Positions 1-64,000 of a DNA stretch of 64,000 nucleotides are shown here, piece after piece; within the stretch, counting starts at the first letter, position 1, and every line of letters begins with the position of its first letter. This DNA is from an uncultured bacterium (GTDB lineage Bacteria; Muiribacteriota; UBA9980). The notes beneath the pieces were generated by a model that made no database searches, had not been told where the DNA came from, and was given only the letters and a program-made list of their open reading frames with translations. A program made the position numbers and the translations under genes. Location: contig CAZKCG010000013.1 in assembly GCA_964551445.1 (NCBI GenBank), positions 23,358 to 87,357 of the forward strand. The letters run 5' to 3'.

Positions 1-1932
1 GAAGGCGCCTTTTGCGTAACCGAAAAGTTCCGATTCGAGGAGCGTTTCCGGGATAGCGCCGCAGTTGACGACTATGAGCGGTTTCGAACTTCTGGGCGAC
101 ACCTGGTGAATGAGTGAGGCGACGAGATTTTTTCCGGTTCCGGAAGGCCCTTCGATCAAAATATTGCAGTCGCTTTCTGAAACTATGGGTATGATGTCCA
201 TGATCTTTTTTATTTGCGGGCTTTTGCCTATAAGATTGTGAAAACCGAATTTTACAAAAAGCTCCGATTTTATAACCGAGACCTCTTTTTCGATCTTCTG
301 ACGGGTAAGGATATTCGACATTATCTCGCCGACTATTTTGATCATGGTGATGTCTTCGTCCGGCCAGACCTTTTCACGCCTGACCGAATCGAAGCCGATA
401 AAACCGATGGGCGCTTTTTCGAAAATTATAGGGACCGAAACGAGCGATCTTATGGACTCGGCTATAAGCAGATTTCTTTCATTTTCGGCTTCCGGCGGAA
501 GGCTTTCGATGCCGGCTACGTAATTGACCTCGAGTTTTCTGAGTTTTTCGCCCCAGTAGGAGTCGAGCGAGAAAGGAATATTCTGATTTTTCGATATGAC
601 CGGTTCGATCCCTTCGCGGCACCATTCATGTGTGTTGCTCATGGCCGTGATCGTATCGTCAAATAAAAAAATGTAGCATCTGTCCACTCCGCTGAATTCA
701 CCTATTTCGCCTAACGCTGAAGTTATTTCGCCGTCGATGTCGGGAAGTTTCACATCGGTGAACTTGGTCAGAAGCCTTAACAGGAGGTTTTCCCAGGAGA
801 GCCTGTATTTTAAAACTTCTTCTTCGCGTTTCCGACCGGTGATATCGCGGGCGATCCCGACCGTGCCGATAATATTTCCGGCCTGGTCGTAAAAGGGGGA
901 TTTAGTGGTTTCGACGAAGTTTTCTATACCGCCGAAGGGTTTTATAAGCGTTTCAAAACTTTTTTTCTTTTTGTCTTTGATAACTTCGAGGTCCTGAGAA
1001 ATTATATTGATCGCCGTTGCCGTTTCAAAAATATCGAGGTCGGTTTTTCCTATGATGTGTTCCGCTTTCATGCCCAGGTATTTTTCAAGAGACGAATTGA
1101 TGAATACATAGTGATTGTTTATGTCTTTGATCCAGGCCCTGTCGTCAATGTTATCAAGGAGCGCTCTAAGTTTGGTTTCCGAATTTTTAAGTTCCGTTTC
1201 GATCTTTTTTTGTTCGGAAATGTTTCTGACCGAGGATATTATCAGTTCGGGCAAACCGTTTTTCATGACCGGTTTAGTGTAAAATTCGACCGCTATATAT
1301 TTTCCGGATCTTGTAAGAAGCCGGCCTTCGAAATTAATGCTTTCGCCATTGACGGAATTTTTAAAAAGCGTTAACGAATTTTCCAGGTCTGAAGGATGGG
1401 CGTAAAGGGTGAAGTGGCTCCCAATTAATTCAGATCTGTTCCAGCCGGTGAGTTTTTCGGCGGCGATATTAGCGTCCGCTATTATGCCGTTGGTTTTAAA
1501 AACGCATAATGGTTCCGGCAATAGATCTATTGTTTCCCGGCAGTTTTCGAATATCAGATCTCCGGCGGAGGCTTTTACTGAATTAATTGATATCGCGATA
1601 GATATAACGGGCTCACCGCTATTTCCGATGCGCGCAAGCGTTATATCCAGTTCTTCGTATTCAATTTTTTTAAAGTGTCTCGAACATTTGAATGAGATGA
1701 CGTCGTCCTCGGCGGAAGAATTAAAGGTAGCCAAAATGTAACATAGTTCGTCTTCGGCTATTTCCGGGAGTTTTAAAAGGATGAGATCTGAACGCATAAG
1801 TCTGAAAAGACCGCACGCCGTTTTATTGGCTGCGATTATTCTCATTTCGGCCGGATTTATTAAAAGTCTTGCGTTTGAGTCGTTTTCGAAAACACTCTGG
1901 TAGATATTTTCGTTTTCTAAAATAATTTTCAA
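1..1932 (-). CDS. sigma-54-dependent transcriptional activator with PAS repeats, GAF and AAA+ domains; the C-terminus runs off the left edge of the window
   Basis: Own reverse-strand translation. The ORF is absent from the track because it has no stop inside the window. nt ~250-1 encode GKSPQIKKIMDIIPIVSESDCNILIEGPSGTGKNLVASLIHQVSPRSSKPLIVVNCGAIPETLLESELFGYAKGAF, which carries the Walker A and ESELFG motifs of NtrC-type AAA+ domains. Upstream are PAS-like blocks (YQSVFENDSNARLLINPAEMRIIAANKTACGLF; LCVFKTNGIIADANIAAEKLTGWNRSELIG; WIKDINNHYVFINSSLEKYLGMKAEHIIGKTD) and a GAF-like block. An in-frame stop lies at 1942-1944. The start is TTG 1932 or ATG 1845. Confidence 0.85.
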   Translation of the reverse strand, partial: MKIILENENIYQSVFENDSNARLLINPAEMRIIAANKTACGLFRLMRSDLILLKLPEIAEDELCYILATFNSSAEDDVISFKCSRHFKKIEYEELDITLARIGNSGEPVISIAISINSVKASAGDLIFENCRETIDLLPEPLCVFKTNGIIADANIAAEKLTGWNRSELIGSHFTLYAHPSDLENSLTLFKNSVNGESINFEGRLLTRSGKYIAVEFYTKPVMKNGLPELIISSVRNISEQKKIETELKNSETKLRALLDNIDDRAWIKDINNHYVFINSSLEKYLGMKAEHIIGKTDLDIFETATAINIISQDLEVIKDKKKKSFETLIKPFGGIENFVETTKSPFYDQAGNIIGTVGIARDITGRKREEEVLKYRLSWENLLLRLLTKFTDVKLPDIDGEITSALGEIGEFSGVDRCYIFLFDDTITAMSNTHEWCREGIEPVISKNQNIPFSLDSYWGEKLRKLEVNYVAGIESLPPEAENERNLLIAESIRSLVSVPIIFEKAPIGFIGFDSVRREKVWPDEDITMIKIVGEIMSNILTRQKIEKEVSVIKSELFVKFGFHNLIGKSPQIKKIMDIIPIVSESDCNILIEGPSGTGKNLVASLIHQVSPRSSKPLIVVNCGAIPETLLESELFGYAKGAF

Positions 1933-2216
1933 CGCGCCTTTTTAAAAAAATCGTGTATCTTTTATGAAACACCGCGAAACATTTTATCATAAATACCGTT
2001 GTTAAGCAAATAAAAAATTCGGTCATAAAATGACGTTTCGAGTTGAAATTTAAAATTCCGGCGTTGATTTTCTTGAAAAATGTGAGAGATAGAGAAAGAT
2101 CATGCCGGTAACGCCGTGAATAGTTTTATTTCGAGAATTTATAGCAGGCTGCCGCAATAAAAATAAAATCGTGGGTGAGAATTAATATAAAATGTAGCTT
2201 AAAATACACTTTTTTG

Positions 2217-2245
2217 TTGATTTATTTAACCGTTTGTAGTATAAT
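2217..2245 (+). promoter_or_regulatory. sigma-70-like promoter TTGATT-17 nt-TATAAT directly upstream of rsmH
   Basis: TTGATT at 2217-2222 and TATAAT at 2240-2245. The -10 element ends 7 nt before the ATG at 2253, and no Shine-Dalgarno sequence lies in between. Confidence 0.4.
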
Positions 2246-2252
2246 TTTCGCT

Positions 2253-3236
2253 ATGATAAAAACAAGTGAACATACCGGCGGGCATGTGCCCGTGCTGCTC
2301 GAACCCGTCACGGATAATTTTTCGGCCCTTGAAAAGGTCTATACGGCTACCGGCCGCGACTGCTTCATAGACATGACGTTCGGCCTCGGCGGCCACTCCA
2401 TAGCTCTTCTTGAAAAATTTGAATGGCTTAAAATTGCCGCCCTGGATGCGGATTCAAAAACCTGTGAGCTGGGGCTTGCCAGATACCGCGATTACGTTGA
2501 CTCGGGCCGTCTTCAGATCATAAGAGGGAATTTTTCCGTTTTTGAAACTTTGATCCCGGCGGCGATTTTGAAAAAAAGCCTTGGCGCTATAGCTGATTTC
2601 GGTATTTCAAATTACCAGCTGCTGGATCCCGGCCGCGGTTTTTCATTCGATGATTCCGAATCGCTGGATATGAGGATCGATACGGTCTCGGGCTCGGAAA
2701 CCGCGGAAGAAGTTTTAAACACCTATTCACAGGGCGAACTGGCCGATATTTTCTACCGCCTCGGCGACGAGCGGCTCTCCCGCGAGATCGCGGCCGCCGT
2801 AATAAAGCGCAGGACCGTTTCAAAAATAACTTCCTGCAGCGATTTCGCCGAGATAGTCAGAAACATCTATAAACGGCACCCTTCCATCCGCATGGAAATA
2901 GATTTTGCGACCAAAGCCGTAATGGCGCTTCGCATATTCGTAAATGACGAGTTCAATAATATCGAGGAAATGCTGAAAAAAACTCCCGCGTTTTTTCCAT
3001 CAGGCTCAATGCTCTTTATGATCAGTTTTCATTCGAACGAGGACCGCCGCGTTAAAGACTTCATTGCGGACCAGAGCAAGGATTGCGTCTGCCCCGCCGC
3101 CATACCCGTCTGCAGGTGCGATCATCGCGCCCGCGTCCGTTCCGTAACGCGAAAACCGTTAACCGCAGGCGACTCCGAGATGCGCGCCAACCCGAGAAGC
3201 AGGTCAGCCAAAATGAGGATATACGAAATAATTTAA
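2253..3236 (+). CDS. rsmH: 16S rRNA (cytosine1402-N4)-methyltransferase RsmH/MraW
   Basis: MIKTSEHTGGHVPVLLEPV...DMTFGLGGHS...DFGISNYQLLDPGRGFSF...SFHSNEDRRVK are typical RsmH motifs. First gene of the dcw cluster. I prefer ATG 2253 over the track's GTG 2175, whose extra 26 aa look non-native. Confidence 0.9.
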   Translation: MIKTSEHTGGHVPVLLEPVTDNFSALEKVYTATGRDCFIDMTFGLGGHSIALLEKFEWLKIAALDADSKTCELGLARYRDYVDSGRLQIIRGNFSVFETLIPAAILKKSLGAIADFGISNYQLLDPGRGFSFDDSESLDMRIDTVSGSETAEEVLNTYSQGELADIFYRLGDERLSREIAAAVIKRRTVSKITSCSDFAEIVRNIYKRHPSIRMEIDFATKAVMALRIFVNDEFNNIEEMLKKTPAFFPSGSMLFMISFHSNEDRRVKDFIADQSKDCVCPAAIPVCRCDHRARVRSVTRKPLTAGDSEMRANPRSRSAKMRIYEII

Positions 3237-3255
3237 ACAAGGCCGGATAGTAAAA

Positions 3256-3630
3256 ATGGACAACCAGGAAGTAATCATAGCCCGAAAACCTCTATCCATA
3301 AGAAGGATCGCTGACAGCAGAAAGAACATCGTGGTTTTTTATATGCTTATCGCGGTTCTTTTCTGCACGATGATACTCGCCTACGTCTGGTCCTTCGTCA
3401 AAATGGTTGAAATAAAGGTCGGGCTCAATAAGATCTCGACCGAATACAAAGATATTTTAAAGGAACACGATAAACTTCTGGCCGAGCGCGCGAAGCTTTC
3501 GGCGACCAACCGCATCGAGGAGATGGCGAAAGGCAAACTCATGATGACGCTCCCTACGAGGGTCGAGTATGTTTCGCTTCTTCAGAATTACTACGGCGCG
3601 ACCAACGAGAACGCGCTTAAAACGCAATAG
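3256..3630 (+). CDS. ftsL: cell division protein FtsL-like: single transmembrane helix plus coiled coil
   Basis: 124 aa with an N-terminal transmembrane helix (IVVFYMLIAVLFCTMILAYVWSF) followed by a coiled-coil segment. It sits in the canonical position between rsmH and ftsI. Confidence 0.7.
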   Translation: MDNQEVIIARKPLSIRRIADSRKNIVVFYMLIAVLFCTMILAYVWSFVKMVEIKVGLNKISTEYKDILKEHDKLLAERAKLSATNRIEEMAKGKLMMTLPTRVEYVSLLQNYYGATNENALKTQ

Positions 3631-3632
3631 AA

Positions 3633-5798
3633 ATGTATTATAATTTCGTAGACATACTCGACGTTCATAAAAGAAGGCTCGTTTTCGTAGGCGCGATAAC
3701 ATGCATTTTCGTGCTTTTTATCGTAAGGCGCCTATACGTGGTCCAGGTCATAGAACACGAGAAGTGGAACGACGCCGGAAAACGAACGGTAAAAGTGGTG
3801 GTGACCAAGAAACGCGGAACGATTTTTGACAGAAACGGCAGCAAACTCGCTATATCATCGCCTGTCAGATCCTGTTACATATGTCCCGATGAACTCATTT
3901 CCAATTCTGAAGGCGTCGCCATGGTGCTTTCGAAATATCTCGGCGTCAGCAAGGAAAAAATACTTCAGGCGGCTCTTAAAAAATCAAAATTCGTGTGGAT
4001 AAAAAGGGCCATCCCTACCGAAACGGCAAACGAGATCCAGAAGCTCTCCCTGCCCGGCGTTTACTTCAAAAACGAATTTAAAAGAGTTTATCCCTATGGA
4101 AATCTCGCTTCGAACCTTCTGGGATGCGTCGGTCAGGACAGGGGCGGAGATCTTGATAACAAAGGCCTCGAAGGCGTCGAATTGATATTTGAGACCTATC
4201 TGCGGGGCGTAAGCGGAGTCATAAAAAAACAGTTCGAATCCAAATCCATGACCAACGTTAAAACATGGGACATGGATTCGCGCTATTTCGGCGGAATATC
4301 CATCCATCTGACGATCGACGACATCATACAGAGCATCGCCGAGAAGGAGGTCGACGAGATAATCAAGGTCTATAAACCGAAATCCGCTTTCATAATAGTC
4401 ATGAATCCGCAGACCGGAGAGCTTCTGGCGATAGCCAACCGCCCGAGTTACGATAACAACAATTTTTCAGCCTCGCAGGCCGAGAATCGTAGAAACAGAG
4501 CGCTTGTCGATATATATGAGCCGGGCTCGACCTTCAAGATCGTTACCTACTCCGCGGCGCTTGAAGAAAACGCCATATCGCCGTCGGAAGTTTTTAACTG
4601 CACCGGCGCCATAAACGTTTTCGGCGATAAATTCGTTATAAAATGCGACTCCGTCCATGGAAAACAGACGTTCCTCGAGGCTTTCGCCAATTCGTGCAAC
4701 CCGGCCACGATACAGATCGCCAATAAACTCGGGAAAGAAAAATTTTACGCTTACGCGAAAAAATACGGTTTTGGAAAAGCCACCAACATATTGCCGCATT
4801 CGGGCGAGTCGGCCGGTATTTTAAGAGCGACCAAACAGTGGTCGGCCCTGTCGCTGGCGTCCATGTCTCTCGGCCAGGAGGTCGGCGTGAACGGCATTCA
4901 GGCCATAGCCGCTTATTCCGCGATAATAAACGACGGCATCATGATGAAGCCGATCCTCGTGTCGGCCTTCGAGGATACCGGCAGCAAGGCGTTAAAAAAA
5001 TTCGACATAGGGCCGGGAGTTAAGATCGTTTCGCCTGAAACGGCCGCTAAAATGAAACAGGCGCTGCGCAAGGTCGTTCTTTCCGGAACCGGTAAAAAGG
5101 CTGAACTTGAAGGGTATGACATTCTGGGGAAAACCGGGACCGCCCAAAAGTCAGTTCCTGGAAGGGCTTATGAAGCGGGAAGGTATTTTTCATCGTTCAT
5201 TGGATTTATAAACGAGCCTCATTTCAAACTTTCCGTGCTCGTCGTCGTCAACGAGCCACAGCTTCCGGCTGGTGAAAAAGACGTTCACGGCGGCAGGATA
5301 GCAGCGCCCGCGTTTAAAAACGTGGCCGAAAAAATGCTGATGTATTATAATATCCTGCCTGAGGAAAAAAAGATCGAGACCTTCGTTTCAAATCTCGACG
5401 CCCAGAGACTTATTAAAGTTCCCGACATAGTCGGGCAGTCGCCTTCCGAAATAAAAGGCAGGCATGACGGCGACATGAAGATACAGTTTTTGGGAAACGG
5501 CCCCATAGTCGTCAAACAATTTCCGAAGCCGTTCAAGTTCCTGCATCACGACGAAAGCATAATCGCGTATCTGGGAACTTCCGACGACATAAACATGAAC
5601 AAAAAAAGCGAGAAAAAGTTTTTTATGCCTATGCTGATAGGAAAATCAATGAAAGAGTCGCTTGAGATACTTAAAAATTATAACCTCGCGTCGGAATTTT
5701 CAGGGTCCGGATTCGTCGCCGAACAAAAGCCGCTGCCCGGAGAATTATTGTCGGACGCGAGCGTGATAAAACTGAATTTTTCAATGAATAAGAATTAG
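3633..5798 (+). CDS. ftsI: peptidoglycan D,D-transpeptidase FtsI (class B PBP) with two C-terminal PASTA-like domains
   Basis: Transpeptidase motifs STFK (EPGSTFKIVT), SCN (ANSCNP) and KTGT (LGKTGTAQK). The C-terminus has two PASTA-like repeats (VPDIVGQSPSEIKG...VVKQFPKP; MPMLIGKSMKESLEILK...VAEQKPLPG). Confidence 0.9.
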   Translation: MYYNFVDILDVHKRRLVFVGAITCIFVLFIVRRLYVVQVIEHEKWNDAGKRTVKVVVTKKRGTIFDRNGSKLAISSPVRSCYICPDELISNSEGVAMVLSKYLGVSKEKILQAALKKSKFVWIKRAIPTETANEIQKLSLPGVYFKNEFKRVYPYGNLASNLLGCVGQDRGGDLDNKGLEGVELIFETYLRGVSGVIKKQFESKSMTNVKTWDMDSRYFGGISIHLTIDDIIQSIAEKEVDEIIKVYKPKSAFIIVMNPQTGELLAIANRPSYDNNNFSASQAENRRNRALVDIYEPGSTFKIVTYSAALEENAISPSEVFNCTGAINVFGDKFVIKCDSVHGKQTFLEAFANSCNPATIQIANKLGKEKFYAYAKKYGFGKATNILPHSGESAGILRATKQWSALSLASMSLGQEVGVNGIQAIAAYSAIINDGIMMKPILVSAFEDTGSKALKKFDIGPGVKIVSPETAAKMKQALRKVVLSGTGKKAELEGYDILGKTGTAQKSVPGRAYEAGRYFSSFIGFINEPHFKLSVLVVVNEPQLPAGEKDVHGGRIAAPAFKNVAEKMLMYYNILPEEKKIETFVSNLDAQRLIKVPDIVGQSPSEIKGRHDGDMKIQFLGNGPIVVKQFPKPFKFLHHDESIIAYLGTSDDINMNKKSEKKFFMPMLIGKSMKESLEILKNYNLASEFSGSGFVAEQKPLPGELLSDASVIKLNFSMNKN

Positions 5799-5803
5799 GC
5801 GGT

Positions 5804-7396
5804 ATGATCATAATGCCAATGTTAATGAGTGAAATAATTAAATTGACCGGCGATTGCGAAGTTAAAAATTTTACGGATGACTTCGCCGTGGAAGCGATCG
5901 AGAACGATAACCGCAAGCCTATGGACGGAACTCTTTTTATAGCCATGAGCGGAAATAATTATGACAGCCACAGAAGCCTTCCGGACATCGTAAAAAAAGG
6001 CGCGCTCGCCCTGGTCGTTGAAAAGCCCGTTGATACGGATCGATTGAAGGTGCCGGTACTGCGGGTGCGCTCGTCTTTCGAATTCACGAAGAGGATCGCC
6101 GCCGCTTTTTACGGATTTCCATCTTCGCGGATGACCCTTGCGGGCATAACCGGAACGAACGGAAAGACCACCACTTCTTATTTTTTAAGGTCGGTGCTTT
6201 CTCAGAAATATATGGACTGCGGCCTTATAGGGACGATAAAATACGTCACCGGAAATCAGACGGTTGAAGCGCCGAATACCTCTCCCGAGCCGCTTTTTTT
6301 CCAGGAGCTTTTGAGTAAAATGGTTTCTAACGGGCTCAGAGCCTGCGTCATGGAAGTTTCGTCCCACGCTATAAAGCTCGGCCGCGTAGAAAATACCGAA
6401 TACGATTATTTAATATTCACGAACCTTTCCAAGGAACACACGGAGCTTCATCCCACGATGGAAGATTATTACGAAACGAAGGCCGCCATATTCAAGAAGA
6501 TGTTCGCGCGCAAGGGTTCCAAGAGCCTCAGGAAGACAGCCATAATCAACGCCGACGATCCGTACGGAATGCGCCTGATATCGGAGCTCGCGGATATCTC
6601 CGGGGCCTTCGTGTTCACATACGCGCTTGACGCGAGGCACAAGGCGGATCTTTTCGCCGATAATATCAGGATAAAAGCCTCCGGCGCGTCTTTTGACCTC
6701 AGATATAAAAGGTTCGGCGTTCCGGTGGAGCTTAAAATGACGGGGCTTTTCAATGTTTACAACGCTCTGGCGGCGGCGGCCTGCGGCATATGCGACGGTA
6801 TGTCGCTTAACGAAATAAAATCCGGGCTCGAATATATGTCGGCGGTTCCCGGCCGGTTCCAGCTCGTCGACTGCGCCGGTTCGGCCGGACGCATGCCCGG
6901 GTTCTCGGTGTTCATAGATTACGCCCACACTCCGGAAGGCGTCGCCAACGTATTGAGCCTGGCCCGTTCTTTGAACCCGTCCCGGATAATAACCGTTATA
7001 GGATGCGGAGGCGACCGTTCCAGGGAAAAGCGGCCAATGATGGGATATAACGCCGCCGCGAGCAGCGATCTGACCATTATAACTTCCGATAATCCCCGCA
7101 CGGAGGATCCGGATCAGATAATAAAAGATTTAATGCCCGGTGTATTAAAGGCCGGACGGAGATATCTGGTCGAACCTGACCGGGCCATGGCGATAGGGCT
7201 GGCCATAGAAGAAGGTGCGGCGGGCGACATAATCATCATAGCGGGCAAGGGCCATGAGAACTACCAGATAATCGGAAACAAAAAGATAGATTTTGACGAT
7301 TACGCGGTCGCTCTTGACGCTATAAATAAAAAATGCGCCGGCTCGAACACAACCGATAATTCATCAAATAGCATAGAAGGAAGGCTGATTTATTAA
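5804..7396 (+). CDS. murE: UDP-N-acetylmuramoyl-L-alanyl-D-glutamate--2,6-diaminopimelate ligase MurE
   Basis: GITGTNGKTTT P-loop, and a DNPR motif (SDNPRTEDP) typical of meso-DAP-adding MurE. Position in the dcw cluster. Confidence 0.9.
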   Translation: MIIMPMLMSEIIKLTGDCEVKNFTDDFAVEAIENDNRKPMDGTLFIAMSGNNYDSHRSLPDIVKKGALALVVEKPVDTDRLKVPVLRVRSSFEFTKRIAAAFYGFPSSRMTLAGITGTNGKTTTSYFLRSVLSQKYMDCGLIGTIKYVTGNQTVEAPNTSPEPLFFQELLSKMVSNGLRACVMEVSSHAIKLGRVENTEYDYLIFTNLSKEHTELHPTMEDYYETKAAIFKKMFARKGSKSLRKTAIINADDPYGMRLISELADISGAFVFTYALDARHKADLFADNIRIKASGASFDLRYKRFGVPVELKMTGLFNVYNALAAAACGICDGMSLNEIKSGLEYMSAVPGRFQLVDCAGSAGRMPGFSVFIDYAHTPEGVANVLSLARSLNPSRIITVIGCGGDRSREKRPMMGYNAAASSDLTIITSDNPRTEDPDQIIKDLMPGVLKAGRRYLVEPDRAMAIGLAIEEGAAGDIIIIAGKGHENYQIIGNKKIDFDDYAVALDAINKKCAGSNTTDNSSNSIEGRLIY

Positions 7397-7399
7397 CTT

Positions 7400-8839
7400 A
7401 TGGAACTTACCAGAAAACTATTAAAAGAGATCAATGGCACGCTGTCTTTAAACGCCCCGGCCGACGGTGCCTTTAAAATACCTCTGGGGCCGCCCTGCAT
7501 AGATTCCAGAAAGGTCCGCGAAGGCGATACTTTTTTCGGCATTTCGGGTGAAGGACGCGACGGATGCGATTTTTTCGAGGACGCTGTGACGAAAGGCGCG
7601 AAAGTGCTGATCTTAAACAATTCTCATCGCGAGAAATTCGAAAGGTCCGATGCCGCGGCTAAAAAAGGCGCCATAGCGGTTTTCGCCGCCAATACGAAGA
7701 CGGCCCTCAAACAGATAGGCTTTTTCAACCGCCTCGCGCATTCGATACCGTTCGTGGCCGTTACCGGGTCTAACGGCAAGACGACCACGAAAGAGCTTAT
7801 AGCTGCGATCCTCGCGTCCAAATACAAGGTGTTCAAGACCGACGGGAATTTCAACAACGACCTGGGCCTTCCCATGGAACTTATGAAACTCGACGGCACT
7901 CATGAGATCGGCGTGGTGGAACTTGGCATGAGCGCCCTGCACGAGATCGAAAATCTCGCGTCTCTGGTCCTTCCGCGCATAGGCGTCGTGACCTGCGTCG
8001 GACCCGCTCATATCGAACATCTTAAAACGCTTAAAAATATAGCTAAAGCGAAGGCTGAGCTTATATCGAAGGTCGATACTCAGGGAGCGATAGTTTTAAA
8101 TTACGACAACACCTACACCAGGAAGATGGCTTCGCTTTATTCGGGACGGGTCATGGGCTACGCCATCGATAACAGGTCCGCGAAAGTGCGCGCCGAACGG
8201 GTTGAATTGAATGAGCGTGGTTTTTATGATTTCACATGCGCGATAGCGGCTAACGGTAAAAAATATGAACCGTTCGCGATTTCCCTTCCTCTCGCCGGAA
8301 AACACAATATCCTCAACTGTCTCGCGGCCATATCGGTAGGGCTTGAATTTGACGTGAGCGTCGAGAAAATAAGGACTGCCGTGAATAATTTCGACGGCGT
8401 CAAAAAAAGAATGGAGCTTATTGAAATTGCCGGCGGAATAAGAGTTTTAAATGATTGTTATAACGCGAATCCGCTTTCAATGAGATCGGCTATCGAAACG
8501 ATATCCGAAATACCCGGGGCGCGCCGCAGGGTGGCCATAATAGGGGATATGCTTGAGCTCGGTGCCTGGAGCGTGCGCTCGCATATGGAGATCGGACGGC
8601 TCGCCCAAAAAAGCGGCATAGAGCTTCTGGTGACCGTGGGCGAACGGGCAGGTCAGATCAGGGAAGCGGCTATAGCGGCCGGAATGGACGAAAAGAACGC
8701 GATACACTTCAAAGATTCCGACGAGACCGCCGGCATGATAAACGGGCTCATCAAAAGCGGCGACCTTATTCTGATAAAGGGCTCGCGCAGAATGAAGCTC
8801 GAGAACGTGCTGAGCGCGTTACAGGGAGAACGCAAGTAA
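7400..8839 (+). CDS. murF: UDP-N-acetylmuramoyl-tripeptide--D-alanyl-D-alanine ligase MurF
   Basis: VTGSNGKTTTKE P-loop, NDCYNANP motif, dcw position. Confidence 0.9.
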   Translation: MELTRKLLKEINGTLSLNAPADGAFKIPLGPPCIDSRKVREGDTFFGISGEGRDGCDFFEDAVTKGAKVLILNNSHREKFERSDAAAKKGAIAVFAANTKTALKQIGFFNRLAHSIPFVAVTGSNGKTTTKELIAAILASKYKVFKTDGNFNNDLGLPMELMKLDGTHEIGVVELGMSALHEIENLASLVLPRIGVVTCVGPAHIEHLKTLKNIAKAKAELISKVDTQGAIVLNYDNTYTRKMASLYSGRVMGYAIDNRSAKVRAERVELNERGFYDFTCAIAANGKKYEPFAISLPLAGKHNILNCLAAISVGLEFDVSVEKIRTAVNNFDGVKKRMELIEIAGGIRVLNDCYNANPLSMRSAIETISEIPGARRRVAIIGDMLELGAWSVRSHMEIGRLAQKSGIELLVTVGERAGQIREAAIAAGMDEKNAIHFKDSDETAGMINGLIKSGDLILIKGSRRMKLENVLSALQGERK

Positions 8840-9924
8840 TGTTTTATTATCTCATAAGCGGCTCCATATCGAAATTTACGGCGATGATAACGGTCCGGGC
8901 CCTCTTCGCGGTCTTAACCTCTTTCGCCATAACTCTTTTTCTGGTCCCGATCGTCATCAGAAACATTCAAAGCCGGAAGGCGGGCCAGAACATAAGAAAA
9001 CTAGGCCCGGAGAGCCATCAGGTAAAAGCCGGAAGGCCTACGATGGGCGGCATAGCCATGGTGATATCCATAATCGTCACGTCATTCGTCTGGTGTCAGC
9101 TGAACGAATTCGTGGTCGTCATGCTCGTCACCACGCTATGGCTTGGAATGGTAGGTTTTTTAGACGACGTTCTCAAGTTCACGCGGCATAGTTCCGACGG
9201 CCTTTCCGCGAGAGCTAAAATGGGGCTTCAGATGGTTCTGGGGCTTGCCGTCGGCTGGCTGTTATATTCCCAGAAGATAATAGCGCCTTCGATATTCGTT
9301 CCGATAATAAATATCGAGATGGATATCGGCTGGCTATATATTTTTTTCGTGGCGTTCATCGTGTGCGGCTATTCGAACGCGGTGAATCTTACCGACGGGC
9401 TTGACGGGCTGGCTATAGGCGTGGTCATTCTCGTTTCGGCGGCGTTAGCCGCTATTGCCTATATCAGCGGCAACGTCATATTCTCGAAGCACGCGGCGCT
9501 TCCATTTATCCGGGGCGCGGGCGAACTTACTGTATATTGCGCTTCGATGATCGGGGCCGGTCTCGGGTTCTTCTGGTATAATGCTTCTCCGGCCGAGATA
9601 TTCATGGGGGACGTCGGTTCTCTCGCCCTGGGCGGGGCGATAGGCATGGTGGCGATTTTTACGAAAAGCGAGCTTCTGCTCGTCGTCGTCGGCGGCATCT
9701 TCGTCGTGGAAGCGCTATCGGTAATGATACAGGTTTTCAGTTTCAAATTTTTCGGCAGGCGCGTGTTCAAAATGAGCCCGATACATCATCATTTCGAACT
9801 TTCAGGATGGCCCGAGACCAAGGTCGTGGCCAGGTTCTGGGTAATAACGGTGATACTCATCCTCGCGGGCTTATGCATAATCGGGTTGAACACCCTTATT
9901 TCCAACAAACAACTTTTAAATTAG
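8839..9924 (+). CDS. mraY: phospho-N-acetylmuramoyl-pentapeptide transferase MraY
   Basis: Polytopic membrane protein with GFLDD, NAVNLTDGLDGLA, MGDVGSLALGG and PIHHHFE motifs. Its start overlaps the murF stop by 1 nt. Confidence 0.92.
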   Translation: MFYYLISGSISKFTAMITVRALFAVLTSFAITLFLVPIVIRNIQSRKAGQNIRKLGPESHQVKAGRPTMGGIAMVISIIVTSFVWCQLNEFVVVMLVTTLWLGMVGFLDDVLKFTRHSSDGLSARAKMGLQMVLGLAVGWLLYSQKIIAPSIFVPIINIEMDIGWLYIFFVAFIVCGYSNAVNLTDGLDGLAIGVVILVSAALAAIAYISGNVIFSKHAALPFIRGAGELTVYCASMIGAGLGFFWYNASPAEIFMGDVGSLALGGAIGMVAIFTKSELLLVVVGGIFVVEALSVMIQVFSFKFFGRRVFKMSPIHHHFELSGWPETKVVARFWVITVILILAGLCIIGLNTLISNKQLLN

Positions 9925-9952
9925 CGATTAATGAAGTGGTGCGTGTATAGTT

Positions 9953-10363
9953 ATGGAAAAAATTATAATTAAAAGCACTTTCACCGAGGTTGAGGCCACC
10001 ATATCTTCTCTGGTCGAAAAGGTGCGCTGCATGGTATCCGATGATGAATTTTACTTCGATTTCAAGCTCATGCTTTCGGAGATCATGGCGAACGCCCTTA
10101 TTCACGGCAACAAGAAGGACCCGGAAAAATCAATCCTGGTTCACGCTCATATCAGCAGTGAAATGATCAAGGTCACCGTCGAGGACGAGGGCGAGGGGTT
10201 CAACGCCGACTGCGTCGCCGACCCTTCAATGCCGTCCAATCTTTCAAAGGTTTCCGGCCGCGGGATCTTTCTCGTCAGAAACCTTTCCGACTCAATGAGC
10301 TTTAATCCCAAGGGAAATTCAGTAACGTTCGAAAAGATAATATTGAGAAAAGGCAGTGTTTGA
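9953..10363 (+). CDS. stand-alone HATPase_c protein, RsbW/SpoIIAB-like anti-sigma serine kinase
   Basis: 136 aa. N-box EIMANALIHGN, G1 box VEDEGEGF, G2 box SGRGIFLVRNL. No HisKA or other domain. Confidence 0.7.
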   Translation: MEKIIIKSTFTEVEATISSLVEKVRCMVSDDEFYFDFKLMLSEIMANALIHGNKKDPEKSILVHAHISSEMIKVTVEDEGEGFNADCVADPSMPSNLSKVSGRGIFLVRNLSDSMSFNPKGNSVTFEKIILRKGSV

Positions 10364-10366
10364 AAT

Positions 10367-11788
10367 TTGAAAGCTGATCACAGGAAATACTCCCGCCATG
10401 ACCTTTCAGGCCGAAAATTTCTCGTGGCCGGGCTTCAAAAAAGCGGCCTCGAATCGGCGGTTTTTCTTCAAAAATATGGCGCCATAGTTACCGTTACCGA
10501 TACGAGGGGCGAGAGCGAACTCGCATCCGCCGTGTCGCGCCTTCGTGAGAACACTTCAAATCCGGTTAAATTCGAGCTCGGGTTTCACGATAAAAACACC
10601 TTCGCGTCCCAGGACGTTTTGATATTAAGCCCCGGAGTTCCGGCAGATTCGGAATATGTCGCGGCGGCCGTTGACGCCTGCGTGGAAGTTATTTCCGAAA
10701 TAGAATTCGCCTCATGGTTCGCGTCCGCTCCGTATCTTGCGATCACGGGCACTAACGGAAAGACTACTACCACCACTCTTTGTCACGAGATCTTAAAAAA
10801 CAGCGGCATATTCAAAAAAGTTTTCCTGGGAGGGAACATCGGAATACCTTTTATCGGTTTCGCGGATGAAACGGAGCCCGCGGATGCTATCGTTCTTGAA
10901 ATAAGCAGTTTTCAGATGGAATGGGTCGATTTTTTCGCGCCCCGCGCCGCCATGCTTTTAAATATTACCGAGGACCACCTGAACCGCCACCACACTCTTC
11001 AAAATTATATCGATATGAAAATGCGCGTCTTTAAAAATCAGAAGACCTCCGATTTCGCCGTAATAAATGCTGACGACGAGAGGGTTTTGGCCGCGTCGTC
11101 TAAAATCGGGTCGAAGATAATAAAATTCACTATAAAAAATGATGCGGATTGTGACGTTTTCGTAAAGAACGGCGTTATGTGCGCTAAATCACCGGACACC
11201 GGAAGTGTTGTCGAAATAATTTCGGCCGGCGAACTCGGTATAATCGGCCCGCACAATCTTTCGAACGCCGCCGCCGCATCCGCCATGGCTTTTTACGCGT
11301 TCGGCGTCCCCGCCGATAAAATAGCCGCGACGCTCCGCGAATTCAAGGGCGTTCATCACAGGCTCGAATTCATCGGCATGATAAAAGATATTTTGTTTTA
11401 CAATGATTCCAAAGCCACCAACGAGGACTCGACCGTCACTGCGCTTCGTTCATTTAAGACGCCGGTCAGCCTCATAGCCGGCGGCTCGGACAAAGGTTCT
11501 GATTTCAAGGCTTTCGCCGCCGCCGTAAAGGCCGCGCCGGTAAAAAAAGTTTACATAATCGGCCAGGTGTCTCAAAAAATGCGCGCCGCCCTTGAAAGTC
11601 TGGCTTTCAAAGGCGCGGTTATCTGTGAAACGCTCGAGCAGTGCGTTCGGAAAGCTTATGAAGGTTCCGTCCCCGGAGATACCGTATTACTTTCTCCTGC
11701 GTGCGCGAGTCTTGATATGTTTAAAAACTATGAGCATCGCGGAGAGGTTTTCGTCAACGAGGTAAAAAAGATCGGAGGAAGTGCTTAA
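10367..11788 (+). CDS. murD: UDP-N-acetylmuramoylalanine--D-glutamate ligase MurD
   Basis: ITGTNGKTTTT P-loop, Mur ligase layout, dcw position. The start is TTG in the track, so the exact start is uncertain. Confidence 0.88.
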   Translation: MKADHRKYSRHDLSGRKFLVAGLQKSGLESAVFLQKYGAIVTVTDTRGESELASAVSRLRENTSNPVKFELGFHDKNTFASQDVLILSPGVPADSEYVAAAVDACVEVISEIEFASWFASAPYLAITGTNGKTTTTTLCHEILKNSGIFKKVFLGGNIGIPFIGFADETEPADAIVLEISSFQMEWVDFFAPRAAMLLNITEDHLNRHHTLQNYIDMKMRVFKNQKTSDFAVINADDERVLAASSKIGSKIIKFTIKNDADCDVFVKNGVMCAKSPDTGSVVEIISAGELGIIGPHNLSNAAAASAMAFYAFGVPADKIAATLREFKGVHHRLEFIGMIKDILFYNDSKATNEDSTVTALRSFKTPVSLIAGGSDKGSDFKAFAAAVKAAPVKKVYIIGQVSQKMRAALESLAFKGAVICETLEQCVRKAYEGSVPGDTVLLSPACASLDMFKNYEHRGEVFVNEVKKIGGSA

Positions 11789-12877
11789 TTGAAGATAAAA
11801 GAGACCGGGTTCGATCTTGTACTTTTTTTAATAATAATACTTCTCGTCTGCACCGGAATAATAATGATCTATAGCAGCAGCTATTATACCGCGCTCGATA
11901 TGACGAATAAATCCGGCTTTTTTCTTCATAAACAGCTGATATCGCTCGGCCTCGGTTTCGCGGTCATGCTTTTCGTATCCCAGATAAGCTACTGGAAACT
12001 TCGAAAGATAGCCGTGCCTTTGTTCGTGATCGTTCTGATCTTGCTGGTCGTGGTGCTTTTCTGCCCGCCCAGAAACGGCGGCAGGCGCTGGATTGATCTT
12101 GGCTTTTACAGCCTGCAGCCTTCAGAGATGGCCAAGATCTCGGTCATAATAACTTTTTCAACTATTATGGCGGCGAGACAGGAGCGTATGCAGAGTTTTT
12201 CGAACGGCGTTCTTCCGTTCATCTCAATTCTTCTGGTTCTTAATCTGCTTATTCTCAAGGAACCGGATCTGGGCACCACTGCTGTCGTGACGCTGATAGG
12301 CTTTTTTCTGATGTATATAGCCAACGCCAATTTCGGCCAGCTCCTTCTGGTAATCGCCACTTTTACCGCCGGCGCATTCATGGTCATAATCAACAGCCCT
12401 TATAAAATGCAAAGGGTGATAGCCTGGTGGGACCCATATAAAGACGCGAGCGGCTCTGGTTATCACATACTTCAGTCTCTCGTGGCGGTCGGTTCCGGCG
12501 GTTTTTTCGGCGTGGGGCTTGCTCAATCAAAACAAAAATTCAGCTTTCTCCCCGAACAATATACAGATTTTATTTTCGCCATTATATGCGAGGAACTGGG
12601 TTTCATAGGCGCTCTATTTGTTATCAGCCTTTTTATAGGATTACTGTGGCGCGGAATAATGATAGCCAGGCGCGCCCCGGATCTTTTTGGTTTTTTAATG
12701 GCTTCCGGAATAGTCTTTTACGTCACCGTTCAGGCTTTTTCAAATATAAGCGTAGTTTTGAACGTTTTTCCCGTCACAGGCATACCGCTTCCTTTTATAA
12801 GTTACGGCGGGACATCTCTTCTCATAACTCTTACTTCCATGGGAATACTTCTAAACATTTCAAGATACTCAAGGTAA
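11789..12877 (+). CDS. ftsW: SEDS-family peptidoglycan glycosyltransferase FtsW
   Basis: Polytopic protein with QPSEMAKI, SFLPEQYTDFIFA and PLPFISYGGTS motifs. Its location between murD and murC argues for FtsW rather than RodA. Confidence 0.85.
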   Translation: MKIKETGFDLVLFLIIILLVCTGIIMIYSSSYYTALDMTNKSGFFLHKQLISLGLGFAVMLFVSQISYWKLRKIAVPLFVIVLILLVVVLFCPPRNGGRRWIDLGFYSLQPSEMAKISVIITFSTIMAARQERMQSFSNGVLPFISILLVLNLLILKEPDLGTTAVVTLIGFFLMYIANANFGQLLLVIATFTAGAFMVIINSPYKMQRVIAWWDPYKDASGSGYHILQSLVAVGSGGFFGVGLAQSKQKFSFLPEQYTDFIFAIICEELGFIGALFVISLFIGLLWRGIMIARRAPDLFGFLMASGIVFYVTVQAFSNISVVLNVFPVTGIPLPFISYGGTSLLITLTSMGILLNISRYSR

Positions 12878-12897
12878 AGGCCCGAAAGCTCTTTTTT

Positions 12898-12919
12898 AAA
12901 AATCCGGCTGCGGGTTTTT
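12898..12919 (+). terminator. weak hairpin plus T-tract after ftsW
   Basis: aaaaatccg-gctg-cgggttttt: 3 G-C pairs, one G-U pair and A-U extensions, followed by a T run. Weak stem. Confidence 0.25.
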
Positions 12920-12950
12920 CAACTAAATATCAGAAAATAATATTTACTTG

Positions 12951-12979
12951 TTGCAAATAAAATCTTTATGGGGTAAAAT
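12951..12979 (+). promoter_or_regulatory. sigma-70-like promoter TTGCAA-17 nt-TAAAAT upstream of murC
   Basis: TTGCAA at 12951-12956 and TAAAAT at 12974-12979. An RBS (gaagggaga) lies ~12 nt before ATG 13043. Confidence 0.35.
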
Positions 12980-13042
12980 GTATTTAAATTTTTTATATGC
13001 TTTTTATCGCTTTCACTTCTGAAGGGAGAAACTTACATAGAT

Positions 13043-14449
13043 ATGGATAAGACCAGATATATTCATTTTATTGGTATAGGCGGGACCGCAATGAGCGGCA
13101 TCGCTCAGGTTTTAGTCGAGTTAGGCTATAAAATATCCGGTTCGGACATAAAAACCAATAATAACACGCGAAACCTTCAGAAAAGAGGCGCGAAGATATT
13201 TACCGGACATAAATCCGAGAATTTCGCCGGGCTCGATATAGGCGCCGTGGTCGTTTCTACCGCTATCCCTGAAGATAATCCCGAGATACTTTCGGCGCGC
13301 GAACACAATATTCCGATATACCGCCGCGCGGAGATACTTGGTTACATACTCAACAATAAATACGGCATAGCCGTTTCCGGCACCCATGGGAAAACGACCA
13401 CCACATCAATGGTTTCAATGCTTATGGATTCCTATAAGCTGAACCCGACCGTTATCGTCGGCGGGGAAGTATGCGATTTCGGCGGAAACGCCAAACTCGG
13501 CTCCGGAACTTATACCGTCGTCGAGGCCGACGAGTCCGACTCGTCGTTTCTTTATCTTTCGCCCCAGGTCATAATCGCCACCAATATCGAAGAAGATCAT
13601 CTCGATTATTATACCGACCTCAAACAGATAAAAGAAGCTTTCGTTAAATTCTTTAATAAATTAAAGGCTAACGGCGCCATAGTATGCTGCATCGACAATG
13701 AGAACGTAAGAAGCGTCATCAGCAAAATGCCGAAGTGCAATATCCTTACTTACGGCGTTGATGAAGCCAATAAACCGGACTTTCTCATAACCGACATCCG
13801 CCAGGGCGGAATGGGAGTTTCATTCGAAATTAAAACCCGTCAGAAATCCCTGGGCCGCTTCAAACTTAACGTTCCAGGCATTCACAACGCGTTGAACGCC
13901 ACCGCGGCCATAATCGTCTGCAATAAACTTTTAGACATACCGGCGGATTTTCTGAGGGAGAGCCTTCCTCTTTTCAGCGGCGTAGTAAGGCGTTTTCAGC
14001 TGATAGGCGAGGTCAACGGGATATCCGTGATCGACGATTACGCCCATCATCCGACGGAAATAGACGCCGTTTTAAATACCGCCAGAAATTCATTTGATAA
14101 GCGCATAATAGCTATCTTTCAGCCGCACCGTTTTTCACGGACGCGTTATTTCTACGATCAGATGGCGGACGCTTTGAACCACGCCGACGTCGTTATACTT
14201 ACCGATATTTACGCTGCTTCCGAGAAGCCGATATCAGGCGTTTCCTCGGAACTGATCTTAAATTCTCTTAAGCGTCTCGGGAAATCCGACTCCATAATAA
14301 TAAACGATATCAAAAATGTCCCGGTCTATGCCGCGTCGATCGCCCGAAGCAATGATTTTATATTCACCATAGGAGCCGGCGACGTTACATCGATCTCGAC
14401 GGATATTGTTAAAAGACTTAAAGATAAATATGCGGTGAGGCCGTTATAA
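13043..14449 (+). CDS. murC: UDP-N-acetylmuramate--L-alanine ligase MurC
   Basis: IHFIGIGGTAMSGIA, VSGTHGKTTTTS, DDYAHHPTE. Confidence 0.92.
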   Translation: MDKTRYIHFIGIGGTAMSGIAQVLVELGYKISGSDIKTNNNTRNLQKRGAKIFTGHKSENFAGLDIGAVVVSTAIPEDNPEILSAREHNIPIYRRAEILGYILNNKYGIAVSGTHGKTTTTSMVSMLMDSYKLNPTVIVGGEVCDFGGNAKLGSGTYTVVEADESDSSFLYLSPQVIIATNIEEDHLDYYTDLKQIKEAFVKFFNKLKANGAIVCCIDNENVRSVISKMPKCNILTYGVDEANKPDFLITDIRQGGMGVSFEIKTRQKSLGRFKLNVPGIHNALNATAAIIVCNKLLDIPADFLRESLPLFSGVVRRFQLIGEVNGISVIDDYAHHPTEIDAVLNTARNSFDKRIIAIFQPHRFSRTRYFYDQMADALNHADVVILTDIYAASEKPISGVSSELILNSLKRLGKSDSIIINDIKNVPVYAASIARSNDFIFTIGAGDVTSISTDIVKRLKDKYAVRPL

Positions 14450-14457
14450 AAAAGTTC

Positions 14458-14486
14458 TTGTAAATATGAATTATTAATGATATAAT
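14458..14486 (+). promoter_or_regulatory. sigma-70-like promoter TTGTAA-17 nt-(TGa)TATAAT upstream of ftsQ
   Basis: TTGTAA at 14458-14463. TATAAT at 14481-14486, preceded by TGa (extended -10). Confidence 0.35.
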
Positions 14487-14607
14487 AATCATCAAATTTT
14501 ACGATAGTGTACCTTTCAAATTAAGCACGTTCAACATATTTTATTTTGTAATTAACTCTTAAAAACTATGTTTTTTTTGAGTTGTTGCGTTTTTTACAAA
14601 GGTTTAA

Positions 14608-15390
14608 ATGTTTGTGTATGATTTTTCGATAAAAAAGTGGTCCGGTTTCAAGAAGGCATTAAGATTTTCACGCAATTTTTTGTGTTGGTCTTTTACTTTT
14701 GAATTACTTGGGCTGGCCAATTGGGAATTTAAGTACCTAATATATGAAACTTCGTACTTTGAACTCAAAAAGATCTCGATAGAAGGAAACATAACGGTAG
14801 ACAAGGAAACCATAATAAAACTCTCGAATTTTAAGCTCTCTGAAAATTTTCTGAAAATGGATTACGCTCTGGCGGAAAAGAAGCTTTCGCTTCATCCGAA
14901 ATTTAAAAGCGTCGATATTTCAACCGAAGGCATCGGAGAAGTATTGATAAAGGTAACGGAACGCGAAGGCATTCTTCTGGTTTTAAGCGACCTTGGCTTT
15001 TACGAACTTGACAGTGAAGGTTACATACTTTCCGTCAATAACAGGAACGTCCGGGTCGATCTTCCGGTATTGACGGGGTGTCAGATGCCCGTTAAAACCG
15101 TCGGATCGTCAATAAAAGCGGACGCTAAAATAAAAAGCGTTATTAACTGGGTTATAAACCTCGAGCCGTCTTATCTGACGAATATATCAGAGATATCGCT
15201 CAGCGGAAGCGAGCTTTTGTTGATAACCAACGACGGTATCAAAATATATCCGGGCAGCACCGCGAACTTCAAGAATAATTTCGAGCTGCTGAACGTAGTG
15301 TTCAACAAGTTCAGAAAAGACGGCATTCAAATAAGTTACGTCGATATGCGCTTTAATAATGAGGTCGTTGTTAAACCGATAACAAATTAA
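14608..15390 (+). CDS. ftsQ: cell division protein FtsQ (transmembrane helix, POTRA and FtsQ domains)
   Basis: N-terminal hydrophobic segment, then a POTRA-like block (FELKKISIEGNITVDKETIIKLSNFKLSENFLKMDYALAEKKLSLHPKFKSVDIS). Position immediately upstream of ftsA. Confidence 0.75.
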   Translation: MFVYDFSIKKWSGFKKALRFSRNFLCWSFTFELLGLANWEFKYLIYETSYFELKKISIEGNITVDKETIIKLSNFKLSENFLKMDYALAEKKLSLHPKFKSVDISTEGIGEVLIKVTEREGILLVLSDLGFYELDSEGYILSVNNRNVRVDLPVLTGCQMPVKTVGSSIKADAKIKSVINWVINLEPSYLTNISEISLSGSELLLITNDGIKIYPGSTANFKNNFELLNVVFNKFRKDGIQISYVDMRFNNEVVVKPITN

Positions 15391-15428
15391 TTTTAAAATA
15401 AGTTTTTTATAAAGGGAAAAATTATTAA

Positions 15429-16664
15429 ATGTCAAAAGACGGTTTACTCGTCGGGCTCGACGTGGGTTCGACAAAGGTTACTATCGTAGTAGGCGAAGCG
15501 GCTGAAAACAATGAAATATATATACTCGGCTCCGGAATCGCGGCATCCACCGGTATTAAGAAAGGCATGATCGTCAACATCGAAGAGACGATAGCCGCTA
15601 TTGAAAGCGTCATAGCCGACGCCGAACATATAGCTGACGTGGATATAGACACCGTTTACGTAAGTATCGGCGGATACCATATCCAGGGCCAGAATACCCG
15701 CGGAAGGATAGTTATTCCGCCGGCCCAGAAAGAGATAACCGCCGACGACAAGATCCGGGTACAGGAAGCGGCCAGGGCGGTCCAGCTTTCGCCCAACACG
15801 GAAATATTGCATGTATTGCCCGAAGAATATAAAGTGGACGATCAGGACGGAATAATCGATCCGATCGGAATGACCGGGTCGCAGCTTGAGGTCGGGGCCC
15901 ATGTTATAACGGGTTCAACCCCTTCGCTTCGCAACCTTCAAAAAAGCGTACGCGGGGCCGGCCTGAAAATAAAAGAAATGATCTTTGAAGCGATCGCTTC
16001 CTGTGAAGCGGTTTTAACGCCTGATGAAAAAGAACTCGGAGTGGTTTTGGTCGATTTCGGCGGCGGCACGACGGACGTGGTCATCTATATAGGCGGCTAC
16101 ATCCGCCATTCGATAGTGCTTCCGCTCGGCTCCGCACATATCACCTCCGATATCTCCATCGGGCTTCGCACTTCAGCGCAGGAGGCCGAAAAACTTAAGG
16201 TTAAACACGGGCTCGTGTGGAGCGAAGGCGCAGACCTCGAAGAAAAACTGACGGTTCAGAACGCCGGAAATGACGGCACCCGCCAGATAGATTCCCGCCA
16301 GATCTTCGAGATCATAGAACCGAGAATGGAAGAAATATTTAACATGGTCAAAGACGAGATAAGAAATTCAGGGTGCGCTGCGGGCGTTCCTGCGGGCGTT
16401 GTTTTGACAGGCGGCGGCGCTCTTTTATGCGGAGCCCAGAAATTCGCTGAAAAGCTGCTAGAGATGCCTGTGCGGATCGGAAAACCATCGAATATCAGCG
16501 GGCTGGTTGAAAAAGTTAACGGCCCCGCCTACTCATCATGTATCGGGCTTTTGGCCCACGCGATGAGGCAGCACAATCACCCGAAGCATTCTTTTATTCA
16601 GTCCAACAGCGTATTTGACAGCTTTTCGAACTGGATCAAGAGTTTTTTTAAAGATGTTTTTTAA
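15429..16664 (+). CDS. ftsA: cell division protein FtsA (actin-like ATPase)
   Basis: LLVGLDVGSTKVTIVVGE, VLVDFGGGTTDV, VVLTGGGALL. Confidence 0.92.
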   Translation: MSKDGLLVGLDVGSTKVTIVVGEAAENNEIYILGSGIAASTGIKKGMIVNIEETIAAIESVIADAEHIADVDIDTVYVSIGGYHIQGQNTRGRIVIPPAQKEITADDKIRVQEAARAVQLSPNTEILHVLPEEYKVDDQDGIIDPIGMTGSQLEVGAHVITGSTPSLRNLQKSVRGAGLKIKEMIFEAIASCEAVLTPDEKELGVVLVDFGGGTTDVVIYIGGYIRHSIVLPLGSAHITSDISIGLRTSAQEAEKLKVKHGLVWSEGADLEEKLTVQNAGNDGTRQIDSRQIFEIIEPRMEEIFNMVKDEIRNSGCAAGVPAGVVLTGGGALLCGAQKFAEKLLEMPVRIGKPSNISGLVEKVNGPAYSSCIGLLAHAMRQHNHPKHSFIQSNSVFDSFSNWIKSFFKDVF

Positions 16665-16779
16665 TTTTAATATATATTTTTCCGGAGTACTTTAATTCTT
16701 TTATATAATATTGACAGATACCAGCCGCGAAACAGGGCCAAATGCCCTTGTTTTCAAAGTATTAAAGGAGGAGTTTTTG

Positions 16780-17859
16780 ATGTTCGAGTTTGACGCAATG
16801 GAACAGGTTGCCGATATCAAGGTAATTGGCGTGGGCGGCGGTGGTTCCAATGCTATCAACCGTATGATAAACGCCGGTGTTACCGGGGTTGAATTCATAT
16901 CCACAAATACTGACGCTCAGGCGCTTGTGCTCTCTAATGCCAAGCTTAAGATACAGATAGGCGACAAACTTACCAAGGGCTTAGGCGCTGGCGCCAACGC
17001 CCAGATAGGCATGAAAGCGGCCGAAGAGGACCGCGATAAGATCGGCGAAGTTTTAGACGGAGCCGACATGGTCTTCATAACCGCCGGAATGGGCGGCGGC
17101 ACAGGCACGGGCGCGGCTCCGGTCGTTGCCGAGATAGCTAAAACCGCAGGCGCTCTCACCGTAGCCGTCGTTACGAAGCCTTTCACATTTGAAGGCAGAA
17201 GAAGACAGGCTCAGGCCGAGGAAGGCATAAAAAATCTCAAGTCGAAGGTCGACACGATAATCGTGATACCTAACGACAGGCTTCTTCAGGTCGTCGATCA
17301 GCACACTTCGATGATCGACGCTTTCAAGATCGCCGACGACATACTGCGTCAGGGCGTTCAGGGCATATCGGACCTTATAACCATACCTGGCCTTGTCAAC
17401 CTTGATTTCGCGGATGTTAAAACGATCATGACCGAAGCCGGATCAGCTATGATGGGTATCGGCATTGGCACCGGCGAGAACAGGGCCACATCGGCCGCCG
17501 AAGCCGCCATATCAAGTCCGCTTCTTGAAAGCACCATCGAAGGCGCCAGGGGCGTTCTCATAAATATCACCGGCGGTCCGGACCTTTCGCTTTACGAGAT
17601 CAACAAGGCGTGCGAGATCATCTATAACGACGCCGCTCCCGACGCCAACATCATTTTCGGCGCGGTGGTCAACGAAGATATCAAGGATGAGATCCGTATA
17701 ACCGTAATAGCTACGGGTTTCAACGCCGAAGAAAAAGTAGCCGTTCCCGAAAAAGAAAAAATAATAACCAATATCAAGACCGGACCGAAGGTAATATCGA
17801 ATCCGCCTGATGACGAGATCGATATCCCCGCTTTCTTAAGAAAACACAAAAAATCTTAA
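16780..17859 (+). CDS. ftsZ: cell division GTPase FtsZ
   Basis: [17 protein letters not shown] and the tubulin signature [14 protein letters not shown] prefer ATG 16780, which has the RBS aaggaggag at 16765-16773, over the track start 16711. Confidence 0.95.
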
Positions 17860-17899
17860 TGGATACGGTTTTAAAATAAATTCTATTTTTGATATAAAT

Positions 17900-17941
17900 A
17901 AAGGCGCGATCGTTAAAAAACGCAACGCGCCTTTATTTTTA
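17900..17941 (+). terminator. rho-independent terminator closing the dcw cluster
   Basis: Stem aaaggcgcg (17900-17908) pairs with cgcgccttt (17926-17934), followed by atttttag. Confidence 0.7.
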
Positions 17942-17954
17942 GGTCTAATAATAT

Positions 17955-19598
17955 ATGGATTACCGTTTCGAGCTCGCCATAAGATCAAGAAAAAACAGAG
18001 AAACTCACATGCTCGCCCCTTCCGGCGGGCATATACGCGTTTGCGCGGCGTATCCCAATATTTATGAAATAGCCATGTCCTCGCTTGGATTTCAATATTT
18101 ATACGCGAAATTGAACGAGGAAACCGAGTTTGCGGTTGAACGCGTGTTCCTGCCCGAAAAAAAAGCTGAAAAACTCGTAATGTCCAAATATCTTCCTTCT
18201 TTTGAAACTTCCACTCCTCTCGTTAATTTTAATGTAATAGCCTTCACACTCTCCTATGAAACGGATTTCATAAACGTTTTAAAGATGCTCAAAATGGCCC
18301 ATATCCCGCTCAGAGCCAAGGACAGGCTCGGCGACGACTATCCGCTTATAATATGCGGCGGCCCGGCCGCGCTTCAAAACATCATTCCGATCTCTGAGGT
18401 TTTCGACGTCTTCGCGCTTGGAAGCGGCGAGATAACGATCCCGAAATTCGCGGCGGCCTATTGCGATACTCTGAAAAATTCCGGCGCGAAAAAGGTCCGC
18501 GACGCCCACCGGCTTTTAATTGACCGGCTTTCAGAACAGGATAATTTTCTGTGCGGCGGCCGGCTCGCTAACATGAGCAGAGATACTATGGTCGGGGTGG
18601 GCCTTGCGGCAAGCCCTGACTTCGCCCGAAGCGTCATTCTGACCCCTGACACCAATTTCTCGTCACGCGCTCTTATAGAGGTCCAGCGCGGGTGCGTAAG
18701 AAGGTGCCGATTCTGTATGGTAGGAAGCTGTTACGGGAAGTTCCGTCCCGCGTCTTTTGAAACGATCGCGGCCTACGTCGAAGCTGCGTCCGTCCACACA
18801 AAAAAGTTCGGCCTTATGGGGCCGGCGGTTTCATCGCACCCTGATATCGAAAAATTATATTCGTTTTTCAAGGACCGCGGGTTCGACGTTTCGATGTCGT
18901 CCGTTTATATCGAGGAAATGAGCCGTGAAGCGCTCGAACTGGTAGCCGGAAATTCGCAGCGCAATATAACCGCCGGCATCGAAAGCGCGGATTATGAGAT
19001 CAGAAAACTCGCGGGAAAGGCGCTGCCCGAGGCCGCGCTCTTTCAAAGCTTCGCCAGGGCCGCCGAATGCGGTTTTAAAAACTTCAAGATCTATCTCATA
19101 CTCGGCTTATATGATTATTTCGGAAAAGATCCCGCCGGCGAGGCCGCCGACACCGCTGAATTCATAGAGCGGGCCGCGGCGTTCTTAAAGAACCGATCTT
19201 CCGACTGCACGGTCCGGGTCTCCATAAATCCGCTGGTCATAAAGCCGCGCACGCCATTTTTCGAGGGCAAAGGCGCCGCTCCGGGTTTTTTCGAAAGATA
19301 CCGCTCAGCCTCGTATATCGATGAACTTGAATATAGATATAAGAGCATCCAGGCCTCTCTTAAAAACATAACTAACGTTGAATTTTCCGAAAAAAGCTTT
19401 TCTGAAGCGAAACTTTTAAAGCTGATAACCGATTGCACGCTTAATTTATTTGACTTTTTCGATGATTTTTTTTATAATGAGAGCTATTCGACGAGAAGGA
19501 TAATAAAGATAATGGAGGATGTCCGCAAAGACCGGGCGTTCGACATTTTCGAAGTTAAAAACAAGCTTTTCACGGTCGAACTCAAAGAGGAACAATGA
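17955..19598 (+). CDS. radical SAM protein, large B12-binding-like/TIGR03960-like class
   Basis: CxxxCxxC cluster motif in EVQRGCVRRCRFCMVGSCYG. The N-terminal IRVCAAYPNIYEIAMSSLGFQYLY is typical of this radical SAM subgroup. Confidence 0.7.
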   Translation: MDYRFELAIRSRKNRETHMLAPSGGHIRVCAAYPNIYEIAMSSLGFQYLYAKLNEETEFAVERVFLPEKKAEKLVMSKYLPSFETSTPLVNFNVIAFTLSYETDFINVLKMLKMAHIPLRAKDRLGDDYPLIICGGPAALQNIIPISEVFDVFALGSGEITIPKFAAAYCDTLKNSGAKKVRDAHRLLIDRLSEQDNFLCGGRLANMSRDTMVGVGLAASPDFARSVILTPDTNFSSRALIEVQRGCVRRCRFCMVGSCYGKFRPASFETIAAYVEAASVHTKKFGLMGPAVSSHPDIEKLYSFFKDRGFDVSMSSVYIEEMSREALELVAGNSQRNITAGIESADYEIRKLAGKALPEAALFQSFARAAECGFKNFKIYLILGLYDYFGKDPAGEAADTAEFIERAAAFLKNRSSDCTVRVSINPLVIKPRTPFFEGKGAAPGFFERYRSASYIDELEYRYKSIQASLKNITNVEFSEKSFSEAKLLKLITDCTLNLFDFFDDFFYNESYSTRRIIKIMEDVRKDRAFDIFEVKNKLFTVELKEEQ

Positions 19599-20416
19599 TA
19601 AAAAATACGGCGATATTTTTTCTGGCCCTGTTCATCGTTATTTTCCCATTTCAAAGGGAAGTTTTTGGCGCGTCTGATGAGGTTGAGACCATAAGGCCCG
19701 TTCACGGCGTCCCCGTCCCGCTTTATCCCGTCGGTGACGGCGGCGGGTCGGCCATTATCAATGCCGGGGCGGAAAGTGAATTCGCGGTCGAGAGCTATTT
19801 GCGCGACGGTTATATAGTGAAATTAAATAAAAAAAATTACTTTGCTAAAAGCGTTCATTTCGCGCCCGTCTATCTTTTAAACAGCGATCTGAAAGGAAAA
19901 GCTTCAGCGGCCGGATCGTTTTCAGGAGTGAAGCTTCCGGACGAAATAGAAAGATCCGAATTCTTCTTTACCAGCGCCGATAAAAAAAGTTTTTACTCGC
20001 TCGCGTTCCTGTTCTTTTTAAAGTACGGCGGCAAATACGATAAATACGACGAATCGCTGAAATTGTTCGACGACTTTATAATCGGGTCGGACGCTTCTTC
20101 CAAAAAAGCCGGTTTGCTTAAAGTTTTGAGTGATTATCTGCTTTCGGTCAAAATAGACTGCAGGGCTTTTCTTCAAAAAAATATCGATTATTGCTCTCTT
20201 CTGCAGTGCCTCAGGTTTAAAAGGCCCGTTATTTTCATTTCGACCGTCAGGCGCTCGGCCGGAGATATAATGATATTTTTCGATGCGCGAGAGGTATCGG
20301 CAGGAAACGTTATCTTCAAATATTATTCATATCCGGACGGCATATCGGAGGCTGGTATATATGAAATTATTTATATACTGGCTAATGCCGTTCGCGGCTA
20401 CCTTGTTTTACTGTAG
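19595..20416 (+). CDS. secreted hypothetical protein
   Basis: Signal-peptide-like N-terminus MIKNTAIFFLALFIVIFPFQREVFGA. ATGA overlap with the upstream stop. No recognisable family. Confidence 0.5.
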   Translation: MIKNTAIFFLALFIVIFPFQREVFGASDEVETIRPVHGVPVPLYPVGDGGGSAIINAGAESEFAVESYLRDGYIVKLNKKNYFAKSVHFAPVYLLNSDLKGKASAAGSFSGVKLPDEIERSEFFFTSADKKSFYSLAFLFFLKYGGKYDKYDESLKLFDDFIIGSDASSKKAGLLKVLSDYLLSVKIDCRAFLQKNIDYCSLLQCLRFKRPVIFISTVRRSAGDIMIFFDAREVSAGNVIFKYYSYPDGISEAGIYEIIYILANAVRGYLVLL

Positions 20417-20450
20417 TGAAATAATTAAAAATAAAAGGAGTTATCAGGAA

Positions 20451-21437
20451 ATGGAACATCAATACGACGTATTCGGTATAGGAAACCCGCTCATGGATAT
20501 AGTGGTCTCGATCGACGACGATTTTTTGATAAAAGAAAAACTGGTCAAAGGCATGTTCAATCTGGTCGATCATGACCGTTCCAAAGAAGTTCTGGGATTC
20601 ATATCGCATCTTAAAGCGGAGATAGAGGCCGGGGACTCGACGGCCAACTCCATGGCCGGAATAGCAAATCTCGGCGGGAAGCCGATTTATCAGGGCTGCG
20701 TCGGAAACGACGAATACGGAAAACTATACGAGGAAAAGACGGTTAAACAGGGAATAATCTCAAAGATAGTCAGGGTCGAAGGGCATACCGGCACGGCCAT
20801 AGCCCTTATAACTCCCGATTCAGAAAGGTCTTTCGCGACCCATCTCGGCGTGGCATGCTCTTTGAAAAAAGAGCATTTAAGCCTGGATGACATCAAAAAG
20901 AGCCGCTATCTGCACCTTACGGGTTATCAGCTCGAGGACCCGACGCTGCGCGAAATGGCCGTCGCGGCCATGAAGCACGCGAAGGATAACGGCGTCAGGA
21001 TCAGCGTCGACGTCGCGGATAAAGGCGTTATCGCGAGAAACCATGAGTTTATCCTGTCGCTTTTAAAGGATTTCGTTGACGTGTTCTATGCCAACGAGGA
21101 AGAAAGTTATGCGATGTTTGGCATGGAGCCCGAAAAGGCTATACATAAAATGTCGGAACTCGCGCCGACGGCGTGCCTCAAGGTAGGTAAAAACGGCTCT
21201 CTGATAATATCCGAAGGCAAGCTGCATAATATTCCAGGCTATCCGGCTAAGCCCGTCGATACTACAGGCGCGGGCGATATGTACGCGGCCGGGTTCCTTT
21301 ACGGTATAACCCACGGTTACGACATCTACACTTCCGGAAAGATAGCGTCTTTTTCGGCGGCAAGGATAGTGGAAGTTTTCGGCGCACGCCCGAAATTCTC
21401 GCTTTCCGCTATGATCAGGGAACATAAAATAATATAG
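20451..21437 (+). CDS. PfkB/ribokinase-family kinase, adenosine-kinase-like
   Basis: YDVFGIGNPLMDIV at the N-terminus and the PfkB signature VDTTGAGDMYAAGFLYG. ATG 20451 has the RBS aaaaggag at 20433-20440. The track's upstream extension from 20283 overlaps the previous gene. Confidence 0.8.
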   Translation: MEHQYDVFGIGNPLMDIVVSIDDDFLIKEKLVKGMFNLVDHDRSKEVLGFISHLKAEIEAGDSTANSMAGIANLGGKPIYQGCVGNDEYGKLYEEKTVKQGIISKIVRVEGHTGTAIALITPDSERSFATHLGVACSLKKEHLSLDDIKKSRYLHLTGYQLEDPTLREMAVAAMKHAKDNGVRISVDVADKGVIARNHEFILSLLKDFVDVFYANEEESYAMFGMEPEKAIHKMSELAPTACLKVGKNGSLIISEGKLHNIPGYPAKPVDTTGAGDMYAAGFLYGITHGYDIYTSGKIASFSAARIVEVFGARPKFSLSAMIREHKII

Positions 21438-21588
21438 GGCTCTTTCATTTTTCTGTGAAGCTATTATGCCGATAAAAGCGTATGGTGAATATCCAGGGAA
21501 CCGAAGGGTTTGCGATTAAATTTCAATCGTTAGAAGAGGCTGTTTGAATTATAAAAAGCCGGCCGGAACTATCAACTTATCAATAGGA

Positions 21589-22914
21589 ATGGAGAAAAAA
21601 ATGTCCATAAGATCAAAAATAAAATCAATGATATTGGCGGCGTCCGCGCTTACGCTCGTTTCAGCCTTCGCATTCGCGAACGCACAGGGCGTTACTGCTG
21701 AAACAACCATAAAACATCCGGATACGATGGAGAACGCCGTTACCGGTGAAATAAAGCTTCTGAAAGATCCGTCCGCGATAGCGGAAGCCGCCGCCGCGAC
21801 AGAGACGGCCGTTAAGGACGCCGATACAATGGCGGTTAACGTTTCGGCTCAGACGCCGGAGTCCGTAAATATAGCGACCGAGATCCGCGACGCGACCGTC
21901 CAGATCAAACAGCTGAAATTCCCTGTCACGAAAGTGTCGGGCAAGGTCAAATGGATGCAGCATGCTACTGAAATGGACGGCGTCAGCTTCAGATTATTGA
22001 ATTCCGACTTCAAAGCGAGCGGCATCATTGGAAAAGGCCCCGTACAAAACAGTTTCAAGGTCACTTCGGAATCCGTTAAATTCGAGGATCTCAAACAGAT
22101 ATTTCCGATACTCGCGCAGTTTAATATCGCCGGCGCGTTCAAGCTTGAATGCGCGGTCGAAGGCACCAAGGACGAGCCGCTTTTGAACGGCAAAATAGCG
22201 CTTCAATCGGCTGATTTCGGTTTCGGCGAAATGCTTCCTGAATTGAAAGGTATAGGCATATCCGATATTTCAGCGGCGTTCTCCTATTCGAAGGAACTTT
22301 ACAGGATAAGCGATTTCAGTTTTAAAACGATGGACGGAATGGTCAAGCTGTCGGGGTCTTTTAATCCGGCGGAAAAAAAAGACGCCGCGCTCGCGTTTTC
22401 GGTTGACGGTATAAGCGTCGAGAAGTTCTCTAAATTCTTCGATAAATATAAAGGCAAACTCTCGGGCGATATGTACGCAAATTTCAACATAAAAAATATA
22501 ATGACGCCTGAAAACGCTTATGCGGAAGGCACGCTGGACTTTAAAAACGGCGTTATCAAAGATCTCGAGCCGCTTAAAAAGCTCGGCGAAAAACTCAGGA
22601 CCTCCGGCATGGAAGAACTGAAATATCAGAAGATAGGCGGACAATTCAAACTTTTCATGAATAAAAAAGTTGAATTCAAAAATTTCGAGATATTGTCAAA
22701 TATCATCAAAATGAAGACCACCGGAACGATAGACGAGAACCGGAACGTCAGCGCGAAGCTTTTCGCTGAAATTTCCGGCGGCGGTGTCGGAGATAAGATG
22801 AAGGACAACAAGTGGGGAAAGATATTCAAAAAAATAGTGCAGGGCATTAAAGGCAACTTCATAGTTTCAGGCACCGCCGACAAGCCGAAGTTCGACCTCG
22901 ACCTCGGCCAGTAA
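21589..22914 (+). CDS. secreted AsmA-like protein
   Basis: Signal peptide SMILAASALTLVSAFAFANAQG. Repetitive beta-rich body and a C-terminal IVSGTADKPKFDLDLG resembling AsmA-family C-termini. The family call is tentative. Confidence 0.5.
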   Translation: MEKKMSIRSKIKSMILAASALTLVSAFAFANAQGVTAETTIKHPDTMENAVTGEIKLLKDPSAIAEAAAATETAVKDADTMAVNVSAQTPESVNIATEIRDATVQIKQLKFPVTKVSGKVKWMQHATEMDGVSFRLLNSDFKASGIIGKGPVQNSFKVTSESVKFEDLKQIFPILAQFNIAGAFKLECAVEGTKDEPLLNGKIALQSADFGFGEMLPELKGIGISDISAAFSYSKELYRISDFSFKTMDGMVKLSGSFNPAEKKDAALAFSVDGISVEKFSKFFDKYKGKLSGDMYANFNIKNIMTPENAYAEGTLDFKNGVIKDLEPLKKLGEKLRTSGMEELKYQKIGGQFKLFMNKKVEFKNFEILSNIIKMKTTGTIDENRNVSAKLFAEISGGGVGDKMKDNKWGKIFKKIVQGIKGNFIVSGTADKPKFDLDLGQ

Positions 22915-22938
22915 TTTAAAAAGGCCCGGTGATATGAA

Positions 22939-23802
22939 TTGGAAAAAATGAAAATAGAGAACGTATCGGTCGCGCTCGCGCACCCCGATGAATTAAATCT
23001 TAAATGGGTCGGACAGACCGATCTTTTATACCAGCTTCTGGCTTGCTGGTACGTCGCCGATGAGAGCGACCACCCACTTAATCCGAGGCTTCTTGGAAAG
23101 CCGGGCGTCGGAAAGACGACGCTTGCTTATACGGCCGCGTCCATGCTCGGGCGGCCCGTTTATTTATTCCAGTCGACGATGGACACAAGGCCGGAGGATC
23201 TTATCATAACCCCGGTCATAGGAGAGAACAACAGCATTCAATACGTCGCTTCGCCGCTTGTAACCGCGATGCTCAAGGGTGGCATATGCATAATAGACGA
23301 AGGCAACCGCATGAGCGAAAAATCGTGGGCCTCTCTCGCCCCGCTTTTAGATACCAGGCGTTATGTCGAATCGATAGTCGCCGGAGTAAAGATAAACGCT
23401 CACCCGGATTTCAGGATATGCGTGACGATGAACGAGGATTCGTCAACCTTTGAACTTCCCGAATATATCCATTCAAGACTTCAGCCGCAGATCTATATAG
23501 ATTTTCCGGAGCGCGACGAGGAACTTCTGATCCTGCGCCATAACCTTTCGCACGCGCCGGACGAGGTGTTGAATTACATCGCGGATTTCCTTCAGAGCGC
23601 CCACAAGGCGGACGAGCGATACAGCGTCCGCGACGGGATAAATATCGGGAGATACGCCCTTAAAACGCTTAACTCCGGTTATGAGCTGGGTTTTATAAAA
23701 AATTCGGCGAAAAGCGGGCGCGGCGTCAGCGAAAACCTCGCGGCTCTGCGTAACGCCGTAAAAATGGTTCTCGGCGACGAGGGAATCAACTATGCCCTCT
23801 GA
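22939..23802 (+). CDS. MoxR/AAA_5-type AAA+ ATPase
   Basis: Walker A LLGKPGVGKTTLA, Walker B GGICIIDEGNRM, sensor-1 ICVTMNED. The start is TTG 22939 or ATG 22948. Confidence 0.8.
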   Translation: MEKMKIENVSVALAHPDELNLKWVGQTDLLYQLLACWYVADESDHPLNPRLLGKPGVGKTTLAYTAASMLGRPVYLFQSTMDTRPEDLIITPVIGENNSIQYVASPLVTAMLKGGICIIDEGNRMSEKSWASLAPLLDTRRYVESIVAGVKINAHPDFRICVTMNEDSSTFELPEYIHSRLQPQIYIDFPERDEELLILRHNLSHAPDEVLNYIADFLQSAHKADERYSVRDGINIGRYALKTLNSGYELGFIKNSAKSGRGVSENLAALRNAVKMVLGDEGINYAL

Positions 23803-25891
23803 TGAAAAAAAGAAATATATAAACTTTGACGAATATATAAATTCTAAAATATTCGTTAAAGATAATATATATTTCGCTCCGGCGCTTCACGGCAAGCTCG
23901 AATTCGGAATATCCATAGATATTCTCGTGAAAGCGATCGGGCCGGACTGTCTGGCGGTGGAGCTTCCCCATCAGGCCAAAGCGCCTTTTATCGACGCCGT
24001 GAACCGTTTTCCATATATATCTGCGCTCTGCGTCGAGTCGGCGGGTCCTCTTCAATATCAGATAGTCGAGCCGCAGGACCCGACGGCGGCGGCCGTAAGA
24101 AGATTCGGGACGGACCGGGCCGCTCACATCCACTTCATCGATCATTTCTGTGAAAATTACATGGAACATCCGGATGCGTTCCCGGACGCCTATTCGCTTC
24201 GGGTGGTCGGATATGAAAGGTACTGCCGCGAATTTTACGAATCGCGAAAAGATATGCCGTTAAGCGATCGCGAACCCGATGACATCGCGCGCGAACAATA
24301 CATGGCCGCTTCTATTCAGTCGCTTTCCAAACGCTATAAAAAAATACTTTTCGTCTGCGGCTTATATCATTACCCGGCGATATTTAAAATGCTTGATTAT
24401 AATAACGCGGTCCCCTTCGTGAAAAATATCATAAAAAAGGCATATATAGCCAATCTTTCCGCGGCTTCGCACCAGAGCGTTTTAAGCGAGCACGCCTTCC
24501 TGATAAAACATTTCGAGCTGCTTAACGGGACTTTGCTTCCTGAAAAGAAGGACGGCCCCGCCGAATTCGTGCGTGAAAAAAGCGCCGCGGCCGGGAACGT
24601 TATCAGCTTTCCGGGAAGCTTCGCAGGCGGCGCAACGCCTGACGGGGCTTGCGATGCTGGAGGCCGCGGGGCCGGAAGCGCGCCGTCATCGGCCGCCGAA
24701 GAACTGGAACTTGAAAAAAAGTTATGCGACATCGATAACGATTACCGCGTTGAAAGCCCGGACGATATCGACCGTGAATTTTTGAATCTGAAACTTATGA
24801 AGATCGCCGCCGCGAGATATAAAAAGAACGCGGGCTGCGAGATATCCCGGCCGGCGTTCTCTATCATGTTCAAATTCCTTAGAAATTATATCAGATTCAA
24901 GGGAATGCTTGCGCCCGGCCTGTTCGAGCTTGTTACCGGCGCCCGCGCCGTCGCCGACGATAATTACGCGTTCGAGGTTTTTGACGAAGCCGTGAAATAT
25001 CCATGGATAGAGGAGAACGGCCGGTACGCCTCCATCGAGATAACCCTTTCCGATCTTAAGATAAACGGAAAAACCATAACCTTTCACAGGCGCCTCAAAT
25101 CGATGCGCCAGATATTTTCGCCGTTCGTCAAAATGCGCAAAAAAGAGGGGAAGAAAGGCGAATGGCTTCGCGAGTGGAATGATAATCAGGATTCGGTCTG
25201 TTCGCATCAGCCCGAGGACCTTCTGATAGAAAATTTCGGGAATTTTTTAAGGAAAAAGGCTAAATCGGTTCTGACCGACGAACAATGCAGGGTGGAGCCC
25301 TTCATGACATCTCTCATGGACGGCATCGATACGCGCGAGACCATCAGAAATTACCATATCGATAAAAAACTTTACGTTAAGATAGGCAGGCACGTTTCGG
25401 GCAAGGTCGGATCCGTCGTTTTCATTTTTGACGAAGATCCGCCCGCGCCGGGAGCTTCTGAAAAATATCCGTACCGCATGACCTGGCTCGGCGAGCACCA
25501 TCAGGAATCGGATATGGCTTTTTATTCCACCGTTCCGGGCGAAAAAATAGTAGGCCCCGGAATATCGCGTTGTGAATACGGCGGATTCATGCTTTCTTAT
25601 CCGCCGCTCCGCCTCTATGACGTGTGGAACGACGAATATTTTTTCGCCGCTAAAAACAAGCCTGAAACGCTGCTAATGGCGGCCATAGATTACTCAGAGG
25701 AAAAATATATAGCCTATTGCGCCAAAACCCCTCCGCGCTCATTTTTTAAAACGCTGGCCGCGAGGGTCGGTAAAAAGATCGTTTACGTTCCCATGGGACA
25801 GTTCTCGCCGCAGACCATAAAAAAACTTCAGATACTTCACATACTCGCCGGAAAAGGCACCCGCAAAATAGCCGGGGACTACGTCTGGTAA
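23792..25891 (+). CDS. large MoxR-associated hypothetical protein with a TraB/ChaN-like N-terminus, possibly DUF5682/YehM-like
   Basis: Overlaps the ATPase stop by 11 nt, which suggests translational coupling. The N-terminal IYFAPALHGKLEFGISIDILVKAIGPDCLAVELPHQ resembles the TraB/ChaN-type motif. An internal Ala/Gly-rich low-complexity insert lies at ~24590-24700. The family is recalled from memory, not searched. Confidence 0.45.
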   Translation: MPSDEKKKYINFDEYINSKIFVKDNIYFAPALHGKLEFGISIDILVKAIGPDCLAVELPHQAKAPFIDAVNRFPYISALCVESAGPLQYQIVEPQDPTAAAVRRFGTDRAAHIHFIDHFCENYMEHPDAFPDAYSLRVVGYERYCREFYESRKDMPLSDREPDDIAREQYMAASIQSLSKRYKKILFVCGLYHYPAIFKMLDYNNAVPFVKNIIKKAYIANLSAASHQSVLSEHAFLIKHFELLNGTLLPEKKDGPAEFVREKSAAAGNVISFPGSFAGGATPDGACDAGGRGAGSAPSSAAEELELEKKLCDIDNDYRVESPDDIDREFLNLKLMKIAAARYKKNAGCEISRPAFSIMFKFLRNYIRFKGMLAPGLFELVTGARAVADDNYAFEVFDEAVKYPWIEENGRYASIEITLSDLKINGKTITFHRRLKSMRQIFSPFVKMRKKEGKKGEWLREWNDNQDSVCSHQPEDLLIENFGNFLRKKAKSVLTDEQCRVEPFMTSLMDGIDTRETIRNYHIDKKLYVKIGRHVSGKVGSVVFIFDEDPPAPGASEKYPYRMTWLGEHHQESDMAFYSTVPGEKIVGPGISRCEYGGFMLSYPPLRLYDVWNDEYFFAAKNKPETLLMAAIDYSEEKYIAYCAKTPPRSFFKTLAARVGKKIVYVPMGQFSPQTIKKLQILHILAGKGTRKIAGDYVW

Positions 25892-25907
25892 CAAAGGGAG
25901 TGAGTTC

Positions 25908-28265
25908 ATGAGAAAAACACCCGTTATCCTCGCGACCGCGATACTAACAGCCGTTTCAGCTATGTTTTTGGTTTTCGTGAATTTATACGCCTGCGTGGGC
26001 ACGGGCGAACCGTGGCATGAATTCGCGGTTAACGGTTCTGGAACTCCTACCTACCTCGAGGCCGGATATTTCAAGGTTTTCGGTGAAACGGAAGGCCTTT
26101 TGGGAAACGGCGCGACCTGCCTGGCTTACAGCAAAAAAAACAAACTGCTGTACATAGGTACCCGTGAAAACTGGGTTTTCACTTATGACGGCAGGGATAT
26201 CAGGCCGCTGCTTGTTTCCGCGCAGTCTGTTTCGCCTAACGTTATGTCCATTTGTTATGATGAAACCCGCAACATGCTCGCGGTAGGTACGAACGCCGGG
26301 CTCGTTATAGCGGTTTCGCCGAAGCACGGTAAAACCGTCGACGCAGTTGTCATAACCGCGAAGGAAGGCGCGATAAGCGATACGATATGCGCTCTCGCGG
26401 CCGACGGCGAAAGTTTTTACGCCGGATGCGACCGGGGCGTTTTCAGGGTGGCCGGAAACGGCGTGCGTGAAAAGGCGACGCGTATATCGGCCGAAGCCGA
26501 GATGGGCCGCGTGAATTCACTATATGCAGACGAGTCTAAAAACATATATGTTGGGACCGATACGCAGATATTGAGAACTTCCGATATGAAGACTTTTAAT
26601 AATGAAAAGGCCGTTTCGTCGGAAAGCCTTAAAATGATAAACCGCATAGGCCGCCTTAAAATAAAAGCCGGCTCGGAAAAAAATGAAAGTATCGATTTGC
26701 CTCCCGATATGGCTTTCGCCTCTCTTACCGGTCTTAATATAATAGGCGGTGCCGGCGGAGTTAAAAACATTTCGGCGAAGAACGGCATTGCTGAGGATTG
26801 GGTGACGAGCTTTGCTTATGATAATCTTAACGATCAGAAGAATGTCAAGTCTTCCGTTGACGAGCGCCTGGCCGGCGGCGACGAAATGCCCGCCGCGGAG
26901 AGGGAAGAACTCATCAGGCGCCTTTTGGCTCTGAGGCTGGATTATACTGAGATAACAAGGAACGGCACCGAGATCAACATAAGGACTCAGGACCCCGGGC
27001 GTCTTTTAGCGGAACCGGCTTTTGCGGTGCTCAACGACAGGCTCCAATTGTTCGATTTTAATATTCCGAGGCCTTCTAAACCTGTGCCGGGGCTTGAATC
27101 CATAAAAAAAGGCCTCTGGATCGGCACTAAAAACTCCGGATTATCCGTTTTCAACGGCAGCGAATTCGTATGCTTTAACAAGGAAAATTCCCCGCTCATG
27201 TCGAATATGATAACCGATATACTCACGACGCCGAATTTCGTGTATGCCGCTACGGAGGGCGGCGGCCTTTTAAGGTATGGAAAATACGACGAGCCGAATA
27301 TTGTTTCTTCAGATCATGAAAAAATACTGGATATTGCGCCTAACTTTATTAAAAACATCGGTAACGAGTTATTTATTGGCACATCGAAAGGTCTTTTTAA
27401 ATATACCGTGAACGGAGGGACCGAAGAAGTTTTACACGGATCGGCGGAGGTAATCAATACAAGCGGCGCCTGCGTTGACGGCAACGGCAATATTGTTTTT
27501 GCCAGCGCCACTCATGGAGCCGTAATCACCGGAACCGTTGCCATGCCTTCGGGCGGAACCGGTTTCGGCGTTATAAAGAGCCTGGGTCCGGCGGACGGCT
27601 TGAGGTCGTCTCGATGTACGGCCGTTTATAATATTGAAAACAAAGGTGTTCTGGTCGGTTTTGGCGACATGGCGGCGCGCGTTTCGGAAAAATGCGCTTT
27701 GATCACGCCGGATTATAAGGTGCAATTATTTCCGCCGCCTCCAGGGACTAAAATAGAGGACTTTGATTCTACTTCAAGTTCCCGCTCTGCGATATCAGCT
27801 TTTGCGCCGGTCGGCGAAGGCTTTTTTATCGGAAGCCTCGACGGCGATTCGAACGCGCTTTCGTTTTGCTCAGGGCCCCAATGGCTTTACTCGAAGAATA
27901 GCGCCGGCGCTGCCATGGGCCGGATAAGCTCCATGAACAAGGTTTCAAATAACGAGATATGTTTCGCCGGCGATTTTGGCGTTATCCGCTTTAACGGCGC
28001 CTCCTGGGAAAAAATATCGAATGCGGGAGCGGCAACGATAGGCGACAGTGTATGCGCGATGCGCGACACCGTTTCGGAAGGGCTCTGGATCCTTCAAAGA
28101 ACTTCCGGTAAAAAAAGCGCTCCCGATAAATGCGTGCTGGTGTTTTCCGGAGGTTCCACGGTGATCACGAAACTCGTCGACGGCGCGGGGATCGGCTTTG
28201 CCCAGCTGGATCCTTTTGTTTTCGCGGGCACTACAAAAGGCGTATTCAAGATAAAAAAGAAATAG
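25908..28265 (+). CDS. membrane-anchored or secreted beta-propeller protein with two-component-regulator-propeller-like repeats
   Basis: N-terminal hydrophobic helix PVILATAILTAVSAMFLVFVNLYA. Recurring blocks of the type LLYIGTRENWVF, FYAGCDRGVFRV, IYVGTDTQILRT, LWIGTKNSGLSVF, VYAATEGGGLLRY, LFIGTSKGLFKY. Confidence 0.6.
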   Translation: MRKTPVILATAILTAVSAMFLVFVNLYACVGTGEPWHEFAVNGSGTPTYLEAGYFKVFGETEGLLGNGATCLAYSKKNKLLYIGTRENWVFTYDGRDIRPLLVSAQSVSPNVMSICYDETRNMLAVGTNAGLVIAVSPKHGKTVDAVVITAKEGAISDTICALAADGESFYAGCDRGVFRVAGNGVREKATRISAEAEMGRVNSLYADESKNIYVGTDTQILRTSDMKTFNNEKAVSSESLKMINRIGRLKIKAGSEKNESIDLPPDMAFASLTGLNIIGGAGGVKNISAKNGIAEDWVTSFAYDNLNDQKNVKSSVDERLAGGDEMPAAEREELIRRLLALRLDYTEITRNGTEINIRTQDPGRLLAEPAFAVLNDRLQLFDFNIPRPSKPVPGLESIKKGLWIGTKNSGLSVFNGSEFVCFNKENSPLMSNMITDILTTPNFVYAATEGGGLLRYGKYDEPNIVSSDHEKILDIAPNFIKNIGNELFIGTSKGLFKYTVNGGTEEVLHGSAEVINTSGACVDGNGNIVFASATHGAVITGTVAMPSGGTGFGVIKSLGPADGLRSSRCTAVYNIENKGVLVGFGDMAARVSEKCALITPDYKVQLFPPPPGTKIEDFDSTSSSRSAISAFAPVGEGFFIGSLDGDSNALSFCSGPQWLYSKNSAGAAMGRISSMNKVSNNEICFAGDFGVIRFNGASWEKISNAGAATIGDSVCAMRDTVSEGLWILQRTSGKKSAPDKCVLVFSGGSTVITKLVDGAGIGFAQLDPFVFAGTTKGVFKIKKK

Positions 28266-28289
28266 ATAAAAAGATCAAGGAGAGAGAAA

Positions 28290-28912
28290 TGAGACCATTT
28301 ATTTTAGGCATCGCCGGCGGTTCCGGCTCGGGAAAAACTACGGTCGCGAAAAAAATACTGGCGGAATTAAATTCCGATTCAGTGATATTGATCGATCACG
28401 ATTCATATTATCGCGATCAGTCGGCACTGCCCATGGAAAAACGGCCGCTCGTCAATTACGACCATCCGGACGCTCTTGATAACGACCTGCTTATTGAGCA
28501 TTTAAGGTTATTGCGCGAGGAGAAACCCGTAAATAAGCCGATATATAATTTCGTTACCTATACGAGGTCCGCTGAAACGAACCTGATAGATCCTAAAGAT
28601 ATAATCGTTCTTGAAGGATTTCTGATTTTTACCGATCCGCGCGTCCGCGAGATGTGCGATATCCGGATATTCATTGAGACCGAGCCGGACGTGCGAATAA
28701 TAAGGCGCATAGAACGCGATCTGAAGGAACGCGGCCGTTCGCTCGAATCGATAATTTCGCAGTATTTTTCAACGGTAAAACCCATGCATCATCAGTTCGT
28801 CGAGCCTTCAAAGCGCTATGCCGACGTCATTATTCCTTACGGCGGCCATAACCAGATCGCCGTCGACATGGTCGTGACGCAGATCCGCGCGAAACTTGCC
28901 GAGCGCGAATGA
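28290..28912 (+). CDS. udk: uridine kinase
   Basis: MRPFILGIAGGSGSGKTTVAKKI...NYDHPDALD...FVEPSKRYADVIIP. RBS aaggagagag precedes ATG 28290. The track ORF from 28130 is an upstream extension. Confidence 0.9.
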
Positions 28913-28913
28913 G

Positions 28914-28946
28914 CCGCCGCGGAGAAACTGAAACGGCGGATTTTAT
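28914..28946 (+). terminator. hairpin between the convergent udk and hybrid kinase genes
   Basis: ccgccg (28914-28919) pairs with cggcgg (28934-28939) across a 14-nt loop, followed by atttta. Weak. Confidence 0.3.
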
Positions 28947-31900
28947 CGGAAGAATTTCAGTATCTTTTCTATGAATTCGTCCGAATCGATAGGTTTGGAA
29001 ATGTAATCGTCCATTCCTGAATCAATGCATTTCTGGCGGTCGCCGGGCATGGCGTAAGCGGTCATGGCGATAACGGGCGTTCTTTTTTTTGAGTCAGCCG
29101 TTTCTAATTTCCGCATCTCTGCCGTCGCTTCAAAGCCGTCCATTTCAGGCATTTGGCCGTCCATTAATATTATGTCGAAATGTTCATTTTGAAAATGCTG
29201 AAGAGCTTCGAGCCCGTTCTGGGCTATTGTGATATCCCATTCGTGTTCTCCGGCGATGGTTTTGATGAGCAGCTGACTTATCCTGTCGTCTTCGGCCAGA
29301 AGGATCTTGATTTTCCCGATCTTTTCGATATCGATTATTTTTTTTGCTGAAAGGGCATCGTATGAAACATCTTCCGCTATTTCGAAAGGGATCTCGACCG
29401 TGAAACGGCTTCCACCGCCGATCGCGCTTTCAACCGATACTTTTCCTTCCATCATATCCACGAGCCCTTTTACGATGGCCAGTCCAAGTCCCGCTCCGGA
29501 GTGTCTTTTGGTTGATGAATCGTCTATCTGGTGAAACCGTTCGAATATTTCAGGTATCTTTTTTTCGTCTATTCCGATGCCGGTGTCGGTAAAACTTAGT
29601 TTTAAAATGGAAATATTCCCGATGCGTTCGCGTTCGGTGACGCGCACTGAAACGCTTCCGGTATTGGTGAATTTTATTGCGTTGGTCAAAAGGTTGGTTA
29701 TTATCTGTTTAAGCCGGAGGCCGTCGCCTAAAATATCGAAATCGATCGAAGAGCTGTCGCAATTGACCGCAAGCCCTTTTTTTACGGCCAGGTCGGAGAG
29801 CATATCCACGGTCTTTCTTGCCAGTTCGGCGACGTTGACCGGCTCTTTTTCAAGCCTTAATTTGCCCGCCTCTATCTTCGAAAAATCGAGGATATCGTTT
29901 ATAAGATCCAATAGGTGCGATGATGAAAGCTGTATGATATCGAGAAATTCCTTTTGCGTATCGCCGAGTTTCGTAGACGAGAGAAGGGTGGCGAATCCCA
30001 TGATGCCGTTCATCGGCGTGCGCAGCTCATGGCTCATATTGGCGAGGAAATGACTCTTGGCGGTGTTGGCGGCTTCGGCCATGTCCCGGGCCGATAAAAG
30101 CTCGCTCTCGGATATCTTTCGTTCCATTTCGAGCGCTATATGTCCGGCTATTATCTGAAGCAGATGGAAGACGAATTCCATTCCCTGCCGTCCGGCTGTG
30201 TCGGCTAACGCTAAAGTTCCGAAAACCCTTTCATTCGTTTTGATAGGGACGCAGATGAAGGTCCTGATGGATAATTCCCTGAGAATTTTAAATTTATATT
30301 CGGGCCTGTGGGGCGCGTTAAGCTCCAATAAAGGCTCTCCGGTTTCGGCAACCATGCCGGACAGCGTTTCAGAGGCGGGGACGCGGGTGCCGGCAAGCCC
30401 GGGATCGAGGCCGTGTATCCCTTTAAAGACCATTTCGGCTTTTTTCCGGTCGTAAAGTTCTATTGTGACGACCGGGAAATTAAGGCTTTGAGCAAGTATC
30501 GCGGGAAGTTCCCGGTAGATCTCGTCCAGGCTCCCGGAATAGAGGAACATGCGGGATATTATATTTATGGTCTCTCTTTCAAGTTCGGATTGTTTTTTCA
30601 GGGTTATGTCGCGCATAAAGCCGAAGCCGTAGGACATTTTTCCGTTCCGGTCAAGGACGCCGCCGTCGCTTTCCAATAACAGAAAGCGCCTTCCGGCTTT
30701 ATCAAACACCTCGATTTCGCCTTCCCACGATTCTCCGCCCGCGAGCATCGGGGCCCTTGCGTTTAACTTTTCTATCGATTCCGGCGGATAATAGTCGAGG
30801 TAATTCATTTTTTGGGCTTCTTCAAGGTTCCGGCCAAAAAGTTTTTCGTGCGCGGGATTTATATATATCAATTTACCGGCCGCGTCGCTTATGGCTATGG
30901 CTTCGTGAGAAGATTCGATGATGGTTTTGAAAAGTTTGAGGTTTTCTTCGTACAATTTTTTTTCGCTTACATTTTCGAAAAGCACGGCCACCGAATCATC
31001 GGGAAGCGGAAAGGCCTTGACCGAGAAACACGACAGCAATATCCTGTCATCGCCATAGTAAAAATCATCGAATTCGACAGGCTTATTATTGCGGACGACG
31101 TCGGCATATTTTTCATGTATTCCGCGTTCTTTCAGTCCCGGAAATATCTCGCCGATTTTTTTGCCGATCATATCTTCTTTTTTCAGGCCGAGTCCCGTTG
31201 AAGAATAAGGATTTACGGCTATCATGCGAAGCGAGTCAGCGTCGTTGATATCGTCGAGACGGTAAAGAAAGAGCCCGACCTGCATGTTTTCGACTATATC
31301 ATAGTAAATTTTGATCTGTTTCTCGAAATTTGTCCGTGCGGTTATGTCCATGGCCATTCCACCGAGAAGCGGTTTTTTGTTCCCGCGGTCCAACCTGAAC
31401 TTATGAGTTTCAAAGATCCTTGTTTTACCGTCCCTGCCGATAACGGTTTCTATTGCCATGGCCCGTCCTTCCCTGAGAGCCTTTTTGTCGTTCTCGATCA
31501 TATTTTCCGCCACTTCCGGCGGTAAAAAGTCGATTGTTCTCTTTCCTGTCGGATCGCCGCCGAAGAGCTCGCGGAAGCAATTGTTCGTAAACAATACGCG
31601 GTCATCTTCGTCTTTTATGAAAGCCACGCTGGGGTTTTGTTCCATGAACGAAAAAAAGCGTTCCTGCGCTTCGCGAAGATCATCCCCAAGTCTTTTCAAT
31701 TCCGTTATATTGCTGAAAGTGATGACGAATCCGGCGATCTTTTTATCCAGCGTATAATAAGGCATTATCCGCATCAAATATGATGAACCGTCGTTTGTCA
31801 TGATCTCTTTTTCTCTGGATAAAAGGCTTTTCGAGACTTCCGTGAGTTCCTTCATGATATCGTATTTATCGCTTATGTTATTAACGGTATGCGCAAGTGG

Positions 31901-34207
31901 CCTTCCGATATCGCCCGGAATTAGATTTATTATTTCGGTCATTATGGGAGTGAACCGTCTTATGTTAAGATTCATGTCGGTAAAGAGTACGCCGATCCTG
32001 GTGTTGTTGAAAAGGTTCGTGAGATCGTCGCCGGCTTTTATGAGGTCAACATTTTTATTATGTAATTCGTTATTTACGCTGAGAAGTTCCTGGTTCATCG
32101 ATTGAAGCTCTTCCTTTGAAGTTTCGAGTTCCTCATTGGAGCTTTGCAGTTCTTCGTTGGATGAAAGGAGTTCCTCGTTGGCAAGTTTCAGTTCCTCATT
32201 GGACGCGTCGAGTTCCTCGGTTATTTCCTGGAGACATTCCTTCGTTGAATGAAGCTCGTCTTCGAGTTTGGATATATATATTTCTTTTTCTTCCTCGAAT
32301 TCGACAGCCGATTTCGGTGAAAGATCAGATGTTGCGCTGCCCGACTTTTCAAAAATTATCATCATTGGCTGAGGTTCCGTTTCCAGCGCGAGAGGGATTA
32401 TGGTTATGTCGGTTTTTTCGAAATGAGAGTTCGCTTTTATTTCGACGCCCTCTAAAACAACCTTCTTTTTTTTAGCCGCCGCTTCTTTTAAAGCGATAGT
32501 CAGGGGCAGTTTCAGGCCTTCACGGGCCATCTGGAAAATGTTAAGGCTTGCGTCGCCCACCGGCGGCTCGAGATATTTTCCGGTTTTGCCGTGAGTGTAG
32601 ACTATTTCAAATTTTTCATTAACGACTGCGGCTGAAGGCGAGAACTCTTTAAGAAGCGTTTTTTCGGTTATCTCCTTTAAGCTCATTTCTTTTTTTATTG
32701 TTTCGATGGCATTTTTATCCTGATTGTTTTTCTTTTTAAATTTTTCGAAATTCATTTCTGATATGAATTTGGCTATTTTTTTGTCAGATCCGCACTGGAA
32801 TATTTTCCATTTTTTATCTATTTCCGTGAAAAAACTTGAAAAACCCCAGAGATTTTCGACGTTTCCAAGAAACAGGAACCCTTTCGGATTAAGCGAGTAA
32901 TAAAAAGTCGATATGACCTTTTTTTGCGCTTCGTGCCCGAGATAGATCATAACGTTCCGGCAGCTTATGAGATCCATTTTTGAGAACGGCGGGTCCTTGA
33001 TGAGGTTTTGTTCCGAAAAAATGATCATTTCTCTTATTTCTTTGGATATTTTATATGATTCTCCGCTTCTTTCAAAAAAGCGTTCCAGCCTTTCAGCGGG
33101 AATGATTTTGACTATTTTTTCAGAATAGACGCCTTTTCTGGCGATGTCGAGCGCTCTGTAATTTATGTCGGTCGCAAATATTTTAAAATCTATATTTTCG
33201 CCGGCCAGTTCCTGATTCTCTTTTAAAAGCATCGCTATAGAATATGCTTCTTCGCCGGTCGAACATGCCGGGATCCACACGCGCACAGGCGTATCGGGAT
33301 TTTTGGCTTTCAAAAGCGCCGGGATGACTTTTTTTTCCAGTATTTCAAAAGCTTCTATGTCCCTGAAAAAACTCGTTACGCCTATGAGCATTTCTTTGAA
33401 AAGCGTTTCAACCATAAAATTGTTGATCTCGAGTTTTTTTATGTATTCTTCTATTCCGTCAAGCCCGTTAATAGCCATCTGCCGTTTTATTCTGCGCGTT
33501 ATAGTAGCGTCTTTATATTGTGTAAAATCGTGTCCGAACCGGTTTTTTAATATTTGAAAGATCTTCGGCAGAAATATTTCCAAAAGGTCGTTCTCGTCTT
33601 TTTGCAGCGCGAGGTTCTGACGGTATTCGATAAGTTTTCCAGCCATCTGGCCGGGCTGGAGAACATAGTCGATAAGGCCTGTTTCAATAGCATTTTGAGG
33701 CATGCCCTCGAATTTAGCCGTTAGCGGGTCCTGGGCTATTACCATTCCGTATTTTTCTTTTATGGATTCTATTCCAAGCGACCCGTCAGAGCCGGTTCCT
33801 GATAAAATTATTCCGGCCGCTCTGCATTCGAAGTTATCAGCGAGGGAACTGAAAAAAAAATCGACGGGCAAAGATTGCGTCATTTCACGCATCTGATCGT
33901 AAGGGATAAGTTTAAATTTAGCATTTTCAATGAAGGCGAAGTTTTTTGGCGGGATCACATAGACGCAGCCCGGCTCGAGACCAAGCCCCGGTTCGATGGT
34001 TAAAACCCTCATATTCGTGTGTTTCTGGATGATATCGCCGAGCACGCTTTTGTGGTCGGGGCTCAGGTGCTGTATAATGACGAAAGCCATTCCGATATCG
34101 GAAGGAGTATGGTTGAAGAATTGTTCGAGCGCGTCGAGGCTTCCCGCGGAGGCCCCGATGCCGACGATCATGAAAGTGCCGCTGTCCTGATTTTTTAAAA
34201 GGCTCAT
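28943..34207 (-). CDS. CheB methylesterase - CheR methyltransferase - coiled coil - multiple PAS - GAF - HisKA/HATPase_c - receiver fusion protein (1754 aa)
   Basis: N-terminal IVGIGASAGSLDALEQFF...VIIQHLSPDH...SGTGSDGS (CheB-like Ser/His/Asp). VWIPACSTGEEAYSIAMLL (CheR SAM-binding site). SNEELQSSNEELETSKEELQSMNQEL heptad region. Several PAS blocks, then a GAF domain. H-box HFLANMSHELRTPMNGI, N/G boxes NLLTNAIKF and DTGIGI...GAGLGLAIV. C-terminal REC domain ILLAEDD...IILMDGQMPEMDG. Confidence 0.9.
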   Translation of the reverse strand: MSLLKNQDSGTFMIVGIGASAGSLDALEQFFNHTPSDIGMAFVIIQHLSPDHKSVLGDIIQKHTNMRVLTIEPGLGLEPGCVYVIPPKNFAFIENAKFKLIPYDQMREMTQSLPVDFFFSSLADNFECRAAGIILSGTGSDGSLGIESIKEKYGMVIAQDPLTAKFEGMPQNAIETGLIDYVLQPGQMAGKLIEYRQNLALQKDENDLLEIFLPKIFQILKNRFGHDFTQYKDATITRRIKRQMAINGLDGIEEYIKKLEINNFMVETLFKEMLIGVTSFFRDIEAFEILEKKVIPALLKAKNPDTPVRVWIPACSTGEEAYSIAMLLKENQELAGENIDFKIFATDINYRALDIARKGVYSEKIVKIIPAERLERFFERSGESYKISKEIREMIIFSEQNLIKDPPFSKMDLISCRNVMIYLGHEAQKKVISTFYYSLNPKGFLFLGNVENLWGFSSFFTEIDKKWKIFQCGSDKKIAKFISEMNFEKFKKKNNQDKNAIETIKKEMSLKEITEKTLLKEFSPSAAVVNEKFEIVYTHGKTGKYLEPPVGDASLNIFQMAREGLKLPLTIALKEAAAKKKKVVLEGVEIKANSHFEKTDITIIPLALETEPQPMMIIFEKSGSATSDLSPKSAVEFEEEKEIYISKLEDELHSTKECLQEITEELDASNEELKLANEELLSSNEELQSSNEELETSKEELQSMNQELLSVNNELHNKNVDLIKAGDDLTNLFNNTRIGVLFTDMNLNIRRFTPIMTEIINLIPGDIGRPLAHTVNNISDKYDIMKELTEVSKSLLSREKEIMTNDGSSYLMRIMPYYTLDKKIAGFVITFSNITELKRLGDDLREAQERFFSFMEQNPSVAFIKDEDDRVLFTNNCFRELFGGDPTGKRTIDFLPPEVAENMIENDKKALREGRAMAIETVIGRDGKTRIFETHKFRLDRGNKKPLLGGMAMDITARTNFEKQIKIYYDIVENMQVGLFLYRLDDINDADSLRMIAVNPYSSTGLGLKKEDMIGKKIGEIFPGLKERGIHEKYADVVRNNKPVEFDDFYYGDDRILLSCFSVKAFPLPDDSVAVLFENVSEKKLYEENLKLFKTIIESSHEAIAISDAAGKLIYINPAHEKLFGRNLEEAQKMNYLDYYPPESIEKLNARAPMLAGGESWEGEIEVFDKAGRRFLLLESDGGVLDRNGKMSYGFGFMRDITLKKQSELERETINIISRMFLYSGSLDEIYRELPAILAQSLNFPVVTIELYDRKKAEMVFKGIHGLDPGLAGTRVPASETLSGMVAETGEPLLELNAPHRPEYKFKILRELSIRTFICVPIKTNERVFGTLALADTAGRQGMEFVFHLLQIIAGHIALEMERKISESELLSARDMAEAANTAKSHFLANMSHELRTPMNGIMGFATLLSSTKLGDTQKEFLDIIQLSSSHLLDLINDILDFSKIEAGKLRLEKEPVNVAELARKTVDMLSDLAVKKGLAVNCDSSSIDFDILGDGLRLKQIITNLLTNAIKFTNTGSVSVRVTERERIGNISILKLSFTDTGIGIDEKKIPEIFERFHQIDDSSTKRHSGAGLGLAIVKGLVDMMEGKVSVESAIGGGSRFTVEIPFEIAEDVSYDALSAKKIIDIEKIGKIKILLAEDDRISQLLIKTIAGEHEWDITIAQNGLEALQHFQNEHFDIILMDGQMPEMDGFEATAEMRKLETADSKKRTPVIAMTAYAMPGDRQKCIDSGMDDYISKPIDSDEFIEKILKFFR

Positions 34208-34265
34208 TTTTACGCACGGACCTTTTGAATAAATTCAAAAAACATTATTAAATAAATTACGAAAC

Positions 34266-34295
34266 ATTTTAACATTAAAACCAGTTTTTTTTCAA
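34266..34295 (-). promoter_or_regulatory. sigma-70-like promoter TTGAAA-18 nt-(TGt)TAAAAT for the hybrid kinase gene
   Basis: On the minus strand: TTGAAA at 34295-34290 and TAAAAT at 34271-34266, preceded by TGt. Confidence 0.35.
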
Positions 34296-34314
34296 GTAAT
34301 AATTTGAGTAAAAA

Positions 34315-34357
34315 GGCAAAATAAAACCGCCGGTTTTTAAATGTCAACCGGCGGTCC
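34315..34357 (-). terminator. rho-independent terminator ending the pseudopilin-like operon
   Basis: Perfect 10-bp stem accgccggtt (34326-34335) / aaccggcggt (34346-34355) with a 10-nt loop. On the minus strand it is followed by ttttatttt. Confidence 0.75.
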
Positions 34358-34396
34358 TATATATAAAGATACTTTTTTAATTATTGTTTCGACGGG

Positions 34397-36244
34397 TCAT
34401 TTAAATAATTCTTTAGCGTCATTCGCGCTCTGATCGCCTGAGGACGTTTCGTAGGGTATTTTGAAATTATCGCAAACGTTCTGGAGGCGGTCCTTCGCGC
34501 CGGCGACCTGAACGAATTCTTTTTTCGCGGAATCCCATTTTGCGCCGGTAAGATAACTTCTTGCCATGACGTTGATAAGGTTATTGATGGTATCCGGCAC
34601 TTCTTTAGCCATCGCGTCTTTAGCCTCATCGCGGCTGCCGAATTTGGTAGGGGTGCCGTTGACTATCTTCGCGACAGCGTCGCTTGCGATGCCGGCGATC
34701 GCGCTAGTAAGACCGCTTTCGAGCATTGAAAGGGCGCCCTGAACGACCACCCGGCCGGCGTCGTCAAGGTTCGATTCGCGCAATACGTTTTCCACTCCGC
34801 AATTTTCCTTGACGATTTTCAAAACTTCCTGCGCTTTTTCTTCAGTCACTTTTTTTACTATCTCGGCGCTGCAGTAACCAAGGGCATCGGCTTTCAACGC
34901 GCCTCTCATAACGTCGCAAAGGTTTGCGTTATATGCGTTAACTATATCGCCGAATTTTTTCGTGTCGCCCGCGGCGCTATAGATATTATTTCTTACGTTG
35001 TCGATTATGGCGAGGTACCTGCCCTGATCGGTAGCGGTCGCGACGTTGTTTTTAAAATCTTCGAAGTAATTAACGTCTATTCCGAATCTTCTAAAGTCGC
35101 CGGAATGTTTTTGAATGAGAGCTTCAATCTCTGCGTTGGTAAGAGCTCTGTTAAGTATCTTGTTTTTTATGACCTCGGCCTGATTTCCCGCGGCGTCAAC
35201 ATAATCGCCGACCAGGGCCGCGGCTATTCCGACGCTTGTTTTTTTCGCGTTATCCGCGGCGTCATACATTATTTTCGCGAAATTGTTCTTTGTCTGGTTT
35301 ATCATGTTCTGTATCTGAGAGTCGTTTACGTACTTGGAATATAGCTCGTCGGCGTGTACCATTAACTTGTCGACGAGCGCCAGCATAAGTTTATCCATAA
35401 GCATTTTTTTCGCGTCCGTGAGAAGGTCCGGAATGAGGGTCTTGAAATTGGTAACCCATTTAAAAGCGTCCACGGCTGAAGCGAAATCGAGTTTTTGCGG
35501 GGGCGAGAGCGTCACGCCGACGATCTCTTTTGTGAAAACGGGGTTTACGTTCCAGTTCGGCTGGTTTTTATAAGCCACTTCATCTTTTATATAAATTATG
35601 TCCTGGTTTTTAGATTTTTGCGCGTCAGCGACGAGCACGTTGGCCATTTTCGATTCTACCTCTATTCCGACGGCCATTGTGTGGCTGGTGCTTTCCATGC
35701 CGGGGATGGGTATCCTTTTTAATTTTATGGCTTCAACGTTTTTTACGGGATTGTTTTTGGATTTTATATCGCCGACCGTGTACATTTCAAATATTTTATC
35801 GTCTTTTTTAAATGTTTTCGCGAAATCGACCTTATAGACCGATCTTACGAATTCGCGGGTGGCCGGATTATAAACGCTCTCAATTTTTTCCATCGATATT
35901 TTATCCGACGCTTTTATGTCGGGGTTTTCAATGAAGCGGAATATCGAGATGGATTGCCCGCTGGAGCTGATCTTGACGCATGGTGTAAGAAGCGGCCCCG
36001 CCGGAGTGGAAATAAAGATCTCGCCGCGTCTGGCTGATTTTATATCGCCGCTTAAATACTGGATCACCATGGTAGTGTTTTCCGCCGTCTGGCTGTGCTG
36101 GACCATGGTCGTGACCTGCTGGTTCTGAGACGAGGTGAATTTCACGTAACTCGCTATTACCATCGAAAATGCCGTCAGAGCCATAAGCGTTTCCAGTATC
36201 GTGAAACCCGTTTTTGTCTTGAAAAATGAAGATAATTTTATCAT
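34397..36244 (-). CDS. large pseudopilin-like protein (615 aa) with a canonical prepilin N-terminal cleavage/methylation signal
   Basis: MIKLSSFFKTKTG|FTILETLMALTAFSMVIASYV: a short basic leader, Gly-1, Phe+1, Glu+5 and a hydrophobic helix. The remainder has no recognisable family, and the C-terminal half looks alpha-helical and rich in A/K/N/D. Confidence 0.7.
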   Translation of the reverse strand: MIKLSSFFKTKTGFTILETLMALTAFSMVIASYVKFTSSQNQQVTTMVQHSQTAENTTMVIQYLSGDIKSARRGEIFISTPAGPLLTPCVKISSSGQSISIFRFIENPDIKASDKISMEKIESVYNPATREFVRSVYKVDFAKTFKKDDKIFEMYTVGDIKSKNNPVKNVEAIKLKRIPIPGMESTSHTMAVGIEVESKMANVLVADAQKSKNQDIIYIKDEVAYKNQPNWNVNPVFTKEIVGVTLSPPQKLDFASAVDAFKWVTNFKTLIPDLLTDAKKMLMDKLMLALVDKLMVHADELYSKYVNDSQIQNMINQTKNNFAKIMYDAADNAKKTSVGIAAALVGDYVDAAGNQAEVIKNKILNRALTNAEIEALIQKHSGDFRRFGIDVNYFEDFKNNVATATDQGRYLAIIDNVRNNIYSAAGDTKKFGDIVNAYNANLCDVMRGALKADALGYCSAEIVKKVTEEKAQEVLKIVKENCGVENVLRESNLDDAGRVVVQGALSMLESGLTSAIAGIASDAVAKIVNGTPTKFGSRDEAKDAMAKEVPDTINNLINVMARSYLTGAKWDSAKKEFVQVAGAKDRLQNVCDNFKIPYETSSGDQSANDAKELFK

Positions 36245-36269
36245 AAAGACCCCTCCAGTAGAAAATTAT

Positions 36270-36749
36270 TTATAATACATAATCCCTTGTAACAAGAGCT
36301 TTAAGTGTGACGTAACGCTGATCGCCGCCTGAGAACGTGCCGTCGTACCACCATACGAAAACCGTTACCATTACCATATCAGGGTCATTATTCATGTATG
36401 CGATGGTGGTCTGGCGCTTGAATTTTTTATAGATGTCGCTGCTGTATGCGGTACCGGCGGTATTAGTTTGTGCCGTGACCTGTATCTCCGGCTCAGGCTT
36501 ATTGAGGCCGTTCTTCAAAAGCGTTTTCAGCTCGAGGTAGGAAACGGATTTGTATTCCTCGACCTTTTCCTGGGCCAGTCTCAGGGCGATCTGAACGTCG
36601 TCGGTGTGTATGGTGTATTTTTTAATGGATGTAAAAAGGTTGATGGAAGGCATTATTGCCAGAGCTATTATGCCGATGGCTATCAGAACTTCCAGAAACG
36701 ACACCGCGCGCCTGTTAAGTTTTAATAATTTCCTTGTTGTGATAAGCAT
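36270..36749 (-). CDS. small pseudopilin-like protein (159 aa, GspI/PilV-like size)
   Basis: KLNRRA|VSFLEVLIAIGIIALAIMP: Glu at +5 and a hydrophobic helix, but Ala rather than Gly at -1. Confidence 0.6.
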   Translation of the reverse strand: MLITTRKLLKLNRRAVSFLEVLIAIGIIALAIMPSINLFTSIKKYTIHTDDVQIALRLAQEKVEEYKSVSYLELKTLLKNGLNKPEPEIQVTAQTNTAGTAYSSDIYKKFKRQTTIAYMNNDPDMVMVTVFVWWYDGTFSGGDQRYVTLKALVTRDYVL

Positions 36750-36767
36750 AGCGCGTTCTCTCCTTTA

Positions 36768-38996
36768 CTATTTCACCTTTGAAATTTTATATGTGCTGAA
36801 CTGTGATGAAAGGATAGCACGGTATCTGTCTGGCATATACCTTCCGACGTACGGTATCAACGACAGGAATGAACATGTGGTAACTTCCGGTGTGTACCAG
36901 ATGGTAAGATCTCTCATTATTTCCGAAGGGCTGAATTCTTCGCAGACGAAATTTCCTATTATATTTGTGTCTCCGCCTGAAGCCACGCCAGTTTTCGCGT
37001 AAACCGGCGATAAAATGCGGCAGTTGGCCTGCGTCCTTAATTTTCCCATGCATATTATCGAGAAAGGAACGCTTCTGTCGCCGTCTTTGGGTTTATGGAT
37101 TATATCTCCGGTAACGGTAAGATCGCCGTTGACGACTATCTGGCCCGCGCCGTAAAAAGTCCCGGAGATGGATGCGCCGCCTTCGATGTAGTAAACGCCG
37201 TCTATCTGAATGACCCCGGCGCTGTCGCGTATCGTTGAGTCGTTATTGAAGTCGGTTCCGCTTTCAAAAACGAGAGTGGCTTTTTTCTTGTATTGGTCGG
37301 GCATATAAATATTTTCGATTATTCCCTTGGTTTCGGCCTGCGCCTCTTTTTCAAAGAAAGAATAAGAATACCCGGCTTCCTTGGTTTTGTAGTAATAAAC
37401 GCCCGCGCCGACGGGCACGAAAACGATGTAGAAAGTGAACCCGACGCCGTATACGTGGGTAAAACTCTTTGTAACGTTTCCGCTGACCTTCATGTTAAGC
37501 GGTGGTGAAAGACACCAGTCGCCGAACAACTGGGTTTTACCTTTGCCCGATGAAAGGCCGGCGACAACCTTGACTATGCCGACGACGCCTAAGGGCGGGA
37601 CGGAAACAAACGGGAACCAGGGTATGCCGTCGCACGGTATGCCCATTAAATATGCCGAAGGCAGATAGCAGTCGCCCGCGCCGTAATTTCCGAACATCGT
37701 GATCGCCGGGGTATGACCGGGATAGAGAAGAAGAAGATCGTTAAGCCCGGTCGGTATCTGTTGTTTTCCGGCGCCGCCTATGAAACAGAGACCGGGAAAT
37801 CTGACTATGTTCATGCTGAAAAGACCTTTGAAAAATTCGAGAATATCGCCGATGTTGAAAGCGCCTTTATAGTCCGGGTCGAGGTTTAAGTTCATCAGTT
37901 TGAATTTGCCGCCGCCGGTATTGCACCACGCGTCGGGGCTATGGACGGTGTTATTTTTATTGAGCCAGTAAAAAGTATAGAGCGGGTTCGGCGCGGCCAG
38001 GTCGACGACCTTTACGTCGCGCGTCGCTTCTATCACGGTAACTATGGGTATGCTTGTTCCGCTCGGGACGAATTCAACTCTGCAGTTGTAATAAAGCGTG
38101 GCGAATTTTTCTATTATTATGTCGGCTTTTATCGGGATAAGCGATGGCAGTTTAAGCTGATCGACGATCTTTTCCAGCGCTTTCGAGAGCATCTGGCCGA
38201 CGTTTATCTCAATGGTTAAAAACTGGCTTAAACATTTTGCCAGTATATCGCCGATAGGTATCGGAATACCGAAAATACTTATTTTCAAGCCTTTTAAAAA
38301 GCCGCTCAGGTCGATCTTAAATTTTATATCGTTGAGCCCCAGAAAGTCAAAAAGCTGGTTTCCGAGACTTTTAAGCCAGTCTTTAAGGAATGTGTCGTCA
38401 ACGACGGCTCCGGGCCAGAGCACAGAGCCGCTGTCGGAGACGACCGGCTTCATGTCTTTTATCATCATCGTGCATTCGACCTTGGTCCTGCCGTCGTCGC
38501 CGCCGAGTTCCCTTATGAACTGGGTCACGCCGAGGGCCTGGGCGTTTAATTTCTGCTGGCTCCAGGTCGGTGACAGGCCGAGAGTGTCAGGCGACAGGCT
38601 TATATCGGCGTTGATGCCGGAGACGCCCGTCCCCGAACTGGTTCCGCCGGTAACTACGATCCCCGGAACGCGCATTTTAAGATACCATGAAGAAGATGGA
38701 TTTCCGAGCATGGAAATAACGTTTTTGACAAGTTCTACAGGATTCATGTTCCCGAGAGCGTTCATTTCGGAACGGACCTTATAAGTGGCGGCTTCTATGG
38801 CAGCCTCGCCGAGAAGCCTTGCTTTTTCAACGTTAACGATGTGAAATGTTTTTGCATCCTGGTTCTTCGAGAAATTCATCATGAAAAAAGCCATCATAGC
38901 CATGACGAAAACAAGCGCGAGCACAAGCGGGATAACGAATCCGCGCCGGTACTTTCTGAAAATATTTAAAAATTCTTTTGAGTAGTAATGTTTCAT
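36768..38996 (-). CDS. large membrane-anchored PilX/GspK-like protein (742 aa) with a putative beta-helix-like C-terminus
   Basis: The N-terminal KYRRG|FVIPLVLALVFVMAMMAFFMM is pilin-like but lacks Glu+5, as in GspK/PilX-type minor pilins. The C-terminal GVYYIEGGASISGTFYGAGQIVVNGDLTVTGDI resembles beta-helical repeats. Confidence 0.55.
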   Translation of the reverse strand: MKHYYSKEFLNIFRKYRRGFVIPLVLALVFVMAMMAFFMMNFSKNQDAKTFHIVNVEKARLLGEAAIEAATYKVRSEMNALGNMNPVELVKNVISMLGNPSSSWYLKMRVPGIVVTGGTSSGTGVSGINADISLSPDTLGLSPTWSQQKLNAQALGVTQFIRELGGDDGRTKVECTMMIKDMKPVVSDSGSVLWPGAVVDDTFLKDWLKSLGNQLFDFLGLNDIKFKIDLSGFLKGLKISIFGIPIPIGDILAKCLSQFLTIEINVGQMLSKALEKIVDQLKLPSLIPIKADIIIEKFATLYYNCRVEFVPSGTSIPIVTVIEATRDVKVVDLAAPNPLYTFYWLNKNNTVHSPDAWCNTGGGKFKLMNLNLDPDYKGAFNIGDILEFFKGLFSMNIVRFPGLCFIGGAGKQQIPTGLNDLLLLYPGHTPAITMFGNYGAGDCYLPSAYLMGIPCDGIPWFPFVSVPPLGVVGIVKVVAGLSSGKGKTQLFGDWCLSPPLNMKVSGNVTKSFTHVYGVGFTFYIVFVPVGAGVYYYKTKEAGYSYSFFEKEAQAETKGIIENIYMPDQYKKKATLVFESGTDFNNDSTIRDSAGVIQIDGVYYIEGGASISGTFYGAGQIVVNGDLTVTGDIIHKPKDGDRSVPFSIICMGKLRTQANCRILSPVYAKTGVASGGDTNIIGNFVCEEFSPSEIMRDLTIWYTPEVTTCSFLSLIPYVGRYMPDRYRAILSSQFSTYKISKVK

Positions 38997-39043
38997 AACA
39001 GATCACATCCAGATAGTATTGATAAATGTGGCATGACCTCAGC

Positions 39044-39865
39044 TTATTTCATGTCGGGGGTCTTGAAGTCGGAGTTTCCGGCATTGGGAGCCTTGAAATC
39101 GGATTTTCCGGTATCGGCCTTTAAAAAAGTCTTCATCGCGGTGTCCGATTTAGGATAAGCCTTTTTCAGCGAATCGCCGATATCGGGGAAAGCTTTGAAA
39201 TAAAGCTGGGCGTTGACGGCGAGCATGGCGTTTTGGGCTTTGGCTTCCTGTACCGCGTCACCTGTTTTTTTGTAAATGTCGGTTAAATAACCCAGTGCTA
39301 GCGATCTTAAATAAATATTGGTCGATTTGTCGGCGAGGTTCGCGAATAATTCGGCGGCTTCTTTATATCTGCCTTTTTTGTAGAGGTCTGAGGCCTGAAG
39401 GAATACCGGGTGTTGTTCCGCCTGCTGCATCAGCGGCACCATGGCGGTGTTGAAACCGCTTGCGTCTATCATGGGCTTGATATTGGCGTCAAAAAACTCA
39501 TTGTAAGCGGACTGTTTCATCGGCTCGAGGGGCGTGAGCGTCGATTTGTAATATTCGCCGTCATCCCATGTGAAGTTATTGAGACCCGCCACGGCTTTTA
39601 TATGGGACGCCTTGTTTTTAGCCGGAACGCGGCTTTTTCCGCCGAAAAGCGGTCCGTTGTCGATATTTGAGTAACTGCTCGAATCGGAGGTCGTTTTAGA
39701 TGAAGCGTTTTTGACCTTTTTATTGAACGAAAAACCGTCCGACGATCTTTTTGAAGACCGGCTTGAAGAACTGTCTGAACCGCCATAAAGAAAATAGATC
39801 ACCGCCGCGATGATTATGAGCAGAAGTATTATTAATAGCCATTTAAGGCCGCCGTTTTCTTCCAT
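39044..39865 (-). CDS. membrane-anchored protein with a Ser-rich linker and TPR-like C-terminal domain
   Basis: Transmembrane helix LKWLLIILLLIIIAAVIYFLY, then an S-rich linker, then a TPR-like YKKGRYKEAAELFANLADKSTNIYLRSLALGYLTDIYKKTGD. RBS ggag lies 8 nt before the ATG. Confidence 0.55.
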   Translation of the reverse strand: MEENGGLKWLLIILLLIIIAAVIYFLYGGSDSSSSRSSKRSSDGFSFNKKVKNASSKTTSDSSSYSNIDNGPLFGGKSRVPAKNKASHIKAVAGLNNFTWDDGEYYKSTLTPLEPMKQSAYNEFFDANIKPMIDASGFNTAMVPLMQQAEQHPVFLQASDLYKKGRYKEAAELFANLADKSTNIYLRSLALGYLTDIYKKTGDAVQEAKAQNAMLAVNAQLYFKAFPDIGDSLKKAYPKSDTAMKTFLKADTGKSDFKAPNAGNSDFKTPDMK

Positions 39866-39903
39866 TTATAAAGCTCCGTAAAAATAAAATAGCGTCTAAT
39901 TTT

Positions 39904-39932
39904 ATTATAACAAATAAATGACGCTTTGTCAG
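39904..39932 (-). promoter_or_regulatory. near-consensus promoter cTGACA-17 nt-(TGt)TATAAT for the pseudopilin-like operon
   Basis: On the minus strand: CTGACA at 39932-39927 and TATAAT at 39909-39904, preceded by TGt. It sits immediately after the polC stop (39935-39937). Confidence 0.45.
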
Positions 39933-39934
39933 TA

Positions 39935-42900
39935 TCATTCAAAAAAAACTAACTGATCGGTCTGCGGAAGCGCCTTGAGAGTTCCCATGGTCGATAGAAC
40001 TTCTATTACGTTTTTCGAGGCTTTTGTCCTGTCCTTGAAATCTTCTATGGATACGAAATCGGATTTCTGGGCTTCCTCGAAAATTTTATGAGCGACCACG
40101 CCGCCAAGTCCCTGCACCGAGTTGAACGGGCATATCAGGCCGTCGTTGGTTTCTTTATTTATGGTGAAGTTGAAAGCCTTTGATCTATAAAGATCGACGG
40201 GATAAAATTTTATGCCGCGCGCCATGGCTTCCAGCACGACCTCCATTATCACGTATTGTTCGTTCTCTTTGGCCGTCGCTTCCTTGCCTTTCGCTTTCGT
40301 GTCGTTCATGGTGTTTGCGACATATTCACGGCCTTTTAAAACCGTACCCGCGTCGAACGCGGAGAGACCTTTCGTCGAAAAATATGTCGCGTAAAAAGCG
40401 AGCGGATGGTTGACCTTGAAATAGGCTATTCGAAAGGCCATCATGACATAAGCCGCAGCGTGGGCTTTCGGGAACATATATTTTATCTTGTTGCACGAAT
40501 CGATATACCACTGTGGTATATTGTGTTTCTGCATTTCGGCGACCATATCCGGTTTCAGGCCCTTTCCTTTTCTGACGTTCTCCATTATGTTAAACGAGAG
40601 AAGCGGCGGCATGCCGTGTTCCAGAAGATAGTTGATTATGTCGTCGCGCACGGATATAACTTCGGAGAGCTTCGCGTTCCCGTTTTTAATATACATCTGG
40701 GCGTTATTGAGCCAGACGTCGGTGCCGTGCGACAGGCCCGATATTCGAACGAGTTCGCCGAATGTTTTCGGCCTTGTCTCATCGAGCATGCCGCGGACGA
40801 AGGATGTTCCAAATTCCGGTATGCCGAGTGTCCCCAGATTTATTCCGGTGATGTCTTCGGCCTTTATATTAAGCGCGTCAAGGCTTGAAAAAAGCGAAAG
40901 CGTCTGTTTGTCGCCGAATTCGATATCATTGACCGAAAGCCCTGTCAGATCTTCCAGCATTTTTATGATGGTCGGGTCGTCATGTCCCAGAAGGTCGAGT
41001 TTCAAAAGTTTTTTATCGATGGCGTTATAATCGAAATGCGTCGTTATCGTTCCGCCGTTTCTGTCATTGGCCGGGAAATTCACTGGAGTGAACTCATGGA
41101 TATCACGGCCCATTGGAACGATCATGATGCCGCCCGGGTGCTGGCCGGTGGTTTTTTTGACGCCGCTGCAGCCTATGGCTAGCCGGTTCATTTCAGCCGG
41201 CCGTTTATTGACGTGGCGCTCTTCCAGATACGCTTTAACGAAGCCGAACGCTGTCTTATCGGCGATAGTGGATATGGTTCCGGCGCGGAAGACGTTGTTT
41301 TCGCCGAATATCACGCCGACGTATTCATGAATTCGCGGCTGATAGTCGCCGGAGAAGTTAAGATCGATATCGGGCGTCTTGTCGCCGTCGAATCCGAGGA
41401 AGACCTCGAAAGGTATTTTCTGTCCGTCCTTTTTCAACTTCGCGCCGCATTTGGGGCAATTCTTGTCGGCAAGATCGAAGCCTGAATTGAGAGGCAGGTC
41501 CTCGAAAAATTCGGAATATTTGCATTTTTCGTCTTTGCAGTAATAGTGCGGCGGCAGCGGGTTCACCTCGGTGATGTTGGTGAAGGTCGCGACGAGCGAA
41601 GAACCAACGGATCCTCGCGAACCGACCAGGTAGCCGTCGATCATGGATTTTTTGACCAGTTCGTGCGCTATAAGATAAAGCGTCGCGAAACCGTTTTTAA
41701 TGATGCAGTTCAATTCGTGCTCGAGGCGTTTTTTGACCGGCTCGGGGAGCGGATCGCCGTATTTTTTTATCGCGTTCTCCCATGACATATCTTTGATCTT
41801 ATCCTCGGCGCCTTCCATGACGGGGAACGCGTCGTCCTTGGGTATCGGGATAAGATCGCCGATCATGGCCGCCACTTTTTGAGGATTTTCGATGACGACC
41901 TCGTTAGACGCCGCCTCGCCGAGGTATGAAAATTCTTTGAGCATTTCTTCAGTGGTCGGAAAATAAAGCGGGCAGGCGTTTTCTACGTTATCGAACTTCT
42001 GTCCGGCGAATAATATCTTTCTGAAGATCTCGTCCTCGGGATTGAGGTAATGCATATCGGAAGTCGCGCAGACCGGCTTTCCGAGTTTTCTGCCGAGTTC
42101 GTAAATGCGCGTATTCAAAGCGACCAGGTCTTTTTCAGACTTGAATTCTTCAGGCATTTTTTCCATAAAGAATGAATTATTTTTGATCGGCTGTATCTCA
42201 AGGTAGTCGTAAAAATTCGCGACCGCTTCCATTTCTTCGTCGCTTTTTCCGCCCACCATGCCGCGTATGAGTTCGCCCGCCTCGCAGGCCGAGCCGAGTA
42301 TGAGGCCTTCGCGGTGTTTCGTGAGTTCGGCTCTTGGAATGCGCGGCCTTTTATGAAAATAACTGATGTGAGAGGCCGATACGAGTTTATAAAGATTTGT
42401 GATGCCGGCCTGCGTCGCCGCGAGAATTATGATGTGATGAGGCGAAGGGACCTTGACTTTTTTTTCGTTATCATTTTTATTGAGAAGCGCCGTAGAATCC
42501 TCGATGAGATAGCCTTCCATGCCGAATATGGGTTTTATTTTGTTGTTCTTCGCGGCTTCCGCGAATTCAGGAAAGCCCTGAACCACGCCGTGATCCGTGA
42601 GAGCGACGGCGGAATGTCCCCATTTGGCGGCAAGTTTCACGTAATTTGAGATCTCGGTCATTCCGTCCATGGAGGACATTTTAGAGTGGGCGTGCAGCTC
42701 GACCCTTTTTTTATCCGCGGTATCTTTGCGTTCCGGCATTTTTCCGATGTTTACGTCATTGACCATTATTATGTGGTCTTTTTCAAATTGGTCGAACTTC
42801 ACGTTTCCGAGGACCTTTACAACCATTCCGGCTTTGAGCTTGATATCGGCTTCGGGGCTCGCGAATATCTTACAGACTATGGTATCGCTAAGATCGCTGA

Positions 42901-43921
42901 CGGAAAATGAGACGAGTTTTTTGCCGCTTTTGATAAGCCGCATATCCGAAGCTACGATAATGCCTTCGACCATCACGTTCTTGGCTTCCTCATATATTGA
43001 GTTCACTTTTGAAGGATTTAATTTATCGGGTATCTTTCGCCCGAAAAACACGCCTTCTTCCTTAGGGCCGGTATCGGGGGGCCTGGAAGACTGATAGTTC
43101 TGTTTCTGATAAGGCTGCGCGGCCTTCGGGGCGCTTCCCGGAATAATGTTTGAAGGAGGCCTTTCCGCGTATTCCTTTCCGTTGGTTATGATGATGCCGT
43201 TTCCGCTTGTATTCGCGTCTTTCGGTAACGGGTTTGAACCGCCGCCGTTAGAGGCCGAGTTGGTTTGAACCGGATCGCTGATGACAGCGCCGCCGTTATT
43301 TACGCCGTTGCCGTTAGAAACGCCGCCGTTGGGTTTTTCACCGGCGTCAGTATAGGCGAAACTATCCATTGTTTCGGCCTGAAAAGTGCTTCTGTCGATG
43401 AACACGCGGCAGTCCATGCCGAATTTTTCGGATATGTATTTTTCGATGTTTTTGTCGGCCTGTCTGTCTTTTAAAGTATAAAATCCGGTTTCGTGGCCGA
43501 TCTCGACCCTGACGGTCTTTTCGTTGAAAAGGGAGGCTTTCGCCATTGGAAGCCATACCTGGCAGGCTGGCGTCGCTTTTATCACGTATGCCACTATGTC
43601 GTCCCAGAGTTCGGCGATGATGCGCTCAAGGTCGATGCGGCTTTCAAAATTGATATCGAAATTGACCGAGCTTAACCCCGGAAAAATTTTTTTGAAATAG
43701 CTCTGAAGCGGCAGAAGGTCCTTTGAGCTTGTAATTTCATTCGTTTTCAGGCTTATATTAAGTTCCCGGTGGTCCGGTAAATATTCAAGATGGTAAAAAT
43801 CGCAGTTCAATATCCTGGTCCTGCATTCATCGCTGAGATTGCAGTTTTTGATATGTTCTAAGATCTTGTCCTTGCTCTTTGGCGAGATCAAAAGCCTCGT
43901 GCCGTTCTGATTATCCTTCAT
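39935..43921 (-). CDS. polC: DNA polymerase III alpha subunit, PolC type, without the internal 3'-5' exonuclease domain
   Basis: Collinear with Firmicutes-type PolC. PHP domain VELHAHSKMSSMDG...ALTDHGVV...IFGMEGY. PolC Zn module PPHYYCKDEKCKYSEFF...DKNCPKCGAKLKKDGQKIPFEVFLGFDGDKTPDIDLNFSGDYQ. Also TTGQHPGGIMIVP, LDLLGHDDPT and KIKYMFPKAHAAAYV. See the findings for the missing exonuclease insert. Confidence 0.9.
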   Translation of the reverse strand: MKDNQNGTRLLISPKSKDKILEHIKNCNLSDECRTRILNCDFYHLEYLPDHRELNISLKTNEITSSKDLLPLQSYFKKIFPGLSSVNFDINFESRIDLERIIAELWDDIVAYVIKATPACQVWLPMAKASLFNEKTVRVEIGHETGFYTLKDRQADKNIEKYISEKFGMDCRVFIDRSTFQAETMDSFAYTDAGEKPNGGVSNGNGVNNGGAVISDPVQTNSASNGGGSNPLPKDANTSGNGIIITNGKEYAERPPSNIIPGSAPKAAQPYQKQNYQSSRPPDTGPKEEGVFFGRKIPDKLNPSKVNSIYEEAKNVMVEGIIVASDMRLIKSGKKLVSFSVSDLSDTIVCKIFASPEADIKLKAGMVVKVLGNVKFDQFEKDHIIMVNDVNIGKMPERKDTADKKRVELHAHSKMSSMDGMTEISNYVKLAAKWGHSAVALTDHGVVQGFPEFAEAAKNNKIKPIFGMEGYLIEDSTALLNKNDNEKKVKVPSPHHIIILAATQAGITNLYKLVSASHISYFHKRPRIPRAELTKHREGLILGSACEAGELIRGMVGGKSDEEMEAVANFYDYLEIQPIKNNSFFMEKMPEEFKSEKDLVALNTRIYELGRKLGKPVCATSDMHYLNPEDEIFRKILFAGQKFDNVENACPLYFPTTEEMLKEFSYLGEAASNEVVIENPQKVAAMIGDLIPIPKDDAFPVMEGAEDKIKDMSWENAIKKYGDPLPEPVKKRLEHELNCIIKNGFATLYLIAHELVKKSMIDGYLVGSRGSVGSSLVATFTNITEVNPLPPHYYCKDEKCKYSEFFEDLPLNSGFDLADKNCPKCGAKLKKDGQKIPFEVFLGFDGDKTPDIDLNFSGDYQPRIHEYVGVIFGENNVFRAGTISTIADKTAFGFVKAYLEERHVNKRPAEMNRLAIGCSGVKKTTGQHPGGIMIVPMGRDIHEFTPVNFPANDRNGGTITTHFDYNAIDKKLLKLDLLGHDDPTIIKMLEDLTGLSVNDIEFGDKQTLSLFSSLDALNIKAEDITGINLGTLGIPEFGTSFVRGMLDETRPKTFGELVRISGLSHGTDVWLNNAQMYIKNGNAKLSEVISVRDDIINYLLEHGMPPLLSFNIMENVRKGKGLKPDMVAEMQKHNIPQWYIDSCNKIKYMFPKAHAAAYVMMAFRIAYFKVNHPLAFYATYFSTKGLSAFDAGTVLKGREYVANTMNDTKAKGKEATAKENEQYVIMEVVLEAMARGIKFYPVDLYRSKAFNFTINKETNDGLICPFNSVQGLGGVVAHKIFEEAQKSDFVSIEDFKDRTKASKNVIEVLSTMGTLKALPQTDQLVFFE

Positions 43922-43964
43922 CCTCGTATTAACTCCATTATTTTCAGCTGAAACCTTAGTCTGG

Positions 43965-44945
43965 TTAATCGTTGATGGCCGCGTAAAACCTCTTTTTCAT
44001 GTAAGCCGGCATGTATGACTGTTTGAGGTTTTGAAGCCCGGGCATCCCGGAGTCGTCAGAAGTGTTAACGAACTCACATGTGACATTTTCCTTTAAAAAT
44101 TCCCTGAATAAAAACTGTGATAATCCAAAAAAGTTGTTATCCACTTTTTCTATCGCGACCGTAAAAGTATCCGCCGTTGTCTGTTCGCCGATTATAAAGC
44201 CGGCCACCGCTCCGTATAATTTGATGCAGGCCCCCGTTCCGTTAAGCTGCAGGAAGTTCTTCAGGTAGCTTCTGGTCTGAAAAGCCTCCAGCATGAAGTT
44301 CTTTTCAGGATTTATATTCCTGGCGTCAAAAAGTTCCGAAAGATGTATCGTTCGCCCGGGCTTGTTCTCGTAATACCAGTTCTTTAAAAATGAACGGACC
44401 CCGGCTATATTACCGGCCGTTAAAGGCTCTATCACATAAGAAGTGTAGGTCCTTAAAAATTTGTTTATGTTCTCTCTTTTATTTTTATATTTGGAGCCTG
44501 CGAGCTCTATAAGCTTCGCCCGTTCGTAGATGTAGTCCGGCAGGTCTTCGGCCATTGAAATTCCGCTTATTGAGCCCATGAGGCCGGCCTGTTGCTCTGA
44601 AATGCTCAAAATTCTCGAACCGGGGTTCCCGAGAGCTTTCGATATCATTGAAAGCTGTGAAACGGCGACGCCGAGCGCCTTAATAAAATTTTCCGGCGAT
44701 CCCGTTCCGAGAGGCGGATACAGCATGTCTATCATTCTGCGCAATACGCGGACTATAAGGAGGGCTCCATTATCTTCCTTGAAAAAGACCGTGTTCGGAG
44801 GCGACCATACGAAAGCGAGCGGGAACGAATAATCCGAAAAATTACAGTTCTCTTTTTTAAAGTAACCGCCGGCTATGGCGCTTGCGTCTATCGTTAATGG
44901 TTCGAACCCGAAGTCTTTTAATATTTCCGAGGGTTTTCTCAACAT
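43965..44945 (-). CDS. DUF2156-like protein (resembles the lysyl-phosphatidylglycerol synthase C-terminal domain; GNAT-like fold)
   Basis: 326 aa. The N-terminal FSDYSFPLAFVWSP block and the overall length resemble stand-alone DUF2156 proteins. Recalled from memory, not searched. Confidence 0.5.
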   Translation of the reverse strand: MLRKPSEILKDFGFEPLTIDASAIAGGYFKKENCNFSDYSFPLAFVWSPPNTVFFKEDNGALLIVRVLRRMIDMLYPPLGTGSPENFIKALGVAVSQLSMISKALGNPGSRILSISEQQAGLMGSISGISMAEDLPDYIYERAKLIELAGSKYKNKRENINKFLRTYTSYVIEPLTAGNIAGVRSFLKNWYYENKPGRTIHLSELFDARNINPEKNFMLEAFQTRSYLKNFLQLNGTGACIKLYGAVAGFIIGEQTTADTFTVAIEKVDNNFFGLSQFLFREFLKENVTCEFVNTSDDSGMPGLQNLKQSYMPAYMKKRFYAAIND

Positions 44946-44947
44946 TA

Positions 44948-45478
44948 TTATTTCAGTTCTTTCACGAATTTTATGGCGGACGAGCCGTCGTTATAATAGT
45001 TTTCGATCAGGGCGAGAGGCCTGTATCCGAATTTTTCATACATGGCTATCGCTGGAGCGTTGCCTTTTTTTACCTCGAGATAAATTCTGCGGCATTTTCT
45101 GGCCGCAAGCGCTTTTTCAATATGCGTCAGAAGTTTCGTGCCGAGCGAGCGCCCCTGATATTTTTTCGATACGGCTATCGAATAGAGCCTTCCGCATTTG
45201 TTTTCACCGGCCGCCGTCCCGGCGGTCCTGACATAGCCAATGGCGTATGACGATATTTCAGCCGCGCTTTTTTCTTCCGCGCCAATTTCCGCTACGGCGA
45301 ATACCGCGTTTCCGCTTTTTACGGCGTATTGGAACTGTCTTTCATTGAAAGCGTCGCGGCCGAAATTTTCGGTCTCGATAGCCATTACGGCGGCTATGTC
45401 GGCATATTTAGCGGCGCGTATCCGGACCTTTTCGGCGTTTATTTTTATTTTTTCGCCGTCAGCAGTTCTCGTTCTCAC
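44948..45478 (-). CDS. GNAT-family N-acetyltransferase, RimI-like
   Basis: IRAAKYADIAAVMAIETENF...LYSIAVSKKYQGRSLGTKLLTHIEK...IYLEVKKGNAPAIAMYEKFGY, including the acetyl-CoA-binding Q/RxxGxG/A motif. Confidence 0.8.
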   Translation of the reverse strand: MRTRTADGEKIKINAEKVRIRAAKYADIAAVMAIETENFGRDAFNERQFQYAVKSGNAVFAVAEIGAEEKSAAEISSYAIGYVRTAGTAAGENKCGRLYSIAVSKKYQGRSLGTKLLTHIEKALAARKCRRIYLEVKKGNAPAIAMYEKFGYRPLALIENYYNDGSSAIKFVKELK

Positions 45479-46115
45479 ATTTTTTCCTTTTATCTGGTAT
45501 ATACGGCCTGATACGGAATTTCGCCCCGATATCCTCCGCGATCTTTTTACAAGCGGTTTTATCGACGCCAGGCATGTCTATGACCGTAAGCCATACCTCC
45601 GCTATTTTTCCGACGCATTTTTTAGAGAAATCGAGCATTTCATTGTAAGCATCGTCAAACTCTGGATTGCATATTTTGTCATAGAGTACTTTATTATGCG
45701 CGTTAAGGCTTATTGATATTGAATCCAAAAAAGCCGCAAGGCGGGGAACTATGTCGCATTTATTTATGATATTGCCGTGTCCGTTGGTATTTAAACGGAT
45801 CTTAAAACCTTTGGCTTTATATATGTCGGCTATCTTTTCCATGAAGTCGAGCCTGTATGTCGATTCTCCGAGGCCGCAGAAGACGATGTCGGAAACGCCC
45901 GCCGTCGCGAGTTTCTGGATCTGATCCAGAGTTTCGTTCACGCCGGGGTCTTCGGCTAAAGTAAGGTCGTAACCGTCAACGCCCCTGGCGAAGAATTTAA
46001 TGCAGAACTCGCACACGTTGGAACAGGACGAAGTAGTGTTGACGTATATGGCGTTCTTTATTTTATACGCGTAAACCGGGATTATTTTTTCAGGGCTTTT
46101 ACCTGATTCAGACAT
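45459..46115 (-). CDS. small radical SAM protein, TatD-associated-family-like
   Basis: CSNVCEFC (CxxxCxxC) near the N-terminus, 218 aa. RBS agaggag precedes the ATG. Overlaps the downstream GNAT gene by 20 nt. Confidence 0.65.
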   Translation of the reverse strand: MSESGKSPEKIIPVYAYKIKNAIYVNTTSSCSNVCEFCIKFFARGVDGYDLTLAEDPGVNETLDQIQKLATAGVSDIVFCGLGESTYRLDFMEKIADIYKAKGFKIRLNTNGHGNIINKCDIVPRLAAFLDSISISLNAHNKVLYDKICNPEFDDAYNEMLDFSKKCVGKIAEVWLTVIDMPGVDKTACKKIAEDIGAKFRIRPYIPDKRKKCENENC

Positions 46116-46222
46116 TTTGACTCCTCTTTCGAAAAAAACGGTAACCGCGCTCCGGCCGGAAATCGACTTTTAACGGAGCATTTTCGCCTCGGTAGTTGTA
46201 AATATGGTGGTTTTCAAGAGCC

Positions 46223-46249
46223 GCCGGACGGCTTCGGCCGTTTGCCGGC
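46223..46249 (-). other. stable 10-bp hairpin at the predicted 5' end of the radical SAM-GNAT-DUF2156-polC transcript
   Basis: gccgg-acggc-[ttcg]-gccgt-ttg-ccggc. It lies just downstream (minus sense) of the promoter at 46259-46287. Confidence 0.4.
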
Positions 46250-46258
46250 GATATGCTT

Positions 46259-46287
46259 ATTATATACCAAAAATCTTTTTTTTTCAA
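46259..46287 (-). promoter_or_regulatory. sigma-70-like promoter TTGAAA-17 nt-TATAAT on the minus strand
   Basis: On the minus strand: TTGAAA at 46287-46282 and TATAAT at 46264-46259. Confidence 0.4.
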
Positions 46288-46344
46288 TCAAAATCATTTG
46301 TAAAAACACAGCAAAACCGCCCGCTAAAATTGAAAGTTTTTATT

Positions 46345-46374
46345 TTGACTGATAAGTTAGTGTTGTGTTATAAT
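46345..46374 (+). promoter_or_regulatory. near-consensus promoter TTGACT-18 nt-(TGt)TATAAT on the plus strand
   Basis: TTGACT at 46345-46350, TGt at 46366-46368 and TATAAT at 46369-46374. The next plus-strand start codon is ~300 nt downstream. Confidence 0.45.
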
Positions 46375-46452
46375 AATGCTAAATGACTTAAACTTAAAAA
46401 TACTGGATACTTATCATATAAAAACATGATCATAAATGAAAAGCAGCATTAT

Positions 46453-46557
46453 TTGCCTCTTATTTTGCGGGATGACGGGTCTGAGGCTCAAGCGCCGCCG
46501 ATTCGGGGAATGGGGTCTTCCGGCAAGGGTGAGCTTCCGTAAATGGAGGGTGGGCAA
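46453..46557 (+). ncRNA. candidate structured RNA element (leader, riboswitch-like element or sRNA) of unknown class
   Basis: A GC-rich island inside AT-rich intergenic DNA, downstream of the strong promoter. A possible closing helix pairs UUGCCU (46453-46458) with GGGCAA (46552-46557). An internal hairpin is cuucc-guaaau-ggagg (46534-46549). I recognise no known Rfam consensus. Confidence 0.25.
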
Positions 46558-46678
46558 TACGATAATTCTGGCTGAGTATTGTTAATGCTCATGCATCAAA
46601 ACGATAAAAATGCAGTCATAAGTTCCGCCATATTTTAATAAAACGCATTTATTTATAAAAAACGCGGAAGGCTTATCG

Positions 46679-47323
46679 ATGATAGCGCGGGAGTATCAGA
46701 TGCGGCGGTCAAATCACGGACGCCATGTAAAATTTAATACCGGTTTAAGCAAAATGACCGTCATGCTTGCCATGCTTCTTATGATGGCCGCGGCCGGCGC
46801 TGCGCTGGTATATTTCAAGTCGCGCGGTGTCGAGATACTCGAGGGCCTCGCATCATCCGAAGGCGTTGCCAGGATGTTCCCGGAACAGAACGCCGGAATA
46901 AAAAAATTGCTTTCCGAAGGCGGATCTTCCGGCAAATTAGACGCGCTCCGATCAAACACAGGCGCTGCGCCGGAACGGCCGGATCTTCCGACAGGCATTG
47001 AAGACGCTTCCGCTAACTCGAAACCGTCAAAGAAAGGGATCGACGAGATAATTTTCAGAAACGGCGATACTCTCACGGGCCGGATAATAACGGACAAAAT
47101 AGTCACGAAGACAGAACACGGCAGCATAACCTTCAAAATTTCAGACGTTACCTCGATCTTCTGTATTTATGAGGCTGACCCGCCGTACGACAAGGTGGTT
47201 TCAAAGAACGGCGACCGCGTTACCGGAAAGCTTCAGACGGAAACTATCGCGCTTAGAACGGCCGGCGGCGACACCGTCTCCATATCGCTTTCAAAGGTCA
47301 AGATAATAAACAGTTTTAAATAA
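46679..47323 (+). CDS. membrane-anchored hypothetical protein with two NGD-x-(L/V)TG repeats
   Basis: Transmembrane helix MTVMLAMLLMMAAAGAALVYF. An internal duplication: IIFRNGDTLTGRIITDKIVTKTEHGSITFKISDVTSI versus VVSKNGDRVTGKLQTETIALRTAGGDTVSISLSKVKII. The true start may be ATG 46754. Confidence 0.5.
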   Translation: MIAREYQMRRSNHGRHVKFNTGLSKMTVMLAMLLMMAAAGAALVYFKSRGVEILEGLASSEGVARMFPEQNAGIKKLLSEGGSSGKLDALRSNTGAAPERPDLPTGIEDASANSKPSKKGIDEIIFRNGDTLTGRIITDKIVTKTEHGSITFKISDVTSIFCIYEADPPYDKVVSKNGDRVTGKLQTETIALRTAGGDTVSISLSKVKIINSFK

Positions 47324-47344
47324 AAATCATGGAGGAGATCAGGC

Positions 47345-47995
47345 ATGGATATCGGCGATTCACTCATAAGTTCGGCGGCTGACGGCGACATAGCGAAAAT
47401 GAGCCTCATGTTCGCGGCCTCATACGGAAATAACGAGATATTGAAAAAACTCATTGGAAACGGCATTAACGTCGACTCGAAAGAAAATTCGATCGGCATG
47501 ACGCCTATGATGCTCGCCGCGAGCGCCGGGCACATAGACACCGTCAAACTTCTGATACAGATGCGCGCCGACGTTAACGCACTCGACGGCCTCGGAAACA
47601 GCGCATTCTTTTACGCATGCAGGATGGGCCATTTCGATATCGTGAAGCTTTTGATCGATCAGAACATGCAGATAAACTCGAAACAGACGGTTTTTGGAAT
47701 GAGCGCGCTCATGCTCGCCGTCATTTCAGGCCACGCCGACATAATCGAGCTTCTCGTCGAACACGGGGCGGACCTTAACGCCAAGGACAATAACGGCGTA
47801 AGCGCGATGACGCTCGCGACGGTGGCAGGTATGGCGGATATCGTTGAATATCTCATAAGCCGCGGAGCCGACGTCAACACTGAAAACAACGCCGGATGGA
47901 CGGTTTTAATGCTTGCCCGCGAAAAAGGGCATGAAGAGATAGTTAAGATACTCGAAAAGGCCGGAGCGAAAGAAATAGTCCAGCCCATTCATTAA
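47345..47995 (+). CDS. ankyrin-repeat protein (about 6 repeats)
   Basis: Repeated ~33-aa units of the type GMTPMMLAASAGHIDTVKLLIQMRADVNA, GNSAFFYACRMGHFDIVKLLI, GMSALMLAVISGHADIIELLVEHGADLNAKD and GWTVLMLAREKGHEEIVKILEKAGA. RBS ggagga. Confidence 0.9.
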   Translation: MDIGDSLISSAADGDIAKMSLMFAASYGNNEILKKLIGNGINVDSKENSIGMTPMMLAASAGHIDTVKLLIQMRADVNALDGLGNSAFFYACRMGHFDIVKLLIDQNMQINSKQTVFGMSALMLAVISGHADIIELLVEHGADLNAKDNNGVSAMTLATVAGMADIVEYLISRGADVNTENNAGWTVLMLAREKGHEEIVKILEKAGAKEIVQPIH

Positions 47996-48007
47996 CTTGA
48001 GCGCGTT

Positions 48008-48030
48008 GCGCGGCCGGCAGCCGGTCCGCG
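48008..48030 (+). terminator. GC-rich hairpin between convergent genes
   Basis: cgcggccgg-cag-ccgg(t)ccgcg. The T-run (gtccgttttt) begins only ~13 nt later, so this is an atypical terminator. Confidence 0.25.
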
Positions 48031-48066
48031 GTCGTTCAATGTCCGTTTTTATCTTCGCCGGAGTAA

Positions 48067-49680
48067 TTATTCCAGGCTTATTTCTTCCGTTGCTTCAGTT
48101 ATAACGCCGTCTTTGGGCGTGCCGATCTTTTCTTTAAGCTTTTGGATCCGCTTTTTATAATCTTCGCCGCCCGTCTTCAATTTAACTTCGGCAGTCTTTT
48201 TGGCAGCGGTTTTAACTTCGTGCGTCGAGGCTTCCAATGTTTTATCATCGGCTTTTTTCCCGTCGCTTTTTTTCTCAGACTTGATTTCCGAAGCGTCTTG
48301 CGTATCTTTCCCCGTATTTTTTAATTTCGCCTCGTTAGTATCGAGCTTAACTTCCGAACTATCCATCAGTTCGATCTCTTCGGTCTCTGAAAGTTCTCCG
48401 CGGCGTTTCTTTTCAAGTTTTATGAGGATGTCGAGATCTATAATGACCTCTTCCGTATCGTAAGGGCTTATGGCAAGCTCAGTCTCTGTTTTTATTCTGT
48501 CCTCGTCGACTTTTTTCATGTGTTCATAGCAGCGCAGAAGTATCCTGTGGGCTTTTACGAGATCGTCGGGTTCGGCGTCCAGCTTTTTAAAAGTATGCGA
48601 TCTGGATTCGGGATAGTCGAGGATGTCGTAGAGCATGTCTACCGCTTCGTCGTATTTAGCGTTATAGTAAAAATATGAAGCCTTGAAAAGGCCTTTTTGG
48701 ACGTCGCTTAATCTGGGAAGGTAGTCGGCCAGTTTCTGCACGCCGCCCTTGCCGTAGAATCCGCCGCTTTCCTTCAAAAGATTGTTCGCGACCTTTATGT
48801 CTATGGAGCGTTTTTCATCGGCGGCCAGCATCATTTCAAATACGCCCTTCAATATCCAGACGCCTTCGTCGTAAAAGGGGGAGCGCAGGTATTTTCGGGT
48901 TTTAAAGTCCGTGAGAAGTTTTTCGGCTTCTTCGAGCTGGCCCGAAAGAACTAACAACTGGGCTTTTTTTGTTTTATACTGGGGCGTTTCCATGAAAGTT
49001 TCGGCTTCTTTATCGAGCGTCTTTAAAAGGTCGTAGGCTTCGATGGGATCTTCGAAACGGATCTCGTTCTCTATCTGAAAAAGGCGCACGTCGTTCTGCG
49101 TTAAAAATACGCCGCCGATCTTGAAGTCGGAAGTGTAGAAAAAATCTTTTCTGAAAAGCTTTGAAAAATGAGTTCTGGCCCTTTTATAAACCTGTCTTTT
49201 CTGTTCTTCGCCGGAACGCATGAAATTTCTGATGGAATTGAAAAGGCCGAGGATGAGATGATATTCGTCCACGCGGTATTTGGCCTTCGCGAAATAGCGG
49301 ATGTCGAGCTCGGACGCTTTGAGCATGTCCTGTATCTGTTTTACCTTGAAATTACCCTTTTTGAAAAGCACGTCAATATAAAAACTCTTGTAAAGCGCGT
49401 TGAAAAAGACCATGTCGTATTTCGTCTGGCCGGTGGCGCTCGTAAGAGTCCGTTCCAGAACGGAAATATTGTTGTTGAGCTTGCTTTCGTCATAGATTAT
49501 CTTTTCGGTTTCAAGCGATACTATCACGCCGTGAAGCTGCTGCTGCGGCGAAAGGTTCAATATCGAATTCTGCGCACCGCCGCCTTTATCCGAAAAGCAG
49601 CCCTGAAGGCCGAAAGAGGCCATGGCGAAAATTATGGTTAAAAGGATCTTTTTTATGTTATGGGACGCGCTTTTTTTCAT
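48067..49680 (-). CDS. probable lipoprotein with TPR-like helical repeats and a charged Lys/Glu-rich C-terminus
   Basis: Signal peptide and lipobox-like ILLTIIFAMASFGLQGC. TPR-like segments (YYNAKYDEAVDMLYDILD, LVLSGQLEEAEKLL). Confidence 0.55.
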   Translation of the reverse strand: MKKSASHNIKKILLTIIFAMASFGLQGCFSDKGGGAQNSILNLSPQQQLHGVIVSLETEKIIYDESKLNNNISVLERTLTSATGQTKYDMVFFNALYKSFYIDVLFKKGNFKVKQIQDMLKASELDIRYFAKAKYRVDEYHLILGLFNSIRNFMRSGEEQKRQVYKRARTHFSKLFRKDFFYTSDFKIGGVFLTQNDVRLFQIENEIRFEDPIEAYDLLKTLDKEAETFMETPQYKTKKAQLLVLSGQLEEAEKLLTDFKTRKYLRSPFYDEGVWILKGVFEMMLAADEKRSIDIKVANNLLKESGGFYGKGGVQKLADYLPRLSDVQKGLFKASYFYYNAKYDEAVDMLYDILDYPESRSHTFKKLDAEPDDLVKAHRILLRCYEHMKKVDEDRIKTETELAISPYDTEEVIIDLDILIKLEKKRRGELSETEEIELMDSSEVKLDTNEAKLKNTGKDTQDASEIKSEKKSDGKKADDKTLEASTHEVKTAAKKTAEVKLKTGGEDYKKRIQKLKEKIGTPKDGVITEATEEISLE

Positions 49681-49745
49681 TATAAACTGCCACCCTTATA
49701 TTGTTTGTCCGTTTATTTTATCGGTTTTTTTTCGCATAAGTTAAA

Positions 49746-52331
49746 TTATTCCAATATGCGGTCTTTTTTTATGCCGTGCCCCGATAATGGCGAGGTCGAA
49801 GGATCCAGCCTGTAATTTTTAACGAAGGAGACCGTGTCCGAAAGGTCGGCGTCGAAATGTTTCGAGTAGTTAAAAAGCGAGAACGCGAATTTTTTAACCC
49901 CGAAAGCGGCGTATTCGTTCATGTAAGATGTCATATTCAAAAGGCCCGAGCTGTACGCGACCGTCTTTGAAGGATTTATGGCCGTTATATAGTGCGCGCC
50001 GTTTTTAAAAACGAGAGCGGCCATTCTAAACGGCGAGCCGGCGGGCGCCTCGTTATGATCGGCCTTGAAATAATTCATGTTCTGCCTGAAGAAATCGTAG
50101 GCGAAAGTCGCCACGGCGAGGTTTCCGAACGCTCTTATCCTGATCTTTTCGATCACTTCCGGGGCTTTTTCGGCCGCCGTTTTCAGAAAATTAATTATAT
50201 CGTCATGGTTCAATTCAACCGACGGGCATATCTCATCGGCGCCCTGATTTATGAGGTAACAGCATGTATGCAGGTTAATTACATTCATCGATGAACCGGC
50301 GCTTAAGATGAATTTTTTGCGCGTCTTTTTTGCGATCTTGCGCATTACTTCAAATTGTGAAAGATTATTGACGATGAATTTGGCGATCCCCGATTCGGCG
50401 GCCTGCGTGATAAGGTTTTCAAATATGACGGTCTCGCTCTGAAAGAGAACGGAAGGAAGTTCGACCGCCGCTTCCAGCCCTTTTTCAACGCACCATGCGG
50501 CGTATTTCACCATCGCGTCGGTCCCGCCGGGCCTCATAAAATAATTGAGGGACGCAGCCGCTTCATTGAAATGAGGGGCGAGTTCGCCGTTTATGAGTTC
50601 GTCAGAGAACAGAAGAAGTTCCATTTCCATTTTTTCGGGTTCTATTTTTAAGGCGTGCGGATGCCTCGGCGATTCGGGTTCGCCAAGTCCCAGCAAATGC
50701 CTGGAATGGATATTTGAAGATATGAATTCTTTTTCATCGGCCTCGAATTTTTCGAAATCGGCGTGGAATCTGTCGAAAACCAGCTTCCCATATTTTTTCA
50801 GGCATGAGAGTGGAATGAAGATGCCTTCCACGTGAAATTTGACCTTGAATTTTTCGTCGGGGCAGGCGAATTTTGTTTTATCGTAGCACGCGAAGGTGTT
50901 TTTGACGGTTTCGGTAGAAAGCGAGTGTTTTTCGGCTTTGTGCGTTTCAATCGATTCAGTGGGATATTCGAATTTTTTGCCGTGGAACAATATCTCGGTT
51001 TTCATCGTGCGCCCGTAAATATCGACGCTTATCGATAACTGCTTCAAATGCCCTTCGGCTTTAGGGGCATCCTTATCCTGTAATATTTTCAGTTTTTTTA
51101 TGGAGGAGGCTTCCTCGGAATGGACCAGATAGACTTTCGATATCACGAAGCCGCTTCTGTCTTTGGGATTTTTAGCGTCTTTTTCAAGCGTGAGGAATTT
51201 GAATTTTATGAAAACGCTCTCGCCCTTTTCGGCTTTGAATATATGTTTTTTGTCGCGGTCGAATATCGCCTCTATTTTTATGAGGGCCCTCTCGCCTTCG
51301 GGCGATTCGAGATCTAAAAGATCGTTGGTCCCGATCGCGGCGCACATTTTTATTTTCATGGTAAGCGTGTCGGCCCAGAAATCCGAGATGTCGCGGGACG
51401 CCAGAAGGCCGTAATTCTGGTTCCTTTCGGAATATATGACGTCGCAGGTGGAGCGGCCTTTGAGATATCCCGTGCAGTAAGTGCGGTTATATGTCCTGCT
51501 CATTTTTTCGTTTATTCTGTAGGCTTCTTCCGGCGTCAGATTACGGGCCATGACGAGGTCGCAGGCTTCGCGCAGGGCCGAGGTGACGTTATAGATATAT
51601 GAGGCGCTCCTGCCGCGGCCTTCGATCTTGAAGGACTTGACGCCGGCGTCGTATAATTCGGTGAGCATCGGCACCATCGAAATATCGCGCGTCGAAAGAT
51701 AATATTTATCGGGCCTTCCGATGGCTGAATATTTAAGGCGGCACATCTGCGAGCACAGGCCGCGGTTTCCGGAGCGGTTGTTGGCGAAGGAGCTCATGTA
51801 GCAGACGCCCGATATCGCGGAACACAAGGCGCCTGCGACGAAGGTTTCTATCTCGGGTTTTGATTCGGCGCATATCTGGCGGATCTCTTCTATCTGGCAT
51901 TCACGGGATAATATAACTCTTTTGACCTTGAGTTCGTGAAGCTTCGACACCGAATTGACGTTATGCGCGTTAGCCTGGGTGGAGGCGTGTATCTCGATCC
52001 CCGGAAATATTTTTGACATGAGCGCTATCATTCCCAGATCCTGCATGATGAAGGCATCGCATCCGCATTCGCGGGCGGTCCTGACGGAGTTCACGAGCGT
52101 CTTTATCTCCGCGTCCTTGATGAGCGTGTTTAATGTCAGATACACTTTTTTATTCATTTTATGGGCGAGGGACGCGACCTCTTCAAGTTGGGGAAAAGTG
52201 AAGTTCTCTGCCATTTTTCGGGCGCCGTAATCTTTGAGGCCCAGATATATCGCGTCGCATCCGGCCGACATGGCGGCCTTCGCGGCGTCCATGCTTCCGG
52301 CTCCGGCGAGCAGTTCAACGAATCGATTCAT
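49746..52331 (-). CDS. large U32-family protein (861 aa; peptidase U32 / RlhA-TrhP-UbiU-type family)
   Basis: The N-terminal ELLAGAGSMDAAKAAMSAGCDAIYLGL...KVYLTLNTLIKD and the Cys-rich FVAGALCSAISGVCYMSSF...GLCSQMCR are typical of U32 proteins. Confidence 0.8.
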   Translation of the reverse strand: MNRFVELLAGAGSMDAAKAAMSAGCDAIYLGLKDYGARKMAENFTFPQLEEVASLAHKMNKKVYLTLNTLIKDAEIKTLVNSVRTARECGCDAFIMQDLGMIALMSKIFPGIEIHASTQANAHNVNSVSKLHELKVKRVILSRECQIEEIRQICAESKPEIETFVAGALCSAISGVCYMSSFANNRSGNRGLCSQMCRLKYSAIGRPDKYYLSTRDISMVPMLTELYDAGVKSFKIEGRGRSASYIYNVTSALREACDLVMARNLTPEEAYRINEKMSRTYNRTYCTGYLKGRSTCDVIYSERNQNYGLLASRDISDFWADTLTMKIKMCAAIGTNDLLDLESPEGERALIKIEAIFDRDKKHIFKAEKGESVFIKFKFLTLEKDAKNPKDRSGFVISKVYLVHSEEASSIKKLKILQDKDAPKAEGHLKQLSISVDIYGRTMKTEILFHGKKFEYPTESIETHKAEKHSLSTETVKNTFACYDKTKFACPDEKFKVKFHVEGIFIPLSCLKKYGKLVFDRFHADFEKFEADEKEFISSNIHSRHLLGLGEPESPRHPHALKIEPEKMEMELLLFSDELINGELAPHFNEAAASLNYFMRPGGTDAMVKYAAWCVEKGLEAAVELPSVLFQSETVIFENLITQAAESGIAKFIVNNLSQFEVMRKIAKKTRKKFILSAGSSMNVINLHTCCYLINQGADEICPSVELNHDDIINFLKTAAEKAPEVIEKIRIRAFGNLAVATFAYDFFRQNMNYFKADHNEAPAGSPFRMAALVFKNGAHYITAINPSKTVAYSSGLLNMTSYMNEYAAFGVKKFAFSLFNYSKHFDADLSDTVSFVKNYRLDPSTSPLSGHGIKKDRILE

Positions 52332-52974
52332 AAAGCTTTCCTATTTCCTCCATGGTTTTTGAGGTTATTATTTTGTATGCCTCGCGCTCGTCTTCGGGCT
52401 TGAGGTGCTCGAGTCCGTATATGTCGTCGAAAATAAGCGGCTGGCCTATCTTTATACGCACCCTCGAAATTCTGGGGACGAATTTGTTTTTAGGAAGTAT
52501 CTCTCGCGTTCCTGAAATGGCGGCCGGAACGACTATGGCTTTTGATTTATAGGCTATCATTCCCGCGCCGGCTTTAGCGGGTCTTAATTCGCCGTCGGCG
52601 GATCTTGTGCCTTCCGGGAAAATGCCGAGGACCATGCCTTCTTTTATCTGCGCTATCGCCTGCCGCATGGCTCCTGAGTCGGCGCCTTCGCGGTTGATCG
52701 AGACGTGAGCCGCCTTTCTTATGCACCAGCCGAGCACCGGCACTGAAAAAAGGACTTTTTTCGCGAAAAATGACACCGGCACTTTTTGTATGAGCATATA
52801 TAAAACGGGGTCGAGATTTGAGATATGGTTCGACGCGAGAAGCGCCCCCCGGCCTGTTTTATTTATGATGTCGAGATTTTCTTCGCCTTCGATCTCATAA
52901 CGGATGAAGAAGATGGAGAAGAGCATCCTTAAAATTATTCTGAAAAAGTAGATATAAATTTTATATTCTTTCAT
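52315..52974 (-). CDS. plsC: 1-acyl-sn-glycerol-3-phosphate acyltransferase
   Basis: HX4D motif SNHISNLDP and the FPEGTRS motif. Overlaps the downstream U32 gene by 17 nt. Confidence 0.85.
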   Translation of the reverse strand: MKEYKIYIYFFRIILRMLFSIFFIRYEIEGEENLDIINKTGRGALLASNHISNLDPVLYMLIQKVPVSFFAKKVLFSVPVLGWCIRKAAHVSINREGADSGAMRQAIAQIKEGMVLGIFPEGTRSADGELRPAKAGAGMIAYKSKAIVVPAAISGTREILPKNKFVPRISRVRIKIGQPLIFDDIYGLEHLKPEDEREAYKIITSKTMEEIGKLYESIR

Positions 52975-52999
52975 TTTTAGACCCGTACTTTCCCTTTTT

Positions 53000-53710
53000 T
53001 TATTTTAAATTAAAGCTTTTTTCAGCCATTTTAACTATCTTTGCGATCACTTCGGCCGCGCTCATATCGGACGTATCGAGTTCCACCGCGTCATCCGCCA
53101 TTTTTAAAGGCGCTATAGCCCTTGTCTCATCCATTCTGTCGCGGCTTACGACGTCTTCGAGAACTTTTTCGAAAACGGCGCTGTCGCCTTTAGCGATCAA
53201 TTCGTCAAAACGCCTTTTGGCGCGCACTTCGGCTTTCGCGGTGAGAAACACTTTTAAAACCGAATCGGGAAGAACGCATGTGCCGATATCTCTTCCGTCC
53301 ATTACGACCGGGTGCGTTGCGGCGAAACTTCTGAGTTTTTCATTGACCTTGTCGCGCACCGGCGGATTGGACGCTACGAGCGGAACGAAGCGTGAAACTT
53401 CTTCCGTGCGTATCCGGTTTCCTACGGATTCGCCGTTTAAAAGAACGGTGAAATTCGAATCCGATACCATGAAGCCTATATCGAATTTTTTAAGTTCAGA
53501 GGAAAGGACGCTTCCGTCGGTTATTCGGACCTTCGCTTCGGGTCCGAATCTTTCGATGAAATAAAGCGCGCATGTGCGGTATATCGCGCCTGAATCAACG
53601 TATGTGAAGCCGAGCTTTTCAGCGACCTTTTTCGCGACGGTCGATTTTCCGGACCCGGCAGGGCCGTCTATTGCGAGGCTTTTTGTGAAATTCTTCAATT
53701 TTATCACCAC
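53000..53710 (-). CDS. cmk: cytidylate kinase
   Basis: IAIDGPAGSGKSTVAKKVAEKLGFTYVDSGAIYR...VMDGRDIGT. GTG start. Confidence 0.9.
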   Translation of the reverse strand: MVIKLKNFTKSLAIDGPAGSGKSTVAKKVAEKLGFTYVDSGAIYRTCALYFIERFGPEAKVRITDGSVLSSELKKFDIGFMVSDSNFTVLLNGESVGNRIRTEEVSRFVPLVASNPPVRDKVNEKLRSFAATHPVVMDGRDIGTCVLPDSVLKVFLTAKAEVRAKRRFDELIAKGDSAVFEKVLEDVVSRDRMDETRAIAPLKMADDAVELDTSDMSAAEVIAKIVKMAEKSFNLK

Positions 53711-53904
53711 TTGTTAATATATTTTGTGAAGTATGAGCCGCTTCTATTTTTAAATTGCGTTCCCGCCGTTTATATTTAACTTCCATGCCGTGCCGTCATC
53801 CGGCCCGTTGAAAATATTACTGCTTTTTAACTCCGTTTGCGGCATTTCAGGCATCCGGCTTCCGGATGTCGATCCGGTTTTATCGATATAAAATGATAAT
53901 GAAC

Positions 53905-55284
53905 CTATTTTATTTCAAACTTAAATCCCATTTTATCGAGCTCTTCAAAAAACGCCGGATTTGAAACCTTTACGCATTCGGTATTTTTGACGCTGAAATC
54001 ACATCCGGATACGATGCCGGCGATAATAAATGTCATGGTCATTCTGTGGTCATTTTTCGGGTCCAGGTCCGCTCCGTGAAGTTTTTTAACTCCCCTGATA
54101 ATGAGTGAGTCGTTTTTAACTGAAATGTCCGCGCCCATTTTTTTGAGCCCTTCCGAAAGTACCGAAAGCCTGTCGGACTCCTTGACGCGAAGTTCCGAAA
54201 GACCGGATATCAAACTCGTTCCATCGGCCAGGGCGAGCGTGAGAGCGAGCATCGGTATTTCGTCTATCGTTGAAATTATTTCTTCCGGGTCGTCCATGCT
54301 CACCGGGAAAATATTTCTTTTTATAGAACCCGCCGTTACCGATATATCCGCTTTTTCTTCGTTCGAAACGGTTTTGCAGCGGGCGTATTCAACTTTGAAA
54401 CCGGCGGCGGCCAGAGATGTTAAAAACCCCAGTCTCGTTTCATTCACGAGCGTTTCTTTTGCGGTAATATTGAACGGCACTCCGTGAACGGTTTGAAAAA
54501 GAGCTGAAAGTCCGAGGTAGAACGAAGCGGTTGAAATATCATTGGCGATATTTATTGAAGCAGGCTGAACCGTTTGTTTTCCGGGTACGCTGATCTTGAT
54601 ATGACCGTCGCGGGTTTCCGCTAATTCGGCTTCGAGTGCGAAATTTGGAAACATCAGTTCCGTATGGTTTCTCGTTTCGTATCGTTCGGTTATGACGGTC
54701 GTGCCGCGCGCGCTGATAGCGGCCATCATTAAAGCCGTCTTTACCTGGGCGCTGCCAGCCGCGTTGTCGAATTTTATCGCTTTTAATTTCGAGCCTTTTA
54801 TCGAGGCCGGAAGATTTCCGCCGCTTCGCAATATTATATTCGCGCCCATTTTTTCGAGCGGCGCCGAAACCCTTTTCATAGGTCTTTTAGCGAGCGAAGC
54901 GTCGCCGGCTAAAAAAAAACTTTTTCCATCGATACCCGCAAGCGCTCCCATAAGGAATCTAGCGCCCGAGCCCGAATTTTCACAGTCTATGAAACCGTCC
55001 GGTTCGATGAAATTCTCAATGCCAGGGCTTTTTATTTTCAATGTTTTATCGGCCGCCGAAAATTCGATCTTAACTCCGAGTTTTTCAAGCGCCGCGAGGG
55101 TCGTCAGACAATCACCCGCGAGCGACGGATTTTTTATCTTCGATGTCCCCGCAGCCATTGCGGATAATATCATCGCCCTGTGCGTGATAGATTTATCGCC
55201 GCCGGAAGATATCTCGAATTTTTTCGAAATACCTTTTCCGTATATCGTTTTATTGTCGCTTGCGCGATAATAAAAGGCCGCCAT
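53905..55284 (-). CDS. aroA: 3-phosphoshikimate 1-carboxyvinyltransferase (EPSP synthase)
   Basis: GGDKSITHRAMILSAMAAGTS...GDASLAKRPMKRVSAPLEKMGANI...ELRVKESDRL...DHRMTMTF. Confidence 0.9.
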   Translation of the reverse strand: MAAFYYRASDNKTIYGKGISKKFEISSGGDKSITHRAMILSAMAAGTSKIKNPSLAGDCLTTLAALEKLGVKIEFSAADKTLKIKSPGIENFIEPDGFIDCENSGSGARFLMGALAGIDGKSFFLAGDASLAKRPMKRVSAPLEKMGANIILRSGGNLPASIKGSKLKAIKFDNAAGSAQVKTALMMAAISARGTTVITERYETRNHTELMFPNFALEAELAETRDGHIKISVPGKQTVQPASINIANDISTASFYLGLSALFQTVHGVPFNITAKETLVNETRLGFLTSLAAAGFKVEYARCKTVSNEEKADISVTAGSIKRNIFPVSMDDPEEIISTIDEIPMLALTLALADGTSLISGLSELRVKESDRLSVLSEGLKKMGADISVKNDSLIIRGVKKLHGADLDPKNDHRMTMTFIIAGIVSGCDFSVKNTECVKVSNPAFFEELDKMGFKFEIK

Positions 55285-55547
55285 TATTTATCTTCCTCTA
55301 AAGGTTTTATCTTAAGGTCCATTCTATCAAGGCTTTTTAAAATTTTCTTGAAAAGCTCGACGTAATCGTCGGCAACGTTTGCCACGACTATCGAGCCGGG
55401 CCCGTCTGAATTTTTGTGTATCCCGCCCGTCGCCGTTCTTTTTTCAGGCGTCATTTCGGTCGTTATTACGCCCACGTCCTCGTAGGATTCGAGTATATGA
55501 GCGAAAAGATGAATGTTTTCCGGCGGCATTTCAAAAGAAAATCTCAT
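55284..55547 (-). CDS. small hypothetical protein (87 aa), possibly DUF4911-like
   Basis: One-nucleotide TGATG-type overlaps at both ends, with the U32 stop at 55547 and the aroA start at 55284. The sequence MRFSFEMPPENIHLFAHILESYEDVGVITT... resembles my recollection of DUF4911. Confidence 0.5.
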   Translation of the reverse strand: MRFSFEMPPENIHLFAHILESYEDVGVITTEMTPEKRTATGGIHKNSDGPGSIVVANVADDYVELFKKILKSLDRMDLKIKPLEEDK

Positions 55548-56830
55548 CAGTCCGAGTTCCTTTCGCGGATGAGATCATATTCTGAAAACAATATATTCTC
55601 CGCGCCCGATATCGTTATAAAGGCTTCTTTCTGATTGGTCGCCTTCGCCATGATTCCGCCTTCGGCGTCCTTCATCGAGGCTATATCTAATTCAAATATT
55701 CCGGCGGGCGATACGAATTCGTATCTTCGGCCCGTGAAAATATTGTTTTTAACGGAAACCTTGTATTCGCAAGGGCCGGTTTTTTCGTTTATAATGCCTG
55801 TCATTCTATATGTTTTAGTGTACTTTGAATCGGCGTAATTATGGTCCTTTGATTTAATGCCGCCAAGGTAAAATCCTTTTATATAACCGCGGTTGGAGAC
55901 CGAATTGAGCATCGAAAAAGTTTCTTCAGGAACTATGAATTCTTTGTTTTCGGCGGCGGCTTTTTCAAAAGCGTCGAAAGCTATCCTGTGCGCGAGCGTT
56001 ACAAGAGCCACATAATGCGGCCCTTTGATGCGGCCTTCGATCTTGAAGCCGCGCACGCCGGCCTCATATAATTTCGGAAGCAGATCGACGGCCATGAGAT
56101 CGCGGGAATTGAAAATATATGTTTCGCCTTTTGAATCGCAGCCTTCAGGCAGCGTCTTATCGCACTGCTGGACTATCTGCATATATTCGCCGGGCCTTTT
56201 TTCCTCGACCAGATAATATTTCCATCTGCACGCCTGAGCGCACGCGCCGTCGTTCGCTCCGCGATCCGTTAAAAAATTCGACAGAAGGCAGCGTCCCGAA
56301 TACGACATGCACATGGCGCCATGTATAAAAGCTTCAAGCGTAAGCCCTTCAACTTTCGGAAAATTTTGAATTTCCGCGAGAGAACATTCCCGCGCGAGAT
56401 TGACCCTTGAAACGCCCTGTCCGCGATAGAATTTAAGCGACAGTGAATTCGCGGACGAGGCCTGCGTCGAAAGGTGAAGGTTCGCTTTAAGTCCTATTTC
56501 TTTCGCCGTCATAAGAACCGCCATGTCTGAAAAGATCACTGCGTCGACTTTAATAGAGTCAAGGAACGCCAGATATTCTTTTAAATCGCTTATTTTATCT
56601 TCATGGATTATTGAATTGACAGTCACGAAAAGCTTTTTGCCGAGCGAGTGAAGATATTCCGCCGCGAAAGCGAGTTCTTCGCGCGAAAAATTCTTGCATT
56701 TAGCGCGCAGCGAGAAATCGTTTGTTCCGCAATAAATCGCGTCGGCGCCGAATTTGGCCGCTATCTTAAGCCTTTCCAGATCGCCCGCGCCCACTACGAG
56801 TTCGGGTTTTATAAATTCTTTTTGAGACAA
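55547..56830 (-). CDS. U32-family protein (427 aa; YhbU/YdcP/YegQ-like)
   Basis: PELVVGAGDLERLKIAAKFGADAIYCG...KLFVTVNSIIHE...FIHGAMCMSYSGRCLLS...GACAQACRW. Confidence 0.85.
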   Translation of the reverse strand: MSQKEFIKPELVVGAGDLERLKIAAKFGADAIYCGTNDFSLRAKCKNFSREELAFAAEYLHSLGKKLFVTVNSIIHEDKISDLKEYLAFLDSIKVDAVIFSDMAVLMTAKEIGLKANLHLSTQASSANSLSLKFYRGQGVSRVNLARECSLAEIQNFPKVEGLTLEAFIHGAMCMSYSGRCLLSNFLTDRGANDGACAQACRWKYYLVEEKRPGEYMQIVQQCDKTLPEGCDSKGETYIFNSRDLMAVDLLPKLYEAGVRGFKIEGRIKGPHYVALVTLAHRIAFDAFEKAAAENKEFIVPEETFSMLNSVSNRGYIKGFYLGGIKSKDHNYADSKYTKTYRMTGIINEKTGPCEYKVSVKNNIFTGRRYEFVSPAGIFELDIASMKDAEGGIMAKATNQKEAFITISGAENILFSEYDLIRERNSD

Positions 56831-56863
56831 AATATTATCTTCCTTACCGTAAAAAACTTTAGA

Positions 56864-57295
56864 TCACTGTTTTTTTATCTTTAAATTCATATCGTCGAGG
56901 AACTTCTGTAAAATGATCTTGGCCGCGAGCCCGTCGACGACGCTTTTTCTTTTTTTCCGGCTCATATTGGCCTCTATCAAAATACTGTTTGAGGCCCGCG
57001 TCGTCATGCGTTCGTCAAAAAATTCAACGCGCAGTTCGCCGTATTCGAATTTGTTTTCGAGCTTTTCTCCGAATTCTCTGGCCGCCCTGCACATGTCGCC
57101 CTCCCCGCCCTCGCGGTTAAAGGGAAGTCCTATCACGACATTAGTGATCTCTTCCGAGCGGCATATTTCAGCTACCGCGTCGACCGCCCTGCCGTCGCTT
57201 TTAACCGTGACGGAATTAGCCGAAATAGTGAGTGTCCTGTCTGAAACTGCGACGCCGATGCGGGCCGTTCCATAGTCTATGGCCATGTAACGCAT
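56864..57295 (-). CDS. ruvX: YqgF/RuvX putative pre-16S rRNA nuclease (Holliday-junction-resolvase-like)
   Basis: MAIDYGTARIGVAVSD...VVIGLPFNREG...DERMTT. Confidence 0.88.
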   Translation of the reverse strand: MRYMAIDYGTARIGVAVSDRTLTISANSVTVKSDGRAVDAVAEICRSEEITNVVIGLPFNREGGEGDMCRAAREFGEKLENKFEYGELRVEFFDERMTTRASNSILIEANMSRKKRKSVVDGLAAKIILQKFLDDMNLKIKKQ

Positions 57296-57363
57296 GACGC
57301 TGATTTTATCAGATTACGCCCTTTTTGTCAAATGACTTATATTATATCAATAGAAGTTAAACG

Positions 57364-57392
57364 TTGATTTCAAAGTTCATGTATGGTAATAT
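57364..57392 (+). promoter_or_regulatory. sigma-70-like promoter TTGATT-17 nt-(TGg)TAATAT upstream of the cyclase gene
   Basis: TTGATT at 57364-57369, TGg at 57384-57386 and TAATAT at 57387-57392. Confidence 0.35.
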
Positions 57393-57570
57393 TTATCGCT
57401 GAAGCCGGTTCTAATTAGCATATTGAAAAAAACATCCGCCGATTAAGAACGGAACTCGCAGTCAACCTTGATTTTAATTGTAAATTTTTGCTATTCAAGT
57501 AAAAAGTAAAGCGTCCGAAAGACCTGTGCTGGTTTGTTCGTAAACATGAATATGTCATGATTAAAGAAAA

Positions 57571-59286
57571 ATGAACATGATCGATAATGAAAACAAGAGA
57601 TCTTCAAGAAAGATCAGATGGCTTTTCGCGAATATTTTATTCGCGATATTCTGTTCCGCCTTTGCCGCGATATTTTTCGAGGCAATGTTCGTTCTTTTCG
57701 CCGCGAGTCTGACCGTTCCAGTTCCGCTTGATAAAGGCCAGATTTCTTTCGGGTCTTCTTTTGTAAAACCGGATTTTCTGCCGGAAATTCCGGAACTCGA
57801 AAAAATTTATACGGTTGAAAAAAGGCCGGCCGGTTCGTCTGGAGCGTCAGACGCCGGCACGTTCTTCATGGCGATGACGCTCGAGAACAGCGAGGGAAAG
57901 GCGCGCGTGACCTACTCGTTTTCAACCAGCAGGAAAATATATATATATGTTTTGATGCTGATATGGCTTTATTTCAGAATGCTTCCGGCCATAAGATTCC
58001 TTTCCGGAAGAACCGGGGTTACGGCCGAAGCCGCAGCGAAAAGCCTCAACGGAGTATATAAGAATATCATAATGTTCTTCGTGGTCCCGGCCGTGCTTGA
58101 AGCCGGCATGACGATATTCATCGGGGCTTATAATTATGACATGGGGACTTTTCGAAATAAAGCGCTGAACCTTTTTTCGCCGCTTGTATGGACCTATTTC
58201 GCCGGATATTTCACGCTGCTTCAGATAGAACCTTATATTTTTATGAAAGCGTGGCCTGAAATATATCCCGATGCCCCTGCCGGTATGGAAAAAACTGCTC
58301 TTTTTTCAGGCCTTAAGAGGCGTATATTTCTTAACATAATAAATCTATTTCTGGTTCCGCTCGCGCTCGTGCTTTTCATTTCGCAATATCCGAAATTATC
58401 GAGCAATGTAAGCCGCGGTTTCTCGACGGGCATAACTTTTATTTCCCTTATTTACGCTATTATTTATACGCGTATGTTATATTTCGGCATACAGATGCCT
58501 GTCAGCGAACTTATTAAAAAAATGGAGCGCGTCGCGAAAGGCGATTTTTCATGCAGAACGAGCGTGCTTTCAAACGACGAGATCGGAAGCCTTAAAAGAA
58601 ATTTCAATCTGATGGTCGAAGGCCTCGCCGAACGCGAAATGATCCGTGAAACTTTCGGGCGGCATGTTTCCGAAGAAATAGCGAAGCATTTAATAGATTC
58701 GAACAAGATAGATCTCGGCGGCGAGGTAATAGAAGCTACGGTTCTTTTCGCCGACATAAGAAATTTCACCGCCATGAGTGAAAAAATGAGCGCTAAAGAA
58801 GTCATCGATTTTTTAAACGATTATTTTTCATATATAACCGTCCCTATCAAAGACAACCGCGGAGTCATAAATAAATTTATCGGAGACGCCGTAATGGCGG
58901 TATATACACCTTATCTCGGATCTGACGAACACGCTGCCGACGCGGTGAAAAGCGCCGCCGGTATGAGAAATTCGCTCGCCGGATTTAATCGCGCGGGAAA
59001 ATATCCGTTCAAAGCGGAATTCGGCGTCGGCATCCACAGCGGGGCGCTTGTGGCCGGAAATGTCGGAACGAGCGATCGTTTAGAATACACATTTATCGGC
59101 GATACGGTCAATGTCGCCTCACGCATAGAATCGGAGAATAAAAATCTTTCAAGTGATATTTTGATCAGCGAAGAAACTTTTTTAAAGCTCGATGAAAATT
59201 TACGCTCCCGCCTGAAGTTTGAAAAGTGCGAAAAGATAAAGGTCAAGGGGCGCGCCGCTGAACTTACCCTTTATAAAATAATGTGA
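57571..59286 (+). CDS. membrane-bound class III adenylate/guanylate cyclase with a polytopic sensor and HAMP domain
   Basis: Multiple transmembrane segments. HAMP region (MERVAKGDFSCRTSVLSNDEIGSLKRNFNLMVEGL). Cyclase motifs VLFADIRNFTAMSE, FIGDAVMAVY, GIHSGALVAGNVG, FIGDTVNVASRIES. Confidence 0.88.
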   Translation: MNMIDNENKRSSRKIRWLFANILFAIFCSAFAAIFFEAMFVLFAASLTVPVPLDKGQISFGSSFVKPDFLPEIPELEKIYTVEKRPAGSSGASDAGTFFMAMTLENSEGKARVTYSFSTSRKIYIYVLMLIWLYFRMLPAIRFLSGRTGVTAEAAAKSLNGVYKNIIMFFVVPAVLEAGMTIFIGAYNYDMGTFRNKALNLFSPLVWTYFAGYFTLLQIEPYIFMKAWPEIYPDAPAGMEKTALFSGLKRRIFLNIINLFLVPLALVLFISQYPKLSSNVSRGFSTGITFISLIYAIIYTRMLYFGIQMPVSELIKKMERVAKGDFSCRTSVLSNDEIGSLKRNFNLMVEGLAEREMIRETFGRHVSEEIAKHLIDSNKIDLGGEVIEATVLFADIRNFTAMSEKMSAKEVIDFLNDYFSYITVPIKDNRGVINKFIGDAVMAVYTPYLGSDEHAADAVKSAAGMRNSLAGFNRAGKYPFKAEFGVGIHSGALVAGNVGTSDRLEYTFIGDTVNVASRIESENKNLSSDILISEETFLKLDENLRSRLKFEKCEKIKVKGRAAELTLYKIM

Positions 59287-59353
59287 ATAAAACCGTATTT
59301 GAATTCGTTCGGCCTGAAATTGTTTTTAGAGCTATGGAATCAATAAGGGCCGG

Positions 59354-59389
59354 AAAAAAAGAAAAACCGCCAGATTATACATCCGGCGG
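59354..59389 (-). terminator. rho-independent terminator of the small orphan gene
   Basis: On the minus strand: ccgccgg-atgtataat-ctggcgg followed by tttttcttttttt. The one imperfect pair is G-U on the minus strand but an A-C mismatch on the plus strand, which supports minus-strand function. Confidence 0.7.
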
Positions 59390-59415
59390 CGAGTTAAGGA
59401 GTGTGTTAGTAGATA

Positions 59416-59577
59416 TTATAACGAAAGATTGAATTCAGAAGTTAATGAAGGTTCTGAAAAGGTCGCGCATTTTGATTTCATGACCTCTTCCATAATGTTC
59501 GTCGAGCTTTTAATGGGGTTCCTTGATTCTTTGAATAGATCGTTGAGTGAGTGTGAGTGACCGCTGCTACGTTTCAT
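59416..59577 (-). CDS. small hydrophilic hypothetical protein (53 aa)
   Basis: ATG 59577 is preceded by ggggggaag 7-8 nt upstream. The terminator lies 27 nt after the stop. MKRSSGHSHSLNDLFKESRNPIKSSTNIMEEVMKSKCATFSEPSLTSEFNLSL has no recognisable family. It could instead be a non-coding sRNA. Confidence 0.4.
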   Translation of the reverse strand: MKRSSGHSHSLNDLFKESRNPIKSSTNIMEEVMKSKCATFSEPSLTSEFNLSL

Positions 59578-59627
59578 AGTATGACTTCCCCCCTGGTGTA
59601 TCAAATAACAAACATAAATATTATCGG

Positions 59628-59657
59628 TTGAAATTTCACTTTGTTTAGGTGTATAAT
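59628..59657 (+). promoter_or_regulatory. sigma-70-like promoter TTGAAA-18 nt-TATAAT upstream of the DUF362 gene
   Basis: TTGAAA at 59628-59633 and TATAAT at 59652-59657. Confidence 0.3.
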
Positions 59658-59792
59658 ATAAACTTATAATTTTATTTTAATGCCGCGTTTCTTAAAGTGC
59701 ATGAAAAAGCTTGCCTGGTCAAGTATCTTAATATTTATTTTAATTTGAATCGTTTTGATTTTTTTTATTTTAAAAAAGAAAGGGTGTTCTAA

Positions 59793-60863
59793 ATGAGAAA
59801 AGTGTTTTTTAAGTCCGTTCCCGCAAATGCCACATCCGACGATATCGCTAAAGTAAATATCGAACTCATATTAAAGACCGATGTTTTGTCCCGCGTGAAA
59901 AGCGGCAGCTTCGTCGCGATAAAAATGCACTTCGGCGACCGCGGAAATATCGGCCACATTAAACCTGAAACGGTTAAAGTGCTCGCCGAGGAGATAAAAA
60001 AAGTCAACGGCCGGCCATTTCTGGTTGAAACATCGACTCTTTACGTCGGCGCAAGATCGAACTCGGTCGATCACATAAATATAGCCTATGAACACGGCTT
60101 CACATACGAGCGCACGGGCGTTCCGATAATCATGGCCGACGGCCTGCTGGGGCATTCGCACACGCCGGTTGAAATCAACGGCCGCCATTACAAGGAAGTT
60201 TACATCGCCGCCGACGTTCCCCACTATGACTTCATAATCGGACTGACGCACGTCACCGGCCACATAATCAGCGGCATCGGCGCGACCATCAAAAATATCG
60301 GCATGGGCCTCGTCGCGCGCGGCGGCAAACTCGCCCAGCATTCGAACGTTACCCCGTCGGTCGTTTCGAAAAAATGCGTCAAATGTGGAAGATGCCAGAT
60401 GTTCTGCCCGGCCGGCGCGATAACCCTCGGCGAAGAAGCTTATGTTATCGATAAAGTAAAATGTATAGGATGCGGCGAATGTATCGCCATCTGTAAGAAC
60501 GAGGCCATAAAATTCTCGTGGAAACAGACGTCAAAAATTGTGCAGGAGAAGATGGCCGAACACACGCTCGGAATTTTGAAGGGCAAAGCCGGACATCAGG
60601 TCTTTGCCAACCACATCATCCATGTGACGAATGACTGCGACTGCATGGCCAAGGACGAGCCGGCGGCATTCGAAGATATCGGGATCGCGGTCTCGGAAGA
60701 TCCCGTAGCGGTGGACCGCATGACGCTCGATGTCTGCATGGAAAAACACGGCTTTAAATTCGAGAATGACCCGGCCGAGCCGCTCAATCCTTATATGCAG
60801 CTTGAACACGGCGAAAAAATAGGGCTTGGTTCGATGAAATACGAGCTTGTAAAAGTTGATTAA
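59793..60863 (+). CDS. DUF362-domain protein with a 2x[4Fe-4S] ferredoxin-type insert
   Basis: VAIKMHFGDRGNIGHIKPETVKVLAEEIKK...PFLVETSTLY is a DUF362-like N-terminus. Two CxxCxxCxxxCP-type motifs follow: CVKCGRCQMFCP and CIGCGECIAIC. Confidence 0.75.
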   Translation: MRKVFFKSVPANATSDDIAKVNIELILKTDVLSRVKSGSFVAIKMHFGDRGNIGHIKPETVKVLAEEIKKVNGRPFLVETSTLYVGARSNSVDHINIAYEHGFTYERTGVPIIMADGLLGHSHTPVEINGRHYKEVYIAADVPHYDFIIGLTHVTGHIISGIGATIKNIGMGLVARGGKLAQHSNVTPSVVSKKCVKCGRCQMFCPAGAITLGEEAYVIDKVKCIGCGECIAICKNEAIKFSWKQTSKIVQEKMAEHTLGILKGKAGHQVFANHIIHVTNDCDCMAKDEPAAFEDIGIAVSEDPVAVDRMTLDVCMEKHGFKFENDPAEPLNPYMQLEHGEKIGLGSMKYELVKVD

Positions 60864-60914
60864 TTCACGATTTTGATTTTGGGTCGCCCTGATATGCGGC
60901 CGTCATTGAAATTA

Positions 60915-60978
60915 AATATCCGCAGTCCTTTTAGTGATACGGTTTTTCACATGAATGACTGCGGATATTATTTTTTTT
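60915..60978 (+). terminator. 13-bp perfect inverted repeat plus T-tract between convergent genes
   Basis: aatatccgcagtc (60915-60927) pairs with gactgcggatatt (60957-60969), followed by tttttttt. The 29-nt loop is unusually long. Confidence 0.5.
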
Positions 60979-60990
60979 AAGTCTTATTAG

Positions 60991-63177
60991 TTATAAAACT
61001 ATAATGTCATATATCTCTTCGTCTATCGGCTGATTGTCGAAATCAAGTACCGGGAGATCGCCGATAAAAGCGTTTGTGGAAGAATCGATAAGCCTTATGA
61101 ACGAATCGGCCGCGCTGCCGTTGGGAGCTATGAGGATGCGGCCGTCGCGTGAAACTCCCAGGCCGGCGGGAATAAGCGGGATATTTCCGGTCAGTATGGC
61201 CGAACCGTTGCCGGAATTCAGATCGTATGAATAGATATTGCCGTCCGGATACCGTTCCATGAACACTCTTTCGGTTCCGTTGTAATTGCTGTATTTGAGG
61301 AACGAATAACTGTCGCTTGTTCCTTCCGGGCCGAGAGCTATCTTTTCAGCTGAATTATCATTTGTTTCGATCTTGTAGATGAATCCGCCGGAACTCGCGG
61401 CGGCTATGACGCGTTCGCCGTATCTGTCGATGTCCAGCGAATTAAGGGCGCCGGCTACGGTCGCGGATGTTTTTTCGACGGGCGGAAGCTGGCTGAAATC
61501 GAACAGCTTGATCGATCCTTCGGTAGTGGCGGCTATTTTATTGTTCTTGTATTCGATTATATCGTTGATATATTTATCGTCGCGGGATCTGGCAATGGAT
61601 GATATGAACCAGGGTTTGTTCATGCGGTGCCACTTGTAAACTTCCGTACCGGAACATAAAAACACGCTCAGATCGTCTGATGACGGAACGAAACTTCTCA
61701 GGCGTCCCATTGAAACTATTCCTCCGTCGCCGCTTAAAGTGTCGCGCGGCAGCACTATCTCATTGAGATCGGTCGAGAATATGTCCGGAAGGTCTGCCGT
61801 GTAGAGGTTTGATATCTCATAGAAGGTGTTGTAGCTGTCCAGAGCGTAGATCTTGTCTTTGAACGGGCTGGCCTTGACTTTTATGATGTCGTAGATCGGG
61901 GCGTACCATTTCAGCGCCAGAGATTTTTCAATTTTCGCGCCGCTGTCGGAATAGGCGAAATCGAAGCAGAATAAATAATTCGGTGAAAACAAAAAAACAA
62001 GCGATGATTTAAGCGGGCCTGAAGCCACGAATATTTCGGGGCTTTGGGTCTCGGCCGCGCCGGATGTGAGCTTAACGGTCAGTTTTCCGGAAGTCGTCGC
62101 CGCAATATCTTTGAAAACGGCTATTCCGTGAGAAGATGTTACGGATGTGACGCCTGTGAGCGATCCGGCCGATACCGTCGCGGTCACGACCTCGGCCGTG
62201 TCTACGAGGATACCGTTTTTATCGACGAGTTTCACCGTAAATTGCGGCCAGGGCGAATTCACGCTCGCCATCGGCGGCGTATAGTTCACAAATTCTATGT
62301 TTGCGACCTGCAAAACGGCGCCCGGTTTCATAATATAGACATATTCGCTGGAGCCGTAGGCGCGCTGAGCTCTGGCCGTGAATCGTATGCTTTCGTACTT
62401 GTCGGACGGAAGTTTCAAAGTAATGCCGTCAAATCTGGCTATGCCGGATGCCGCGTTGATAGTGGTTTTTCCGGAAAGCGCGTTTTTAACGCCCGATAAC
62501 GAAAGTTCGACGGTGCCGTTGAAACCGCTGAAAATATTACCGTTCTGATCGAGAAGTTTGACCTCGAACGGGGGCACTGCCTGGTTATATACAAGTATCT
62601 GCGGCAAATTTTCCTGAAAAGAGACGCGCGATATATATAATTTTTCCTCGTGTGAATATTTAAGCTGCATGGCGATAGGCGTGACCGGGATCTGCGGCGT
62701 GAAAACTTCCTGGTTCGCGGCGTTTGAAACGAAGACGTCCGATTCGGACTCGTAAACCACTTCGCTGGTGTCCGAAAAGCCATTCTTTATCCTGGCGGCG
62801 AGGAACACCGAGTATGTTTCGCCGGCGAAAACCTCTATATTGGCCTTTCTTTCCTGGTAATCATATTCGTACACGCCGAGAAGGGTTTTGCGTGTTAACG
62901 CTCCGGATTCGATGCTTTCATCGGTGGGGTTTCGGAATATCTGTATCTCGACGCTTCCGGAAGCTTGAGAAGATATGGTCTCAGCGCCGCCCGCGCGGTT
63001 CGCGAACGAAAAATTTATGGCCAGCGGAACTTTCCGACCGCTGGTTCCGTCAAAAACCTTGTCAATGGAAGAACCGCCGGATGAGCAGGAGATGGAGGCA
63101 ACGGATGTCAGAACGATAAAAAGTGATAATAAATAATATGTAAACCGATTTTTCATTTTAACCTCAAACCTTTTCAA
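60991..63177 (-). CDS. probable lipoprotein with Ig-like (Big-type) repeats and a C-terminal beta-propeller-like region
   Basis: Signal peptide and Cys in YLLSLFIVLTSVASISCSSGG. Repeated blocks such as FEVKLLDQNGNIFSGFNGTVELSLSG...GIARFDGITL and FTVKLVDKNGILVDTAEVVTATVSAGSL...GIAVFKDIA are typical of bacterial Ig-like domains. Confidence 0.55.
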   Translation of the reverse strand: MKRFEVKMKNRFTYYLLSLFIVLTSVASISCSSGGSSIDKVFDGTSGRKVPLAINFSFANRAGGAETISSQASGSVEIQIFRNPTDESIESGALTRKTLLGVYEYDYQERKANIEVFAGETYSVFLAARIKNGFSDTSEVVYESESDVFVSNAANQEVFTPQIPVTPIAMQLKYSHEEKLYISRVSFQENLPQILVYNQAVPPFEVKLLDQNGNIFSGFNGTVELSLSGVKNALSGKTTINAASGIARFDGITLKLPSDKYESIRFTARAQRAYGSSEYVYIMKPGAVLQVANIEFVNYTPPMASVNSPWPQFTVKLVDKNGILVDTAEVVTATVSAGSLTGVTSVTSSHGIAVFKDIAATTSGKLTVKLTSGAAETQSPEIFVASGPLKSSLVFLFSPNYLFCFDFAYSDSGAKIEKSLALKWYAPIYDIIKVKASPFKDKIYALDSYNTFYEISNLYTADLPDIFSTDLNEIVLPRDTLSGDGGIVSMGRLRSFVPSSDDLSVFLCSGTEVYKWHRMNKPWFISSIARSRDDKYINDIIEYKNNKIAATTEGSIKLFDFSQLPPVEKTSATVAGALNSLDIDRYGERVIAAASSGGFIYKIETNDNSAEKIALGPEGTSDSYSFLKYSNYNGTERVFMERYPDGNIYSYDLNSGNGSAILTGNIPLIPAGLGVSRDGRILIAPNGSAADSFIRLIDSSTNAFIGDLPVLDFDNQPIDEEIYDIIVL

Positions 63178-63359
63178 TAATGTAATTATGATGAAAATAA
63201 TCTTACATTACATTGCGAAAAAATTCAAGAGGTTTGAAAAAAATATTTGTTTATGTTAAAATATAATACAAATTTTTAAAAACTATGTTTTAAAATAAAC
63301 ATTATTAAATTAAGACGATCCATAGTCGTCTTTATAATAAATCCGGAGGAAAATCAAAC

Positions 63360-64000
63360 TTGATAAGAAAACTCTGCTTTTTTGCATTATTATACATTAT
63401 GTTTTTATGCGGCTGCTCGGGTTCCGGCGGCGGATCCGATCAGACGCCGTTGAAGTCGCCCGATGGCGCCGCCAGAGTGGCTAATGTCCGCGTCGTTGGA
63501 AGTTCTGAGGATATTACCGTGACCTTCGATCTTATCGACCCCGGTAACGACACTTCATCTGTTAAAATTTTATATTCGCTCGATTCGGGAAAGAATTTTA
63601 CTCCAGTTTCATTCGTAGATGGCTCCACCATGGAGGTCGCAGCCGGTCTTAACAGAACCATCAAATGGAAGATATCCTCGGACCTGCCCGGAAACCGCAG
63701 CGATATTACCGTTCGCGTCATCGCGATAAAACGGGGCGTTGAGTCCGCCCCGGCCGACGGCCGGCCTTTTTCGACAAGCGTTCCAGCCGGCGGATCCGGC
63801 CAGTTCAAGATCGCTTTCGTTTCCGACCGCGATATCTGGAAAAAGGCTTATGTCATGAACTCCGACGGCACCAACCAGCAGAAGCTTTTCGCCGACAATT
63901 TCAATGAATTCTACGCGTCGCTTTCATCGGACGGCCGGAAAGTGGTTTTCACTTCCGACCGTTCCGCGAGCTCCGAGGTTTATGTTTCGGATTCGGGCGG
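63360..64000 (+). CDS. lipoprotein with TolB-like PD40 repeats; the 3' end runs off the right edge of the window
   Basis: Own translation; the ORF has no stop in the window. TTG 63360 follows the RBS ccggagga. Lipobox MFLCGC. Then ...QFKIAFVSDRDIWKKAYVMNSDGTNQQKLF...ASLSSDGRKVVFTSDRSASSEVYV, which matches the PD40 pattern. Confidence 0.65.
   Translation, partial: MIRKLCFFALLYIMFLCGCSGSGGGSDQTPLKSPDGAARVANVRVVGSSEDITVTFDLIDPGNDTSSVKILYSLDSGKNFTPVSFVDGSTMEVAAGLNRTIKWKISSDLPGNRSDITVRVIAIKRGVESAPADGRPFSTSVPAGGSGQFKIAFVSDRDIWKKAYVMNSDGTNQQKLFADNFNEFYASLSSDGRKVVFTSDRSASSEVYVSDSG

What the first reader, a model, noticed from the sequence alone, without database searches (positions are those of the whole stretch)
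34315..39932. Self-contained operon of enlarged minor-pseudopilin-like proteins with no pilus or T2SS machinery nearby
The unit is bounded by its own near-consensus promoter (39904-39932) and a strong terminator (34315-34357). It encodes four proteins, in transcription order:
- a transmembrane protein with a Ser-rich linker and a TPR-like domain (273 aa);
- a 742-aa protein whose N-terminus (RRG|FVIPLVLALV) is pilin-like but lacks Glu+5, the hallmark of GspK/PilX-type tip subunits, and which ends in a beta-helix-like domain;
- a 159-aa pseudopilin (A|VSFLEVLIAIG, with Glu+5);
- a 615-aa pseudopilin with a textbook prepilin signal (KTG|FTILETLMAL).

The combination of one subunit lacking Glu+5 with two that have it resembles the GspI/J/K or PilV/W/X tip complex. 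However, two of the members are 3-5 times larger than normal minor pilins, and their globular parts match nothing I recognise.

The 64-kb window contains no major pilin, assembly ATPase (GspE/PilB), platform protein (GspF/PilC), prepilin peptidase or secretin.

The operon could therefore be a tip or adhesin module that hijacks a distant type IV filament machine. Alternatively, it could be an undescribed surface or periplasmic filament-associated system.
Basis: partly seen in the sequence, partly recalled or inferred. Interest (0 to 1): 0.7.

Follow-up and report, generated by a model that had tools for sequence, protein, structure and literature searches.

The report
Detached minor-pilin tip operon, Wallbacteria
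This four-gene operon from an uncultured Wallbacteria genome most likely encodes the cap and starter complex of a type IV pilus, a known kind of module (as in Thermus ComZ and cyanobacterial PilX-PilV-PilW sets) in an unusually enlarged, lineage-specific form.

Summary
Four tightly spaced minus-strand genes (273, 742, 159 and 615 aa) lie between a conserved sigma-70-like promoter and a strong terminator. The window contains no pilus or T2SS machinery.

What the proteins are:
- 742 aa: no Glu5. Its model's only significant PDB match is the Thermus tip pilin ComZ. Its C-terminal beta-solenoid is homologous to DUF7305, a domain of PilX_N/TadG-type proteins.
- 159 aa: a small, Glu5-bearing prepilin of PilV/GspI type.
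- 615 aa: a GspJ/PilW-fold prepilin with a fast-evolving 360-aa helical module that matches nothing.

The block occurs only in Candidatus Wallbacteria, in most MAGs as two paralogous copies. A simpler trio occurs in relatives including Candidatus Riflebacteria. None of 25 related loci (330 kb) carries a GspE/F/D/O homologue.

Best reading: a core minor-pilin priming and tip set in the order PilX-PilV-PilW, as in cyanobacteria, serving a machine encoded elsewhere. I could not check whether these genomes encode that machine.

Detached minor-pilin operons and beta-solenoid tip pilins are already known, so this is a new variant of a known kind, of moderate interest. The new elements are the helical module, the accessory membrane protein and the missing FimT/GspH-type pilin.

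The parts
39904..39932 (-). Sigma-70-type promoter, CTGACA-17 nt-TATAAT with a TG extended -10, directly after the polC stop codon
   Evidence: 11 of 12 matches. A promoter-like site at the same position is present in the orthologous loci L014, L009, L010, L011, L004 and L018, and upstream of the paralogous operons L001, L016 and L017.
39044..39865 (-). Gene A, 273 aa. A single-pass membrane protein with a Ser-rich linker, a conserved GF[ST][FY] motif and a conserved C-terminal helical (weakly TPR-like) domain of about 180 aa. Inferred to be an accessory or chaperone component.
   Evidence: TPR families only at E 0.05-0.09; family alignment; only 8 homologues among 5.8 billion proteins. It always sits directly upstream of gene B. 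Topology is ambiguous by the positive-inside rule. A weak A-like gene is present in one distant locus, L024.
36768..38996 (-). Gene B, 742 aa. A PilX/GspK/ComZ-like tip pseudopilin: pilin-like N-terminus without Glu5 (RRG|FVIPL), a long N-terminal helix, a beta-rich body and a C-terminal beta-solenoid.
   Evidence: family alignment. (AF2 model, pLDDT 67, pTM 0.62). (Foldseek: the only significant PDB hit is ComZ 6qvi_A, E 9e-5, prob 0.97, followed by ice-binding-protein solenoids). (205 remote homologues). (remote homologues carry PilX_N, DUF7305 or Tad domains).
36879..37301 (-). Beta-solenoid segment of B (aa 566-706), homologous to the DUF7305 domain of PilX_N/TadG-type pilus proteins
   Evidence: hhalign probability 99.35%, E 6e-21. 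(strands 596-700, pLDDT 80-92). It is the most conserved part of B.
36270..36749 (-). Gene C, 159 aa. A small prepilin-type pseudopilin with Glu5, in the PilV/GspI/ComGE position and of that size.
   Evidence: family motif [RK]G|[VFY][TS]F[LV]E[IV][LM]IA; the window copy reads RRA|VSFLE. (N_methyl, ComGE, PilV and GspI hits, all below curated cut-offs). (family alignment). (the C-family HMM hits the gene after B in Riflebacteria-type loci, E 5e-12 to 7e-9).
35645..36244 (-). Gene D, N-terminal pseudopilin domain (aa 1-200): prepilin signal KTG|FTILE followed by a GspJ/PilW-like beta-sheet
   Evidence: (AF2 model). (Foldseek: XcpW 5vtm_W, EpsJ 2ret_B and GspJ 3ci0_J, prob 0.97-0.99, target TM about 0.5, but E 0.05-0.5). 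(ComGF and GspI N-terminal hits below cut-off).
34400..35476 (-). Gene D, C-terminal all-alpha module (aa 257-615). Found only in the Wallbacteria D family, fastest-evolving part of the operon, no known relative.
   Evidence: helices, pLDDT up to 95. (no confident fold or sequence match in the PDB). (64% identity here against 91% in the pilin domain, to the nearest relative). (D-like genes in Riflebacteria-type loci are 364-508 aa; the D-family HMM matches only their N-terminal ~75 residues).
34318..34355 (-). Intrinsic terminator: a perfect 10-bp GC-rich stem with a 10-nt loop and a T-run, 42 nt after the stop codon of D
   Evidence: (sequence). The MFE fold of 34365-34310 extends the stem to 15 pairs; dG -23.2 kcal/mol, z = -5.34, 0 of 200 shuffles as stable.

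Best explanation
The operon encodes a core minor-pilin set, the priming and tip complex of a type IV filament. The filament is most likely a type IVa-like pilus of this double-membraned bacterium, and its motor, platform, peptidase, secretin and major pilin are encoded elsewhere.

Proposed sequence of events (all inferred from the behaviour of the known families):
1. The operon's own sigma-70-type promoter transcribes A-B-C-D as one unit.
2. C (PilV/GspI-like) and D (PilW/GspJ-like) insert into the inner membrane through their class III signal peptides. A prepilin peptidase cleaves them after Gly or Ala at -1 and N-methylates the new N-terminus.
3. B (PilX/GspK/ComZ-like) lacks Glu5, as expected for the top subunit, which has no subunit above it to neutralise.
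4. B, C and D bundle their N-terminal helices into a staggered trimer. This trimer nucleates polymerisation of the major pilin beneath it and stays at the tip.
5. The bulky beta-solenoid of B caps or plugs the tip. Together with the variable helical module of D it forms the exposed binding surface. The ligand is unknown; DNA (as for ComZ), polysaccharide or a surface are candidates.
6. A is an accessory membrane protein that may hold or chaperone the complex before assembly. This is the least supported step.
7. The two paralogous sets per genome probably prime functionally different pili, as shown in cyanobacteria.
For: **Shown here**
- Prepilin motifs with Glu5 in C and D, and a Glu5-less pilin-like N-terminus in B, are conserved across the Wallbacteria paralogues and in distant Riflebacteria-type trios.
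- The gene order A-B-C-D is invariant in all Wallbacteria loci. The order B-C-D holds in L023, L024 and L025.
- The B model's only significant PDB match is the tip pilin ComZ, followed by ice-binding-protein solenoids. These are the same structural relatives reported for ComZ itself (PMC6561018).
- B's C-terminus is homologous to DUF7305, found in PilX_N and TadG-type proteins.
- D's N-terminal domain matches GspJ, XcpW and EpsJ.
- The operon has its own conserved promoter and a terminator.
- GC content is native to the window.

**From the literature**
- Cyanobacteria encode the loci in the order PilX-PilV-PilW-FimT. Every PilX carries an IBP-like beta-solenoid, genomes often hold two sets, and the sets prime distinct pili.
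- GspK/I/J forms the tip complex, and core minor pilins prime assembly.
Against: - No pilus or T2SS machine, prepilin peptidase or major pilin was seen in the window or in 330 kb of related loci. I could not search whole Wallbacteria genomes, so the required machine is assumed.
- No curated model reaches its cut-off on any of the four proteins.
- Profile comparison with E. coli GspI, GspJ and GspK aligns only the N-terminal helix.
- A profile search finds no sequence similarity to ComZ.
- Both AF2 models are of medium quality (pLDDT 64-67). The ComZ match has a low global TM-score (0.18/0.25), and the GspJ matches have weak E-values.
- There is no FimT/GspH-type fourth minor pilin in the block.
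- The window's C protein has Ala at -1, which is suboptimal for prepilin peptidases (my own knowledge).
Confidence: 0.75

Rival explanations
1. The set is the pseudopilus tip (GspI-GspJ-GspK equivalents) of a type II secretion system rather than of a type IV pilus. It would push or select secreted substrates in the periplasm.
For: D's best fold matches are T2SS GspJ-type proteins. ComZ's pilin domain is itself closest to GspK. E. coli GspI and GspJ N-termini hit the C-like and D-like genes.
Against: - T2SS pseudopilin genes normally sit inside the gsp operon with gspD, gspE, gspF and gspG. None is present in any of 25 loci.
- Beta-solenoid tip subunits, the gene order X-V-W and duplicated sets are features of type IV pili in diderm Terrabacteria.
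- A cap of about 700 aa plus a 360-aa helical module is hard to fit in a periplasmic pseudopilus (inference).
Confidence: 0.12
2. A more specific version of the main reading: the polC-adjacent set is a competence-pilus tip, with B acting as a ComZ-like DNA receptor. The paralogous set would serve adhesion or motility.
For: ComZ is the only significant structural match. ComZ binds DNA and pairs with an adjacent minor pilin. Cyanobacteria split their two sets into competence and motility/EPS types. JGI names one D homologue 'ComGC', although this rests on the N-terminal motif only.
Against: There is no sequence homology to ComZ, and its DNA-binding lysines cannot be mapped. No comEA or comEC is nearby. 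The same solenoid fold serves adhesion and ice binding in other proteins. Synteny with polC is not functional evidence.
Confidence: 0.25
3. The proteins are not pilus subunits at all. They would be signal-anchored envelope proteins forming a stand-alone, undescribed surface or periplasmic complex that needs no type IV filament machine.
For: No machinery was found in any locus. All curated family hits are below threshold. Public records call these proteins hypothetical. Riflebacteria are unusually rich in unknown gene families.
Against: The G/A|[FV][TS]xxE pattern, with Glu exactly at +5 in two subunits and absent in the third, is maintained across deep divergence. This is hard to explain without prepilin processing and filament-type helix packing. 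Fold matches are to ComZ and GspJ. B is homologous to PilX_N/TadG-associated DUF7305 proteins.
Confidence: 0.05
4. The set belongs to a Tad/Flp-type (type IVc) pilus, with B playing a TadG-like role.
For: 3 of 24 remote DUF7305 relatives carry the Tad (TadE/G-like) domain and 2 carry Tad_C.
Against: C and D have type IVa/T2SS-style signals (G|FTLxE followed by a long hydrophobic helix), not TadE/TadF-type ones (my own knowledge). D has a GspJ fold. No tad genes are in any locus.
Confidence: 0.03

Closest known systems
Thermus thermophilus ComZ with its partner minor pilin PilA2 (PDB 6QVI; PMC6561018)
   Same: A large pilin-like protein that standard pilin detectors do not recognise. It has a GspK-like pilin domain plus a big ice-binding-protein-like beta-solenoid, and is encoded next to small minor pilins. 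It is argued to sit only at the tip. ComZ is the only significant Foldseek hit of the B model. Both hosts are diderm Terrabacteria.
   Different: - No detectable sequence homology.
- B is about 190 aa longer and has extra beta-rich inserts.
- The Thermus locus also holds PilA1, PilA3 and the major pilin PilA4, which are absent here.
- DNA binding is untested here.
- The global superposition is poor (TM 0.18/0.25).
Cyanobacterial core minor-pilin sets PilX-PilV-PilW-FimT, Com-type and EPS-type (bioRxiv 10.64898/2026.02.12.705559)
   Same: The same gene order, X-V-W. PilX carries an IBP-like beta-solenoid proposed to act as a tip plug. The loci lie apart from the machine. Genomes often hold two divergent sets, with co-evolving X/V pairs that prime distinct pili.
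   Different: - No FimT/GspH-type fourth pilin in the block.
- An extra upstream membrane protein (A).
- The PilW-like subunit carries a 360-aa helical module.
- I could not obtain cyanobacterial sequences, so direct homology was not tested.
T2SS tip complex GspK-GspI-GspJ (ETEC 3CI0; P. aeruginosa XcpVWX 5VTM)
   Same: One large cap subunit without Glu5, one small subunit and one mid-sized subunit with Glu5. D's pilin domain matches the GspJ fold.
   Different: - The gsp genes are embedded in the secretion operon in the order H-I-J-K.
- GspK's insert is alpha-helical, not a solenoid.
- Sequence similarity is limited to the N-terminal helix.
Detached type IVa minor-pilin operons: P. aeruginosa fimU-pilVWXY1E and E. 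coli ppdAB-ygdB-ppdC (equivalences in the table of PMC7248040)
   Same: A minor-pilin operon encoded away from the pilB, pilC, pilD and pilMNOPQ genes. Its products prime assembly and end up at the tip.
   Different: Those subunits are of ordinary size, and the large tip adhesin is a separate non-pilin protein (PilY1). Here the bulk is built into the pilins themselves.
Modular type IV pilins (for example the Streptococcus sanguinis PilB vWA module; bioRxiv 10.1101/2021.01.27.428410, listed)
   Same: A functional module grafted onto a pilin fold, as with D's C-terminal helical module.
   Different: D's module is all-alpha with no recognisable family. D is a GspJ/PilW-type core minor pilin rather than a PilA-like one.

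Membership tests
Type IV pilin / pseudopilin superfamily (class III signal peptide) | A short basic leader ending in Gly(-1), then a hydrophobic helix of about 20 aa with Glu at +5 | tested here: met
   C: [RK]G|[VFY][TS]F[LV]E in relatives, and RRA|VSFLE in the window and its nearest relative. D: G or A|FT[ILFM][LIV]E. The Pfam N_methyl hit is below cut-off (16.7 and 13.6 bits against 21.2).
Type IV pilin / pseudopilin superfamily (class III signal peptide) | The N-terminal alpha-helix packs against an antiparallel beta-sheet | tested here: inconclusive
   The D model shows a helix plus a sheet at 75-196, but with pLDDT 30-75. The B model shows helix 21-79 plus sheets.
Type IV pilin / pseudopilin superfamily (class III signal peptide) | Cleavage and N-methylation by a PilD/GspO prepilin peptidase encoded in the genome | not testable with these tools
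   There is no peptidase homologue in the window or in 330 kb of loci.
GspK / PilX-type tip subunit | A pilin-like N-terminus that lacks Glu5 | tested here: met
   [RK]G|[FVM][VAT]IPL with Leu at +5, invariant I22 and P23 in 15 sequences. Riflebacteria-type relatives read KKGSAF, KKGMAL and similar.
GspK / PilX-type tip subunit | A match to the PilX_N domain (PF14341) | tested here: not met
   B has no hit even at E <= 1. Only remote homologues reached through B's C-terminal domain carry PilX_N: 6 of 24, best E 1.2e-7. B's segment 'NQDAKTFH...EKA..L.EAAIEA' resembles the PilX_N pattern by eye only.
ComZ / cyanobacterial PilX beta-solenoid tip pilins | A large triangular, ice-binding-protein-like beta-solenoid attached to a GspK-like pilin domain | tested here: met
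   Foldseek finds ComZ 6qvi_A at E 9.1e-5, prob 0.97; the next hits are IBP/DUF3494 solenoids. Solenoid strands 596-700 have pLDDT 80-92. The global TM-score is low, so this is a domain-level match.
ComZ / cyanobacterial PilX beta-solenoid tip pilins | [quoted passage not shown] | tested here: inconclusive
   DSSP shows a final strand at 737-741 after the solenoid, and the invariant C-terminal motif VGRYxPDRY. I could not inspect coordinates to see where that strand packs.
ComZ / cyanobacterial PilX beta-solenoid tip pilins | Sequence homology to ComZ | tested here: not met
   The profile of 15 B-family sequences against all PDB sequences gives no ComZ hit at E <= 10.
ComZ / cyanobacterial PilX beta-solenoid tip pilins | Encoded next to partner PilV/PilW-type minor pilins | tested here: met
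   B is followed by C and D in every locus.
DUF7305 (PF23981) beta-solenoid domain | Profile-level homology to the domain | tested here: met
   hhalign of the B family against 24 short relatives (15 with DUF7305): probability 99.35%, E 6.4e-21, B residues 566-706. The Pfam model itself does not hit B directly.
GspJ / PilW / ComGF | The GspJ-type fold of the globular domain | tested here: met
   Foldseek: 5vtm_W, 2ret_B, 3ci0_J and 9a1f_S with prob 0.97-0.99 and target TM 0.36-0.54, but E 0.05-0.5 and a medium-quality model.
GspJ / PilW / ComGF | A curated sequence model at or above its cut-off | tested here: not met
   ComGF scores 19.9 bits against a cut-off of 80; there are no PilW or GspJ model hits. 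hhalign against E. coli GspJ aligns 21 N-terminal residues only.
GspI / PilV / ComGE | A curated sequence model at or above its cut-off | tested here: not met
   ComGE 21.3 against 49, PilV 17.8 against 52.2, GspI 13.4 against 44.35. hhalign against E. coli GspI aligns 16 residues. No PDB sequence hit. The assignment rests on size, Glu5 and gene position.
Type II secretion system (as a whole locus) | GspD secretin, GspE ATPase, GspF platform, GspC/L/M and GspG encoded with the minor pseudopilins | tested here: not met
   No hits in the window or in 25 related loci.

The most novel reading that the evidence does not exclude
Wallbacteria and Riflebacteria might lack a conventional pilus motor and peptidase. 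In that case the conserved B-C-D trio, with A, would form a previously undescribed machine-independent envelope structure. Alternatively, the trio primes a dedicated filament whose PilW-like subunit delivers a novel 360-aa helical effector or adhesin module at the tip.
Probability: 0.07. Interest if true: 0.75.

Novelty: new variant of a known kind. Interest (0 to 1): 0.35.

Why it matters
- It extends the ComZ/cyanobacterial-PilX type of tip complex, with a beta-solenoid built into the cap pilin, to two little-known candidate phyla of double-membraned Terrabacteria. This suggests the design is old and widespread in that branch rather than a peculiarity of Thermus or cyanobacteria.
- It gives names to proteins that public records list as hypothetical.
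- It flags a fast-evolving helical module on a PilW-like pilin as a candidate new tip adhesin or receptor.
- The two paralogous sets seen in most Wallbacteria MAGs offer a second, independent case for the idea that different minor-pilin sets programme one machine to build functionally different pili.

Tried and rejected
**Searches that failed or gave nothing**
- Looking up the window's own contig to read beyond the window: B and two edge genes were 'not on record'.
- The metagenome-contig scan meant to sample more contexts of the wider family. The first alignment was too divergent.
- PDB profile searches with the B family, the C family and D's helical module: nothing meaningful.
- hhalign against E. 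coli GspI, GspJ and GspK: only the N-terminal helix aligns.
- Literature on pili in Wallbacteria or Riflebacteria: nothing usable.
- Looking for a machine next to a shorter PilX-like gene in Ca. Rifleibacterium amylolyticum: none found, only a PilS/PilR-like kinase and sigma-54 activator pair.

**Ideas rejected**
- A mobile or foreign island: GC content is native, and synteny with polC is conserved.
- Protein A as a T2SS GspC or FliL: the hits cover only the TM segment and lie far below cut-offs.
- A bactofilin cytoskeletal role for the solenoid: that label comes from the generic beta-helix repeat in relatives.

Full report

Yes. Four ORFs lie head to tail on the minus strand: A at 39865-39044 (273 aa), B at 38996-36768 (742 aa), C at 36749-36270 (159 aa) and D at 36244-34397 (615 aa). 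The gaps between them are 47, 18 and 25 nt.

- The best promoter-like site in the region is CTGACA-17-TATAAT preceded by TG, scoring 11 of 12. It sits at 39932-39904, directly after the polC stop codon.
- Comparable sites occupy the same position in orthologous loci and upstream of the paralogous operons.
- Forty-two nt after the stop codon of D there is a perfect 10-bp GC-rich hairpin followed by a T-run. The fold has dG -23.2 kcal/mol and z = -5.3.
- GC content matches the rest of the window.
- The N-termini read as reported.

**2. Where does it occur?**

- The B protein has only 14 relatives among 5.8 billion clustered proteins. D has 7 and A has 8.
- A scan of 185,579 species genomes found B only in MAGs labelled Candidatus Wallbacteria or UBP16, or unclassified MAGs carrying the same block. 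Most of these MAGs carry two divergent copies, about 70% and 42-48% identical to the window's B.
- In every locus the order A-B-C-D is kept.
- One copy always follows a radical-SAM gene, a GNAT gene, an LPG-synthase-C gene and polC. The other copy lies between a pyruvate:ferredoxin oxidoreductase cluster and queH.
- An exhaustive profile search of 1.84 billion representatives found 205 more distant relatives. The 740-1070-aa relatives that carry an organism name are almost all Candidatus Riflebacteria or Rifleibacterium.
- In three such loci the B-like gene is again followed by a small prepilin (C-family HMM E 5e-12 to 7e-9) and a second prepilin of 364-508 aa.

**3. What are the proteins?**

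*C and D.* Both carry textbook class III signals with Glu at +5, conserved across all paralogues. D-like genes in the distant trios carry the same signal.

*B.* B carries [RK]G|[FVM][VAT]IPL without Glu5.
- The AF2 model of B (pLDDT 67, pTM 0.62) has a long N-terminal helix, a beta-rich body and a confident C-terminal beta-helix.
- Its only significant PDB match is the Thermus thermophilus competence pilin ComZ (E 9e-5, prob 0.97), followed by ice-binding-protein solenoids.
- That is the same pair of structural relatives the ComZ authors report: a GspK-like pilin domain plus an IBP-like solenoid, argued to fit only at a pilus tip.
- B residues 566-706 are homologous (hhalign 99.35%, E 6e-21) to the DUF7305 solenoid. 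In the most remote relatives this domain is combined with PilX_N or TadG-type N-termini.

*D.* The N-terminal domain of the D model matches GspJ-type pseudopilins (XcpW, EpsJ, GspJ) with prob 0.97-0.99 and target TM about 0.5, though E-values are weak.
- Residues 257-615 form an all-alpha module with no fold or sequence relative.
- This module was found only in the Wallbacteria D family; the shorter Riflebacteria-type D-like proteins match the D-family HMM only over the first ~75 residues.
- It is the fastest-evolving part of the operon.

*C.* C is assigned to the PilV/GspI position only by its size, its Glu5 and its gene position. All curated models score below their cut-offs.

*A.* A is a single-pass membrane protein with a variable Ser-rich linker, a conserved GF[ST][FY] motif and a conserved helical domain. 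The helical domain is TPR-like only below threshold. Its topology is ambiguous.

**4. Is any machinery nearby?**

No.
- Pfam scans of the window's large ORFs show a dcw cell-division cluster, PolC, a CheB-CheR-PAS-GAF-kinase hybrid and metabolic genes.
- tblastn with E. coli GspC-O, HofB, HofC and PpdD against the window plus 25 related loci (330 kb) finds only pilin N-terminal helices.
- The block is therefore not embedded in a T2SS or T4P locus in any relative sampled.
- I could not search whole Wallbacteria genomes, so the existence of the machine remains assumed.

**5. How it most likely works**

B, C and D correspond to PilX/GspK, PilV/GspI and PilW/GspJ, the core minor pilins. In known systems these form a staggered helix-bundled complex that primes filament assembly and stays at the tip. 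The subunit without Glu5 is the cap.

Here the cap carries the solenoid. In cyanobacteria the solenoid is proposed to act as the tip plug otherwise provided by PilY1. D adds a variable helical module, which suggests an exposed binding surface. A is probably an accessory factor.

All functional steps are inferred. What is shown is the motifs, the folds, the homology and the synteny.

**6. Comparison with what is known**

The closest described systems are Thermus ComZ with PilA2 and the cyanobacterial PilX-PilV-PilW-FimT sets. The cyanobacterial sets share the gene order, the solenoid-bearing PilX, detachment from the machine, and two divergent sets per genome that prime different pili.

The differences are:
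- no FimT/GspH-type pilin in the block;
- the extra gene A;
- a larger B with additional inserts;
- the helical module on D;
- no detectable sequence homology to ComZ.

Wallbacteria, like Thermus and cyanobacteria, are diderm Terrabacteria.

**7. Verdict**

The finding is real and correctly read as a tip-complex-like module. It is not a new kind of system. It is a lineage-specific, enlarged variant of a known detached core minor-pilin set.

Interest is moderate. It widens the phylogenetic range of solenoid-capped pili and supplies an uncharacterised helical tip module.

Noticed in passing
window 39935-46115 (- strand): A Gram-positive-type PolC replicase (1328 aa) in a double-membraned candidate phylum. 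It is preceded by LPG-synthase-C-like, GNAT and radical-SAM genes. This whole array, together with the pilin operon, is syntenic across Wallbacteria MAGs.
   Followed up: partly
window 28943-34207 (- strand): A 1754-aa fusion protein combining CheB methylesterase, CheR methyltransferase, several PAS domains, GAF, a histidine kinase and a receiver domain. It lies directly downstream of the operon. It is conserved downstream only in the closest relative (L019).
   Followed up: partly
window 22939-28265 (+ strand): A MoxR-like AAA_5 ATPase, followed by a 699-aa protein with a weak DUF5682 hit and a 785-aa beta-propeller protein. This may be a three-gene unit of unknown role.
   Followed up: no
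window 21544-22914 (+), 46679-47323 (+) and 48067-49680 (-): Three sizeable ORFs (456, 214 and 537 aa) with no Pfam family at E <= 0.01, apart from a far sub-threshold YhdP hit on the first.
   Followed up: no
L023:4959-12198: In a distant B-C-D locus (unnamed Logan contig), two proteins of about 1200 aa with weak Ig, fn3 and PKD-like hits follow the trio directly. They may be adhesins or cargo linked to the pilin set.
   Followed up: no
L028:10001-14626 (Ca. Rifleibacterium amylolyticum, JAACJG010000006.1): A stand-alone 579-aa PilX-like/DUF7305-related gene is followed by a HisKA kinase and a sigma-54 activator response regulator. This resembles the PilS/PilR pair that controls pilin genes in other bacteria.
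   Followed up: partly
window 36695-36749 (N-terminus of C); D genes of the paralogous loci L001, L015, L016 and L022: Ala replaces the near-universal Gly at position -1 of the prepilin site: RRA|VSFLE in the window's C protein, and KKA|FTL[IV]E in all paralog-class D proteins. This hints at a peptidase tolerant of Ala in this lineage.
   Followed up: partly
window 39710-39724 (protein A residues 44-48) and all A homologues: A conserved GF[ST][FY] motif lies 12-25 residues after the TM helix of protein A. It looks like a prepilin cleavage motif but sits on the wrong side of the hydrophobic segment. Its meaning is unknown.
   Followed up: no
L020:2989-5426: In one MAG (CAYQWL01) the paralogous B gene is split into two overlapping ORFs. 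This is a frameshift, either a pseudogene or an assembly error.
   Followed up: no
window 47345-47995 (+); L025:888-1520: An ankyrin-repeat protein lies within 10 kb of the pilin genes both in the window and in a Riflebacteria locus. This is probably coincidence.
   Followed up: no
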